In this document: positions 1-64,000 of the stretch, one piece after another
Numbering within the stretch: position 1 is the stretch's first letter
Layout of the letters: every line of letters starts with the position of its first letter
NCBI GenBank assembly: GCA_030390025.1
Contig: CM059430.1
Coordinates: forward strand, 57,536,001 to 57,600,000
Direction: 5' to 3'
From: Squalus acanthias
Taxonomy: Eukaryota
DNA: 64,000 nt
The notes under the pieces: generated by a model
Database searches by the model: none
What the model was told of the DNA's origin: nothing
Seen by the model: only the letters and a program-made list of their open reading frames with translations
Translations under genes and position numbers: made by a program

Positions 1-3000
1 TCTAGGTAAGGGCATGTGACTTTGAGCCTTGGTTAGACACATGAGCTGAGTTTTAGTGACATGTTACACTGAGGTGCTGTGCCATGGAGTACTCAGACGG
101 AGGTTCCCCTCTTCTCCCTCCCTTCCTCCAAACAGACAATCAACAGGGTATCTGGGATAGGCAAGACTCCTTCCTGAAGGGAGGGAGGGAAACGGAGGAT
201 AGTTTAATGCACATCACTCACTCTCCTGGTGACCAGCTCAAAAGCAGCGTAGGCTTCGACTGTGGTTACCTAGGAAACCTCACACCCGAAGACACAGGAA
301 TCATGCAGGGGGAAACCCAAGGTTAAACAAAAGCAGCAGAGAATATGGCAGCCATTTTACCTCACAGAATCTTTTATACATTCGGACCTCTAAAGCCTGT
401 TGTGGTCTCCACAGCTCAGCGTGTGGTCTGGCACTCTCGTTCATTAGTCGTGATGGTGACATCTCCAGCTTTGTAGATTTTGCACTGCGTTCCTTTAGAG
501 ATACTAAGAGATTGTGTGTTTCTGACTCCCTTTCTCTCAAATGATAGTTGGGGTCATGCAAAGCCAGTGAGGACATTACTAAATAATGCAGCACTTCCAC
601 CCTTCAGGGTATGGCGAGAAACTCCCTGGCCGTCCCACCACACTCCTCCTTTTAACTCCAACAGGAGTGTGCCGGGATGAGGCCGGGGGCCGGCCTTGCA
701 GCGGGGACTCTGGGCTGGAGTTTCAGTCCCAAGGCCAGCAGTGGGGGCGGGGACGGAGATTCCCAGCGCTGGGAGCTGCCGCGTCCCCCGCTCTGAGTGG
801 GATCATCAGCCCCTTGGCAGCAGCGGGCCTGGGGTCCACAGCAAGCCTAGGAGTGGGGGCCCAGTCTGGTGGGAGTGGGGGCCCAGGGAAGAATCGTGAT
901 GGGGGCCTGGCTTTTTGCACCTGTGGCGGGCCAGAGCCACTTTCCCCGCTATTTCTATTGATAAAACAGGCCCCTGACCTCAGACACTCCAGTGGGGACA
1001 GATACCGAGGCTTCCAGCGGCCTATTTCTGGGATCCACAGCCCATGGGTCTTCCAGTCAATGACTTCATGGGGATAGATTCTGTCAGATTAAATGAGGAT
1101 TTATTTTGAGGCTTTCGTTCGGTATTTTCTGCCTTTGTGAATTAAGTTGCTGAATTCATTTATCGACCAATCTTTTTACATTTCTTAATGAAATAACGAG
1201 ATGAATTGCGCAGACATGTCTCTGATGATAAAGTTACACTTACATTTGCCCATAGTCTTTCTGTGGGGTTTTGCATTGCAAGCTGCTGTCAGACAAACAT
1301 CCAAACAGCACAGCACCCTCTACAGGGCATCTGGGACCTGTGTGAGCAGGGTGAGCAACTGTGTATCTCCTTAACCAATCAGATAGAAGAATCGTTAATG
1401 AGCAGCGCAGAGTCTGAACCAGGAAGTGTCAGTTAGAATAGTGAATTCAATGTCAAATCAGGCACAGAAAGCAAAATAAAAAGAGGGAAAGAAAGATTGG
1501 ATTAAGAGAGAAAAAAAGAAAGGAAAAAGTAAAAAAAAAGTCTTTTAATTTAAATTTGTATTTTATTAATCTCCATAATAATTAGAAGTTGAAGAAATGA
1601 GACTCCATAATTGTAAAAGTTGCTTTTCAGTGCCAGAGAGCTTGTTTGGCACTAATTAAGAATCATAGAAATTTACGGCACAGAAGGAGGCCATTTCGCC
1701 CATCGTATCTGCTGGCCAAAAAAGAGCTATCCACCCTAATCCCACTTTCCAGCTCCTGGTCCATAGCCTGTAGGTTACAGCACAGCCGGTGCACATCCAA
1801 GTACTTTTTAAATGTGATGAGGGTTTCTGCCTCTACCACCCTTTCAGGCAGTGAATTCCAGCCCCACCCCCCTCCCCCCCAAAAAAAAGTTCTCCTCAAC
1901 TCCCCTCCAATCATTCTACCAATTACTTTAAATCTATGCCCCCTGGTTGTTGACCTCTCTGCTAAAGGAAATAGGTCCTTCTTATCCACTCTATCTAGGC
2001 CCCTCATAATTTTATACACCTCAATTAAATCTCCCCTCAGCCTCCTCTGTTCCAAAGAAAACAACCCCAGCCTATCCAATCTTTCCTCAGAGCTAAAATT
2101 CACCAGTCCTGGCAACATCCTCGTAAATCTCCTCTGTACCCTCTCTAGTGCAATCACATCTTTCCTGTAATGTGGTGACCAGAACTGCACACAGTATTCT
2201 AGCTGTGGCCTAACTAGTGTGTTATACAGTTCAAACATAACCTCCCTGCTCTTATATTCTATGCCTCGGATAATAAAGGAAAGTATCCCGTATGCCTTCT
2301 TAACCACCTTATCTACCTGTCCTGCTACCTTCAGGGATCTGTGGACATGCACTCCAAGGTCCCTCTGTTCCTCTACACTTCTCATTTATTGTGTATTCCC
2401 TTGCCTTGTTAGCCCTCCCCAAATGCATTATCTCACACTTTTCTGGATTGAATTCCATTTGCCTCTTTTCTGCCCACCTGACCAGTCCATTGATATCTTC
2501 CTGCAGTCTACAGCTTTCTTCCTCACTATCAATCACATGGCCAATTTTTGTATATTCTGCAAACTTCATAATCATACCCCCTACATTGAAGTCTAAATCA
2601 TTGATATATATCACAAAAAGCAAAGGACCCAGTACTGAGCCCTGTGGAACCCCACTGGAAACAACTTTCCAGTCACAAAAACACCCATCGGCCAATTTTG
2701 GATCCAACTTGCCGCTTTCCCTTGGATCCCACGGGCTTTTACTTTTCTGACCAGTCTGCAATGTGGGACCTTGTCAAAAGCCTTGCTAAAACCCATGTAG
2801 ACTACATCAAATGCACTACCCTCATTGACCCTCCTTGTTACCTCCTCAAAAAATTCAATCAAATTAGTCAGACACAACCTTCCCTTAACAAATCCATGCT
2901 GACTGTCCTTGACTAATCCGTGTCTTTCTAAATGACGATTTATCCTGTCCCTCAGAATTTTTCCAATAATTTGCCCACCACCGAGGTTAGGCTGACTGGC

Positions 3001-5908
3001 CTGTAATTATTCAGTCAATTCCTTTCTCCCTTTTTAAACAACAGTACAACGTTGGCAGTCCTCCAGTCCTCCGGCACCACACCTGTAGCCAGAGAGGATT
3101 GGGATGTGATGGTCAGGGCCTCCGCTATTTCCTCCCTTGCTTCCCTTAACAGCCTGGGATACATTTCATCCGGGCCTGGTGATTTATCTACTTTCAAAGA
3201 TGCTAAACCCCTTAATATTTCCTCTCTCACTAATCTCATCTAATATTTCATACTCCTCCTTAACTACAATGTCCGCATCGTCCTACTCTTCTGTGAAGAC
3301 AGACACAAATATTCATTAAAAATCATACCCACGTCTTCCACCTCCACACATAGGTTACCTTTCTGGTCTCTAATAGGTCCTACTCTTTCTTTAGTTACCC
3401 CTTTGCTCTTTATGTATTTATAAAACATCTTTGGGTTTTCCTTGATTTTACTTGCCAATATTTTTTCATACCCTCTCTTTGCCTTCCTAATTTCCTTTTT
3501 AATTTCACCCCTGCACTTTCTATACTCCTCTTGGCTTTCTGTAGTATTGAGCTCTCGGTAACTGACATGAGCTTCCCTTTTTTGCCTTACCTACCCGGTA
3601 TACCGCTTGACATCCAGGGGGCCCTAGATTTGGGAGTCCCACCCTTTTTCTTTGTGGGAACATATTTGCTCTGAATCCTCACTATCACCTCCTTGAACAC
3701 CTCCCATTGCTCTGATACTGATTTACCTTCAAGTAGCAGTTTTCAGTCCACTTTTGCTAAATCACATCTCAGCTTCGTAAAATTGGCCTTTCTCCAATTG
3801 AGAACTTTTATTCCTGGTCTATCTTTGTCCTTTTCCATAACTGCACTAAATCTAACTGAATTATGCTCACTACCACCAAAATGCTCGCCCACTGATAACC
3901 CTTCCACCTGCCCAGCTTTAGTCCCTAAAACCAAGTCCAGAACCGTCCCCTCTCTCATTGGGTTTGCTACGTACTGGCTAAAAAAGTTCTCATGAATGCA
4001 TTTTAAGAATTCTGCGCACTCTGTACCTTTTACACTAATTCTATCGCAGTTAATATTAACGTAGTGGAATTCTCCTACTATTATTGCCCTATTGTTTTTG
4101 CACTTCTCAGAAATTTCCCTCAATATTTGCTCTTCTATCTCCCTCTGACTATTCAAGGGTCTATAGTACACTCCCAGCAGTGTGATTGCCCCTTTTTTGT
4201 TGTTCAGTTCAACCCATATGGCTTCAATTGATGGTCCTTCTAACATATATCCCTCCTCACAGCTGTAATTGTTTCTTTAACCAATATTGCAACCCCTCCC
4301 TCCTTTTTTATCCCGCTCTCTATCCCATCTGAAAACCCTGTAACCAGGAATGTTGAGCTGCCATTCCTGCCCTTCTTTCAGCCATGTTTCAGTAATAGCT
4401 ATGATATCATACTTCCACATGTCTCTCTGTGCTCTCAGCTGCTCTGCCTTATTCACTAGACTCCTGGCACTGAAGTATATACCATTAAGCACTTCCAAAC
4501 TCCCTTGTTGTCTATTTTCTAGCCTTTGTTTCCTCTGCCTACTAACCTCACTTACTAATTTTCTGCCTTTCATTTCCAGCTTTGCTTCTCCCTTCTGAAT
4601 CTACGCTCAGGTTCCCATCCCCCTGCCGAGCTAGTTTAAACCCTCTCCAACAGCACTAGAAACCCCCACCATGCACCCCACCCCCCCCACCCCGCAAAGA
4701 TATTGGTACCGGCTCTGTTGAGGTGCAGCCCGTCCAGCCTGTACAAGTCCCACCTCCTCCAGAACCGGTCCCAATGCCTCAGGAATCTAAAGCCATCCCT
4801 CCTGCACCATCTCTCCAGTCACGCATTCATCCGCTCTATCATCCTACTTCTGTACTCACTAGTACATGGCACCGGGAATAACCCAGAGATTACTACCTTT
4901 GAGGTCCTGCTTATTAATCTCTTTCCTAGCTCCCTAAAATCTGCCTGCAGGACTGCATTCCCTCTTTCTACCTATGTCATTGGTACCGATATGGACCACG
5001 ACCTCTGGCTGTTGTAAGTGGTTTTCTCGAGCGCACCGAAAACACACCTCTTACTACAAGTTCTGGACGATAGGGATTATATGGAACAGATCAGACTCGG
5101 ACACCCGTTTGAGCTCAACCGCATTGTGTTTAATAGGATTAACAATAACACTCGTAACAGTGCAAAACAATCAGCAATAACACTTGTAACAGTACAAAAC
5201 AATACAACCCTGGCTTGTCCAACAAGCCATACCGTGCTAAATTACCACGGTCTAATAAAAGAACCCTCCCGTGAAATAAACTAACACAGGACCCCAGCAC
5301 TAAACCCCTCTAAGGTTTGGTTGGGACTTACAATCACCCCCTCACACAGCTAAGTGGTCTTGTGGATGTGTAGGCGCAGGCAATATGCTCACCCCGATTG
5401 CCCGTTGTCTTGCTTGCAGCTTCTTCCTGTACATCTCGCTCCTGGTTCCGTACCGCCGGCGCAGTATCCAAGTTTCAGTTTGAGTCGAGGTCCGTTGATG
5501 AGGGATGAAGAGCAGCGCTCAGCTTCTGGCGGTGTTCCGTCGAGCCGAGCCTCACTCGGGAGACTCGCTGTAGATTGATGCCAAGGAGAAGAGAGAGAGA
5601 GAGCAGCCCCCGAACGGCTCCTGATATACCCAAAACCCATCGCCTTTTCCTCCTGTCAATACTGATCGATGTATTGACTCAAGTGATCTGTCTGGACCCC
5701 CCCCCCCCCACCACTGTGGCCTGGAGTGACTCATGACCGTTGAAATCTTTGTGAAAAATTATATTCCGTTTCCCCGCTCCCAGGCCTGGCACCTGGAGAG
5801 ACAATGAGTGCTGATTACTGGATATCTGTCGTTTCCTGAGTTGATGGCCCCCATTAGCAGGTAATGGGTTTCAATCTCAAACCGAACTTGCTTAACTGGC
5901 TTATCTCC

Positions 5909-6557
5909 TGGGCGAGACCATGCAGACACTGAGACAACGTATGAACGGACACCGCGCAACAATCACCAGGCAGGAGTGTTCCCTCCCAGTCGGGGAACAC
6001 TTCAGCAGTCAAGGACATTCAGCCTCGGATCTGCGGGTAAGCGTTCTCCAAGGCGGACTTAGAAACACATGACAACGCAAAATCATTGAGCAGAAACTGA
6101 TAGCCAAGTTCCGCACTCATGAGGATGGCCTCAATCGGGATCTTGGGTTTATGTCACAATACATGACGTGATCCAGACTCGAGTCGTCGTTGGCTTGTTA
6201 ACAGATGTGATTCCCAGTAAAAAAGTAAAAATGTTAAAGTTTATCGTTTCCCATACTGCGGCTTTTGACACATTGGACCCCCTGTGGCTCCACCTCATTG
6301 TCTCAGTTGTATCTTGCTATGTCTTTGATGTGACCTGATTGCCTTTTGTCACACCTCGGCAGATAAACAGTCAGGGTGATTTAAATATAGTCATCTGCTT
6401 TTGTAAGTAACACATGCATTGTTCTCTATCTATATATGCTTTGGCGATTCTGTATCTCTTTACTTCACCTGAGGAAGGGGCGATCGATAGCTCCGAAAGC
6501 TTGTGATTTCAAATAAAACTGTTGGACTATAACCTGGTGTTGTGTGACTTCTCATTT
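5909..6557 (+). mobile_element. 5'-truncated Penelope-like element (GIY-YIG C-terminus + 3' pLTR), family A
   Basis: GETMQTLRQRMNGHR...LPVGEHF...EQKLIAKFRTHEDGLNRD with one stop; 8-bp TSD TTATCTCC (5901-5908, 6558-6565). Confidence 0.85.
6465..6506 (+). ncRNA. Minimal type I hammerhead ribozyme motif (PLE family A)
   Basis: tcac-CTGAGGA-A-ggggc(gatcgata)gctcc-GAAA-GC-TT-gtga: intact core, stems I and II, palindromic minimal stem III (AAGCTT). Confidence 0.75.
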
Positions 6558-8070
6558 TTATCTCCAGGAGACAATGGCCTGGCCATCTCCTGCCTTCCAC
6601 CAGTTTCGGTTGGGACTGTGATTTATTGATAGTGTCTCTGAGTTACCTCTCGGGGTATTGTTCCCAGTAATCATGTTAGATGGTGATGACGTCAATCGGC
6701 CTGGGTTCCCTTCCACCCAGCCTGTCAGTGTGAGATGTCCATTTGCATATGAATGCACCTTAGTCAGGTTAGCCTGGTTTGCAATCCTATTCCCTAAGCC
6801 ACTCCCACAAGCTTGACCAACAGTACAGTTCTTGGGGTTTGGGATATAAAATATGATTCATAAAAATGGCCAGAAAGCTGGTGCTACACTGTTCACCCTC
6901 CCCCCTCAGAATGTCCTGCAGCCACTCACTGACATCCTTGACCTTGGCACCAGGAAGGCAACATACCATCCTGGAGTCACATCTGCGACCGCAGAAACAC
7001 CTGTCTGTTCCCTTAACTATTGAATCCCCTATCACTATTGCTTTCCTGAAATTCCCCCTCCTCCCCGCCCCCCCCACCCCGTTAAGCTGAGCCACCCACG
7101 GTGCCGTGGTTAGAGAGCGAGATGCACTCGGGGGGACTCCTGCACTACCTGCCTGGTGGTCCTTGTCTGTCTGGCAGTCACCCATTCCCTCTCTGCCTGC
7201 AAACTCTAAAGCTGCGGGGTGACCACCTCCTGAAACGTGCTATCCATGTAGCTCTCGACCTCGTGGATGCCAGCCGCTGCTCAATGCTGAAACCCGGAGC
7301 TCGAGCTCCTCCAGCTGATGACACTTCCTGCACATGTGGTTGTCCAGGACACGAGAAGCATCCTGGACTTCCCACATAGCACAGGATGTGCATTCGACAG
7401 GACTGAGGTGCCCTGCCATGCCTCTATTAGATATCTAGCTACTTAACTTAGAATCCTTGGGTTCTGTGGCTCCACTCCTCCTTTTGAGTTGGACGTGACA
7501 AACCGCCTTCCTCCTCCCCACCAAATGCCTGTATCACCAAATTCTTCCACTCTGCTTGTGCTCCACTACGATTACAATTCACCCAGTTCTGTCTCCAAGC
7601 TTACCACAATTAAGACTTCCCACACTGTTAAAAGGGTACTTAGACTGGAATGGCCAAGTCCTCATCATTTCTGGTGAGTCTAGTTTGTATCTACGATGAC
7701 AATACAGGAACTTCAGGCCGTTCAATTCTTTTGAATGGTGAGTCAGACGGCGAGATGCCGTTTTCTGGAAGCTTAGGAAGGAACGTCACATCTGGGACAG
7801 CAACTTCCGGATTTTCATGTTTAACTGTGCATGTGCGCTCGCCGGAAGTTGCTGTCTAATTTGCACATAAATAACGGTGGGTGCTGTTAGCCTCACCATT
7901 TTTCACAGCAAAATCGGGCCCATTCTCTTTAACAAACCAATACTGACAGGCCCCGCTGGAGATACGGTGCTCGGTGACCCAGCAAAGTCCCATCAAGAAA
8001 GGCTGGGAGAGTCATCAGGGAATCTGGGGCCCAACGCACGCGGCGTCTTACAGCTACAATGGGGGGTTAG

Positions 8071-8635
8071 CCTGAGTGAGGGGGGTCACCCTGAGTGAGG
8101 GGGGTCACCCTGAGTGAGAGCCCAAGGGGGGGTCACCCTGAGTGAGGGGGGTCACCCTGAGTGAGAGCCCAAGGAGGGGTCACCCTGAGTGAGGGGGTCA
8201 CCCTGAGTGAGAGCCCTGGGGGGGTCACCCTGAGTGAGAGCCCAAGGAGGGGTCACCCTGAGTGAGGGGGTCACCCTGAGTGAGAGCCCAAGGAGGGGTC
8301 ACCCTGAGTGAGAGCCCAAGGTGGGGGGGTCACCCTGAGTGAGGGGGGTCACCCTGAGTGAGAGCCCAAGGGGGGTCACCCTGAGTGAGGGGGTCACCCT
8401 GAGTGAGAGCCCTAGAGCTCAAGGTGGGGGGGGGGTCACCCTGAATGAGGGGGTCACCCTGAGTGAGAGCCCAAGGGGGGTCACCCTGAGTGAGAGCCCA
8501 AGGAGGGGTCCCCCTGAGTGAGAGCCCAAGGAGGGGTCCCCCTGAGTGAGAGCCCAAGGTGGGGGGGTCACCCTGAGTGAGGGGGGTCACCCTGAGTGAG
8601 AGCCCTGGGGGGGTCACCCTGAGTGAGAGCCTGAG
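8071..8635. repeat. G-rich minisatellite (variants of GGGGGTCACCCTGAGTGAG[AGCCCAA])
   Basis: More than 20 visible tandem units of about 18-30 bp. Confidence 0.95.
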
Positions 8636-8899
8636 AGGGGTGTGTTGGGGTGGGGGCGGTCAGCTCTCCCGCTGGGGAGCTGTTGTCTTTGTTTGGGGAG
8701 CTGGCCATGGAGCCAGAACACAGAGTAAAACATCAAACTCCTCGACTCAAATCCCGAAATGTGGGCAGAAGGGCGATGAGATGTCTTTATTTTTTTTGTG
8801 GATGGTTGGGACTTTTCTGAAGCAGGTCATGGAGGTGGTGGTGGGTCGGCCAGACACAGAGCGCCGGGACTGGGACACTGGGGACCTGCTCCTTCAGCT

Positions 8900-9434
8900 G
8901 TTTGGAGTCGGGAGGAAAGCTCCCGGGGATACTCCCTGGCGTTGCTCCCGCTCCCTGGTCTGTGGATAGCCCGGGGCTTCACTTCGAGGGACGGGTGGCT
9001 GGGATCTCCACCAGGGCAGGAGCACCTGATGCTGGCGAGGTGGCGGGACCCCGGGAGCGGGACAATGTCACACGGTATGGGATCTGGGGCAGTCAGCAGC
9101 ACCGGAAAGCAGCGCTTTCCTTCTGAGTATTAGCAGGTAGTCGAGTCGGCTGTGCAGACAGGGCGGGCGGGCAAGGCGGAGGGAGAGGGGGGGCGTTGGT
9201 GATTGAACCTCTGATAATATTTCCGCTTTTATCTTGCGGGGAGCTGTGGCAGTTTGTCAGCGCACTCTTTGTGTGTTGCCGCTGCTCCATCTGCAGAGCA
9301 GGCAGGCAGGCAGCGAGCGGGGCCAGGCGCTCTGTGCAAACCGCAGCTCCCGGGCGAGGAGCTTCCCTGGGCCGGGGGACCTGCTCTCCAGAGCCAGCTG
9401 CGATCACTCGCCCGGCCAACCGCCGCCGCTCGGC
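8900..9434 (+). promoter_or_regulatory. CpG-rich putative promoter/5'UTR of the VJ-C1 receptor gene
   Basis: GC/CpG-rich stretch with GGGCGGGCGG GC boxes (~9161) directly upstream of the leader ATG. Confidence 0.45.
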
Positions 9435-9489
9435 ATGTCCTCCAGAACCACACTGCAGTCGCTGCTGATCCTGGCACTGGTCTCCGCAG
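9435..9489 (+). CDS. VJ-C1 Ig-superfamily receptor, exon 1 (signal peptide MSSRTTLQSLLILALVSA)
   Basis: ATG in ggcATG context, hydrophobic leader, phase-1 donor CAG|gtgggt, in frame with the V exon. Confidence 0.8.
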
Positions 9490-9699
9490 GTGGGTCACCC
9501 CCCTCTCACCACAATGGAAAACTTAACCCTTTCAATAATCAGCTATTATTAACGAATCTTAGTTGGTTTAGTTTGCCTCTTGCTTCGTTCCTTTCCTCCT
9601 CCCCTTTACAGGTTCCTCCTGTCTCCTGTGTCTGTCATTCTCTCTCCGTGGTGCCCCGATCATTTGATGTAAAGGGTTTCGAGACGTCCTGGGGTGAAA

Positions 9700-10000
9700 G
9701 GCGCAATATAAATCTCCAACCTTTGCCAGCTCTGATGAAAGGTCAAGCGAATAGTATCGACTCATTTAAGGGGAGGCTAGACAAGCATGTGAGGGAGAAG
9801 GGAATAGAGGGTTCTGCTGAGAGAGTTAGACAGGAAGATGGGAGGAGGCTCGAGTGGAGCATAAATGGGGCATGGACTGGTTGGGCCGAATGGCCGGTTT
9901 CTGTGCCGTATATCCGATGTAATCCTTGTGACCTGAAACGGTAACTCTTTCTCTCTGCATAGTTGCTGCCTGACCTGCTGAGTTTTTCCAGCATCTTGTG
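9700..10000 (+). mobile_element. Penelope pLTR remnant (family B) split by a CR1 3' fragment (~9746-9929)
   Basis: ctgatgaaaggtca | CR1 tail | gacctgaaacggtaactct...gctgcctgacctgctgagtttttccagc matches the reverse complement of the pLTRs at 26671 and 29446. Confidence 0.75.
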
Positions 10001-10042
10001 GGTTTTTTTTTAATATCAATGTAAATCTTTCTTTCCCTGCAG

Positions 10043-10360
10043 TTACCGGGAATCCCGTGCTGCGTGTGGGGCAGTTCCCCGTCAGCCTGAACCAGACCAA
10101 AGGTAGCAATGTGAGCTTGTATTGCACCTTCCCGTTTGCCCAGGATAAAGCAAGTGTCCGAGTGCACTGGTGGAGGGAGGGCGAGCCCAGATTCCTGAAG
10201 GCAAAACGTGACAGCAGGTATCAATTTGAAATTGTCAATAAAGTCAGCGCCGCCTTTCACCTCCTGAATGTGGGCACCTCGGACTCGGGCCTTTATTACT
10301 GCCGAGTGAACAACGCGGGCCAAGTGGGGAATGGGACCGGCTCAAGGCTCCTGGTAACCG
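10043..10360 (+). CDS. VJ-C1 receptor exon 2: single-exon V-set domain with germline J-like G strand (NKp30/antigen-receptor-like)
   Basis: ttccctgcag acceptor, G|gtgagt donor, phase 1-1; SLYCTF, VHWWRE, DSGLYYC, then GNGTGSRLLVT (diglycine GxG...LxV J motif); no RSS seen. Confidence 0.92.
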
Positions 10361-11081
10361 GTGAGTGTCATATTTAATCCTCTGGCTGAAGATGTCCCGT
10401 GTAGCTGCAGCTCGCCCCGTCACTGGAGGCTGGTCCTGAACCGTTCTCGCCGACTTTACAAGTTAGTGAGAGGGAGATGAATAGAGCCGCGACAAGGCTC
10501 TAAACTTACACTGGAATCACTGGCCGGCGCTGGCACCGGCTCGCTCGGGATGTCCCGAACTGCCCAGGCGTGGTGTGTGTCCGGGAGGGAGTCCAGACCC
10601 ACAGAGCCAGTGAGGCCAAACTGAGACATGAGATCCACGGATTTCTGTCATTGAGACTGGGATCAATAAGTATTAGTGTGAGATTAAAGAGGGGGAAGTT
10701 ACAGACTGTTATAACTCAGCTATTCCACAGTCCGTTACTCTGTAAATTGTCCTTCTCTTGGGCTGCAAAGGTCTCTACAAAAGGAGATGTTTAACTACCC
10801 GCGGCGTCCTTCTGCAGTAAAACAAGAAACCCTGGATTTTATCGAAATATGTGTGTCCGGCCCGAGCTCCCGATGCAGTGCCAGCGCCCCGGAGCTGAAG
10901 GATTTCTGTGTGGGCAGACACCTGATGGCGAGTCGCTGTCCATTAAATCCCCGGCCTCCGGCCCCGGCCCCGCACCTGCAGCTCCCGCTAAAACCCCACG
11001 GCGGAGACTGGACTTTCTGTTTACTTCAGGGTGGAATCTGGCCCCTTTTAACCCAGGTGAACTATCCCGTGTAATGTGCAA

Positions 11082-11451
11082 TCATAGAATCATAGAAATT
11101 TACAGCACAGAAGGAGGCCATTTCGGCCCATGGTGTCGCGTGCCGGCCCACGAGGAGCTATCCAGCCTAATCCCACTTCCCAGCTCTTGGTCCATAGCCT
11201 TGTAGGTTACAGCACTTCAAGTGCATATCCAAGTACTTTTTAAATGTGATGAGGGTTTCTGCCTCTACCTCCCTTTCAGACAGTGAGTTCCAGACCCCCA
11301 CCGCCCTCTGGGTGAAAACATTTCTCCTTAAATCCCCTCTAAACCTCCTACCAATGACTTTAAATCTATGCCCCCTGGTTGTTGACCCTCTGCTAAGGGA
11401 AATAGGTCCTTCCTCTCCACTCTATCTAGGCCCCTCATAATTTTATACACC
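11082..11451 (-). mobile_element. CR1 LINE 3' fragment
   Basis: Closely similar to 1662-2020 (atcatagaa tail, cagtgagttccagacc, aaatctatgccccctgg). Confidence 0.85.
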
Positions 11452-12195
11452 CCAGTCCTCCCCAAATTCAATTCTTACCGACTTTCTCCGATAAATTCAC
11501 CGATTTTTAAATATTGCCGGTCGGTTTTTAATTATTTTAATCCAAGTAATAAGGGATTTCCCAGCCCCCCAATTCTCTGCTTTGTATTTGTGTTCCACCC
11601 GGACACCCGCGGTGTGTCTGATGTGATATTCCCATCCCTCTCCGGCTCTCCAAAAATACAAGCAAACCTCTAATCAATACAAATCCCGACTGAAAGTATT
11701 CCCACAACTCATACAATCAGCAAAAGAGAAGTGAATAAATCTGCAAGTGTTTGTTGAGAATTTTTTTTAAGCTAGTGGGATATTATGGTATGATATGGTA
11801 TGTATTAACATTCTCCTATCAATTATTTAACCGATGGATTACCTGGTTTATTTTATGCTATAAAATGCTGTAATTGACGGTTTTATCAGGTTAACCGGTC
11901 TGTAATATTTCATCAACACTTGGCACATTTACATCAAATTCCTCTATTGGTTATTTTAACGGAGATGTTAACTTGTTTTTTTTTACACTGCGAATGAGGT
12001 TTTGCCCGCTTTTCGCTCCCATAATCTGACTAAAGTGTTGCTCCTAATTTTGAACTGGATTTAATGTCCATATAATCGGAAACATTCCCAGAATATTAAA
12101 TAAAATAATTTTGAAACGAAGATCTGTCTCAGCAAATACAGGGAGAAGTGATCCGGGTCTCATTGAATGGAGGGGCCCAACCTTTCCCTACGAAG

Positions 12196-12281
12196 GGAGT
12201 TGGCAGCAGTCAGTCTCAGCCGGAGTTGGCAGCAGTCAGTCTCAGCCGGAGTTGGCAGCAGTCAGTCTCAGCCGGAGTTGG
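12196..12281. repeat. 26-bp tandem repeat, ~3.3 copies (GGAGTTGGCAGCAGTCAGTCTCAGCC)
   Basis: Identical units visible directly. Confidence 0.9.
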
Positions 12282-13139
12282 GGAAATCTGGTGTTCAGCA
12301 TGAGCTAGAATGCGCGCCACCTCCCAGCGGGAAGAGAGTTCATCTTCAGATACTTCAACCATGCTGACTGGTATAAGGGCCGAGGCTGTGAATCCAGCTC
12401 TCATGTGTCTGTTTATCTGGGCACTTTGAGCCGCTTTCTTCATTTCTCGGACCGCTACCCACCACACAAGAAGACGCTTTTTCTGCCTCCGTTTCTCTCG
12501 GGATTTCTTGCCTCACCTCAATGTGTGATTTTAGGAGAGGAGGAAGGTCTGTGCGGTAGCTGGATGTTAAACCGTGAAACAAAGCAGGATATATTACTCG
12601 CTCGGCTTGTCTTTTACCGTTTACAGGAAGACCAGAAACTCGTCAGTTTTATGATGCTTTGAAATTGCTCATGACCTTTTCGATTTTGATGTAAGATTTC
12701 ATCAGCAAACAAAATTACTTTTAAGTGGCCATCCTGAGTTCTGAGTCTTGTGCGCTTTAGAGAGAACGGTCACTGAGGGTTTGAAATCCAACTCTGCAGC
12801 AATAGTAAGCAAAGGGTTTATTGGTAAAATAGCGAACAGATTGGTGAATAATACCGGAGTGCACGGTTTCAACTGTTGGGTCGCTGGTACCAACCTATTT
12901 GTAAAATGTATTTAACCTACTAACTTTATCCCATGTAACAAACGCATTAGAGCATTCGGGGTTTTGAAATTATTATGGGTTACCAGTGTACTCGGATTCT
13001 CTCATTCCTTCAGCTATTTTAGCAACATTAACTTGCATTTTGTCGCGCTCCCCACATGCAGAGAGACGTCTCAACGCTCTTTCCAGGACACTGGGCAAAG
13101 AGTAGACTGTGAGCAGGGGGTGGGGGGAGGAGAGAAAAA

Positions 13140-14410
13140 GAGGAGGCTTTTGAAGGCAGGGCATGAGTTGTAAAAAAGGTTGTAGGTGCCGGAGAGAGTG
13201 TTCCAGGGGAATGAAAGGGTGACCAGTGATGGGGCATCGGACAACAGGGAGCAGGCCGGAGTTGGGCCATTGGTGGTGGTGGTGGGGGGGGGGGGGGGGT
13301 GCTTGTAGGAACGTACGGTCGGCTGGGCATCACCGAAATGGGATGGGGGAGGCAATTGAGGGATTTGAAGGCAAGGATGAGGATTTGAAAGTCAATTGGC
13401 TGGAGTATGGGGAGTCAATGGACCTGGGCAGGGACAGGGTGGTGGGTGTGAGGGTGGGGACCCAGGGTGGTGGGTGTGAGGGTGGGGACCCAGGGTGGTG
13501 GGTGTGTGAGGGTGGGGACCCAGGGTGGTGGGTGTGAGGGTGGGGACCCAGGGTGGTGGGTGTGAGGGTGGGGACCCAGGGTGGTGGGTGTGAGGGTGGG
13601 GACCCAGGCTGCCGTGCTTTGGACGGATTTTAGTTCATTGGAGAAATTGAGCCTCGGGGTAGTAACGTTAACGAGGCTCGGGCAGCAGAGAGGGAGAGGC
13701 TCGGGCAGCAGAGAGGGAGAGGCTCGGGCAGAGGCGTGCAGAGTTAGAGCTGTCATGGTCTTACTCGGATGTTGGGTTAAATACTGAGCTTGGAATTGAG
13801 CAGTACACCAAGGCTCCACATTTCTTGGCTTGAGCCGACGAGGCCGCTGGGCAGGTTGGTGGTGTGCAGGGGTTCATAAGAACTGAAGATGAATTATTTA
13901 GTTTGACTGACATCTAGCTGGAGGTCCATATCTTAAGATCAGAAAGGCGGCTGGAGAGGTGGTGACGGCTTTGGGATCAAGGGAGGAGGGATAGCATATA
14001 AATGAAGGTAAAGGTACCAAGCATCGAGTACAGGGATAAGCAGAAGTGACTGTGCAGTCATGCGAAAAGAAGCGGCTGGTGACAATATAATCTCAATGAA
14101 GTGACAAGTAGGATTAGGACCCTGTGAGAGCAATGCCATGGATATACACAGTGGGAGAGAGCGGTTAGAGGATGGTGGGGTCAACAGTGTTGGAGGCAAT
14201 GGAGAGGTTGGGGGAGAGCCAGCCGTGGTCTGTTACATACAACTTTATTCCTTACTTCGCCCAGCATGGTTTGATGCTGTAGGAGCCTCAGTGGAAGGTC
14301 TCGGGCAGGGAATGGGAGGAGAGATGGGAGTGTAATTGTTTGGCAACAATGCGGCTCAGGTGAGGGAAGGAAAGTTCGAGATGGGTGCTATGTTGCAGAG
14401 AATGGAAGGG
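13140..14410 (-). mobile_element. Old degenerate L2-like LINE fragment
   Basis: Minus strand LSIASNTVDPTIL resembles the L2 RT motif LSAAFDTVDH; similar to the L2 copies at 49846 and 59330. Boundaries approximate. Confidence 0.55.
13435..13608. repeat. ~28-bp G-rich minisatellite (CAGGGTGGTGGGTGTGAGGGTGGGGACC), G-quadruplex-prone
   Basis: About 6 tandem units, each with four G runs of 3 or more. Confidence 0.9.
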
Positions 14411-14806
14411 TCAAGAAAGATATGAACTCGTTGACTTTAGTTGATTTCACCTGACAAAGGAGCAGCGCTCCGAAAGCTTGTGATTTCAAATAAAGCTGTT
14501 GGACTATAACCTGGTGTTGTCCGACTTCTCACATTTGTCCATCCCAGTCCAACACCGGCATCTCCACATCATCGTTGACTTTAAGCAGTGGGAAGCCTGC
14601 CGAAATAGTAAAGGAAGGCATTTCAGATGAGCAATTCTTTCACTCGGATCCCACAGTGTGATTTCCAGATTGGTTCACTGCTGTCGGCGCTGCGCCTGTT
14701 CCTCTGACAGAGGAATGGGAATGTCTACTTGTCACTTCATTGAGATTATATTGTCACCAGCCGCTTCTTTTCGCATGTCTGCACAGTCACTTCTGCTTCT
14801 CCCTGT
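14030..14806. repeat. 82-bp inverted repeat (arms 14030-14111 and 14725-14806)
   Basis: Arms are reverse complements with 2 mismatches. Confidence 0.9.
14440..14571 (+). mobile_element. 132-bp Penelope-derived mini-element (hammerhead + pLTR tail, family A)
   Basis: 12-bp TSD TCGTTGACTTTA (14428-14439, 14572-14583); tcac-CTGACAA-aggagcagcgctcc-GAAA-gcttgtga; tail nearly identical to 6500-6555. Confidence 0.8.
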
Positions 14807-15959
14807 TACCGGCGCCACATCCGTTCCTCGGGATCCTGCTCTGCCAGTCAGCGTGCTCTGCCTCAACAACCCATCGAATCTGAGTAAAACAGGAAACCAA
14901 TTCCAACAATTGAGCTATTAACCATTTATTAGGCCCACTACATTGGAGCACATTTTAAAGTAAACCACACAATGTGTACCCACAGACAGGAAGGACCTGG
15001 TGCCAGTGTTCAACAACACCGAACGAAATAATAGAGCCTGAAAGAGCAGTGTAAAAAAATAAACATAGAAACAGCGACATTACTATACCCATATTATTCA
15101 GAGTTAAATATCCTTCCCGGCCCTTCACTCTGAGCCGGTTTGATGGGTCAGTCCGGCAGCTCCGTCTGTGTCTCAGGAAAGGGAAGGGCGGCGGCTGAGG
15201 ACGGGATGAGGTGTTGCTTCCCGTCTCTGCTGGACCCGGGCGTCCGGCCAAGAGCTGGCCATCATCAATATAGTGACCAATATTATTCCATGGACTTATA
15301 ACAAGTCTGGGCACTCGGTGTGAGATTGATGTGAGACTGGAATTAGTGAATTAACCCGAGTAATTCTCAATGGATCGGCATTTATTCAGGATATATCGAT
15401 CATATCGATGTGTGTAGTTTAACTCGATCAAAAATATAACACACACATTAAGCGGCTTGTTGTACATTTCACCGGTGCTAGATATAACGAATTGGGTAAA
15501 AACTCACGTATAAAACAATACCGACAAATACCGCGTATGAACTCTGCAGAATAAGAGGCGCCTGTTGATTTTACTCTGGGCAGTGTTGGGATTCTCAGAC
15601 TTGTGAAACAATGACTGATCCCAGCAGAGCTAGGAATTTCCCCTGTCCGAGTTTCCAAACAAGCGGGTAGAATTTCAGAGGGGTTCTTTCGGCGGAAACC
15701 CGGGAGAAACGGCTCTGACTTTGCACTCCTGTGCATACCCCTTCACAAGTAAACCCCGGTATTACAATGCGAACTAGGGTCGGGAGAAAATGACTAAACA
15801 TTACAAGGCTGGAGAAAACAGTTGAACAAGATCAAGGTAAATTGAATGAATACGACAATGTCAAATAAAATCGAGAAAATTATTAAACCCGGAATTGAAT
15901 AAAAACGGATTCATTTTCACTTAAAACCGATATAAACCTTTCTCTCGTCTGTCCCAAAG

Positions 15960-16265
15960 CTTCTCTCGATCCGCCGCAGATTGTCCCCACCCTGTTTGGA
16001 AAAGAGTCATCGTTTTTCCTCAGGCTTGCCTGTAACACTGGCGGCTTTCACTCCAGGGAGCTGAGCATCAAGTGGTTTGTGAACGGCAACGAAATTGGAA
16101 CGGAGATCCGCAATGATATTCAGCCACGGCCAGGAGGCCTCTTCGAAGTTTCCAGCTATTTGGAGGCAGTGCCGCCTGTTCAGAATGGGACAGTTTACAC
16201 CTGCCGGGTCTCCTACCTGGACAGCCAGGTTCAAACCCTTTACACCTACATTTCCAGTGCTGAAG
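15960..16265 (+). CDS. VJ-C1 receptor exon 3: C1-set Ig domain
   Basis: Acceptor gtcccaaag, donor G|gtacag, phase 1-1, open; ASLDPPQIV...LACNTGGFHSRELSIKWFVNG...GLFEVSSYL...VYTCRVSY matches the C1-set pattern (Cxx.GF, W, F...S.L, YxCxV). Confidence 0.88.
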
Positions 16266-17212
16266 GTACAGTCATGTTCACAGATTCTCAAACGTTGCTC
16301 TAAACTTGTAAATTTAGTCTGGTGTGACATTGAATTTAGATCAAGTTGGCATTTTCTGAAAGACAATTTAAGAAACGCCGGGTGGGAATATCTCCTGGGT
16401 TCCCACGCTTTTGCCGGTGGTACCGGAGCGGGAATGTTCAGATCCATGCTGGGTATTTAAATGAAGCGAAGCGAAATCGAAGGTGATATGTTGGGCCATT
16501 CCCGCCTCAGTAACACTGGACAAGACTGACACCAGCGTTCAACCGGCGTCCAGCCTGACTAGTTGACGAGAGACGTGGAGGGAAGGTTAAATGGTTATGG
16601 CAGTAACTTGAGTAAAGAGGTACCTTCCACCTGGAATGCACTGCCTGAAAGGGTGGTGAAATAGTAATTTTCAAAAGGGAATTGGATATATTTTGAAAAA
16701 GAAAAAAAAATCCAGGGCTGTGGGGAAAGAGCCAGCGCAGGCACGATGGGCCGAATGGCCTCCTCCTGTGCTGTATGATTCTATAATGTCCCCTACCAGT
16801 GGCATGTCCCTCTCTACTTGGAAGCAGCAACTGGAAAACTTCTGAGATAGTGCCTTGAAGCATTAGAATCCTGCAGCAACAACCATTTCCCACCCACCCC
16901 ACACTGGGGAGAACTCCTAGGGCAGGAGCCCATTAAAGGTATCGAAATGAGACTGACCCGTCAAAATTCCCAAGGGTTAGTTCAGCGGGCAGTCGCACTC
17001 CCAGCGCCAATGCCGGTGGAGAAGAAAATGAAGATACAACCTGTGCATTGTATCATAACAAAAAGGATCACAGTCCTAACAGTCACCTTAATTCAAAGTC
17101 ACTTGGGTGGCACTGGCCTTCATCTTAAAGGTGCATGGTTTTCATAAGAAAGTGTTAAGCACACCTGTTTTTATTGGAGGGTGAAGACCCAAAAGCATAG
17201 TTTTTGCTGCGA

Positions 17213-18145
17213 TAATCCAAGTTTGCTGATGATACAAAGCTAAGTGCGACAGTCAGCTGTGAGGAGAACACAAAGAGTCTGCAAACGAATATAGATAGAC
17301 TAAGTGGGTGGGCAGTAAGGTGGCAGATGGAGTATAATGTAGGGAAATGTGAGGTTATTCACTTTGGTAGGAAGAATAGAAAAACAGAATATTTTTTAAA
17401 TGGTGAGAAACTTTCAAATGTTGGTGTTCAGAGAGATTTGGGTGTCCTCGTGCAAGAAACACAGAAAGCTAGCATGCAGGTACAGCAAGCAATAAGGAAG
17501 GCAAATGGCATGTTGGCCTTTATTGCAAGGGTGTTGGAGTATAAGAGTAAGCAAGTCTTGCTACAATTGTACAGGGCCTTGGTGAGACCACACCTGGAGT
17601 ACTGTACACAGTTCTGGTCTCCTTATCTAAGGAAGGATATACTTGCCTTGGAGGCAGTGCAACGAAGGTTCACTAGATTGATTCCTGGGATGAGAGGGCT
17701 GTCCTATGATGAGAGATTGTGTAGAATGGGCCTATACTCTCTAGAGTCTAGAAGAATGAGAGGTGATCTCATTGAAACATACAAGATTCTGAAGGGGATT
17801 GACAGGGTAAATGCTGAGAGGTTGTTTCCCTTGGCTGGAGTGTCTAGAACTGGGGGCATAGACTCAGGATAAAGGTTCGGCCATTTAAGACTGAGATGAG
17901 GAGGAATTTCCTCACTCAGAGAGTTGGGAATCTTTGGAATTCTCTGCCCCAGAGGGCTGTGAATGCTGAGTCTTTGAGTATATTCAAGGCTGAGATAGAT
18001 AGATTTTTGGACTCATGGGGAATCAAGGGATATGGAGATCGGGCGGGAAAGTGGAGTGGAGGTCGATGATCAGCCATGATCTTATTGAATGGTGGAGCAG
18101 GCTCGAGGAGCCGTATGGCCCACTCCTGCTTCTTATGTTCTTATA
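17213..18145 (+). mobile_element. CR1 LINE 3' fragment (RT C-terminus)
   Basis: KFADDTK, WQMEYNVGKCEVIHFG, LVRPHLEYC, 3' cttatgtt tail. Confidence 0.9.
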
Positions 18146-18777
18146 ATGTGATCTGGAATTGACAGAGTCACGTACTTCAATGTGGTTTGTGTTGCTGCTT
18201 CAGGTCAACAAATCAATATTTTACCAAATGCCTTCTCATGGAACCTCTTTAAGGAAGCAATATTTTTACAATTCATAAAACTCCTGTCAATGTGTATCAG
18301 AAATTGAAGTAGAATCTGCTCAATTTTAAATGATATTGACAAATTTGAGTAGCAGCAGTGAGAGTATGTGCAGGTCTGTACCGGAGAGGGACCAACAATA
18401 ATGGTGAGATTCTCCAGTCCATGAGTGGGAGGGGGTGCAGGTCTGTCACAGAGAAGGGCAGGTTTTTGCAGTGAATGAGGGCACTGCTGGAATAGGAGAG
18501 GATGGAGAAGGTAAATTAAAACATTTCTCCTCTACCCATTGCCCCATTATCTTCCTGACTTAATTTTACAAACATACATATATATTTTTTAAACCGGTAT
18601 TATTTGCAACCACCATGTTTACTAACCAGGATGTGGTATTGTCAGATTAAATCACATTGTTACTTTGTGTATCAGGTATCAGTGTTTAAATTAAGTGCTA
18701 AAACATACATGTGTTGTATTGTTCCCACATTTCCTGTGGTGTGATATAAGTTGAGTTATGTATTTGTAACGTTGCAG

Positions 18778-18891
18778 AGAGAGAATCAGATGTTCTGCCC
18801 TGGTGGATCTATATCTGTATAGGCTGTGGAGCTTTCCTCCTGCTGCTCCTGATTATTACACCAATACTTTGTAAATTCTGTGGATGCAGAG
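18778..18891 (+). CDS. VJ-C1 receptor exon 4: transmembrane exon (ERESDVLPWWIYICIGCGAFLLLLLIITPILCKFCGCR)
   Basis: gttgcag acceptor, G|gtaagc donor, phase 1-1; ~23-residue hydrophobic helix with no charged residue. Confidence 0.85.
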
Positions 18892-19618
18892 GTAAGCATG
18901 CTGTATTATGCTAAATGGTTTAAATTAAGAATTTTCAATATACTTTATAAAAACACAAGTTACAATGAACTGAAGTGATAATGCAAGTGAAATATACTTG
19001 TCTGAAGTAACTGTACTCATGGATTTAAACAATTAAGTTCAGTGAACACTTAGGAGGGCATCGTAATAATGGGAAAGTTGATATTCTTCTGTGGTGAATA
19101 ATTTACTATACATCACTAGACAACCTCTTCAGTTGTTGGTTTGACATGTGAATGGAGTAAATGTTGTAATATCTCAGGTATTGCAAGAGAGGCAAAAGAC
19201 TGGATCACTGCCACAGACATTTACACCATGTATTGCAACGACTATCCTAATATTACAGTTTCCTCACTACAGCACTGCAGCCTAGCTCTGTCCCGTTACT
19301 GGTAGATGTGATGGAGAAGAGTGGTATATATGAATAATGCAAGGAGGGGTACACTGTGTTGTTCTGGGATCCTGGAGTTCCCTTGCAACTCTACAGATAA
19401 GATTGTGGTAACTCTCCATTATCCCAGCAGTGTTTAAGTCATGTTAGATTTTCTAAAGGGCAGTTTAAAAGCTGCACTTTATCAATAGCATCAAAAGTCA
19501 AACAGTAACCTTATTTTCCATCCAAGGTAGGTAGGCTGCACCAGGTTAAATGTCCACCAGCCCCACTATATCTAAAGACTATATTAGCTCATAACCTAGT
19601 TAAGGGATACTATCCTCC

Positions 19619-20254
19619 TAGATATTGGGGATCACTCTCGCCTCGTCTCACGATCTAGATATTGGGGATCACTCTTGCCTCCCCTCACCTCCTAGATATT
19701 GGGGATCACTCTCACATCCCCTCACGATCTAGATATTGGGGATCACTCTCACCTCCCCTCACGATCAAGGTATTGGGGATCACTCTCACCTCTCCTCACG
19801 ATCTAGATATTGGGGATCACTCTCACATCCCCTCACGATCTAGATATTGGGGATCACTCTCACCTCCCCTCACGATCTAGATATTGGGGATCACTCTCAC
19901 CTCCCCTCACGATCTAGATATTGGGGATCACTCTCACCTCCCCTCACGATCTAGATATTGGGGATCACTCTCACATCCCCTCACGATCTAGATATTGGGG
20001 ATCACTCTCACATCCCCTCACGATCTAGATATTGAGGATCACTCTCACCTCCCCTCACGATCTAGATATTGGGGATCATTCTCACCTCCCCTCATGATCT
20101 AGATATTGGGGATCACTCTCACCTCCCCTCACGATCTAGATATTGGGGATCACTCTCACCTCCCCTCATGATCTAGATATTGGGGATCACTCTCACCTCC
20201 CCTCATGATCTAGATATTGGGGATCACTCTCACCTCCCCTCACGATCTAGATAT
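19619..20254. repeat. 37-bp minisatellite, ~17 copies (TAGATATTGGGGATCACTCTCACCTCCCCTCACGATC)
   Basis: Highly homogeneous tandem units in intron 4. Confidence 0.95.
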
Positions 20255-20788
20255 GAGATCAACTAGTTATGTTGAAGCTAATTTGATAGGTAAACAATCA
20301 AAGCAAGTTAATGAATAACTAAATCTAGTTAGACTAATTTATAATCGAAACCAGTTGCATTGACCAATAGCTGTGACTGACTATAGTAATTATTATGAGA
20401 CTCATTTAATTGCCAACTGATATTAGTCAAATTGTTCTGAATTGACCTGTAGATTTGGTTTCTGAGTAAGCAGGTGATGAGAAATGATTGGCAGTGAGAA
20501 ATTCTGGTTATATTTATGTCTCTAGTATGCATCGGGTTGGCAAATTAAAATATTTTATTTGCTCAAATAAGTCATTAGGATCTATTAAATGATATCAAAC
20601 ATATGGCAGTGTCATTTACATTCATAATAATAGGGTTCTATTAGATTGCAAAATTGAGATATTTCCATTAATTGGTGTAGGTCAAATGTAATGATACACT
20701 GAAAGGCAATTTGCTGCTCTACCTATTCCTATCTGCCAGAGAATGTGTTTAAGGTCATGTTATTTACTATCAATTTATTCTGTACCAG

Positions 20789-20832
20789 GCAAAGGGAGAA
20801 AAGCAAATGAAAGAAGTGTTCAGGAAAAGCAG
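20789..20832 (+). CDS. VJ-C1 receptor exon 5: short cytoplasmic exon (GKGRKANERSVQEKQ)
   Basis: ttattctgtaccag acceptor, CAG|gtaagt donor; phase 1 to 0 links the TM exon and terminal exon in frame. Confidence 0.7.
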
Positions 20833-21669
20833 GTAAGTTGACTATAATCCTTTTTATCAGCTGCTCTGGAATTTGTTTAAAATTAGTTTTGTACAGAATA
20901 AAATGTCCTAAACATGGAGAACGAAAAAGAGAATTGAGATTAAGCAGCAACTTCATCTTTCTGTGTACATTCCGCCCTGGATCACGGACGTGGTTTGAAT
21001 TTAATACATAGAAATTGTTGTGCTCCCTCTGTTGTCTTGAAGGATTGTCTAATGACTTTTTTAAAATGCTCTCCCGCTCAGGCCTCTGACTAAAATTGCA
21101 GTTAGGTCCCGATCGTGTCATCAGGACCCGACCTGTACATTTAAAGCGGGTTCCCACTACCTTCCTGTGCGTGTCCTGCTCAAAAGAGCATCGGAACCCG
21201 GTGGGCAGGCAGTGGGACCGCAGGGGGTAAATCGCTGCCCCTGTTGTAACTGCCTTCCTGCCTCATTTCCGCCCTTTGGAGGTGGGGGAGAGGGAGTTAA
21301 GGAAGGTAAGTCGCAGGGGGAGGGGAGGCGGGGGTGGTGTCACGATCGCAGAGGGTGGGGGTCCCGGGTGGCAGCGGCCCAGGTTATTTTTTGTGGGCCC
21401 TGGAGGTGGACTCCCGCTCTTCCACGGGCCACAAACATAATTCGACTTCCCTTTGCTGGGCCTCTTCTCTTCCGTCGCCCCTTTTAAAATGGTGCCGACC
21501 GCATCGCTGGTGTTAATGGGCCGGTAAGGCTACCAACCCTATTTGAGGCCGTTACTGCCCCGTTAACGCAAGGCAAAGGCAGTCACAATCAACCCCATTG
21601 TCTCTGGGGATTTTGATGTTGTCTAAAAGTCAATATCTTGTCAATCTCTTTTATACTATTATCTTGCAG

Positions 21670-21921
21670 CATTTGCAGAGACCAGCTAATTACAAGATGG
21701 CATATACTGTTAATGATTTCACCAGCCTCACGAAAGAGACTAAGCCCCAGCACGTGGACAAGAGACCAGCATGCCCCCACATGCCACCGAGAAACCAGCA
21801 GAGAGATGGCAAGCTGGTTTATGCAACACCACAATTCAAACAGCGCCAGGGCAGAAACCAGTTACCTGAACCCAAGAACAACAAATCAGTTACTAGCAAG
21901 AAGTTTGTTCTCCAACCTTAG
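21670..21921 (+). CDS. VJ-C1 receptor exon 6: cytoplasmic tail with Tyr motifs (MAYTVN, LVYATP), stop TAG
   Basis: Phase-0 acceptor atcttgcag (alternative in-frame acceptor at 21679); joined CDS is 1089 nt = 362 aa + stop. Confidence 0.68.
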   Translation, partial: HLQRPANYKMAYTVNDFTSLTKETKPQHVDKRPACPHMPPRNQQRDGKLVYATPQFKQRQGRNQLPEPKNNKSVTSKKFVLQP

Positions 21922-23814
21922 CTGGTCCTGAATTAACATTTCAAAATCTATGCTGACAGCACTTTTTAAATGGTTCATCCAATCTCTTCAGGATATATTT
22001 TCTTACTCTGTCCCCTCATGAATGTGCTAAGTAACAAGCTTTGTGTTATGAATATGACAAATAATATGATGGCAACTTATGCTAATGACAATAGCTTCAT
22101 TAGTGTTAGGCAGCAACTGTCTACCCATAGCACTCTGCAAATCTCTTTTAATACTGTAAAGGAACACTGGCAAAGTGTGGGGCCAACATGAATGAAAAGT
22201 CCTAGAAACTGAAATTGGATTGGTATTAAATTACAAGAAAAATGTCCATCCCCAGCACCAACATCCTTACCTTGAAAAGCACAAAATTCACCAGAAAACA
22301 GAGCTTGCACTGCACACCCACAGGATCATTTTACAATTTTGCTTTATTCGCTTGCGTGGTCCTGTGTGCAGGACTGGTAGCAAATGTTGCTGAGGAATTA
22401 AAATCCGCGGTCCGAAAAATAAGGTGGGTGGACAGGGATGAGAGTTTTCAGCTAATAAAAAGAAACAACTGTTATTGACGTAGAAAGGCATTTTGTGCAG
22501 AGCCAGCGGACAAGATTATAAAATAAATAAAGTTATCAGCTAAATTTAACGAGCAACCTCTTAACACAGAGAACGCAGACCAGGGCATGGAATGAGAAAG
22601 TGCCATTCAGATCAATCCTTTTACAGACCATGTACAATTTTCACTATGATGGATTTAATCTCCTGGTAGAAATGAACAGCTGAGGCCAGAACCTAGCCGA
22701 GCAAAACATCCCATAAATGAATTTAAAAAAAACATCAGATCAATTGAGCACTTTAATTTAAACTACTCCAGTCTGGCTGCATTCCACTGAAACCCTGATT
22801 ATCATTATCACAGAAACATAGGAATGTTAGCAGTGTTTGATATAAGTCCATAGTTAACCAGATATTTATTTGGCTCTTCATAGAATCATACAGCATTGAA
22901 GGAGGCCATTCAGGCCATCATGCCTGTGCCAGCCCTTTGAAGGAGCTGTACAATTAGTTTCAGTCCTTTTAGTCTTTTTTTAATAAAGCAGCTAATTGTA
23001 GTGTTAATTGCTTCTGATGGGAATCCATACCACAGATTAACTTTGTATGCAAAAAATGAGAATATATTAACCTCTTTCAAGCCTTGTTAATTTTGGACTC
23101 AACCTCTAATTCTTCAAAATTAAAATTAAATAATTTGCTTACAGCTCAAGTTTTAAAGATGTTGATCACGTCCTCTCTAACTATTTTTCTCCACTGATTT
23201 CTAGTTCCTCTTCATAACTAGAATGTTAAGGCCCCAAATCACTCTCGTTCTTCTCAGAACAATCTCCAATGCACCAATGTTTTTTTTGAGGCCAGAGTGT
23301 TTTAAACTGTACACATTACCCCAACATCTGCCCTTACCAAAAACCCCTTTCAACGAACGATCAGTGAGTTTATTCTGCAGAACTCAATTGCTCTCTGCCT
23401 CCAGACAGAGCTTTCTCCATTCATTACCCTCTCCTGCTTTCTCCTGCCAAGCCAGTACACCTAACACATGTGCCATTCATTTCAAGAACATTAGTCTTCC
23501 TTAAAAGCTTCACAAATGGAACTGGATAAAGTCACTAGCTTATGACTTGGTTCATGCCTCGAATCGTTAGACAGCTCCCATTGATGCTCATGTATCCTGA
23601 GGGTGTGCACCACCAGCTAATTGCATGTACTGTAATTGTAGATGATGTTCGATGCTGAGGGGGAGATAGCAATCTTGCTTAATGGTGCAACCACAACCTA
23701 CGTGCATTGGTGGTGGGGGGGGCACCATCCCTGCAGACAGTAATGGAGCCTACTGTACAAGTATGATTGACTTTATGGTCATGGTACTGGTTTGGGGGTT
23801 TAATGTTTTAAAAG

Positions 23815-23894
23815 AGAAACTGGTTTATGCCACAATAGCAATTCCCAGCCAGTTGGAACAGAAGTTGCAACAGTGCCTAGAAAAAAGAAAATAA
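23815..23894 (+). CDS. Candidate alternative terminal exon with canonical ITIM (EKLVYATIAIPSQLEQKLQQCLEKRK*)
   Basis: aaactggtttatgccaca is paralogous to aagctggtttatgcaaca in exon 6; weak acceptor ttttaaaag; AATAAA overlapping the stop and again at ~24065. Confidence 0.4.
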
Positions 23895-26670
23895 ACCCAA
23901 TCATTTGGTGTTAACATTGAGATTATGGAAGGTTAATTTATCAGAGCTGAGAGATCAAAGTCTGTGGTTTTCGTGATGGTTCATTATGTCCTGTGCAACT
24001 CTAGAACGCAATGGGTAGATTTTATATGATGTATATCTCTGCACTGTAAACTCTTTGTCAGTAAAATAAAGGCTTATATTTCTGTAGCTGGAGTCACAGG
24101 GCACAATATCATTTCAGTTTAAGTCACATGGTAGACTCGATAGACACTCATGTATTAGATTCATTCACCTGCTTTTACACATAACCTTGCTTAAAACTTA
24201 AATTTTATTTCTATGATTGTTTGGAGGCTGTTGGTGTTCAGAAGATGTCTTAAAACGGTCAAGCTTCTCAAGTATTCACAGTAACTCCCATCTTATATGG
24301 TTCTCATTTAGAAATCAGTGAACAAATGGGCGGAAGAGCCTGTCTGCAGACAGCTGTATGGATAGTTTTCACACCCCGCATCAGGCTCTTACCTACAATC
24401 ATTCCTGTGGGAGGCAGTTAACCTCACCATCTCCTTTTTAAGCAGCATTGACAGTCGCAGACAACTTCTCTAATCGCATGTAACAGATTCACGTCACTGT
24501 GCACTTTGGTAAATCCAGATTGGAATTAACATGTGGTACTGATTCACGAGCCAGGTGAATAGTCTCAGTCAATACGTTGCTCCGTGCATGTTCCAAACTC
24601 TTGGCAAGTTCAGCACTCGCCAATTGTGCTGAGTAGTCCAGAGCTTTGCATGCTGCACCCTCTGGCTTGTATGGTATCAACCAGAGTGCAGAATCATGCC
24701 ATTAACTACCACGGTCACCTATTCTAATCCTGGATCCTGTGTCTTGGTGAGCTGCAGTGTGTCCATTTGATATCTGCATCAGATACGCCCTTCTCCAAAA
24801 TGCTGCTGGGGCCCTTTGAGCAATGAGAAACCATGTTTAATACTGGATTTTGGATGTGTGAATTGTCCATGTTTTTACAATGAGACTCGTGCAAAAGACA
24901 AGTGCCAATCGTTAGTGTTCTGCGGGCACAGGTATTGGAGTAGGACTTCACTAAATGTTCACTCACATATTGGGGCAGGCTTTGTGATGATTGCTATGCT
25001 AATATGTATTTCTACTGAATACAGGCAACGGACAGGTAGGTCACTTACCAGATCCAATGGCAGCCTCACGTGTGGAGCTGCAGTTGGTTATAACCTGATC
25101 ATGCAAGATATTTCCGAGGTGCGCTTCACTCCTGTTCAGTTAGTTGAGGTTTCCGACAGTGCTCCATTTTAGCTCTTGCAGCCCTTTTCAGGCCATTGTT
25201 TGCAATAGTCTTCTGCAGTTCTTGTCATTGTTCTAAATTCATCACATTTTTCATACATAGCTGGAAAACTAGCGAAAGGTGACCATCACTTCAAAAAAAG
25301 CCAAAAGCTCCAAAAATACTGATAGCTGAAAAATAGTTCTGAAATAGAGGCCTATGATATGTGAAGACAAGAAGTTAGACCGAGAGTGCAATGGGACACA
25401 AACTCGTCTAAACATAAGCTGTAAATATACAAAACATTGCATCACTTTATTGCAGTGCACACAAACACAGTTAGCAGCAATTGCAATTTGGAGCCTGCTG
25501 TAATTCTGAGTGAATCTATCTAATCTTTTAATTGAAGTAAAAATTCATCAGCACTCCAACCCCACGCCTCATTTTATTTCCAAGCCATAGCAATTGCACA
25601 AGTACAGCGACAGGAACTGTCAAATAAAACCCGTCAAGATATTCACACCAGTGAACACCCACCTTAACTCAAAAAAGCAGCTGCGTTGAGGAAAATAAAC
25701 CTTCACCAAAGACAAGAGTCAGCCATGTCCCAGAGATGTGCTTTGAGGAAAATAAAAAAGCTTTAAAAGTTCGTTTTAATTTGGTCATTTTTCTTTTTTC
25801 CAAAAATTCCAATTATACAGAGTTCAAATTGAGCAATTTCACTAAAACAGCATAATGTGTTTTGTGCATGATTTTAATCTGAGTTAATAGGTCATTTGAA
25901 TTAAGCAACTTGGAATTAAGAAGAATAATACTGCACATGGGGGGCAAGCACTAACATATCCCATAACTGTGACTCTTAGAAACCATCAGCTCCTTTTATA
26001 TTTTTCTGCCTCCAGTTTGTGCTCAATAAACAACCGGAGAAAGTAACATCTTTCAATGTTGGCCGCCAGTCAATCTGGTTCTGACCGGCTCTCGTTGCTC
26101 CTTCCAAATTATGGTTGGAAATCTGGCTGATCAGCCGAGTGGGAGGTTGAAGCTGCAGTCATTCCAAATGTTGGCATTCCACCACGCTTCTCTTTCTAAC
26201 CCGTGCTGTTTCTTATACATGTCATTACTGCTCTTCACCAAATGAAACCTCCTTCTCTGAGTTTGCACACTGTCTGCACACACAAGTGATGTTTCAGCTC
26301 TATTAGTGCAGAGCGCCACCCAGTGGCTAAGATAACAGCGGAAGGGACAGGGAAGCTGCTCTGCCTCAATCGTCTCACCCAGCAGTGTGAAGGAGGTGCA
26401 CGAACCCTGTACAGTCATTTACTCACGAGTCTTCATCAATCCTTTCATTTCAAGCGTGAATGAACCCGCTAAACCTCGCTCATTGGAAGCGGCTGAAAAG
26501 CATACTTTAATCTGCGTCAAATTGCAAAACTGTACATTGCTGCATGTTTAAACAGGTTTGCGATCTGTCTCACTCTCTTCAGTGGAGCCGTTGAGAGCCG
26601 GCAAGCAGTGAGTGCGGGAGACTATGCGGACACCCCACTCCCCCCGTAAACCGAACATCAACTGATTCTG

Positions 26671-27526
26671 TAGCAAAATACTGCGGATGCTGGAAAACTG
26701 AATTAACAACAGAAAGCGCTGGAAAAACTCAGCAGGCCAGGCAACATCCGTGGAGAGAGAAACAGAGTTAACGTTTCAGGTCGGAGACCCTTCGTCAGAA
26801 CTGAGAAAAAAGCAGGAAATGAAACATAAAAAAGCAAGTTTGGAGGCTGGGGGAGGGAATAAAAGAACAAAAGGGAAGGTCTGTGAGAAGTAAAGAGACA
26901 TTAAGAGATATTCATAGGACAGGTTAAGAAACAAAAGATGGCTCGAGATGAAGTGTGAAATGCTGGCAGAATGAAGGACAGCTGCCATGTGGGAGAGAGA
27001 AAAAAAGAAAAGGCACAAACCAAAAGTGTGGATAAAATATATATAAATGTGGTGGGGGCCGAGGTTATGATCTGAAATTGTTGAACTCGATATTGAGTCC
27101 GGAAGGCTGTAAAGTGCCTAATCGGAAGATGAGGTGCTGTTCCTCGAGCTTACGCTGAGCTTCCGTGGAACAATGCACGAGGCCGAGGACGGTGAGGTCT
27201 GAGTGGGAGTGGAGCGGTGAATTAAAATGACAAGCGACCGGAAGCTCGGGGTCACCCTTACGGACTGAACGGAGGTGTTCCGCAAAGCGGTCACCCAATC
27301 TGCGTTTGGTCTCCCCAATGTAGAGGAGACTGCATCGTGAGCAGCGAATACAGTATACTAGATTGCGAGAAGTACAAGTAAATCGCTGTTTCACCTGGAA
27401 GGGGTGTTTGGGGCCCTGGAGAGTGAGAAGGGGGGAGGTGTAAGGGCAGCTGTTGCATCTCCTGCGCTTGCACGGGAAGGTGCCGGGCGAAGGGGAAGGG
27501 TACTGGGGGTGATAGAGGAGTGGACT
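26671..27526 (-). mobile_element. 5'-truncated Penelope-like (Neptune-type) element, family B: GIY-YIG + pLTR
   Basis: CKRRRCNSCPY, NLVYCIRCSRCSLLYIGETKRRLGDRFAEH...GLN; 10-bp TSD ACTGATTCTG (26661-26670, 27527-27536). Confidence 0.9.
26766..26802 (-). ncRNA. Minimal hammerhead ribozyme motif (PLE family B)
   Basis: Reverse complement: agtt-CTGACGA-A-gggtc(tcc)gacct-GAAA-CG-TT-aact. Confidence 0.75.
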
Positions 27527-27780
27527 ACTGATTCTGGCCCGCTCGAACACTTGGAAGGACGCCAGGAAGTCACAGAGAGTTGGTAGGCCTGTCAGTGGGA
27601 GTCACTCTACACCCCAAAGTAGAAGTGGCAAAGAAAGAGGATCAAGATGTTCACGGATACATTTTTAAACTGTTATTTTATCAAAATCAGCCATTTTCCC
27701 CATTGATTTGTCTCCCCTCCGCAAAGCATTGACCCCTTGCTGGGGAACGATCCCTTGGCCACAGGGTCCCTCACCTCAAC

Positions 27781-28987
27781 AAGCATAAAATTACAAAAGG
27801 ATATTGATAGATTAAGTGAATGGGCAAAACTGTGGCAAATGGATTTCAATGTAAGCAAATGTGAGTTCATCCACTTTGGACCTAAAAAGGATAGAACAGG
27901 TACTTTCTAAATGGTGAAAAGCTAAAAACAGTGGAGGTCTAAAGAGACTTGGGTGTTCAGGTACATAGATCATTAAAATGTCATGAACAGGTACAGAAAA
28001 TAATCAAAAAGGCTAATGGAATGCTGGCCTTTATATCTAGAGGACTAGAGTACAAGAGCATAACTTAAGAAATAGGAGCAGGAGTAGGCCATTTGGCCCC
28101 TTGAGCCTTCTCCGCCATTCAATAAGATCATGGCTGATCTGATCTTGGCCTCAACTCCACTTTCCTGCCCGCTCCCCATAACCCTTGACTCCCCTATAGT
28201 TCAAGAATCTGTCTATTTCCACCTTAAATATATTCAATGACCCAGCCTCCACAGCTCTCTGAGGTAGAGAATTCCAAAGATTCACAACCCTTAGAGAAGA
28301 AATTCCTCCTCATCTCCGTTTTAAATGGGCAATCCCTTATTCTGAAACTATGCCTCCTAGTTCTAGATTCCCCCACGAGGGGAAACATCCTCTCTGCAAG
28401 GTGTTGAAGTTATGCTGCAGCTGTACAAAACCCTGGTTAGACCACACCTGGAGTACTGTGAGTGGTTCTGGGCACCACACCTTCGGAAGGATATACTGGC
28501 CTTGGAGGGAGTGCAGCGTAGGTTTACCAGAATGAAACCCGGACTTCAAGGGTTAAGTTACGAAGAGAGATTACACAAATTAGGGTTGTATTCCCTAGAA
28601 TTTAGAAGGTTAAGGGGTGATCTGATCGAAGTTTTCAGGATATTAAGGGGAACAGATGGGGTAGAGTGAAACTATTTCCACTGGTTGGGGATTCTAGGAC
28701 TAGGGGGCATAGTCTAAAAATTAGAGCCAGACCTTTCAGGAGTGAAATTAGGAAATACTTCTACTCACAGAGGGTGGTAGAAGTTTGGAACTCTCTTCCA
28801 CAAACGGCAATTGATGCTAGATCAATTGTTAATTTTAAATCGGATATTGATAGCTCTTTGTTAACCAAAGGTATTAAGGGATATGGGCCAAAGGCGGGTT
28901 TATGGAGTTAGATCACAGATCAGCCATGATCTCATTGAATGGCGGAAAAGGCTCGAGGGCTGAATGGCCGACTCCTGTTCCTATGTT
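27781..28987 (+). mobile_element. CR1 3' fragment interrupted by an antisense CR1 3' fragment (~28059-28397)
   Basis: WQMDFNVSKC, LVRPHLEYC...W; inner segment aagaaataggagcaggagtagg...ggaaacatcctctctgc is a reverse-oriented CR1 tail. Confidence 0.85.
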
Positions 28988-29543
28988 CGCAAGTAGCCAT
29001 TATTATTGCATCAGTCTATACAGTAGGTGTTGGGAGGCTATTCGACTATGGAGGGAACCTGAAACCATCTTATTCAACATCCGTGTCACGTGTGTTTTAA
29101 ACACTAGAAATATTCTCAGGTTCATTGTCGCTGGCCACTCCCACAAGTGTGATTCAGTCTGTTTCATTTTCTGTTCAGTATGTAGGTAAACAATAGCGAG
29201 ATTCTCCTTTCCTCGAAAAGCAGATTGAAGATGCGGTTTTACCAGACCAAGACTCTGGCTTTGAAACAATAGGTAACTTTATTTAGTTCAGACAAGTGAA
29301 TGAACAGTAAACCATCCAAGAGTGAATCTTACACTGCTCTACTCTCCCAGATACATAAAATAAGAAATCACTTATTTTCTCTCTAAACATAGAATTTAAA
29401 ACAAAAAGGTTACTTCTTAAACTGTGAAAGATGCCCTTACCTCTACGATAGCAAAATACTGCAGATGCTGGAAATCCGAAATAACAACAGAAAACGCTGG
29501 AAAAACTCAGCAGGCCAGGCAGCATCCGTGGAGAGAGAAAGAG

Positions 29544-29580
29544 AGTTGACGTTTCAGGTCGATGACCTTTCATCAGAACT
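29544..29580 (-). ncRNA. Minimal hammerhead ribozyme motif with GUC cleavage triplet (PLE family B)
   Basis: Reverse complement: agtt-CTGATGA-A-aggtc(atc)gacct-GAAA-C-GTC-aact. Confidence 0.8.
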
Positions 29581-29856
29581 GGGAAGAGCTGGAAATCAAA
29601 TAGATTTAAGGCCAGGGTAAAGCTGGGAAAAGGGGGAGGGGATAAAGGAACAAAGGAGGAGATGAAGAGACATTAAGAGACATTAAGAGATATGCAAGGC
29701 TAGAGGTGGTGTTAATGTGACAGATTAAGGCTGAATGAAGTGTGAAATCTACTGGCAGAATGAAGGACAGCTGCCAGCTTCTAGGAGGAAAAAAAAGGTG
29801 GGGGGGACAAATAAAAGGGTGGATAAAATAAAATATAAATGTGATTGGAGCTGAGG

Positions 29857-31680
29857 TTATGATCTAAAATTGTTGAACTCGATATTGAGTCCAGAGGGCT
29901 GTAGCGTGCCTAAACGAAAGATGAGGTGCTGTTCCTCGAGCTTACGCTGAGCTTCCGTGGAACAGTGTATTAGGCCGAGGACGGTGAGGTCAGAGTGGGA
30001 GTGAAGCGGTGAATTAAAGTGACAGGCCACCGGGAGCTCGGGGTCCCCCTTACGGACTGAACGGAGGTGTTCCGCAAAGCGGTCACCCAATCTGCGTTTG
30101 GTCTCCCCAATGTAGAGGAGTCCACATCGTGAGCAGCGAATACAGTATACTAAATTGCAGGAAGTACAAGTAAATCGCTGTTTCACCTGGAAGGGGTGTT
30201 TGGGGCCCTGGACAGTGGGAAGAGGGGAGGTATAAGGGCATGTGTTGCATCTCCTGCGCGTGCACGGGAAGGTGCCGGGCGAAGGGGAAGGGGTGCTGGG
30301 GGTGGTAGAGGAGTGGACTAGGGTGTCGCGGAGGGAGCGGTCCCTGCGGAATGCTGAAAGGGGAGGTGAGGGGAAGATGTGTTTGGTGGTGGGATCACGC
30401 TGGAGGTGGCGGAAATGGCGGAGGATGATCCGTTGAATGTGGAGGCTGGTGGGGTGAAAGGTGAGGACAAGGGGAACCCTATCGTGGTTCCGGGAGGGAG
30501 GGGCAGGGGTGAGGGCAGATGTGCGGGAGATAGAACGGACACGGTCGAGGGCCGTGTCGACCACGGTAGAGGGGAATCCTCGGTTGAGGAAAAAGGAAGA
30601 CATGTCGGTATGGAAGGTGGCATCATCAGAGCAGATGCGGCGGAGACGGAGAAACTGGGAGAATGGAATAGAGTCCTTACAGGAGGCGGGGTGGGAGGAA
30701 GTGTAGTCCAGGTAGCTGTGGGAGTCGGTGGGCTTGTAGTGAATGTTAGTCAATAACCTATCCCCAGAGATGGAGATGGAGAAGTCGAGGAAGGGAAGAG
30801 AAGAGTCGGAGATGGACCATGTGAAGGTGAGGGAAGGGTGGAAATTGGAAGCATAGTGAATGAAATGTTCTAGTTCAGGGCGAGAGCAGGAGACGGCACC
30901 GATACAGTCATCAATGTACCGGAAAAAGAGGTGAGGGAGGGGACCCGAGTAGGACTGGAACAAAGAGTGTTCCACATATCCCACGAAAAGGCAGGCATAG
31001 CTAGGACCCATGCGGGTACCCATAGCAACACCTTTAATTTGGAGGAAATGGGTAGAGTCAAAGGAGAAGTTGTTCAATGTGAGAACAAGTTCAGCCAGGC
31101 GGAGGAGGGTGGTGGTGGATGGGGACTGGTTGGGCCTCTGTTCAAGGAAGAAGCGGAGCGCCCTCAGGCCATCCTGGTGGGGAATGGAGGTGTAGAGGGA
31201 TTGTACGTCCATAGTGAAGAGGAGACGGTTGGGGCCGGGAAACTGGAAACTGTTAAAATGGCGGAGGGCATCGGAAGAGTCGCGGATGTAGGTGGGAAGA
31301 GACTGGACAAGGGGAGAAAAAATAGAGTCGAGATAGGAAGAGATAAGTTCCGTGGGGCAAGAACAGGCTGAAACGATGGGTCTACCGGGGCAGTCCTGTT
31401 TGTGGATCTTGGGAAGGAGGTAGAAGCGGGCTGTGCGGGGTTGGGGAACTATGAGGTTGGCGGCCGTGGGGGGAAGATCTCCAGAGGAGATGAGGTCAGT
31501 GACAGTCTTGGACACGGTGGCTTGATGTTCGGTAGTGGGGTCATGGTCCAGGTGGAGGTAGGAGGAGGTGTCAGAGAGTTGGCGTTCAACTTCCGCTAGG
31601 TAGAGGTCGGTTCGCCAAACAACAACAGCGCCACCCTTGTCAGCAGGTTTAATGACAATGTCAGGGTTGGATCGGAGAGA
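29857..31680 (-). CDS. Penelope-like RT + Cys-rich linker + GIY-YIG endonuclease (N-terminally truncated, 607 codons open)
   Basis: IKPADKGG, LPKIHK, GRPIVS, MDVQSLYTSI, GVAMGTRMGPSYA, RYIDD, FLD, CTRRRCNTC, VYCIRC...YIGET. Confidence 0.92.
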   Translation of the reverse strand, partial: SLRSNPDIVIKPADKGGAVVVWRTDLYLAEVERQLSDTSSYLHLDHDPTTEHQATVSKTVTDLISSGDLPPTAANLIVPQPRTARFYLLPKIHKQDCPGRPIVSACSCPTELISSYLDSIFSPLVQSLPTYIRDSSDALRHFNSFQFPGPNRLLFTMDVQSLYTSIPHQDGLRALRFFLEQRPNQSPSTTTLLRLAELVLTLNNFSFDSTHFLQIKGVAMGTRMGPSYACLFVGYVEHSLFQSYSGPLPHLFFRYIDDCIGAVSCSRPELEHFIHYASNFHPSLTFTWSISDSSLPFLDFSISISGDRLLTNIHYKPTDSHSYLDYTSSHPASCKDSIPFSQFLRLRRICSDDATFHTDMSSFFLNRGFPSTVVDTALDRVRSISRTSALTPAPPSRNHDRVPLVLTFHPTSLHIQRIILRHFRHLQRDPTTKHIFPSPPLSAFRRDRSLRDTLVHSSTTPSTPSPSPGTFPCTRRRCNTCPYTSPLPTVQGPKHPFQVKQRFTCTSCNLVYCIRCSRCGLLYIGETKRRLGDRFAEHLRSVRKGDPELPVACHFNSPLHSHSDLTVLGLIHCSTEAQRKLEEQHLIFRLGTLQPSGLNIEFNNFRS

Positions 31681-32269
31681 ATGCCCTTACCTCTATCTGA
31701 TCAAGCTCTTCTGTTGGTCAGAAAGTTACACACAGAGCTCTCTGGGTACTGGCTGCAAAATTGAAACTGACTATGGAGTGTTTATTTCCAGGCAAGGTTG
31801 TCCATAGAAATAGTTTTATTGAAACAAAGGCAATGGACGACTGCATCTTTCATAATTACATTAGATCAACCGCCATCCACAGAAAGCTTCATTATCAATA
31901 GTGAATGCCAAGCCAACCTTGGCCAATGACCAAGATGTTTGTGATTGAACATGATGACTGATCAATTATTGTAGGCTCCTTGGGCGTCCCATTGTGATTG
32001 CTATAGAAACTTGTACCCTGTGAAACCCATGCAACCAGCTTGTCTGAGCTCTGAGCTGACAGCTTTACTGTTGAGAAAATACCCTGAATTAACCTCGCAC
32101 ATACTGATTCTAGCCATAAAAAATCAAAATCAATACTTCAATTTGTCACAGTCTACAGAAGAGCACTTCCACCACAGCTTACTGGATAGCAACTAGAAGC
32201 AGGAACACTAATTGATTTCCTCTTCCCCAATCAAGGGCACTGAGGTCTAAAGTAACGCACTAAGTTAAC

Positions 32270-32700
32270 CAGTGGCTCAGTTGGTAGCACCCTCGCCTCT
32301 GAGTCAGAAAGCTGTGGGTTCAAATCCCACTCCAGGAGACTTGAGCACAAAAATCTAGGCTGACACTCCAGTGCAGTACTGAGGGACTGCTGCATTGTCA
32401 GAAGTGCCGTCTTTTGGATGAGACATTAAACCGAGGCCCCGTCTGCTCTCTCAGGTGGATGTAAAAGATCCCATGGCCACTATTTTGAAGAAGGGCATCC
32501 CCGGTGTCCTGGCCAATATTTATCACTAAAACAGATCATTGTCATATTGGTGTTTATGGGAGCTTGCTGTGTGCAAATTGGTGGCCACGTTTCCTACATT
32601 ACAACAGTGACTACACTTCAAAAAGTACTTCATTGGCTGTAAAGCATTTTGGGATGCCTGGTGGTCGTGAAAGGTGCTATATAAATGCAAGTCTTTCTTT
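32270..32700 (+). mobile_element. tRNA-derived SINE with Deu-like core (SacSINE1/DeuSINE-like)
   Basis: A box TGGCTCAGTTGG, B box GGTTCAAATCC, core gatgagacattaaaccgaggcccc...caggtggatgtaaaagatcccatggc, tail ending tatataaatgcaagtctttcttt. Confidence 0.85.
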
Positions 32701-32892
32701 CACTAGAGACACGGATCAAGCCTGGGACCTTCCTGGTCCATGCAGTTTAGCTACTCACTGGATAAATTTACTGAGCCATCAAGAAAACTCATTATTGAAC
32801 CGGTCTAAAAAATCTGATCTCCCCTGCACCGCACCCCGCCCCCATGATTTCCCAGGCTGGCACTTGAGGATGCCACAAGTCAGTAGATATTG

Positions 32893-33872
32893 ACCTGGAT
32901 TTTGCAGTCAGCGGCAAGCACCATCATTTCGCCACTGACCTCGGAAAAAAAAGCTGCCCACAAAGTTTTAGCAGGCTCTGTGGCGTCGATTTCCCTTTTT
33001 CCGATGTGACTTTCCATCTGGCGCTATCTATAGGGGATCTGTGGCGTCCAGCAAGAGTGATGTCATCAAGCAGGCTGAGCAGCCAATCACATGAAGAATT
33101 CTCACAGACCGCAAACCAGGAAGTAAAAAGCAGGTTTTATCATTCACTTTTTAATCATTTTACAGAAAGCGAAATAAAGTTTGGGACATAAACATGGGAT
33201 TAATGTAAAAGCTGAACTAAACATGGGATTAATGTAAAAGCTGAATATCAGAAACAATCATTAAAATATTTAAAAAAAAAATATTTTAAAAATCTATGGA
33301 ATTTTTATCATGGAATGGAAAGAACGACGCTCCACACGTATAAAGTTAGTTTTTCAGGGCCACAGAGGTCGTTCAGCAGTAATTATGACTTCGTGCCCCA
33401 TTAAAAACTCAGTTACACCTCATTCAACAAGGCTTAACTTGTTCAATGGTTTTTTTAAATTTGTTTTATGGGATGTGGGCGTCGCTGGCAAGGCCAGCAT
33501 TTATTGTCCATCCCTAAGTGCCCTTGAGAAGGTGGTGGTGAGCCGCCTTCTTCAACCGCTGCAGTCCGTGTGGTGAAGGTACTCCCACAGTGCTGTTAGG
33601 TAGGGAGTTCCAAGATTTTGACCCAGCGACAATGAAGGATCAGCGATATACTTCTAAGAGTATAGCGCGTAAAAAGTTGAAGTTCACGTCAAATCACTGA
33701 TTTCTAATTGATTCCATCTACGAAGACTGCAACAGCGCATCACTGACAGGAACCTCCGGATTTCCGCATTTAACTGCGTATGTGCGGACGCCAGAAGTTG
33801 CTGTCAGTTTTACACTGTAATGACGGCGAACCCTGACAGTTTCGCCGTCATTACAACCGCAAATTCCGAGCC
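32893..33872. mobile_element. Non-autonomous repeat with imperfect terminal inverted repeats, carrying an inserted LINE 3' tail (~33455-33657)
   Basis: Ends cctggattttgcagt / accgcaaattccgag; homologous to the 1120-7921 host element; the insert matches 44258-44460. Confidence 0.6.
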
Positions 33873-34111
33873 GAAATATTGCAATGTTCAGAAAGCATTA
33901 TGGCAAATTAAAAGTGAAAGCTCATGGAGATCAAAATATGCTGATTAGTTGACCAATGGGAAACAGAAAGTTCGGGATGGGGGAGTATGTAAAAAAGAAT
34001 CCCTCTCTGTAAGAGGTAGCAAGGGATAAAGATTATTCCTAGCTGTCACATCATATGAAGTTTCTACTCTATCAATGGGGATGTCAAACAGGAACTTCCC
34101 AAACATGAGGT

Positions 34112-34717
34112 TTAGGAAATTACACACGAGACCCCGGGCGGTTCGTTTCTCAGATGCTCTGGATGCAAGTTTCCTGGCTGGCTGCTTCTTTGCCGCTCTT
34201 GGCAAATGGCATCTCTTTCTGCTAATAAATGGTTCTGCAGTCTTAGAAATGCAAACTCATCCTGCAGGTCCCCTTTTTTACTGTAGACCTTTTTGCCGGT
34301 CAGCTTTTGCCTTTCAACTATCGGGCAACCTGTTAAAGCAGCTTGTCTTTCTCTGTGACGTCCATTTAACTCAAGGCACCGGTAACAAAATCGATGACTG
34401 CAATTGGGACACACTATATTTGGGCAAACTCCCTTGCAATATTCTGCTAACGCCTCACAGTTGGGGCAGGCCCGTATTTTGGGACATCCATACACTGCAC
34501 TAGCCTTGTCTTCGATTGTACTGCAGCCCAGAAGCAGTGCTGTCACACTGCAGGATTCATTACCGCAGCTGTCACTCTGCACACCAGCATTCTTCCACTC
34601 CCTCAGACAGTCCCAGCAGAACTGAGAGACTTTCTTTGATCTCTCTGAGCAAGGCAGACACTGAACACACAGCTTCTCCAGATCCATTCTCTGTACATAG
34701 AGACCGCAGTCTGGACA
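34112..34717 (-). CDS. RBR-type E3 ubiquitin ligase-like gene, last exon (IBR + RING2)
   Basis: Acceptor ttttgtccctcag, phase 0; CPDCGLYVQR...CLPC...FCWDCLREW; RACPNCEALAE...GVCPNIVCPNCSHRFCYRCL; resembles the fish small-RBR (ARIH-like, DDB_G0292642-like) family. Confidence 0.88.
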   Translation of the reverse strand, partial: CPDCGLYVQRMDLEKLCVQCLPCSERSKKVSQFCWDCLREWKNAGVQSDSCGNESCSVTALLLGCSTIEDKASAVYGCPKIRACPNCEALAEYCKGVCPNIVCPNCSHRFCYRCLELNGRHRERQAALTGCPIVERQKLTGKKVYSKKGDLQDEFAFLRLQNHLLAERDAICQERQRSSQPGNLHPEHLRNEPPGVSCVIS

Positions 34718-34957
34718 CTGAGGGACAAAATGAGAAAAGGAATTAGTGACACAAATGTATCTATTTATGTTTGGTGTACGAATTGGGGGAAAATGAAATT
34801 AGAACTGAAAAATGAAGAACTATATCGTCTACATTTTGGCTTGATTTCCTCAGCTTGACATCTCCTGTTTCACCACACAGAACTACTCCAACATTAGCCC
34901 ACTGATCCTGTTCCTGATTTTGGCATCTTGGATTCTCTGCCATGTGTTAATTATTGA

Positions 34958-35175
34958 TAGGAACATAGGAATAGGAGTAGGCTATTCAGCCCCTCAAGCC
35001 TGCTCTGCCATTCAATTAGATCATGGTTGACCTGCAGCTCAACTCCATTTACCCACCTTAGCTCCGTATCCCTTGATATGCTTACCTAACAAAAATCTAT
35101 CTATCTCAGTCTTGAAAGCTCCAATTGTCCCAGCATCCACAGCCTTTTAGAAGAGAGAATTCCAGATTTCTATTC
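34958..35175 (-). mobile_element. CR1 3' fragment
   Basis: aggaacataggaataggagtaggc...cattcaattagatcatgg tail. Confidence 0.75.
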
Positions 35176-37315
35176 CAATTAGAACAGTTCGACATTCTTT
35201 AACACTTAACGTGCACCTGCTTAAGACTCAGTATGTTGCTTAATGTCCTCCTTTGACCCCTTGTCAGTGTCTCCTTTTCTCTTTCGCAAATCTTGTGACC
35301 AAAACTGGTCACAATTCAAATATGCTCTCCTCACTGTTTTTTAGTCAGCATAACTTATCTGAATCTCGGAGATTCTCTTTCTACCTTTGAACATCTCTTT
35401 ACCTTGGTAATTGCTACATTCTACAAGTTCTACATTCAATTGTTTGGTTAGTTAGTACTCAAAGTCAACAGTGATGGATCTATCCATCTAACTGCAATGA
35501 TTTTTTTTAAACATCCAGGTAATTTGAAACCTTGTCAGATTATGTGAGCACATGTTTATATGAAGGGCAGAAGGCAAGGGACTGGACGTTTCCAGAAATA
35601 GTTCACACAATAGTCAGTTGCAAAACTCACCAGCACTACAAGTGGCTGGGTTCAATTGGCCACAATGAGCTGTTTATTTTCTATTAACCGCCAGTTCCTT
35701 TTGTGTCCTATTTACAGCTACAAAGAGCTACAAGGTGCTTATTCAATGTTAAAAATGTTTCTATTCAGTTTGTCCCCATTTTGTTTGCATTGTGACTACT
35801 TTATGCAGAGGTCATCTGATGGGCCCCTGCACAGTTTCCAGTTATCGTTGAAGCTGGAACTGAAGCATGAGGTCAGAGTAGCTGTGTGGCAAGTCAAGAT
35901 GGTGCCATTTTGCTGGGAATTATCCCATTTTAGGTTTTCTCTCTTACCCTTCAGCCTAGACTCAGATCCCTGTCTCTTCCCCCGCCCCGCCAAAACATTA
36001 ACCTGCCAGCTTACTGTGTCTGCATCTCCCTCCATCTCAACCTTGCTCAGTCTCCCACTTGGTCTTTCCTGGTCCTGTCCAATTTTCTTCAGTTCTCTTC
36101 TCTCCTGAACTTTCCTGCCTCTTCATCTTTACATTAATATTAACGTCTTTGCCTTTGTGATGTATGTAGAGGTTGCACAAAAAAATTAGGGTATCGCCAA
36201 GATCTACATGTGACATTGGATGTATAAATAGAAGATACTGCACCTTCTTGTATATCTTTTTTTTGCATTGGCAAAGGCCTGGCAGTGCCTCCCCTTCGCT
36301 CCCATTTAAGTTACGGTGCTGATGCCAAGTGGGAAAATAGTAAAGTGGAGAGGCAATAACCAAAAAGGAATACATTTGAGCCAGTATGGTAACAGTTGGG
36401 GCTTTGTTACTGTTATAAGTTTGCCTTAGATATTCTCTAGGGTACAGTGGTGCTGGTCATTTCTAGAAGTGGTCTGAACAACTTGCATTCAGGAGTGTGC
36501 CCCTACTGCCCGATATTTAATTATACGATAGCGTAAACCTGAGGGGGTAAATATAGGACCCCCCCTTGTGATCTGAACTGGATATTGTGCACTTCACACA
36601 CAGCCCCATGTGCCCTTTTCCAATGTTTGAGCTCAAACTGAGCAACACTGTGAGAAGAGGCCAGATACCAATCATTAAACTGCTTTATTTTAGACAGGAA
36701 GTGAAATTACAGAGTAACATAGGTCCTCGAATATCGCCTTGATTCAACTAACCCGCCACAAGTACAGGAAATGGGCCACACAATCCCCATTAGTGGGCTT
36801 GCTTGACTTTTTCTGGTCAGCCTTGCTGATTCTAACTGGCTGTGGGCTGGTGATGAAATTCCCCCTCACTAGGCCAGGCTTCCTCCTCAGAGCTAGCTGG
36901 TTTTACTCACTGCCCGCGTATCTCTTTGTCCTTTTCTCGGTCCATGTGGCCGGCCAGTGAGAGGGGGACTGTCTGTCTAACATCTTTTTCATTCAGTGAT
37001 TTCCCAGTAAGTACGACCAGCTGCCTCTCCTCTCCGGGTTAAAAGAAAACATGAATAGAATTATCGAATTCAGCCTGGCTGAATGGGCCTGGGACGAGAC
37101 AACTGACCCTCATTGTCCCAGTGTGACGGATACTGTAGGCCATAACCTTCCACAACCTGGCTCATCTAGCTTTAATAAACAGCTACAACGCCAGCAGCTT
37201 TTTAAAAATTTAAACCTGTGTGAATACATTTGGTTTTAAAACACAAACATAGCTCAATTCTGAATCATTTCTGTGAAGAAAAAAGATCAAAAATCCTAAA
37301 GCACACGACAGTTAC

Positions 37316-37465
37316 CTTTCGGTACGACTCCACCTTTTGTGTCATTATCCTGCCAAGCTGCTCTTCATAAGGTCCGCATTCCTCCCGCTTCAACTGGGCA
37401 AGTTGCCGCACCTCCTGCCAGGGCCACTCCTTTGCGCACTTGGGACAGTTAAACGTGAAGCGACC
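37316..37465 (-). CDS. RBR-like gene exon 3 (GRFTFNCPKCAKEWPWQEVRQLA...ESYRK)
   Basis: ctctgtag acceptor, AAG|gtaac donor, 150 nt, phase 0-0; family motif CP..C.KEW...EVR.LA.L. Confidence 0.88.
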
Positions 37466-38681
37466 CTACAGAGAATCAACTGTTGTATTAAAGCTGCTGC
37501 ATCCCATCGTTCTGAGCTCGTCCAGTACCCAAACGGCCAAAAATGGAAAGCTACCAGAACTCAAATTCTTGTAACCATCTACTGTGCACCACTTACAGTG
37601 AGATATAAATAATGAATATGCCAGGGTAACATGCAGACTTAACAAATCCAGAGTCTCTCTTGTTTTTAATATACAGAGCAATGGAAACCTTAAGAGTGAG
37701 TTACGGGCTGGAATCTAATGGTGGCGTTTAGACAATTTATACATAGAATGTACATTAGAAGGTGTAATCTAATGGAGGTATTCAGAGCCCTTACATATAT
37801 AAAAAAGGCAAGAACATCTCATGTGGCATATTTCCTGCTGCAATCATAATTTTGCTGCCAATATGGGATTGCTAACCATCGCTGGGCCAGTGTAGATGCA
37901 TATTTGAAAGAGCGATGAATGAACTTGCAGTTAGAATCATAGAATGGAATGGTTACAGCACGGAAGAAGGCCATTCGGCTCGTCGAGCCAAATAGCACCC
38001 TTCATGTCCTCGGGAAGTTAACAATTTTGTTGCAGCGACTGGCCTTTCTATGATATAATACTGGGGACAAATGCAAAAATACACTGAGTACAAGGAGCCA
38101 AGCAAAGCAGCACCCAGATACAAACAAAGCTTCAGAAGTCGAGCAAATGCCTTGCAGTCCCACAGGTTGTATTTTGAAAGTACCCGCTCATGCTAGTTTT
38201 GTGAATGTGCGTACATATAACATCTTGGCACCACACTGTGGGATAGTTTTATAACAATGTTGCATTGATTGCAGTTATCCTGCAGCTGAAGTACATCTCT
38301 AGGAATGCAATTCAAGGTTCTAAGTAATCGTAGGCACGGAATGTTAATCCTCCGAGGAGAACATTTCACTGGGCATCTCAGTGGTCCTGGTGGAGTTGCT
38401 GAACATCTTCACCAACTTTGAAAATATTGGACTGAATGAGACTAGATATTTACCCATTCCCCCTCTAATCCATGCCTCTGATCTCTTCCATACTTGGTAA
38501 TTTACTCCAAGCCATAAAGATGACTGATGGGGATGTGGAGAAAGTCACACTGCTGAAATAGGGCAAAACAGTTGTTTTCCCTTCTATCATCCACCCCCTC
38601 CACTGTAACAGACCAGCCTTGAAGCTGCAAATTCATGTGCCCAGCACTTGAAAAAATAATTCTGACCTGCTGTGAACTCAC

Positions 38682-38758
38682 CTCATCTAGAAGTGCCTTA
38701 CACCATTCATTCAGACCCTTGGACTTTACCATGTGACCACAGGATGCTTCATGCCCTC
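38682..38758 (-). CDS. RBR-like gene exon 2 (GHEASCGHMVKSKGLNEWCKALLDE)
   Basis: ctcttgtag acceptor, GAG|gtgagt donor, phase 1-0; SCGH...L..WC..LLD RING1 remnant. Confidence 0.85.
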
Positions 38759-39184
38759 CTACAAGAGAGAACAGGCGTGGCTTGAAACAAATAATTCACA
38801 ATTAATTCAAACTCTTGAAAATCTGAGCACTGTACTTCTAACCAAAATCAGCTGCTTAACTGAAAATAGTAAAATTAATTTCATTCTGCTGTACTCAGAC
38901 ATCCACAGGTCTTCTGACTTAACCAGTCTCTTTGCAAACCCTTCCTAAACAATGTCACTATTTGGATATGTTGGCTGTCTTTACTTAGGGCCATTCGGTG
39001 GTACTACAGAGAGCCAAGATAGGATCTTCCCCACCTCCCACTATAGAGGCCCAAAGCAGTCTCCAGTCAGCACATCCCTACTAAATTGCAGCTTGTATTT
39101 TTCACTTACCAGTGGTGGGGAGGGGAAAATACTCCATGGCATGGCAACAGGCTCAGTAGTGGGACCACTACCATTTCTAATTTA

Positions 39185-40350
39185 TGAACTTCAATACAGA
39201 TAAGTGCGAGGTAATACATTTTGGTAGGAAGAATAAGGAGGCCACATACTCCTTGGAAAATAAGTGTCTAAATGTGGTAGATGAGCAGAGGGATCTAGGA
39301 GTACAGATACAGTTCACTAAAAGTAACGATGCAGTTAATAAGGCCATAAAAAGCAAACTAAAGCACGGGGGTTCATTTCTAGAGAGAGAGTTGAAAAGCA
39401 GAAAAGTTATGTTAAATTTGTATAGAACCTTGATTAGACCACACTTGGAGTACTGTGAACAGTTCTGGTCTCCATATTATAAAAAGGATATAGAGGCACT
39501 GGAGAAGGTGCAAAAAAGATTTACTAGAATGATACCAGAACTGAGAGGTTATACCTATCAGGAAAGATTGAACAGGCTGGGGCTCTTTTCTCTAGAGAAG
39601 ATTGAAGGGTGACCTGATCGAGGTCTTCAAGATTATGAAAGGATTTGATAGGGTAGACGTAGAGAAGATGTTTCCACTTGCGATCAAGACCAGAACTAGG
39701 GGCCATAATTATAAGATAGTCACTAATAAAATCCAATAGGGAATTCATAGAGTCATAGAGTTATACAGCACAGAAAGAGGCCCTTCGGCCTATCATGTCC
39801 GTGCCGGCCATCAAGCCCTGCCTATTCTAATCCCATTTTCCAGCACTTGGTCCGTAGCCTTGTATGCTATGGCGTTTCAAGTGCTCATCTAAATGCTTCT
39901 TGAATGTTGTGAGGGTTCCTGCCTCTACCACCCTTTCAGGCAGTGAGTTCCAGATTCCAACCACCCTCTGGGTGAAAAACTTTTTGCTCAAATCCCCTCT
40001 AAACCTCCTGCCCCTTACCTTGAAACTATGCCCCCTGGTTATTGACCCCTCTACTAAGGGGAACAGTTCCTTTCTATCTACCCTATCTATGCCCCTCATA
40101 ATTTTGTACAGGAGAAACTTCTTTACCCAGAGAGTGGTTAGAATGTGGAACTCACTACCACAGGGAGTAGTTGAGGTGAATAGCATAGATGCATTCAAGG
40201 GGAAGCTAGATAAGCACATGAGGGACAAAGGAATAGAAGGATATGTTGATGGGGTTAGAAGAAGGGTAGGAGGAGGCTTGTGTGGAGCAGAAACACCAGC
40301 ATGGACCTGTTGAGCCAAATGGTCGGTTTCACTGCTGTAAATACCTTGTA
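39185..40350 (+). mobile_element. CR1 3' fragment interrupted by an antisense CR1 3' fragment (~39748-40108)
   Basis: MNFNTDKCEVIHFG, LIRPHLEYC; inner reverse fragment rejoins at gaattca|ggagaaac. Confidence 0.85.
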
Positions 40351-40369
40351 ATTTGCATCAATCACTGAT

Positions 40370-41140
40370 TCAGAAACTCAATGCAAATTGACTAGATTTG
40401 CAGCTAATTCCATATAGGAGGGGCACTGGAAACAGAGGAGGCAGTCAGAAATTACAGAATGAGTTGGAGAAAATGTGTGTGTGGGCAGCACAATGGCAGA
40501 AAGAATTTAATGCACACAAGTGTAAAGTCCTACACAGAAGAGAAAATGGGTGTTACATGTACAGCAGGAATGGTTTTGAAATAGCAAAGGGTGAAGTTGA
40601 AAGAGACACAGGAATCTTACAGACTTGATGCTCAACATGTCCAACCAATGCAGAGCAGCAAGCAGCAAAGCCAATAAATAGGATGCTGAACCACATAGAA
40701 AATACAGTAGAATACAAGACAAAAAGTTACAGTACAGTACAGTTCTGGTCAGCGAGATGCAAAGGAGAGATATTCAAGGACTTGATCCAGTGCAGAAAAA
40801 GAGCCATGAGGCTAATTCCTAGTGTCGAAGGTCTGAGCTAATGAGGAGAGCCTGGAGAATCGTGGGCTTTTCAGTCCCCGAGGAGACATCTGAGAATTGA
40901 TCTTTAACCGGCAGACAAAATATTTAATGTAAAAGATAGGTTTAGAATATTATTTTAAACTAAATTGAGGGTAGGACAAGGAGCCAGGAGGTTCAAATTA
41001 GTAAATTTAGAACTGATCAGAATGTTCTTTGCACAAAAGGGCGATCAACACTTGGAAAGGACTGCCAGATAGAGCCTTGGGATTCATTTAAGAAGCAATT
41101 GGATGCTGGAACAGGGGGGCTTTAGGGTCTTTCTGAAGAC
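40370..41140 (+). mobile_element. Old degenerate CR1-like fragment
   Basis: WAAQWQKEFNAHKCKVLH; cagttctggtc; heavily decayed. Confidence 0.6.
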
Positions 41141-42246
41141 TTCAGGGAGCAGGAGGAAAGGCTCCCTTTGTTGCTAATTATTCGCTTAGCACCTCCCCAC
41201 TCAATGCAACTTAGATTTTATACACAGAGAGAGAAGAGAGAGTGGAGGAAGATGGAGAGGCAGTCCTTGAGATTGATGCAGCTACTTATTGAGATTGTGG
41301 TGTAAAGTAAAATCCCAGAGTTGTAAACTCCTTCTCCAGGGCTCCCTGTAGCTGAAGCTGTGTATCCCCTATAATGAATAACGTCTGATTACACACCTTG
41401 TGAACAAGGCATCGCACACCGTGCCACTATGATCTAGAATAGATCACCATGTTACTGCACTCTGCCCCCTTCACAAACTCGGCAAAAGTGTCTCTAAATA
41501 TTTCCAAAGAAATTATGCCAGATCAGGCTGGATGTTAGAAATGAGTCGCATCTGTTATGGAGAAATAAATTATAAACGAGCACTATCAGCACCCATCAGA
41601 AGCTGGATGTACTTATTTTAAACTTTTTCCTTTCCAGGGGGATATTTTTGATTAAGTCCCACTCCTGTACGTTTACTCCAAACATCTGCTTGACCAGTTT
41701 GCAACCAAAAGGACAAACACAGAGCTTGCTGCCAGACTGCCCCAATGCTATCTCAAACCTGCTGTTAGGAGGTGCCAAGGACAGTCAAAACACAATTCTT
41801 CCTTTCAATTATCTCTCTCTCCCCCTGCCTCCCAAGCCCCACCATTAAGGCCCACTACAACCTCCGCACAACACAACCCCACTCAACGTAGCTTGGGTTG
41901 GGAACTAAGCAGCTCAGACCTTATATCAATCCCCATTACATGGCACTAAGATTTAGTGAGCTAGTTACGCTGCACCAGGAAAGGAGTGTTCTTATCACAC
42001 ATCAAATGAACTATTACTTTGATGTAAATAACCACCTTTCAAAATACACAGACATGGGCTCTATTTTTAAATGAGTTACAGGTCTATTGTTCAGTTTTTT
42101 CCCTACCCCATTTTGTGGGGTGATGTTTCCTGCCACTCTTGTTGCAGACAAGTCTCTGGCGTATTTAAAAATATATATATTACCAACTGTCACAAAAAAA
42201 CATACAAGACAAACCTTACAGTTAGTTCTAGACCATCTGTTTTTAC

Positions 42247-42316
42247 CTGTCTCCAAACTCGCTGCAGTGACAAACTGAAATCTTTTACAGGCTGTTTCAT
42301 AAACGATGATTTCCAT
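42247..42316 (-). CDS. RBR-like gene first coding exon (MEIIVYETACKRFQFVTAASLET)
   Basis: aggATGg Kozak context; CAG|gtaaaa phase-1 donor matches exon 2; joined CDS is 903 nt = 300 aa + stop. Confidence 0.65.
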
Positions 42317-42360
42317 CCTTTTGGTATTGCTGCCGAATTTAAAATGCTTGTTCAGTAGTC

Positions 42361-42895
42361 ACTGCTTCAATTTCCCGGAACTCACTTTAATTTGTTTGCA
42401 GTTTCATTCTGACTCAATGCTCTTGATATCATGACAGCTGACAAGGAGCACTTTCCCCACATTTAAAGGGAAACTGTTGCCTGATGTAGGGATCATGCAA
42501 AATATTCCACTAAGATCGTGAACAAAATAAATGAGTAATTTCATATCATGCCATTACACAGCCGATAGTGACGACCACTCCGAACTGTAAAACACCAAGC
42601 AACTAATAATCTAAATTAGTTACAACCAAAACTCAGTACCACAGCACAGACTTCCTCTGGCATTTAAGCGAAGTGTACAAGAAGATTATTTTAGGATCTT
42701 GGGGTGATACATACACAGACTGATGGGAATAGAACAATAGGTTTGGTTGCTTTAAGATTGAGCGTCAGAAACATTTAGATCAATAATTCTGGGCTTCCTT
42801 TGCTTGGAATTTCCCCAAACTCACTGTTGGTCTTTCAGTTTCACTCTGACTCAATGCCCTCAGTCAGGCCAACTGCAGAAAAGGAGTACTTACAC
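42361..42895 (-). promoter_or_regulatory. Duplicated immune-response module: GAS (42372-42380), AICE (42402-42416 and 42839-42853), NF-kB (42806-42816)
   Basis: TTCCCGGAA; TTTCattcTGACTCA; TTTCactcTGACTCA; GGAATTTCCCC, all exact consensus matches within ~550 bp upstream of the RBR ATG. Confidence 0.6.
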
Positions 42896-43311
42896 CTGCT
42901 GGCAATGCTGAGTGCTCATTGTATTCCCCACTAAATCAACTGGAAGTATTTGTCTAATTAAACTCAAGTTATAAAATGCATTAATCTTGCTGGGTTAATG
43001 TTACTATACATCAGCATGCTGTAAGCCTCACTTCTGATAGTGTCTTTAACATAGTGAAACTGCCAAGGCACCTCACAATGGAATTGGACACCAAGAAAAA
43101 AAAAGTGGGGGGCAAAAGTTCGGAATGTTTTGCAAGATTTCCACACCAGGAATCATTGCTCTTAAAAGCAATGGAAGTGCCCCTTTTCTGCTGTCATGGC
43201 ATCAGACTGATAGAGGACATTGAGTCTGAGTGAAAGCACCATTGAAGAGGTGGTGGGTGTGTAAGATTTGGATCACATTTACCTTGTTTCTTGCAGGTGA
43301 AATAAATTTTC

Positions 43312-43535
43312 ATTGAATCTTACAGCACAGGAGGCAGCCGTTCGGCCCATCGTGCCTGTGCCAGCTGTTTGAAGGAGCTCTCCAATTAGTCCCACCCCCC
43401 CCCCTGCTCTTTCCCCCAAAACCCTGCAAATCTTCCTTTTCAAGTATTTATCCAATTCCCTTTTGAAAGTTACTGTTGAATCTGCTTCCACCGCCCTTTC
43501 CGGCAGTGCATTCCAGATCACAACAACTTGCTGAA
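43312..43535 (-). mobile_element. CR1 3' fragment
   Basis: IWNALPERAVEADS...FKRELDKYL. Confidence 0.8.
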
Positions 43536-44257
43536 TATCTCCTCTCAGGTTCTTTTGCCAATGATCTTATTTTGCCGAGGCTTTTGAAAGTAGGGAGAGA
43601 TGTAGCAAGCTGTTAAGAGTTTAAGAAAATTTCAGTGTACAGGAGAATGACAGTTCCAGCATTGATCGTAGATTTTATGAGCAAAGAAAACTGCCGTCAC
43701 TGAGTCAGTGCTGAAACAAAAACGGAGCCAATATTGGAATATTGTGGGGTGCTTAAATAAGCAGTATATTAATTTAATTCTAAACTTAATCCCAGTTAAT
43801 TGGTTATAACCTAATCATACCGTTCCAAGATATATCACCCGAGCCCTGTGATTAGATTATAGCCTATAACTCACTTCCAGCAAATCATTACTTTATACAT
43901 GAAGTCTTATTAAGTGACTGTTTGTAATCTGTTTAACCAGGGAGAATGATACAGCTGCTTTAACTTTGATGGCTTTGCAGTGGGGACAAAGTTTGGCCTG
44001 GTCCGTTCATCGCAGTAATGTTAGAATTGCCTGTAGAGTAGGAAGGGACTGCTACAATGAACTTTAGGCAGGTGAGGTCTTATTTTTGTTTTCTTGCCGT
44101 GACTCTTGACAAAAATGCTTTTCTTTGTCTGTTAGACCATCTGCTTTTTTATTGCTGGACACAAATCACACACAGCTGTAATACAGGTTTTTGCTAACTA
44201 CACATATACATTATGGTCTGGATGCAAGAGGGTCACTCTAAAGTGGCACTTTTTTAA

Positions 44258-45130
44258 AAATTCGTTTTTATGGGATGTGGGTGTCGCTGGCAAGGCCAGC
44301 ATTTATTGCCCACCCCTAATTGCCCTTGAGAAGGTGGTGGTGAGCCGCCTTCTTGAACCGCTGCAGTCCGCGTGGTCAAGGTACTCCCACAGTGCTGTTA
44401 GGTAGGGAGTTCCAGGATTTTGACCCAGCGACGATGAAGGATCGGCGATATACTTCTAAGTCAGGCTGATGTGTGACTTGGAGGGGAACTTGGAGGTGGT
44501 GGTGTTCCCATGTGTCTGCTGCCCTTGTACTTCTAGGTGGAAGAGGTCGCGGGTTTGGGAGTTGCTGCAGTGCATCTTGTAGATGGTACACACTGCAGCT
44601 ACGGTACACCGGTGGAGGGAGTGAATGTAGAGGGGGTGCCAATCAAGCAGGCTGCTTTATCCTGGATGGTGTCGAGCTTCTTGAGTGTCGTTGGAGTTGC
44701 ACTTATCCAGGCAAGTGGAGAGTATTCCATCATACTCCTTACTTGTGCCTTGTAGATGGTAGAAAGGCTTTGGGGAGTCAGGAGGTGAAATACTCGCCAC
44801 AGAATACCTGGCCTCTGACCAGCTCTTGTTGCCACTGTATTTATGTGGCTGGTCCAGTTAAGTTTCTGGTCAATGGTGACCCCCAGGATGTTGATGGTGG
44901 GGGATTCGGCGATGGTAATGCCATTGAATGTCAAGGGGTGGTGTTTAGTCTCTCGCTTGTTGGAGATAGTCATTGCCTGGCACTTCTGTGGCGCGAATGT
45001 TACCTGCCACTTATCAGCCCAAACCTGAACGTCATCCAGGTCTTGTTGCATGCGTGCATAGAGTGCTTCATTATCTGAGGAGTTGTGAATGGCTGTGCAC
45101 TCATCAGCAAACATCCCAATTTCTGACCTT
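44258..45130 (-). mobile_element. LINE 3' fragment (CR1-group RT, distinct subfamily)
   Basis: MFADECT, WADKWQVTFAPQKC, ILGVTIDQKLNW, YKAQVRSMMEY, LDTIQDKAA. Confidence 0.85.
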
Positions 45131-47346
45131 ATGCAACCCCTTGTTGTTTGCAGATCATTCTATTCACTGTAGTCAGTTTGACTCTCACTCAGACAGGCTG
45201 AGAAGTCTTTTGAGCTTTACTACAATGTCAAGTGTATTTGTGTGGACAAACATTCTGTGTATTTGATAACTTGTAAATGGCTGCTGATTTAAATTGAGAT
45301 GCACGGTTGTCTAATGCTCCTGGTTTCAGTATATCTTCAAAGGATGTTCAATGATATAGCTGAAGCTAGATGTGGCTCTATGTGGCCTTTCACCATGTAA
45401 GAAGTGAGCAAGGATCAATATTATATTGCAAGATAATGCAAGAGAAGAACTTTTGTTGCTTTGGCATTTTGAGGGAAATAGTAAAGTTTGTAATTAATGT
45501 AAATAGATTATATCGAGTACAATGGTAAATGAATGTGTCTGTTGGCTTATAGCCTGACAAGAGTCTATAAATCATCTACTTACCAAAGATAAGGTGGTTA
45601 TGCGCAATATTTCAGAATGCCGGAGTACAGAGTAGGATACTCTATTTGATCCCAGGATCTCACTACATTTACCCAGATATTGGGCAGATAAAGATACACA
45701 CTGCTTTGTAGGAGACATGAAGTCTGCTCATGGAGTGTTGATCAATGCTGAACCCAAGTAATATACTGAGCATAAAAACTCCCAAACTCAATTTTGACTG
45801 AGCTACAGGCTGGACATGTCTGGTGCTGGAGACTTGACAGGGTATTGCATTTCACTTGTTCACAATCAGGCCAATTGTTTTTCCCCAAATATCCATACCA
45901 CTTCTTTCAATATTTTGAAAATGTCATGTGCTCCATTAGATTTAGTTCACTTACCTTAGTATCTCAATGACCTCTTCTTTCCAATGTCTTTCCCAAAAAA
46001 ATGACATCCAAATCTGGTCAAAGTACACCATGGCTCCTGCAGTGTTTTGCAGTGTGTGTGCGACCCTCTGGATTACAATCTCCAGCTGTGGTTTGAAGCT
46101 GCAACATTCTAGTTGCCCTGGCAGTTGTAGCAACACTGATCCAAACACACCCAGACCTTTCTCCTAGTGCTATATTATTTTAAAATAGCAGTGGTCGACA
46201 CCACCTTAGCTCAGAGTTTGCCCCCTTTTAGACTTCTTCCTATATTTCAGAACTGCCACATCAAGGTGTGGAAACAAATCTCAAGATTAGTGATGGTATA
46301 ACGTATAATTATAGAACAAAATTGCCTTGATTGCTATATGTCAAAGAAAATTGCCTTGGAAACAATGCTCAGACCACAAGTTCCAAGCACTTGTGCATTC
46401 ATTAGATGACGTTTCAGTGAGTGGTGTTACACCTTTATCATGGAGAGTGACTCAAAAGCATATTTTAATGAATATCATGCCTCAAAATGCGCATTTGTGT
46501 ATGTTTAAGGTGGTTTGTAATCGGGGTCACTTTATTTTGCTTATAAATCTCTAAATAATTCGACGGCTCATTTGGTAAAGACAGCATGGAACAGTCGTGC
46601 AGATCAGAGGATCCCAGTTTTGAATCTTGGACAGTGAGTGTCCGCTGATCTTGGCTGGGTTGGCACAGAGAGTGCTACAATTCACAACTTGCACTTTTAA
46701 TAGCACATTTACCAAAATAAAACATTTCAGGAGGTGGAAAAAATAAAAATCAAGTATTAATAAATATTAAGTTTAATTTTAAATAGCGTACCTGAATGGC
46801 AGAGATACGAATTAGTTGTGGCACATTCAGTGGCCTCTTCCATTAGTACTATTGCTATCGGGGAATTAGAGGAAAAAAAAGGCATTCTGCACCAGCTATC
46901 AATCGCCCCCTTCCTCTCACCAACATCCTGCTGTACTTCATCACTCTGGCCTCCAGTGTTGCAGTCCTTCCTTGCCCTGCTCCAATTATCCTTGTTCTCC
47001 AAGCTCGCTTGACCTGAAGACTGAACTAGATCTTGATTCTTGCCCTAGATCACCATACACTGGCTTCTGCTGGCTCTTTCTGCAAACTACACGAGACATT
47101 AGAGGCTCACTTCAGATGAATTGCTCGAGAAACATATCTTGACACCTCGCTGCTTACAGGTCGTTCTATTCAATTTGGTCAGCTTGACACTGGTTGGCTA
47201 CAGACGGGCTGGGAGATGTATTTTGAGCTTTACTACAATGTCAGATGTATTTGGGTGGACAAACATTGTGTAATTGATAACCTGTGAACGGTTGCTGACC
47301 CAGAGTAATTATGCGATACATACATGTCTAAAACTCTCAGTATACA

Positions 47347-47770
47347 AGAAAGAAACTTGCAATGCCTTTCACTACCTCGTGACATTGCAAAGTGCTTTAC
47401 AGCCAATGAAGTACTTTTGAAGTGCAGTTGCTGTAATATAGAGAAATGCTGCAGCAAATTTGTGTACAACAAGGAGATAAATGACTAGATAATCTGCTTC
47501 AGTGACACTGGTTGAGGGATAACTGTTGCCAGGAAACTGGGAGAATTCCCCAGCTCTTCTTCAAATAGTGCCATGGATCTTTTACATCCACTGAGAGGGC
47601 AGACGGGGCCTCGGTTTAACATCTCATCCCAACAATGTCACCTCTGATAGTGCAGCTTCCCTCAATACTGCACTGAAGCGTCGGCCTAGATATCGTGCTC
47701 AAGTCTCAAGTGGGACTTGAACCCACAACCTTCTGATTCAGAAGCAAGAGTGCTACCACTGAGCCAAGAT
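47347..47770 (-). mobile_element. DeuSINE-like tRNA SINE
   Basis: Reverse complement of 32270-32700, including A and B boxes. Confidence 0.85.
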
Positions 47771-47774
47771 GCAT

Positions 47775-48490
47775 GCTCAGAGCTGTGGAAGAGCAGAGGG
47801 ATATAGGGGTAGGGGTTGACAGGAACTTAAAAAGACAGCACCTCAAGTTGACCAGGCTGTAAAAAAATAAATAAACAAATTCTAGGTTTTATCATAAAAG
47901 GTATAGAATTTAAAGACAAGAGGTAATGATAAACCTATATAAAACCTTCAGACCTTAGAGTACCATATGAAGTATTGGGGTCCACACTATAAGAACAACA
48001 TTGAAGTATTAGAGGGTACAATGCAGATTCACTGGGATGCTGCATGACTCATGTGAGGAAATACAAATAATACAAAGGGGGAAAAAAAGGGTCTTTTTCA
48101 TTAAAACAATGCATATTACAGGATATATGATAGGAGTGTTTAAAATTAGGAAAGAATGGGGCAGGATAGCTCGAAGCAGACCATTTCCAGTGGTTGAGGG
48201 GTCCAGAATAAGGGGTCATAGACACAAGATTAAAGATAAGAGATTTAGAACAGAGTAAGACAAACTTTTTCCAGAATTGTGAGGCTGTGGAACTGACTTC
48301 CAGGGTTAGCGGTTGAGGCAGAAACTATGTCAACATTCAAGATTAGATTGGACAGGTCGATGAAAGAAAAAGAAGGGATATGGGAAAAGGGTGGCCCAAT
48401 GTGATTAGGACTATTGGTTCATGTGGAGGGTAAACCCTGGCACAGACAGTTTGGACCAAATGACCTGTTCCAGTATTGCACCTTCTATGT
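47775..48490 (+). mobile_element. Old CR1 3' fragment
   Basis: gtggaagagcagagggat; GSRIRGH; decayed. Confidence 0.7.
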
Positions 48491-49845
48491 TTAATGATAT
48501 ACCCGAGGCCAACTTGACCTCTAAAGTCAGTCAGAGTTTAAAGCAAGCCGAGAGAATGAGCTAGATCTGGCTCTGTGGCAGCCTTTCACCGCGTATAAAG
48601 TGAGCAAGGATCAGTTTTACGTTGAAAGGTCGTGCAAGAGAAGCGTTTCTGTTGCTTTGGCATTTTGACGAGGACTGTAAAGTTTGTAATTACTATAAGC
48701 AGGCTGTACCGAGTACTGTTTATTTTTCTGCATAATGGTAAACAAATACATCTGGTGTTCACATCCTTATAGTAGTGGCCAGTGATGCTGACCCCAAATA
48801 GAATAAGTACTATGAAAACTCCAAAACGCAACACTCAATTTAGATGGAACGACATGCTAGATATTTTCAGGGGCGGAGAGTTGGTCCATACATTTCAAAG
48901 TATAGGGTGTTTAATTTGAGATTCACTCGGTTCACAATCAGATCAATTGTTTCCCACCACCCCCCCCCCCCCCAAATCCCAATACCATTCCTTTCAATAT
49001 TTTTTAATAATGTGCCATGCTCCCTCTATTTTTTTCCAATGCAATTTAGTTCTCTTTTCTTCATAGCTTAATGATTCTTTTTCCCTGACTGTCTAAGCCT
49101 TTCCGATAGAATAGTAACCAAAGCTGGACAAACTACACCATGGTTTCAGTGTCTGTGTTATCTTCTGGATTATAACCTGCAGCTCTGCTTAGAAGCTGCA
49201 ACATTCTAATTGCCTTAGCAGCTGTTGCAACCCAACGTGGCAACACTGACCCAAACACACCTCGACCGTTTTCTTATTGCTGTACTATTTTGAAGTAACA
49301 CTTCTAGTCACTTAACAACTTACCTGTGTTTTTGGTGTCTTTTAGACTTCCTCCTGTATTTCAGAAGTGCCAAGTGTCAGTCATCCTGTATTATGGACCT
49401 TTGCGGTACACCGAGTGTCTCAATTAAAAATAAAACTATTCCGGCTGTGGAAAATAATCTCAAGAAGATTAGGGATGTTGTAAAATACAGATAACAAAAC
49501 TGTTGAATGCTAGATGTAAAGGAATGTTGCCATGAAAACAATACTTAAATTGCAAGTTCCAGGCACTTCTCTGCTCACTGGATGCTTTTTGAGCAAATGT
49601 TCGGAATGCTGAAAGTTGTAAAAGGCCATCACTGTGTAATCACTATCACCGTTTCCAAAATGTAAATGCCATTTACTGTTTAGCTATCCACTTGCTAAAT
49701 GTTGGCTGGTCTCCGAATATTTTTCACCCAACTTTTCTCATCTGCCTAGATATTCCCATTATAATATTTGTTGAGGATGTGGGCCAATCTTATGAATAGT
49801 ACGGGATCACACAGCTGATTCCCGAAGGATTCAACTGCCCAATTA

Positions 49846-50900
49846 CAACAACAACAACTTGCATTTATATAGCACATTTAACATAGTAAAACGTCCCAAG
49901 GCGCTTCACAGGAGCAATTATCAAACAAAAGTTGATACTGAGCCACACAAGGATACATTAGGACAGGTGACCAAAAGCCTGGTCAAAGAGGTAGGTTTTA
50001 AGGAGCACCTTAAAAGGAGGAAAGAGGTGTGGAGAGGTTTAAGGAGAGAATTCCAGAGCTTAGAGCCTAGGCAGCTGAAGATATGGCCATCAATGGTGGA
50101 GCAATAAAAATCAGGGATGCGCAAAGGCCAGGATTGGAGAAGCACAGATCTGGGAGGGTTGTAGGTCTGGAGGATGTTAGAGATAGGGAGGGACGAGATC
50201 ATGGAGGAATTTGAAAACAAGCATAAGAATATTTTTATATATATATAAAAAAGCGAGGTGATGCTGGACCAGGAGCCAATGTAGGTCAGTGAGAACAGGA
50301 GTGATGGGTGAACAGGACTTGGTACAAGTTAGGATATAGGCAGCAGAGTTTTGGATGAGCTCAAGTTTATGGAGGGTGTAAGGTGGGAGGTTAGCCAGGA
50401 GAGCATTGGAATAGTCGAGTCTAGAGGTAACAAAGGCATGGATGAGGGTTTCAGCAACACGAGCGGAGGCAGAAACGTGCGATGTTACGGAGGAGGAAGT
50501 AGGCGGTCTTAGTGATGGGAGAGTATATGGGGTCGGAAGCTCTGCTCAGGGTCAAATAGGACAACGAGGTTGGGAACAGTCTGGTTTAGCTTCAGACAGT
50601 GGCCAGGAATAGCGATGGAGTCAGTGGCTAGGGAACGGAGTTTGTGGGTAATGGCTTCGGTCTTCCCAATATTTAATTGGGAGAAATTTCTGCTCATCCA
50701 ATACTGGGTGACGGACAAGCAGCATGACAATTTAGAGGCAACGGAGGGGTCGAGAGAGGTGGTGGTGAGGTAGAGCTGGGTGTGTCAGCGTACACGTGGA
50801 ACCTGACATTGTGTTTTTGGATGTCGTCGTCGAGGCAGTATGTAGAGGAGAAATAGATGGGGGGGGGGGCTAAGGATAGATCCTTGGGGGACAGAGGAGG
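49846..50900 (-). mobile_element. L2-type LINE 3' fragment
   Basis: acaacaacaacttgcatttatatagc tail; FHVYAD, QLNIGKTEA, LWNSL. Confidence 0.8.
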
Positions 50901-52454
50901 TAAAATCACCCATTTGCCCAGTGAACTCTAAAACATGTACCCACCATTCCCCTGCTTGTTTAATATGCTCTTACTCCATCTGGGCCTACTGTTTTGTGAG
51001 CCCCAAATGATTCAATTGAGTTCCTTTATGTTTGTGGTGTCCAAACTATGGTGCATGAGCCCAGAGTATCCACCCTATTAAATGTAGTTTCTATTTGTGC
51101 TTAGATTCCATACTCCACTTTCTCCTGTTTGAATCTTGTAGATCTGTTGGTTTGGAAGAGTTTGGTCTCAGCACTGCTCCCTCACTGATGAGCATGCCCA
51201 CAGAGAGGGGTGTAGACTCCAAACCAAATCACCACAATAGTCAAACAGGAGAAAATCAGCAGAGTAAGAAATATAAGCAGCAGAGAGCAGGCTGATCAGC
51301 CATCCAACAATGGAAACGTTCCAGTGCAGTGATGCAGAACATTTTGTGTAGACCCATTAAATAAGTCTCCCAAATTTGTGGAGCTCAGTACACAGAGAAT
51401 GATATTCCAAACTCGCACAAGAAAATTAAAGCTCAACACAAAACTCCATTACTGTTCTTTGACAACAGAATCCCCAAATAGTGAAAACTGTCACATTTGT
51501 GCTTCTCTTAAGCCGTTTAGTTTTGGGGTTTAGCTTCGGAGTTCATTTTATTATTGCAAACCAGTTATGTCCATATAATCTACTTCTGACCTTACTAGAC
51601 ACAAAATTCTACATGGAATATGGGGGACTGGTAAAGACTTCCACACCCAAAACCTTTATAAGTTAGATAACTCTCAACTGATAAAAACTTGGACGGCGGT
51701 AACTAAAAGTTGTTGTAGGTCAGGTACAACACTATGTGGTACGAGCTAGCAACGCATCAGAGGATTGAGAGGACATCAAAAATAAAATTGAGCAAATTTT
51801 GAACACTTTACCAGCAGCCGAACACCAAGATCTGTTCCCGTCAGCAGTTTATGATATATGCAAATTAATAGGAATATTCATTTAAACTTTAGATTAAGCA
51901 GGTGGGGCTCCATGGTTTGCACCAAAATGGCCTAAGAGAAAAGGTTTGGACACTGCTCTTTTACGACCGTTGCATTGCCGCCAGCCAATTTCTCCACAAA
52001 CTGCAGCCTCCTCCACTTTACTTATCCGATTGATTATTATAAAAGATGCCTACAGTATTTACAATTAGAAGCTTTACCAATTACCACACTTCCCCAGCCG
52101 GCCCAGGCTTATTATCAGGCTGCAACACACCACTGTAACTTTCCAGCATCACAAACACAATTATTTACTTCTGCAGCAACAAGTTAACTGGTCGAATGCC
52201 AGACACCACCACAGGATACAGTCAGCTGTTTAATCTGGGCACTCCAATGACACAATCAGGTCAAACCTGCACAGAGTCATCCACTGAAAATCGGTGTCAG
52301 AACTGCTTTTAACCCAATCAGGAAACATTTTTTTTTTTTTTTGAAGACGAGAGTCCCAGCTGAAGGAAATGTTGGTTTTAGAGGAACATTTTCAGTATAT
52401 AAAATGTATAACAAGATTATGAATTTTTAATTTTTATTACCCTGTGCTACAGTA

Positions 52455-52776
52455 AAGAAGGACTTGCATTTATATAGCGCCTTTCACGACCACCGGACGT
52501 CTCAAAGCGCTTTACAGCCAATGAAGTACTTTTGAAGTGTAGTCACTGTTGTAATGTGGGAAACACGGCAACCAATTTGCGCACAGCAAGGTCCCACAAA
52601 CAGCAATGTGATAATGACCAGATAATCTGTTTTTGTGATGTTGGTTAAGGGATAAATATTGGCCAGGACACCAGGGATAACTCCCCTGCTGCTCTTCAAA
52701 ATAGTGCCATGGGATCTTTTACGTCCACCTGAGAGCGCAGACGGGGCCTCGGTTTAATGTCTTATCCGAAAGACGG
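52455..52776 (-). mobile_element. 5'-truncated DeuSINE-like SINE
   Basis: Core and tail match the 32270 copy in reverse. Confidence 0.85.
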
Positions 52777-54368
52777 TAATAAAGCATTCTCACAATTTGA
52801 GTAGCATGGCTCTATTTTGGGGATTTTACAACAGGTATCATGAGCTAGGGAATTTTACAAGGTAAATTAGCTCAAATTAGAAACAAAATTCAAATTTTAC
52901 TTGACTTTTTTTTTTAACTATTGCAGTACCCGATTTCTGCCACTGAATGTCACTGGTGCTTGCAAATTCAGCAACATGCTGCACAAAGTGACCTCTTGTG
53001 GAAGACAGCAGTACTGCAACAGGCGAGCGACTTAAAGGCTAAATTGCCAGCAAAATTAGCAATGAGGGGGGTCATAACTTCATTCTTTTCTCAATTTTGT
53101 TGTCAAAACTAGTTAAGCGGACAACAGAGAAGCATTTTTCTCCTGGTAGAGACACCTCAGTACCACATGGCCGTCTTCATGAGTTGCTCCGTCCTTTCCC
53201 TCCATCTCTTTTGTGTCCGTCTCCCTATTAAATATTACTGCTTCCGCCACATTTGAATTATGAAATTGAAATCATAGCAGTTTCACACTGCAAGGAAAAG
53301 GTAAAACATCCCCAAGTCCCCAGCACTGTTCCCTGCCTTTCACTGAAAGAGGACGCAGGGGTAACAGTAGTAAGGACGTACATGAGCAGTCAGGATGGCG
53401 ACTCATACTGGATCAACTAGCTACGATGCACTTGTCTTACGGCCCATGCCACCGTGAACCAGGAGATTAAATTGCAGCTCACCATCAGAAAATGCATCAA
53501 AACAAGATTACCTATCTGCATTCCACAAGTATAGACACAAGCCCTGGTTGGGCAGTCAAAGGATGGCGAGTGACCAAACTGCCAGGATAACCTGCTCAAC
53601 GCACTTTGCGAAAGGATTTTTTTTTAACTCCCAACTATCACGCCGGCACAAACCCGTGTGTGAAGGTGCGACATACTTGGTCCAACTCCCTTTGTGCCAT
53701 CGGAATGGACAAGAATCTAATCAACTTTCCAGACACTGTGTACTTGCAGAGCTGTAAATTTATTCCACCGACAATGGTGAAAATAGGTTGCAAACTGCCA
53801 TCTTAAATATTTACAGTGAGTTATGGTAGTTTCCATTTTATAAAAATAAGTCAATTCAAGCACAGAGCCCCTTGGTACAGTTTCCTCTCAATCCATTATT
53901 CTTGCCAGGTGCCAACTGTGCACATTATCCGAATCAGTAATTCATTCTTTACTCAAGCATGGCAAGGACGTGGATTCACGTTACAAAATACATTTCCCAC
54001 CAATAAATGTCCTTGTAACAAAACGAGTGTTCTACATGATGACAATAAAATAAAACCAAGAACTGAAGAAAGAGGTCCCAATGTCTGTACTGGCTGATTT
54101 GTTTAGAACAATTCTGTTCCCAGGGAAATATAAATATAAAGCAACCAAACACAATGTCTTTGGTAGTTATGGTTGCCGTAAAAAGGTCTCCTCAACTCAG
54201 CTAAAATCACATTGTCTTTAAATGTAGCCGTGTCAATAATGTCAGCAAACCAATCAAGTGTCTTTAGTGGGTATTCTTACAACACACTATGCTCATTTGG
54301 AGCAGCCAACAGCACAATTCTCTGTCCTCAGTGGAGGTGTCTTGATTAGCCGTTGCCCACTGTCCCAA

Positions 54369-54563
<195 letters not shown>

Positions 54564-56112
54564 TTAAAAACAAACAAATCACAACTAAATGCAACAGTAC
54601 TCAACCTCCTTCATCATTGAGCTAAAATAGAGGAACCACAAATAAATTTGGTTTGGCGCTTAGTGAGTTGATGAACAGAAGTAGCCCAATAAAGCAAGGA
54701 GTCATAGTCTGTAAGTGAACTTATATATGCAAAACCCAAGAAATGGATGAGCTCTAGCAGCTCCACTTAAGGAAGCAGTCCCTGCTCCTGCAGTTTCAAA
54801 ATGGAGGATTGAGGCATTAAGTGTGCAGATACCATCTTCTGAATTTATTATGTGGAAATGCAGTAGAATACACACTGCTGATGCTGAAGAGCCATCTTAA
54901 ATAGGACAAATGATTCACATCTCAAATAATGCATCTTCTCTTCCCTCCCCAAAAATATCCTCCCAAAATTGAAACAGCCAATCATACCATTGCAAATGTT
55001 CAATAAACTGGTATGAGCAGTATCCAGGCTGGCAGCTCACTTGGAATAAGATAACAGCATAACAGATCCAAAAGCCCCTCCCTCACAGTTCATTAACGAA
55101 CTGTGAAGTACATTTACCTCAACATCTCAATAGCTTTGGATGCTTCCTGAGATAAAAGGCTGTGCAATAAAGTGGAGCTAGCTTTAACAATTCCTACACT
55201 TTGGACTATGAAAATGAATACCGTGATTGGTTCTGATTCAGCACCCGGTGGGCTGCATGGTCTGGATTGGCCAATGAAGCTCTATCCAGAGTTATCTGGA
55301 ACTATGAAGGGCCGATCCTGTGCTAGCTCGGAGATTTGACCTCAATTTACCGGCAACACTTCATCCTCCTTGTACATTTGGCAACCACTGGTTGGCTATC
55401 CATGCAGCACGGAGTGTGGAATTTGAACAAGTTAATCGTCTAGAAGTGGGTTTATGTGAAGGTAATGTTATAATTTTTAAAAACTGAAAGCCCTGGCATA
55501 TTAGAGAAAATGGGGAGAACTTTATACTGGTAGTTTCCTTCATTTACTGCTGTAGGATTCTCCTATTTTGATATGAAAATACAGATCTTCAAAGTCTATG
55601 GTCACAAGCCAGTCTTCCTGGCACAAGCTACTTTAGTGCAACATTAAACATTATTTTGAAAAATAAGACATTAAACTGAACAAGTGTACTTATCCTGTTA
55701 GTTGTATGAATTCAGCTGGCTGGTTTTGCTGTGCTGCAGATCATTGAAGAACAATAGAACCCATTTCTCTAAAGGACTGTCTGCTATTCTTACAATTTGC
55801 ATCTTGAATTGCCTTCCAACTATCCTGGTGACATCAAACACTTGCAGCAGACTAAGTATGTAGTTTGAGATTTACACCACCCTAAAAAAAATCATTCTCG
55901 CTGTAACTAGTTCATGCTGAAAATTCCCTTTGTTGAAGTAATCTGAAGACAAATGGAGCATCAAAGCCAGAGAATGCTTATTTCGATTCGAAGATTTTCA
56001 ACAGTATTTTACTTACTCAGCTTCGCTCATCTTCTTCCAACCCCACAACTACTTAATACCACTCAGAAATCAAAGAAGTCATCAGAAAAAAGGTCTCCCA
56101 TTATGATCTTTA

Positions 56113-56246
56113 GGAGAAGTCGCACAACACCAGGTTATAGTCCAACAGATTTACATTAAATAAAATTAAATAAATCTGTTGGACTATAACCTGGTGTTGT
56201 GCGACTTCTCATTTTTGTCCACCCCAGTCCAACGCCGGCATCTCCA
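56113..56246 (+). mobile_element. Short Penelope pLTR insertion (family A) with inverted 5' duplication
   Basis: 14-bp TSD CATTATGATCTTTA (56099-56112, 56247-56260); perfect 40-bp inverted arms 56114-56153 and 56171-56210. Confidence 0.85.
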
Positions 56247-56569
56247 CATTATGATCTTTAACAGCGATGCAAAGGCATTATCAATCACATGAAAGGTCAC
56301 CCAGCGTTTCACATCACACAATGTGCTCAGCAACGATTCTGAATCTAGCTCAGAAATGCTAAGAATAAAGAGTTATTTGTGCACACCTTCCCATTGTTGT
56401 TTCACTTGTGAAATGAGTCACTGGAATGCACACTCTTCGACAGTCTGGGCTGGGAGGAGTCACCAGTATAATCACCCTGTTTTCTGCTCACTTTCCAATT
56501 CGCAGCAGTGGTTTGGCAGGAAAACTGATTGCACAATGCGCTAAAATTGATTTCCGCAGCTTACGTTTA

Positions 56570-56800
<231 letters not shown>

Positions 56801-59329
56801 TTACTCCAGAAGCTCATTTACTTTATAATACTTTGCTATTTTAAGTAATATTCACAATTTGCAACTTGGATAACTTCAAGTTAAAACTCGTGTTGGAAAT
56901 CAGCCTTTGTGGGCTGGATGAAAGGGGCACAAATAATTTAGAATAGAAAGCTGCTGCTTAGTGGAAGTCAAAGATTTAAATCCCTGGACACAAAAGACTT
57001 CCTGAAAAGAACATAATCTGGGTTTTTTGAGAAGACAGGGTGGGGGTTGTGCAAAACCAGCTGTCAGGAAATTCTTTTGTAAAGCTAGAAAATAACAAAT
57101 GAAGTTTCTGACTGGAATTTCTGTTAACGACTAGCCCTGATAAAAATGTCCTTGTGTTTGGCTTTCAACGTCAAATTCTCTTTAGACATTTCTGTATTGA
57201 AGTCCAGTATTAATTTTGTACTCTCATTGCCAGTTTGAAAAAAATATATATGCAAAGGTGAACCAACCACATTTTCAATCGTCACAAGCCCGTTACACAG
57301 GTCTTCCTCGGGATGGAACATGGTATTTCAATAGCATCCCATGGAACATACCACTGATGCAGATACTGCCCCCTAAGTATTCTGGAGCAAGCAATTTGCT
57401 ATCATTACAACCATTAACCTGCTTAATAGTGACAGTAACAAACACCCATTTTTAAAATTGCTGGTAGGTCACAAGGTTGTGATCTTAAATACATGAATTG
57501 AATTCGGCAATGAAAGAGATAAGCATCTAAATCTAAGCTGCATTGGATCACACGAATTGTATAAAGTTAGTGGGGACTTGTAAGCTACTGCATTTATATC
57601 TATATTGCATATATTTTGAAAGAAAGATACATTCCTGGTATCGTGGATATGGCTTGCAGTCCCATAGTCCTAATGTGATCCAGGACACAATCTCGTATAT
57701 CCCAGGTGGAGGTCAGGATTACTATTTACCTTTATAGAATAAGGACTGGAACCATGAAAACTTTAGGGTACGTGGGAAAACAGACAACAAGCAATCTTTA
57801 GGATAGATTAGCATATTTATTTTTATTCCAAACATGACATTAAACTTGGTATCACCATTCTTCTAGTTAGCTTTGCATTTTTAAAATAGATTCTGGTTGC
57901 TGATGTATGTTAGTAAACAACATACTAAGCTGTCTGCAGACAGTCCCATCTCCAGTGGAGGAGAGGGGGTAGGTAATTTAGCTTAGTGGTTTATATCATG
58001 TCCTTGAAATACTAATGTATGCAATGTTGCCAGCGTGGAGGGAAGACAAAACATATCTTTGATTACTGTAACCAACAGAGGTGAATGTTGGAGAAGTTGA
58101 GCCTGGAAGTGATGAAAGCATGCATGAGCATTTCAGCAGCAGTGGGAGAGGGGTAGGGACAGAGGCTAGAGATGTTAGAGAAGTCTTGGTAATCTTGCCC
58201 CATCAATGCAGATATTGTATCTATTTAACTATTGTATTTCTATTATCTTTATTTGAAGTCTGGATCACGGTCCTCTCATAATGCAATAGTTTAACTGCAG
58301 TAATTTGAAGTGTCTATGTTGCTTCAAATACGGTCATGACAACATAGCACCTTGCACAGCATGGACCTTCTAGGTCAGACACTAGTTTATATTTTTTGAC
58401 AATTCCTTCTAAAATAGTACAGTTTTTTTAAAAAAGAAATATCAATTCTCTGTGCCTAGCAGGCCTTCTCTTTCAGAGCAAGGTGAATCGCTGACAATTG
58501 CAAACTAGTTATGTGCAGCCACTCTTCAAACCCCACCTTGGATCAACCAATCTTCAGTACAATAAAGGCACACAATAAACTTCACAGCAATGCAACTTGA
58601 TTGAGTAGGAGTTCATACCCCAGTATGAAAAAGCAAACATGCCATTCTGACTTTATACAAAGGTAACATTACTCAGTGTCAACTTTAAGGAAACTGCTGA
58701 GCAATGCAGACATTGAAGAACGCCTGAAAATCCTATTAAAAAGCTTGCAAAAAAACACTGCTAACCTTGTATTAAACATTTACAGGGCTAGAGGATACAA
58801 TTGTAAAATTAACCAATCTCTATATAAACATGGAATGGTCTCCCATCCAAAGTATGTCAATTGAGTCAAACAGGCCAAGAATAGATGGGTTACAAAAGGA
58901 CGAGTGATTGTACAGAATCGCTTTCAAAACTTTTCAATGTTTTTGCCCTCCTGCAGATTAACCAGCAGTTTAAAACTCCAGTGGAATTTTACCAGGAGAG
59001 GCAAAACAGATGGTCACTTACTGCCCACTCGATTAGGTAATGGGCCCCAACTTCCCTGTACCAGTGGTATGTTGGTTTTACTTACACAGGCCAGGGTGGT
59101 GTCTTTTAGAGGGCATATTAAAACATATATCAGTTACTTCTCCCTCCCCCAAATCCAAAGTTGTCTTCCATATTTTGGGAACTATCCTGATGAGTTCCAC
59201 TGATAAGTGTAAGCATAACTGCTATTAGTACAAATGGGTCAGGGGGATTTCGGCCAGTCAGACCTGTGGTGGTCACGCAAACATAATAATTAGATTAGTG
59301 CTTTTGGATGATGTCACCAAGGGGTACCA

Positions 59330-59990
59330 TATAAATGATGCGAAGGAATTATAGGTGACAAAGGCATGGATGAGAGTTTCAGCAGCACATGGGCTGAGGC
59401 AGGGACAGAGGCGGAGAAAGTTAGGAGTTGGAAGTGAAATGTATTTGTGATGGAGAGGATATGGAGTTGGAAATTCAACTCCCGGTCAAATAGGACGCCA
59501 AGGTTATGAAATATCTGGTTCAACCAGAATCAATGGTCTGGGAGGGGGATGGAATCAGTAGTGAGGGTAAGGAGTGTGTGGTGTAAGTCGAAGATGAGGG
59601 CTTTAATCATCCCAATATTTAATTAGAAGAAATTGAGGCTCATCCATGACAGGATATCGACAAGCAGTCTGACAGCAATAGCAGTGGAGGGGTCAAGAGA
59701 GATGGTGAAGGTGTAGCGCTGGGTGTCATCAGCACACATGTGGGAGTTGACGCCAAAGGGCAGCATACAGATGAGGAAGAAAGGGAGCCAAGGATAGATC
59801 CTTGGGGGAATTCCGAGGCAACAGCATGGGGAACCATTGGTGGAGATGCTCTGGATACAATTGGATAGGTAAGAGTGGAAACAAGCAAAGGCAATACCAC
59901 GGAGCTGGACAACGGAGGAAAGGCGTTGGAGGAGGACGGTGCGGCCCACCGTGTCAAAGGCTGCAGAGAGGTTGAGGAAGGATGTCATTT
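59330..59990 (-). mobile_element. L2-type LINE fragment
   Basis: LNLSAAFDTV...LLQRLS, HMCADDTQ. Confidence 0.8.
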
Positions 59991-60099
59991 GCAACTTTGG
60001 TTAAGGCCGTGTCGGTGGTGTGGACGGAAACCCAATTGGAAACATCCAGATTTAGCTCTCTGCCTACACCATCAATACCAACTCTGTCACTACCCTATC

Positions 60100-60860
60100 T
60101 TGACATTAAGATGAGTCAATTTCTTCCTGTGGTGGGTAAAACCAAAACTAACCTCTGGCTTGTACCAGCATCTACATCCCTCTGCCTCAGATATCATCAG
60201 CCCCAGTTGCTACCTCAGGCATAGTCTGCTAGTTTGGAAGCCTTGGCGACCTGCTTGATTCCAAGCTTAGCTTCTTTCATCATATCGGATTTGGTACCAA
60301 GACTTCTGTCATTTCCGAAGTACTGTCTGCTTCCACCCTTACCCCTCCGATACTCCTACCCTCACCATCTTAATGCTGTAATTCTCCAATATTGTCCTAG
60401 CTGGCTACACCGCCACCTCAAACTGCAACCTATCCAGGACACCCCAGCACGTGTACTCTCCAGCACAAAGTCACACACTCCCATTTCCAATTCCTTGCTA
60501 AACTCCACTTGCGTCTCTTGCCACAGAAGACCGTCACCCTAATCTCTCCATAGACTCACCACACCCTACCAGATTTCTCAACTTCACATTCTCTAGCACG
60601 CTTCATTCCTGACTTCCACTGTTCCACCATCAACACCTGTTCTTTTTGCTATCACACCAGAAGAACCCCTGAAAAGCCCTCGCGTGCCAACTCTCTCCTT
60701 ACTTTCCAAACTCTTTGCAAAACCCTTCTTTGGAACTTTGCCCACCTGTTCCCCAACCTTTATTCCCCTTTCTCTTCTGTTTAGTGTCTATATTTTTCTT
60801 CTCTCTACCCTGTGAACGGCTGAGACTCTCCTCTAAATAAGTACCATAGAACTGAAGGTT
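60100..60860 (+). mobile_element. Old L2-type LINE 3' fragment
   Basis: Decayed KLQPIQDTPARVL...SHTPI resembles the L2 LQLVQNAAARVL motif. Confidence 0.55.
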
Positions 60861-60999
60861 ACAGTTGAGTGAAATTTAAATACTTGCTTCACTTTGGACT
60901 TTTTTTTTAAAGTTGCTAGTGTTTTGTCACCTCATTATCATTTGTACAAAGACAGATTGATATGAACCAAGATGTAGATATCTGCTGTCACACACTAAC

Positions 61000-61126
61000 C
61001 TTGGTGCCGTCTCATTTAGAGGTTGCGGTTTGGCCCAGGATAAGTGAGGACATGCTGGCAGAGGACGCGGCTTGGGATCTGCAAGGTGCGGTTCAAGAAC
61101 CTTGGAAAATCGATACAAGTGGTTGC
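61000..61126 (-). CDS. MBTPS1: MBTPS1 exon ([43 protein letters not shown])
   Basis: attcttag / AG|gttagt; 127 nt; phases consistent with neighbours. Confidence 0.96.
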
Positions 61127-61590
61127 CTAAGAATTTGGATAAAACAAAATCAGAATCGAATGCTGTTCTGAAGGATATCCTGGATTTTAGAATAAAACTT
61201 TAAATATTTTGGGGTGTTCGTAAATTCATCTCTATAAAATAATTTAAATAACATAAAAGTTATACAAAAGTAAATAGTACCAACTCGCATTCATGTATAC
61301 GAAAGAAAGTAACTAATTTTACTTGAGAAAAGAAACAGTTCAGTGTTCCAGCTTTTCAAAGAACTCAACGTGCAATTTATGTCTAAACCAGCAGGGGGAG
61401 ATGGAGCATGTTTGCATGAAGCTGTGTTGGAATAAATTTTCTGTTGATCTCTTTGTATTTTAATTTATCAATTATGAATTGCACAATGACAGACAGTGGT
61501 ATAAATTCTGTCATCAGGAGTTTGTCACCAATTAAAATGTATCACCAATTAAAGTTCAGTCATCAAAAATTAACAAGTTTTGCATTTATG

Positions 61591-61770
61591 TAAGAACATA
61601 AATAGGAGCAGGAGCAGAGTTAGGCCATACGGCCCCTCGAGCCTGCTCTGCCATTCAATAAGATCATGGCAGATCTTCGGTCTCAACTCCACTATCTCGC
61701 CCGATCCCCATATCCCTTGATTCCATTAGAGTTCAAAATTTATCGATCTGAGCCTTGAATATACTCAACC
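61591..61770 (-). mobile_element. CR1 3' fragment
   Basis: taagaacataaataggagcagg...ccattcaataagatcatggc tail. Confidence 0.75.
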
Positions 61771-62146
61771 AGTGTCGAGCCAACAAATAATGGAAAATAA
61801 GTACGACACTGATGAGATACTGCAATTGTTGACATCATGTATGTACTGCACATCAGGAAATTCCACATTTAAAAAATATTTCAAGACAAGTTAATAAATG
61901 TTTTTGGGGATACTGCATTCCTGATCTAAAGCTTCTCATTTTCATAAAATTTCAGTTTTACATTTAATAGCATCAATAATTGAAAATGACCATCTTGATA
62001 TATGGACAAATCCCAGAGTAAAGCCTATAAATCAGATAAAGGAGGAATCACATGTTTGCAGATGGAACACTGAAGAGACTTTATGATGGAACATCTCCAT
62101 AGTACAGTTTTAATTGAGTCACTACTTTACAAACAAACAGCCTTAC

Positions 62147-62278
62147 CTTCCATCCTTTCTGGTAGGGGGTGGTCTGTCCCAGAAGGAGGTTGCTGCCGAT
62201 TTTCAGAGTGGCTTAGGCTCGGGGGCATCACCCCATATGAGGTGTACTGAAGGAGAGCATCAAGCAACCAGAAGCAGT
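62147..62278 (-). CDS. MBTPS1: MBTPS1 exon ([25 protein letters not shown]...PERME); upstream exons lie outside the window
   Basis: ttgtccccag / G|gtaagg; 132 nt. Confidence 0.96.
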
Positions 62279-63104
62279 CTGGGGACAAAGGACAAATGTG
62301 TAGTCAGTGCTACAAACTCCAAAAAGTCCAAAATCTATCAATCAATCATTCAGGTGACAAAGTGCAAAAAAGCCACCAAGAAAATAAAATGCTATTAAGG
62401 GCCCGATAAAAGGACCCTCTCGTACCAGAGCTTTCCACTGGTCACCAACCCGTAGCAAAATCCCTCTTTACAAAGAGTAACATTGTATTATCTTAACAGA
62501 GTATTCAAAGTTGGCAGCAATCCATACTGTGCAAAAAAGGGATTTAAAAACTCTTGGAGATGGACGAACAAACCTACGGCCCAAGCAGGGCCACTATTTT
62601 CATCTGGCTGAGCAGCAGACTGTTGTACTTTCCATCCACCCGCAACCTAACACCTGTTTTCCAGGCGTCTAATGGGACATACAGATGTGATGAGCTCAGT
62701 AACGCACCAGGCACTCCAGTTGAAATGGGGCTTAGCTTGAGGAATAGATTCACTGACTGCACAGAGAACTGCACCTCATTACCTCATTTTTGCATAGGGA
62801 TAAATTATGAGTTCTATAATTTTCTCCCATCAACAAAATCAAAATCCTACATCAAATTCTTCAAATGGACCAAGGGTCTCTGTTTGCAGCAATAATCAGC
62901 TAAATACATGTTAACTGCATTATCTATACTAAAGAACCTCTGGTGACATTTTCTTAGTGAGAGAAGACATGGTTTTATAATGACAGCAGTGTTATACTAT
63001 GTAAACACACAGTACATGCACTGTATAATCTATATACAGAGCAGTATCTGTGCTAGGTATTTACACGTAGGTATTTTGTATAACTCAGATATGTGTATGC
63101 ATTC

Positions 63105-64000
63105 ATATCTCAGAGGCATAGAGTACAAAAGCAAGGGTGTTATGCTAAACCTTTATAAATCACTGGTTAGGCCCCAGCTGGAGTATTCTGTCCAATTCTG
63201 GGCTCGACAGTTTAGGACAGATGTCAAGGCCTTGGAGAGGGTGCAGTGGAGATTTACTACAATGGTACCCGGGATGAAAGACTTCAGTTATGTGGAGAGA
63301 CTGGAGAATCTGGGGTTGTTCTCCTTGGAGCAAAGAAGAGTAAAAGGAGATGTAACAGAAGTGTTCAAAATCATGAAGGGTTTTGATAGAGTAAACAAAG
63401 ACTAAACAAGGAGAAACTGTTCCAGTGACAGAAGAGTCGGTAACCATAGGACACCAGTGACAGAAGGGTCGGTAACCAGAGGATACAGACACAGACACAG
63501 ATTTAAGGTAATTGGCAAAAGAGGAAACTTTTTTTTTTTTTTACGCAGCAAGTTGTTGTGATCTGGAATGCACTGTCTGAAAAGGTGGTGGAAGCAGATT
63601 CAATAATAACTTTCAAAAGGGATTGGATACATATTTGAAGGGGAAAAATATGCAGAGCTATGGGGAAAGGGCAGGGGAGTGGGACTAGTTGGATAGCTCT
63701 TTCAAAGAGCCAGCACAGGCACAATGGGCCGAATGAACGCAAGAACATAAGAAACAGGAGCAGGAGTAGGCCATTCCGCCCCTCGAGCCTGCTCCGCCAT
63801 TCAATAAGATCATGGCTAATCTTCTACCTCATCTCCACTTTCCTGCCCTATCCCCATATCCCTTGATTCCCTTAATATCCAAAAATCTAATCGATCTCAG
63901 TCTTGAATATACTCAACGACGGAGCCTCCACAGCCCTCTGGGGTAGAGAATTCTAAAGATTCACAACCCTCTGAGTGAAGAAATTTCTCCTCATCTCAGT
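63105..64000. mobile_element. CR1 3' fragment (+, ~63105-63738) abutting a reverse CR1 tail (-, ~63741-64000)
   Basis: RGIEYKS...LVRPQLEYSVQFW; aagaacataagaaacaggagcagg tail. Confidence 0.85.

What the first reader, a model, noticed from the sequence alone, without database searches (positions are those of the whole stretch)
9435..21921. Non-rearranging antigen-receptor-like VJ-C1 receptor with uncharged TM and Tyr-motif tail
Seen: six phase-compatible exons give a 362-aa type I membrane protein. Its V domain carries the J-type GxG..RLxV strand in the same exon, with no RSS, and is followed by a C1-set domain. Known: the C1 set is largely restricted to Ig, TCR, MHC, B2M, tapasin and SIRP; NKp30 has a joined VJ domain but no C1 and a charged TM. 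Inference: this looks like a pre-RAG TCR/IgL-like chain serving as an inhibitory or adaptor-independent innate receptor in a cartilaginous fish. It may belong to the little-studied germline VJ-C1 genes or be a new lineage.
Basis: partly seen in the sequence, partly recalled or inferred. Interest (0 to 1): 0.85.

Follow-up and report, generated by a model that had tools for sequence, protein, structure and literature searches.

The report
Shark germline VJ-C1 receptor gene
This is a real, expressed shark gene for a membrane receptor whose outer part looks like an antibody light chain but needs no gene rearrangement; it belongs to a large, unnamed receptor family found so far only in cartilaginous fishes.

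Summary
Six phase-compatible exons (9435-21921, + strand) encode 362 aa: leader, V-set domain ending in a J-like strand within the same exon, one C1-set domain, an uncharged TM and a Tyr-bearing tail. Pfam calls V-set and C1-set above cut-off. Transcript contigs of 4 of 4 runs join V to C1 exactly at 10360|15960. All coding exons from V onward are collinear with predicted proteins of eight other elasmobranch species.

It is not a new lineage. It is the one-per-species orthologue of uncharacterised NCBI models with inconsistent automatic names (SIRP-alpha-like, SIRP-gamma-like, TCR-beta-like). It sits in a large VJ-C1-TM family; 24 of 24 members I looked up come from cartilaginous fishes. Paralogues mostly carry canonical ITIMs. 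This lineage carries none (0 of 8 orthologues, nor the window gene). It keeps MAYTAxDF and xIYATPQ motifs and a very conserved TM.

SIRP, NKp30 and UrIg membership each fail on architecture. "Pre-RAG" ancestry and an inhibitory role remain untested. Other first readers of this scan noted paralogue clusters elsewhere in this genome; I did not check them.

The parts
9435..9489 (+). Exon 1: start codon and most of the signal peptide (18 codons + 1 nt; split leader, phase 1)
   Evidence: ATG at 9435 and donor GT at 9490. Hydrophobic leader MSSRTTLQSLLILALVSA. Contigs X3 and X4 run 349 and 450 nt beyond 10290 towards the 5' end. That fits 247 nt of V exon plus an exon 1 of at least 102-203 nt (arithmetic only). 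The leader is weakly conserved (42% mean identity among orthologues), and no significant exon-1 hit was found.
10043..10360 (+). Exon 2: V-set domain with the J-like G strand in the same exon (germline-joined VJ)
   Evidence: Pfam V-set 37.6 bits, E 2.8e-9. 69% identical to residues 20-124 of P0001. It sits in a starred orthologue clade in the V tree (96/89). Splice to 15960 seen in 4 of 4 runs.
10327..10359 (+). J-like strand GNGTGSRLLVT (GxG[T/S]xLxV register = GTGSRLLV), with an N-glycosylation sequon NGT
   Evidence: Translation. NGT sequon at V-exon residue 96. RNA contigs cover 10290-10359 with 0 other letters apart from a synonymous C>T at 10359 in X2 and X4, so there is no junctional diversity. 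No RSS heptamer in 9900-10600.
15960..16265 (+). Exon 3: C1-set domain
   Evidence: Pfam C1-set 39.1 bits against C2-set_2 12.4 bits. Best PDB matches are MR1/MHC class I alpha3, SIRP gamma/alpha d2, MHC II beta2 and beta2-microglobulin. Cys-13 residues-Trp spacing. 76% identical to P0001 residues 128-226. Contig pieces span 15959/15960-16265 exactly. 100/100 orthologue clade.
18778..18891 (+). Exon 4: short stalk, uncharged TM helix and Cys-rich juxtamembrane stretch (ERESDVLPWWIYICIGCGAFLLLLLIITPILCKFCGCR)
   Evidence: Acceptor ttgcag| and donor |gtaagc. 81-87% identical to orthologues, the best-conserved part (stalk+TM 74% mean pairwise identity against 60-62% for the Ig domains). AF2 helix 235-263 in the orthologue. 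No read evidence for its junctions.
20789..20832 (+). Exon 5: 44-nt basic cytoplasmic mini-exon (GKGRKANERSVQEKQ), phase 1 to 0
   Evidence: Acceptor ccag| and donor CAG|gtaagt. 79% identical to P0001 residues 266-279. No read evidence.
21670..21921 (+). Exon 6 coding part: cytoplasmic tail with two conserved Tyr motifs (KMAYTVNDF at 21694-21720; KLVYATPQF at 21811-21837) and stop TAG 21919-21921
   Evidence: Acceptor tcttgcag|. 72% identical to Heterodontus P0163 over 85 residues, down to the C-terminus. Motifs conserved in alignment A1.
21922..24090 (+). Probable 3'UTR of the same terminal exon, ending after AATAAA at 24065-24070 (inferred)
   Evidence: Contigs extend 2157-2596 nt 3' of 16265. 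After subtracting 158 nt for exons 4-5, the longest reaches about 24107. That is just past the AATAAA at 24065.

Best explanation
The locus is an intact, transcribed gene for a type I membrane receptor. It consists of a split leader, a germline-joined VJ-type V domain, one C1-set domain, an uncharged and strongly conserved TM, and a tail of about 100 aa with two conserved tyrosines.

It is the window species' orthologue of a gene present once per genome in elasmobranchs, with a sister sequence in Callorhinchus. It belongs to a large multigene family of non-rearranging VJ-C1-TM receptors seen so far only in cartilaginous fishes. NCBI names the family's models inconsistently (SIRP-alpha/beta/gamma-like, NCR3LG1-like, tapasin-related-like, Ig lambda-like, TCR-beta-like).

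Shown: the gene structure, V-to-C1 splicing, the domain types, orthology and the family's spread.

Inferred: the V domain binds a fixed (germline-encoded) ligand through its CDR-like loops. The C1 domain and the small-residue TM motif (IGCGAF; IGSGAF in most orthologues) mediate cis-association. The juxtamembrane cysteines are lipidated. Ligand engagement leads to phosphorylation of the two tail tyrosines, which then recruit SH2 proteins.

This lineage has lost, or never had, the canonical ITIMs that most long-tailed paralogues carry. Its second motif is an invariant YA[T/S]P. Its signalling is therefore probably regulatory, but not a simple SHP-1/2 ITIM switch.
For: Structure and domains: and Pfam. 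PDB sequence matches are C1-set only for exon 3.

Splicing: the joint 10360|15960 with GT..AG ends appears in 4 of 4 runs from 2 studies, and the C1 piece ends at 16265.

Orthology:
- P0001 (Heptranchias, 347 aa) is 76% identical on C1 and has the same layout.
- 13 hits at E<=1e-3 among 1362 candidates, all elasmobranch, with one close hit per species at 49-65%.
- Exon-by-exon BLASTP is collinear.
- Starred orthologue clades in the V tree (96/89 and 96/90) and the C1 tree (100/100; Callorhinchus P0009 sister at 96/98).

Family:
- A family V-domain HMM scores 88.9-151.2 bits on 54 domains, against at most 21.5 bits on unrelated V domains in the same set.
- 24 of 24 looked-up representatives with that V domain are chondrichthyan.
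- Orthologue and paralogues share one chromosome-scale contig in Heptranchias, Heterodontus, Chiloscyllium and Callorhinchus.

Tail and TM:
- Canonical ITIMs occur in 0 of 8 orthologues, against 20 of 24 paralogue rows with tails of 60 aa or more.
- Motifs conserved in alignment A1.
- Stalk+TM is 74% identical on average, against 60-62% for the Ig domains.

Fold: AF2 model of P0001 with pLDDT about 77-94 across V and C1. 50 of 50 top Foldseek rows are antibody Fab entries and all are VIA rows at Z 14.1-14.7.
Against: - No reads were laid on the junctions C1-TM, TM-exon 5 or exon 5-exon 6, nor on exon 1. These rest on homology and splice signals.
- The orthologous proteins are themselves automatic gene models.
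- The tissue and cell type of expression are unknown. The runs are coded, and their 'RNA' status is a guess confirmed only by the spliced joint.
- Every functional step (ligand binding, dimerisation, phosphorylation, SH2 recruitment) is inference.
- The window protein's first motif has Asn at +3, and the skate orthologue lacks that Tyr. The first Tyr may therefore be dispensable.
- Restriction to cartilaginous fishes rests on the best 150 of 278 hits and on 30 look-ups.
- Key papers were not held and might already describe the family: Kinlein 2021 (NCR3 family), Ohta 2019, Flajnik 2012 and 2023, Fu 2019.
Confidence: 0.75

Rival explanations
1. It is a true chondrichthyan SIRP. The family descends from the same ancestor as SIRP alpha/beta of bony vertebrates, has lost one C1 domain, and works like SIRP: an inhibitory member signalling through SHP-1/2, paired with activating members.
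For: - The best contiguous V-C1 match of the orthologue profile in the PDB is SIRP alpha (2wng_A, E 2.5e-16). SIRP gamma scores 2e-14.
- SIRP gamma and alpha are ranks 4-5 for the C1 exon alone.
- NCBI's automatic names are most often 'tyrosine-protein phosphatase non-receptor type substrate 1-like'.
- The family has a paired-receptor look. Long ITIM tails occur in 20 of 24 paralogue rows, and other members have a TM Arg or Lys with a short tail.
- Callorhinchus paralogue tails alternate xTYAxL and xEYAxx motifs, which I recall as SIRP-alpha-like (recall, not tested).
- A skate member is V-C1-C1 (P0006).
Against: - The margin is negligible: a Fab light chain scores 2.5e-15 and UrIg2 2.6e-14 in the same search.
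- No SIRP appears among the 60 PDB matches shown for the V exon.
- The SIRP matches to the C1 exon cover only residues 20-57.
- A search with a paralogue's tail alone found only Callorhinchus proteins: 2 hits among 726 candidates, no SIRP.
- The two C1 domains of P0006 are near-identical sisters, a recent exon duplication and not SIRP d2/d3.
- The window lineage has one C1 and no canonical ITIM.
- Structural top hits are all light chains.
Confidence: 0.25
2. It derives secondarily from a germline-joined Ig light-chain (or TCR) gene that lost rearrangement and captured TM and cytoplasmic exons. On this reading it is post-RAG, not a relic of the pre-RAG receptor.
For: - Light chains are the best structural matches (50 of 50 rows).
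- Light chains and TCR alpha are among the best single-domain V matches.
- Unchecked first-reader notes place paralogues inside Ig light-chain clusters of this genome.
- Germline-joined Ig genes exist in cartilaginous fishes (recalled; a germline-joined ratfish IgM V is listed in PMC12227049, passage).
Against: - The family V domain is sharply distinct from the other V domains in the hit set (at least 88.9 bits against at most 21.5 bits).
- The J-like strand lacks the Phe/Trp before GxG.
- The lineage is shared by holocephalans and elasmobranchs, so it is very old.
- No shark IgL or TCR sequences could be put in my trees, so the idea is untested rather than refuted.
Confidence: 0.15
3. It is a shark NCR3 (NKp30) family member that carries an extra C1 domain.
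For: - The V exon matches NKp30 structures (3noi_A, E 1.3e-4, 25.2 bits).
- It shares a GNGT sequon just before the RLxV strand. For NKp30 this is recalled.
- Shark NCR3 genes are said to be many and divergent (accessions for eight are listed in PMC12227049, passage).
Against: - The NKp30 score is no better than those of light chains and TCR alpha (26-27 bits).
- NKp30 has a single Ig-like domain, a stalk and a TM that binds CD3 zeta (passage of PMC12272517). This gene has a C1 domain and an uncharged TM.
- None of the 30 looked-up names is NCR3-like.
- The Kinlein 2021 paper was not held, so shark NCR3 architecture could not be checked.
Confidence: 0.07
4. The six-exon model is an artefact: exons of separate genes or a pseudogene joined by eye.
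For: Exon 1 has no significant homology hit. Three junctions were not seen in reads.
Against: - The V-C1 joint appears in 4 of 4 runs, on contigs of 2463-3231 nt that continue on both sides.
- The reading frame is intact.
- All five exons 2-6 are collinear in nine orthologous protein models.
- tblastn finds no other family exon in the window.
Confidence: 0.03

Closest known systems
SIRP alpha / SIRP family (PTPNS1)
   Same: Non-rearranging V domain with a J-like last strand, followed by C1-set domain(s), a single TM and a Tyr-motif tail. The wider family has a paired inhibitory/activating look. It is marginally the best contiguous V-C1 PDB match. SIRP has been proposed as a relative of antigen-receptor precursors (PMC2785349, passages).
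   Different: One C1 domain, not two. No canonical ITIM in this lineage. SIRP is absent from the 60 matches shown for the V exon. No tail homology was detectable. CD47 binding and synteny are untested.
Ig light chain / TCR chain
   Same: V(J)-C1 two-domain ectodomain, split leader and phase-1 exons. Best structural matches (Foldseek E about 2e-14; VIA Z 14.1-14.7; rmsd about 10 Å over about 195-200 residues).
   Different: V and J lie in one germline exon with no RSS, and no junctional diversity is seen in RNA contigs. No Phe/Trp before GxG. No membrane-proximal interchain Cys in the stalk. It has its own TM without a charged residue and a long signalling tail.
UrIg / UrIg2 (elasmobranch non-rearranging Ig-like genes)
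   Same: Single-exon VJ domain with a split leader, C1-type domains, found in cartilaginous fishes (PMC12227049, section 7 read). The UrIg2 structure 9dmx_A matches the orthologue profile at E 2.6e-14.
   Different: Nurse shark UrIg2 has nine C domains and epaulette shark eleven; UrIg also has several C domains and is called an antibody. This gene has one C1, a TM and a Tyr tail. The match is no better than to light chains.
NKp30 (NCR3)
   Same: Germline VJ-type V domain. Comparable weak sequence match (E 1.3e-4).
   Different: NKp30 has no C domain and signals through a TM-associated CD3 zeta (PMC12272517 passage). This gene has a C1 domain, an uncharged TM and its own tail.
PRARP genes of chicken and other non-mammals (Fu et al. 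2019)
   Same: [quoted passage not shown]
   Different: The paper was not held. Its domain layout is known to me only from recall, so no comparison was made.

Membership tests
C1-set Ig domain | Pfam C1-set above gathering score and better than the C2/I-set models | tested here: met
   39.1 bits against a cut-off of 21. C2-set_2 scores 12.4 bits, and no I-set hit appears for exon 3. All 60 PDB matches shown are C1-bearing proteins: MHC, beta2-microglobulin, SIRP, Ig constant regions, CD1.
C1-set Ig domain | Exactly 13 residues between the B-strand Cys and the C-strand Trp (criterion from PMC2785349, passage) | tested here: met
   C-NTGGFHSRELSIK-W, 13 residues.
C1-set Ig domain | (F/Y)(F/Y/H)P at the BC loop and xVxH after the F-strand Cys (PMC2785349) | tested here: inconclusive
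   The window has FHS (Pro replaced by Ser) and CRVSY (His replaced by Tyr). Heptranchias and Rhincodon orthologues keep CRVSH.
Chondrichthyan VJ-C1-TM receptor family (unnamed; NCBI 'SIRP-alpha-like' and other names) | Family-type V domain with a GNGTGxxLxV end, followed by a C1 domain and a TM, in one protein | tested here: met
   The window V and C1 exons fall inside starred orthologue clades of the family trees. Exons are collinear with members. The V-C1 joint is seen in RNA contigs.
SIRP family | Ectodomain of one V-set and two C1-set domains (PMC12975943 passages) | tested here: not met
   There is only one C1 exon between V and TM. tblastn finds no further C1 in the window. Orthologues also have one.
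SIRP family | SIRP alpha type: cytoplasmic ITIMs that recruit SHP-1/2. SIRP beta type: charged TM residue for DAP12 | tested here: not met
   No [SIVL]xYxx[IVL] in the window tail or in 8 of 8 orthologues (consensus recalled). No charged residue in the hydrophobic TM core, IYICIGCGAFLLLLLIITPIL. SHP binding is not testable here.
SIRP family | Specific sequence relationship, orthology or synteny, and CD47 binding | tested here: inconclusive
   SIRP alpha E 2.5e-16 against a Fab light chain 2.5e-15. The tail search found no SIRP. CD47 binding is not testable.
NCR3 / NKp30 | Single VJ-type Ig domain plus stalk, no C domain; TM that pairs with CD3 zeta | tested here: not met
   A C1 exon is present and spliced to V. 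The TM is uncharged. The NKp30 description comes from a PMC12272517 passage.
NCR3 / NKp30 | MHC linkage and B7H6 as ligand | not testable with these tools
   The window holds no MHC marker gene. Its only other non-TE ORF has an IBR domain.
UrIg / UrIg2 | VJ exon followed by several C1-type domains (nine in nurse shark UrIg2, eleven in epaulette shark) | tested here: not met
   One C1 exon only. UrIg/UrIg2 description from PMC12227049 section 7.
Rearranging antigen receptors (IgL, TCR) | Separate V and J segments flanked by RSS, with junctional diversity in transcripts | tested here: not met
   V and the J-like strand are contiguous in exon 2. No heptamer occurs in 9900-10600 and no RSS pattern in the window. 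Contigs from 4 runs equal the germline across 10290-10359, apart from one synonymous SNP.
ITIM-bearing inhibitory receptors | At least one [S/I/V/L]xYxx[I/V/L] in the cytoplasmic tail | tested here: not met
   The window motifs are KMAYTVN and KLVYATP. 0 of 8 orthologues meet the pattern, against 20 of 24 long-tailed paralogue rows. Met at -2 with Ile/Leu/Val/Met at +3 in 6 of 8 orthologues is ITIM-like only.

The most novel reading that the evidence does not exclude
This conserved single-copy lineage and its family may be surviving relatives of the un-split V(J)-C1-TM chain from which Ig light chains and TCR chains arose. That would make it a TCR-chain-like receptor that was never invaded by the RAG transposon. 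It would sit closer in architecture to the ancestor than the multi-C-domain UrIg genes. It would still sit beside Ig light-chain clusters, if the other first readers' unchecked notes hold. Its conserved TM and YA[T/S]P tail would then show how the ancestral receptor signalled before CD3/CD79 adaptors.
Probability: 0.15. Interest if true: 0.9.

Novelty: new variant of a known kind. Interest (0 to 1): 0.55.

Why it matters
Single-exon VJ genes joined to C1 domains are what people look for when asking which gene the RAG transposon split to create antibodies and T cell receptors. PMC12227049 says such searches have been "of great interest" (passage).

This gene shows that sharks express a light-chain-shaped, germline-encoded V-C1 receptor with its own membrane anchor and signalling tail. 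Its lineage is shared by elasmobranchs and Callorhinchus. It belongs to a large family that public annotation scatters over at least nine unrelated names.

Naming and mapping that family would give a concrete set of candidates to compare with UrIg, UrIg2, NKp30 and SIRP. It would also provide a new set of paired innate receptors to study in cartilaginous fishes.

The single gene in this window is an ordinary, intact member. The interest lies in the family and in this lineage's odd tail and TM.

Tried and rejected
- Word-indexed protein search with the V exon alone found nothing (2 candidates, none at E<=1e-3). This is uninformative because only proteins of 58-184 aa were candidates.
- Tail-only search with Callorhinchus paralogue P0026 (residues 268-406) returned only itself and P0041 among 726 candidates. 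No statistical link to SIRP tails was found. My impression of SIRP-like alternating motifs therefore stays a recollection.
- 'Duplicated KLVYAT motif as splice switch' (note s1-889527): blastn-short of 21670-21960 against the window found no second copy near 23.8 kb. Contig lengths fit one unspliced terminal exon ending after the AATAAA at 24065. I take the second motif for 3'UTR sequence, but I could not lay reads there.
- I looked for further family exons in the window by regex and tblastn. There are none.
- The IBR-domain ORF at 34.1-34.8 kb gave no useful PDB match, so it offers no synteny clue.
- Papers not held: PMC10530332 (UrIg 2023), PMC6761025 (Ohta 2019), PMC4594805, PMC8273117 (Kinlein 2021) and PMC3709836 (Flajnik 2012). 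For these I saw nothing beyond citations in other papers.
- Literature searches that found no description of this family:
  - 'VJ-C1' + 'shark': 1 paper, about UrIg.
  - 'PRARP'/'nonrearranging'.
  - 'NCR3'+'shark'+'NKp30'.
  - 'SIRP'/'cartilaginous fish'/'C1-set'.
  - 'signal-regulatory protein'/'shark'/'ITIM'.
  - 'non-receptor type substrate 1'+'shark': 0 papers.
  - A poorly chosen five-term search whose 12 listed papers all had 0 occurrences of 'SIRP'.
- PMC12227049 has 0 occurrences of 'SIRP', 'ITIM' or 'inhibitory' in its main text.
- Supplements were closed and I did not ask for them. The locus maps and tables of PMC12227049 and PMC10751288 may list these genes.
- I did not build a tree with curated SIRP, NCR3, IgL, TCR or UrIg sequences. 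No tool handed me those sequences as stored proteins, and I would not type them from memory.

Full report
THE GENE

On the + strand, six exons with AG/GT borders and phases 1-1-1-1-0 give an open frame of 362 codons:
- leader, 9435-9489
- V exon, 10043-10360
- C1 exon, 15960-16265
- TM exon, 18778-18891
- a 44-nt exon, 20789-20832
- a terminal exon whose coding part ends with TAG at 21919-21921

These were read. The window has no N. The introns hold LINE reverse-transcriptase debris and tandem arrays.

DOMAINS

- Searched exon by exon, exon 2 is V-set (37.6 bits, cut-off 26). Exon 3 is C1-set (39.1 bits, cut-off 21), while C2-set_2 reaches only 12.4 bits.
- Against PDB sequences the C1 exon matches MR1/MHC class I alpha3 (1.2e-8), SIRP gamma and alpha domain 2 (about 6e-8, over residues 20-57 only), MHC II beta2 and beta2-microglobulin.
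- The C1 exon has the 13-residue Cys-Trp spacing that Hatherley et al. give as a C1 hallmark (PMC2785349, passages). The FxP and xVxH motifs are each one residue off (FHS, RVSY).
- The V exon ends GNGTGSRLLVT. Read as GTGSRLLV, this fits the GxG(T/S)xLxV pattern of J segments.
- The best single-domain PDB matches of the V exon are antibody and TCR alpha V domains (2.6e-7 to 4e-5). Amphioxus IgVJ-C2 and NKp30 follow at 1.3e-4. No SIRP appears among the 60 shown.
- No RSS heptamer lies in 9900-10600, and no heptamer-spacer-nonamer occurs in the window.

TRANSCRIPTION AND SPLICING

One search found 12 runs holding parts of 10043-19000. None is on record as RNA. I laid X1-X4 (contigs, two studies) on 10290-16289.
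- All four have a contig that skips 10361-15959 with GT..AG ends. In X2 and X4 the contig carries C>T at 10359, which is synonymous.
- The pieces on the C1 exon end exactly at 16265. The contigs (2463-3231 nt) continue 2157-2596 nt further 3', and up to 349-450 nt further 5' of 10290.
- The V-to-C1 link, the central point of the finding, is therefore directly seen.
- The CDR3/J-like stretch equals the germline in all four runs.
- One 314-nt contig in X1 joins 12690 to 15960. This is a minor cryptic form.
- After subtracting exons 4 and 5 (158 nt), the longest contig would reach about 24,107. That is just past an AATAAA at 24065-24070. The terminal exon probably carries a 3'UTR of about 2.2 kb. 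This is arithmetic, not observation.

RELATIVES

- A full HMMER scan with the C1 exon gave 278 proteins at E<=1e-3. Only one scored below 1e-30: P0001, a 347-aa Heptranchias perlo model, 76% identical, with the same V-C1-TM-tail layout.
- With P0001 as query, 13 proteins passed E<=1e-3 among 1362 candidates, and all are elasmobranch. One close relative per species appeared in Cetorhinus, Heterodontus, Scyliorhinus torazame (two isoforms), Rhincodon, Hemiscyllium, Chiloscyllium and Leucoraja. More distant paralogues were also found.
- Each window exon from V to the last aligns to these proteins in the same order: V 48-69%, C1 56-76%, TM 63-87%, exon 5 50-79% (no hit to P0163, P0165 or P0169), tail 41-72% identity. 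Only exon 1 finds nothing significant.
- In maximum-likelihood trees the window V exon lies in a starred clade of 9 shark rows (96/89), which becomes 10 rows with the skate (96/90). Heptranchias is the nearest row.
- The C1 exon lies in a 100/100 clade of 10 elasmobranch rows, with Callorhinchus P0009 as sister (96/98).
- The gene is thus an old, one-per-genome lineage of cartilaginous fishes.

THE FAMILY

- An HMM of the family's V domain scores 88.9-151.2 bits on 54 domains of the fetched proteins. It scores at most 21.5 bits on the other V domains in the same set, with fragments in between.
- I looked up 30 representatives. All 24 that carry the family V domain come from cartilaginous fishes: sharks, rays, skates and Callorhinchus. 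The four bony-vertebrate entries are long multi-C1 Ig-like proteins.
- Source names vary widely: SIRP alpha-, beta- and gamma-like; NCR3 ligand 1-like; tapasin-related-like; Ig lambda-1 light chain-like; HLA class II DP/DO beta-like; M1-specific TCR beta-like; or 'uncharacterized'. Nobody has curated the family.
- Orthologue and paralogues share one chromosome-scale contig in four species.
- Other first readers of this scan noted clusters of 'VJ-C1-TM-ITIM' genes among Ig light-chain clusters elsewhere in this genome. I did not check these notes.
- This window holds only the one gene.

TAIL AND MEMBRANE ANCHOR

- Among paralogue rows with a tail of 60 aa or more, 20 of 24 have at least one canonical ITIM. 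The rows include near-identical cluster members.
- Several other paralogues have an Arg or Lys in the TM stretch and a short tail, which gives a paired-receptor look. The TM detection was a crude hydropathy window.
- The window's lineage differs. 0 of 8 orthologues, and not the window gene, have a canonical ITIM. All keep xIYA(T/S)P, with Pro at +3. Seven of eight keep M(A/V/T)YT(A/D)xD(F/S/A), and the skate lacks that Tyr. The window has Asn at +3 of the first motif.
- The stalk/TM/juxtamembrane stretch (LPWWIY...IGSGAF...LCKFCVCRG) is the best-conserved part: 74% mean pairwise identity, against 62% for V and 60% for C1.
- From general knowledge (recalled), small-residue TM motifs favour helix packing, juxtamembrane Cys clusters are often palmitoylated, and pYxxP suits SH2 domains of the Crk/Nck/Abl type rather than SHP-1/2.
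- I therefore read this as a germline-encoded receptor whose tyrosine signalling is regulatory but not a plain ITIM switch. I hold that part at about 40%.

FOLD

I did not fold the joined window model. AlphaFold2 on P0001 with 24 family sequences gave pLDDT of about 77-94 over both Ig domains, a TM helix at 235-263 and a disordered tail. Foldseek's 50 best PDB rows are all antibody Fab entries (E 2e-14 to 7e-14). The VIA second look shows 50 of 50 Fab entries at Z 14.1-14.7, rmsd about 10-12 Å, about 186-201 residues aligned. The large rmsd reflects the angle between domains.

COMPARISON WITH KNOWN SYSTEMS

- A profile of the nine orthologue-group sequences ranks SIRP alpha (2.5e-16) just ahead of a Fab light chain (2.5e-15), SIRP gamma (2e-14), UrIg2 (2.6e-14) and TCR beta/gamma chains (about 6e-12) among contiguous V-C1 matches. 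These gaps are too small to choose between them.
- SIRP membership fails on the two-C1 ectodomain and on ITIMs (features from PMC12975943 passages).
- NKp30 membership fails on the C1 domain and the TM (PMC12272517 passage).
- UrIg/UrIg2 membership fails on the number of C domains (PMC12227049 section 7).
- Rearranging receptors are excluded by the joined exon.
- The gene works like a SIRP/NITR-style germline receptor and looks like a light chain, but it is a member of none of these families.

LITERATURE

I found no description of this family in seven searches. The 2025 paper on UrIg2 does not mention SIRP, ITIM or inhibitory receptors in its main text. Five directly relevant papers were not held. 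Supplements were closed. An earlier naming therefore cannot be excluded.

VERDICT

The gene is an ordinary intact member of an under-described, apparently chondrichthyan-only VJ-C1-TM family. Within it, this lineage stands out by strict one-per-species conservation, a very conserved TM and non-ITIM Tyr motifs. Whether the family is a pre-RAG relic, a SIRP relative or a light-chain derivative is open.

Noticed in passing
window 23829-23891: An ORF stretch with a canonical ITIM-like KLVYATI (the subject of note s1-889527) lies about 1.9 kb past the stop codon. No DNA-level copy of the coding tail is detectable there. Contig lengths plus the AATAAA at 24065 suggest it is 3'UTR.
   Followed up: partly
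window 12690 -> 15960: One 314-nt contig in run X1 (depth 4.7) joins 12690 to the C1 acceptor with GT..AG ends. This is a minor cryptic upstream exon or splicing noise.
   Followed up: no
window 10359: A synonymous C>T (ACC to ACT, Thr) appears in the transcript contigs of runs X2 and X4 but not in X1 or X3.
   Followed up: no
window 11090-11489 and 14290-14689: Two intronic stretches collect summed contig depths of 10^4-10^5 in all four runs, with many loose ends. They look like members of abundant transcribed repeat families.
   Followed up: no
window 19618-20254: A 37-bp tandem array of 17.2 copies, 94% matches, sits in the intron between the TM exon and exon 5. Smaller arrays lie at 12196-12281 (26 bp) and 13435-13608 (28 bp).
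   Followed up: no
window 17216-17872: A LINE-type reverse-transcriptase tail (FADDTKL...) lies in the C1-TM intron on the sense strand. It has no Pfam hit. Similar debris occurs at 1663-2761, 3743-4246 (endonuclease-RT, 21.1 bits), 39184-40318, 44599-45114 and 62980-63405.
   Followed up: partly
window 29857-31515 (-) and 27065-27550 (-): A 552-aa ORF with weak RVT_1 (25.8 bits) and GIY-YIG (21.2 bits) matches, plus a second GIY-YIG fragment (23.3 bits). The pairing recalls Penelope-like retroelements; that name is recalled, not tested.
   Followed up: partly
window 34112-34798 (-): A Cys-rich ORF with an IBR (half-RING) domain (27 bits). It is the only other candidate host gene seen in the window. 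It has no useful PDB relative.
   Followed up: partly
window 8000-9400: A GC-rich stretch (0.60 in 8001-10000) lies just upstream of exon 1. This is compatible with a CpG-rich promoter.
   Followed up: no
fetched proteins P0025, P0098, P0107, P0114, P0134, P0135, P0171: These family paralogues have an Arg in the TM stretch and short tails, next to ITIM-bearing members. This suggests activating/inhibitory pairs within the family (the TM call was crude).
   Followed up: partly

Follow-up and report, generated by a model that had tools for sequence, protein, structure and literature searches.

A second KLVYAT motif downstream of the tail of a shark V-C1 receptor gene: splice switch, fossil exon, or look-alike in the 3' UTR

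The terminal exon of a receptor gene of Squalus acanthias encodes the tyrosine motif KLVYATP, and the 18 nucleotides encoding KLVYAT recur farther downstream, in a frame that reads KLVYATIAI. The locus therefore raises the question of whether one gene could equip its receptor with either of two cytoplasmic tails through alternative splicing. The original prediction was of two isoforms, with and without SHP-1/2 recruitment, or, failing that, of a relic of an exon or gene duplication. Its starting observations were confirmed: both 18-mers are present, at 21811 and 23817, with identity at 16/18 nucleotides and both differences synonymous, and the stop codon of the downstream frame (23892-23894) overlaps an AATAAA at 23890. 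Joined on paper, 21808 and 23815 give RDEKLVYATI in frame, and a join of 20832 to 23817 is likewise in frame.

Gene structure and transcripts

The window (the whole 64-kb stretch of DNA that was analyzed) contains one gene of six exons, all on the plus strand, with a product of 362 aa. The coding part of exon 1 (9435..9489) encodes the signal peptide (GT..AG joint 9485/10039, cut +4, in runs X1, X2, and X4), and the 5' starts of transcript contigs lie upstream of it, at 9263-9388. Exon 2 (10043..10360) encodes a non-rearranging V domain with a joined J-like end, GNGTGSRLLVT (Pfam V-set, E=6e-9), and exon 3 (15960..16265) encodes a C1-set Ig domain (Pfam C1-set, E=2e-9), both supported by splice joints. 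Exon 4 (18778..18891), predicted to encode a transmembrane helix without a charged residue, and the short, basic cytoplasmic exon 5 (20789..20832) are supported by the gene model and by joints. The terminal exon 6 (21670..24084) consists of coding sequence (21670-21921, including the stop), which encodes RDGKLVYATPQF, and a 3' UTR of ∼2.16 kb, as delimited by contigs. Exon 6 could begin at either of two in-frame CAG acceptors, at 21670 and, 9 nt farther on, at 21679; the first is used in all six RNA-type runs.

Transcript evidence was taken from assembled contigs rather than raw reads, and rare variants can drop out of contigs. Eight of 12 runs were examined (all but X7, X9, X10, and X12), comprising six of RNA type, from two studies, and two of DNA type from related organisms (X8 and X11). 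The RNA type of the six is a program's guess, as none is recorded as RNA, and we relied instead on the GT..AG joints within their contigs. All five modeled introns were seen as such joints, and exons 1 to 6 are as modeled.

Contigs cross 21808 and 23815 unbroken in X1 (21666-24016), X3 (21666-24082), and X5 (21666-23846). In X2 and X4 each position is crossed in a separate contig, and X6 crosses 23815 with a gap at 21808. The length of the X1 contig (3231) is that of the modeled spliced transcript (3231). Neither proposed junction (21808 to 23815 or 20832 to 23817) is present among the joints listed for the transcript contigs of the six RNA-type runs, and in all six the listed contigs fully reproduce the depth of the bins that hold the donor and the acceptor, leaving no unexplained remainder; in this check a junction contig at depth 2 adds 0.11, which is near the rounding limit, or 0.45, depending on the bin set. 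Because the contigs are unspliced through 21808 and 23815, KLVYATI falls within the 3' UTR, ∼1.9 kb in, and the second motif, with its frame to the stop (23817..23894), is almost certainly untranslated in the main mRNA. The expected transcription of 23815-23894 was thus found, but as unspliced 3' UTR. An on/off splice switch between two tails is not supported, and the pair of isoforms differing in SHP-1/2 recruitment has no counterpart either in these junctions or among the tails of 181 relatives.

The X3 contig ends at 24082 and the X4 contig at 24084, followed by 24 and 20 unaligned letters, respectively. These ends lie just past an AATAAA at 24065..24070, which is therefore likely to be the poly(A) signal used, and the AATAAA that overlaps the stop of the second frame (23890..23895) is read past by contigs of X1 to X4 and X6. 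Over 22906-24600 the DNA-type run X8 shows 58 differences and 4 gaps; X11 gave no coverage around the second motif. A G>A difference at 23823 in X3, inside the second motif, would change Val to Ile if translated; it was seen in one contig, at depth 16.

A search of the window with seven relatives as queries (tblastn) found no second Ig gene. Intron 4 contains a 37-bp minisatellite of 17 copies with 94% matches (19618-20254). Broken, reverse-transcriptase-like retrotransposon fragments are located at 1666-4600, 17216-18130, 27800-28960, and 29860-31686, and the longest open frame among them (609 aa) runs from 31686 to 29860 on the minus strand.

Tyrosine motifs of the tail

The ITIM consensus is [I/V/L/S]xYxx[I/L/V]. 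KLVYATI fits it on paper and is one of 5 such matches across the three frames of the UTR. KLVYATP had been regarded as an ITIM broken by Pro at Y+3, and several lines of evidence bear on that view. First, the terminal tail exon of the paralogs carries three tyrosines, in an ITIM (KLTYAALD), an ITSM (TEYAQL), and a terminal motif (DVIYTER), and the score of its alignment with exon 6 was reached by 0/2000 shuffles in each of six comparisons. The alignment pairs the ITIM with KMAYTVND (21694..21717), which is degraded, having Asn at Y+3; the ITSM (TTEYAQL) with ACPHM, in RPACPHM (21763..21783), where the tyrosine is replaced by Cys; and DVIYTER, the third tyrosine, with KLVYATP (21811..21831). 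Second, of 12 other shark and skate species, 11 have Pro at Y+3 of KLVYATP, one (Stegostoma) has Ala, and none has I, L, or V; Y-2 varies among A, V, I, L, H, and P. Third, Y+3 of the terminal tyrosine in the aligned paralogs is R, P, A, or V. By alignment and conservation, KLVYATP is the homolog of the terminal tyrosine and not a degraded ITIM; as its tyrosine lies off the ITIM position, the statement that Pro breaks an ITIM there is wrong.

The tyrosine of the ITSM is lost in all nine ortholog tails aligned. Y+3 of the proximal motif is Asn in S. acanthias versus I, V, L, or M in 10 of 12 other species. In the related runs X8 and X11, an A>G difference at 21712 would make this residue Asp.

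The receptor would thus appear to have lost the canonical ITIM/ITSM pair, and signaling, if any, may proceed through binding of pY-A-T-P by an SH2 adaptor of the Crk/Nck type rather than through SHP-1/2. Nck and Abl are, besides CrkL, readers of YxxP. The conserved YxxP of KLVYATP is a putative SH2 adaptor site, and CrkL is described as binding YxxP in CBL (PMC4017086).

Beyond YATP, the C-terminal end (21858-21921) differs among species, being either RSVQ or a 20-aa extension that S. acanthias has in common with its Heterodontus ortholog. These differences are likely due to small frameshifts.

Origin of the second motif

If KLVYATI is not the product of a switch, its resemblance to the tail motif calls for another origin. 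We lean toward the view that the second copy is what remains of a tandem duplicate of exon 6 that has since decayed, a candidate for which, at 23576..23985 on the plus strand, is suggested by colinear matches at 23576-23647, 23817-23844, and 23976-23984 and is interrupted by a frameshift and stops. A correctly ordered match to the start of exon 6 (21645-21718, a stretch comprising the acceptor region and the proximal tyrosine) is found at 23576-23647, where 8 nt are deleted and Tyr is changed to Cys. This match was first spotted by eye, and several scorings were tried; with the motif excluded, it was reached by 0, 2, 3, 4, and 16 of 814 null windows in five scorings. The whole region, with the selected motif included, beats 502/502 null windows in three of four scorings, and 8/502 reach it in the fourth. 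Extension downstream from the anchored motif was reached by 3 to 8 of ∼395 null windows, a test that includes the motif-adjoining bases of the original 28-nt match, and the 2006-nt diagonal of the motif pair also holds an exact match of 9 nt.

Other tests of the same region gave weaker results. Anchored extension upstream was not significant (reached by 73 to 359 of ∼395), nor were local tests downstream (101 to 387 of 1072), and the dot-plot band showed no enrichment. The summed anchored test was reached by 10 to 14 of ∼396 in three scorings and by 55/392 in a fourth. The spacing of the anchors is unequal (130 versus 205 nt), and similarity between exon 6 and 23576-23985 is patchy. The suggestion that the second motif is a relic receives modest support where exon duplication is concerned.

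The segment 23576-23985 would have arisen by duplication of the tail exon, as in the paralogs. The V-C1 family does make such copies, since one paralog locus (L006, 1260-1740) has two tandem ITIM+ITSM tail exons 321 nt apart. The duplicate would then have decayed through the 8-nt deletion, the Tyr>Cys change at the proximal motif, and stops. Its own acceptor would sit near 23600, and its frame would break before KLVYATI.

The main alternative is that an ordinary 3' UTR contains, by chance, a sequence resembling the tail motif, noticed for reading as an ITIM, and we regard this as quite possible, if somewhat short of an even prospect. Outside tandem repeats, the window contains 23 pairs of at least 16/18 within 2.5 kb, some of which derive from dispersed repeats, and the DNA score of the 18-mer was reached by 9/300 shuffled UTRs in two scorings and by 70/300 in a third. 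In a blastn search of the window, the motif region gave E=0.88, and three other stretches tied with it. Matches to the ITIM consensus number 1.7 per kb per strand, and the UTR has 5 versus 3.4 expected. Protein similarity is absent beyond the six residues, and, with very many windows surveyed, rare coincidences are selected. Chance is nevertheless strained by the recurrence of a 6-aa word of exon 6 in only 6/1500 simulated UTRs, by the further colinear match, to the first part of exon 6, which played no part in the original prediction and was reached by so few of the 814 null windows (0 to 16), and by the duplication of tail exons in the family. Taken by itself, the likeness of the 18-mers is borderline above chance. 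The pair was not reported by a repeat finder with a minimum length of 20. A genome search (common words skipped) with the DNA of 23560-24100 and the 40-aa frame returned only the locus itself, with no source paralog or evident repeat.

A third possibility retains a functional role for the second motif. A rare or tissue-restricted GC-AG splice from 21808 to 23815, or a skip of exon 6 (20832 to 23817), would give a minor isoform whose tail carries a canonical LxYxxI ITIM, putatively recruiting SHP-1/2. That both joins are in frame and that both nucleotide differences between the 18-mers are synonymous is consistent with such an isoform, as is the loss of rare variants from contigs. The proposed GC donor (21809..21810), use of which was not seen in contigs, fits 5/7 consensus positions and by simple counts ranks first among the 18 GC dinucleotides of the exon 6 coding sequence. 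GC-AG introns do exist: according to PMC7242645, they make up ∼0.8% of the junctions in coding genes of human and mouse and are associated with alternative splicing. We nevertheless consider this isoform highly improbable. All six RNA-type runs, from two studies, are without the junction or unexplained depth, and the AATAAA that follows the KLVYATI frame is read through. The 23815 acceptor has 50% pyrimidines, versus 55 to 85% for the five acceptors used, and is average for the UTR, being equaled or bettered by 68 of its 135 AGs (simple counts). The Gly codon (Y-4) that forms the donor is shared only by Heptranchias among 12 other species; the remaining 11 have Asp, Asn, or Ser, codons that would give neither GT nor GC at the proposed cut. 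A tail of the KLVYATI type is present in 0/181 proteins of relatives and is not annotated as an alternative tail among the RefSeq-modeled elasmobranch orthologs examined, and one database search returned no match, which is weak evidence.

The broader scenario, in which a receptor that traded ITIM/ITSM for YxxP has inhibitory capacity restored to its tail in certain cells, where a rare splice of the GC-AG type joins a duplicated exon within the 3' UTR, also seems very unlikely. If it were true, one gene would give both signaling modes in an early jawed vertebrate. A whole-gene or 2-kb tandem duplication, the other form of relic suggested, is rejected, as neither intron 5 nor exon 5 was found a second time and the dot plot showed no enrichment.

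Family membership and significance

Sequence comparison places the gene, as a single-copy and conserved member, in a large V-C1 "SIRP-like" family of cartilaginous fish, whose features (signal peptide, unsplit V, one C1, transmembrane segment, and homologous tail exon) are all found in it. Twelve other shark and skate species have orthologs, represented by automatically named RefSeq or GenBank models. They include RefSeq models of Heptranchias (XP_067853539.1), Heterodontus (XP_067905725.1), Scyliorhinus (XP_072374548.1), and Leucoraja (XP_055504563.1), named "uncharacterized" or "PTPNS1-like." The orthologs share the order of signal peptide, V, C1, transmembrane segment, and tail, a V domain that is 59 to 69% identical in the four closest matches, the proximal MxYT motif (except in the skate), and the YA[T/S]P motif.

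Within the genome, the V domain has 130 matches (150 of 197 candidates were scored), most of them on the gene's own contig at 61-77 Mb. Genome searches with the exon 6 tail returned the tail itself and one match at E=0.69 with stops, and no second good match. The V-C1 paralogs clustered on contig C6 have homologous V domains (∼28 to 54%) and a homologous terminal tail exon, and their tails are built from tandem exons; they keep an intact ITIM and ITSM, whereas the gene studied here is without the ITSM tyrosine. The gene also differs from this cluster in its position, 3.6 Mb from the nearest match, and in a tail unique in the genome. Approximately 110 V-domain matches to the gene, several with stops, lie on contig C6 at 61-77 Mb, and a second group, of weaker matches, lies on contig C26 at 13-17 Mb.

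The ectodomain of SIRP proper is V-C1-C1. The mammalian SIRP family (SIRP-alpha/PTPNS1) resembles the shark gene in its V-set and C1-set ectodomain and, in the wider family, in a tail with tyrosine motifs, but has two C1 domains where the shark gene has one C1 and lacks an intact ITIM/ITSM. Membership in SIRP proper was rejected, as there is one C1 exon and the joints run from it directly to the transmembrane exon. A match to PDB 2wng (E=4e-7) is weak and no better than those to antibody chains.

Among non-rearranging receptors, NKp30, PRARP, and UrIg are VJ-type genes, according to PMC10751288. Compared by their description there, they share with the shark gene a V exon that is unsplit and J-like at its end, with C1 following it as in UrIg; the shark gene differs in encoding a membrane receptor that has single V and C1 domains, an uncharged transmembrane segment, and a YxxP tail. 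The match to UrIg2 (PDB 9dmx) is weak (E=1e-7). Motifs of the CD28 family are covered in PMC11599192, the available part of which contains nothing on the shark gene. A literature search that covered few subscription journals and no supplements found no paper describing the gene or its tail.

What the locus offers is a look-alike within a 3' UTR, which may be a fossil exon; the gene's orthologs already have RefSeq models, and, as found, the second motif is ordinary and matters little. Comparative immunologists may find a side result mildly interesting: among >100 mostly clustered V-C1 genes, this one is a single-copy outlier, and its conservation from sharks to skate, with the ITSM tyrosine lost and YxxP kept, would predict adaptor-type rather than phosphatase-type signaling.

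Two further observations concern the models of relatives. In Hemiscyllium, near-identical models have a tail that stops before the tyrosines, and in Scyliorhinus one annotated isoform is without the transmembrane exon and is possibly secreted.
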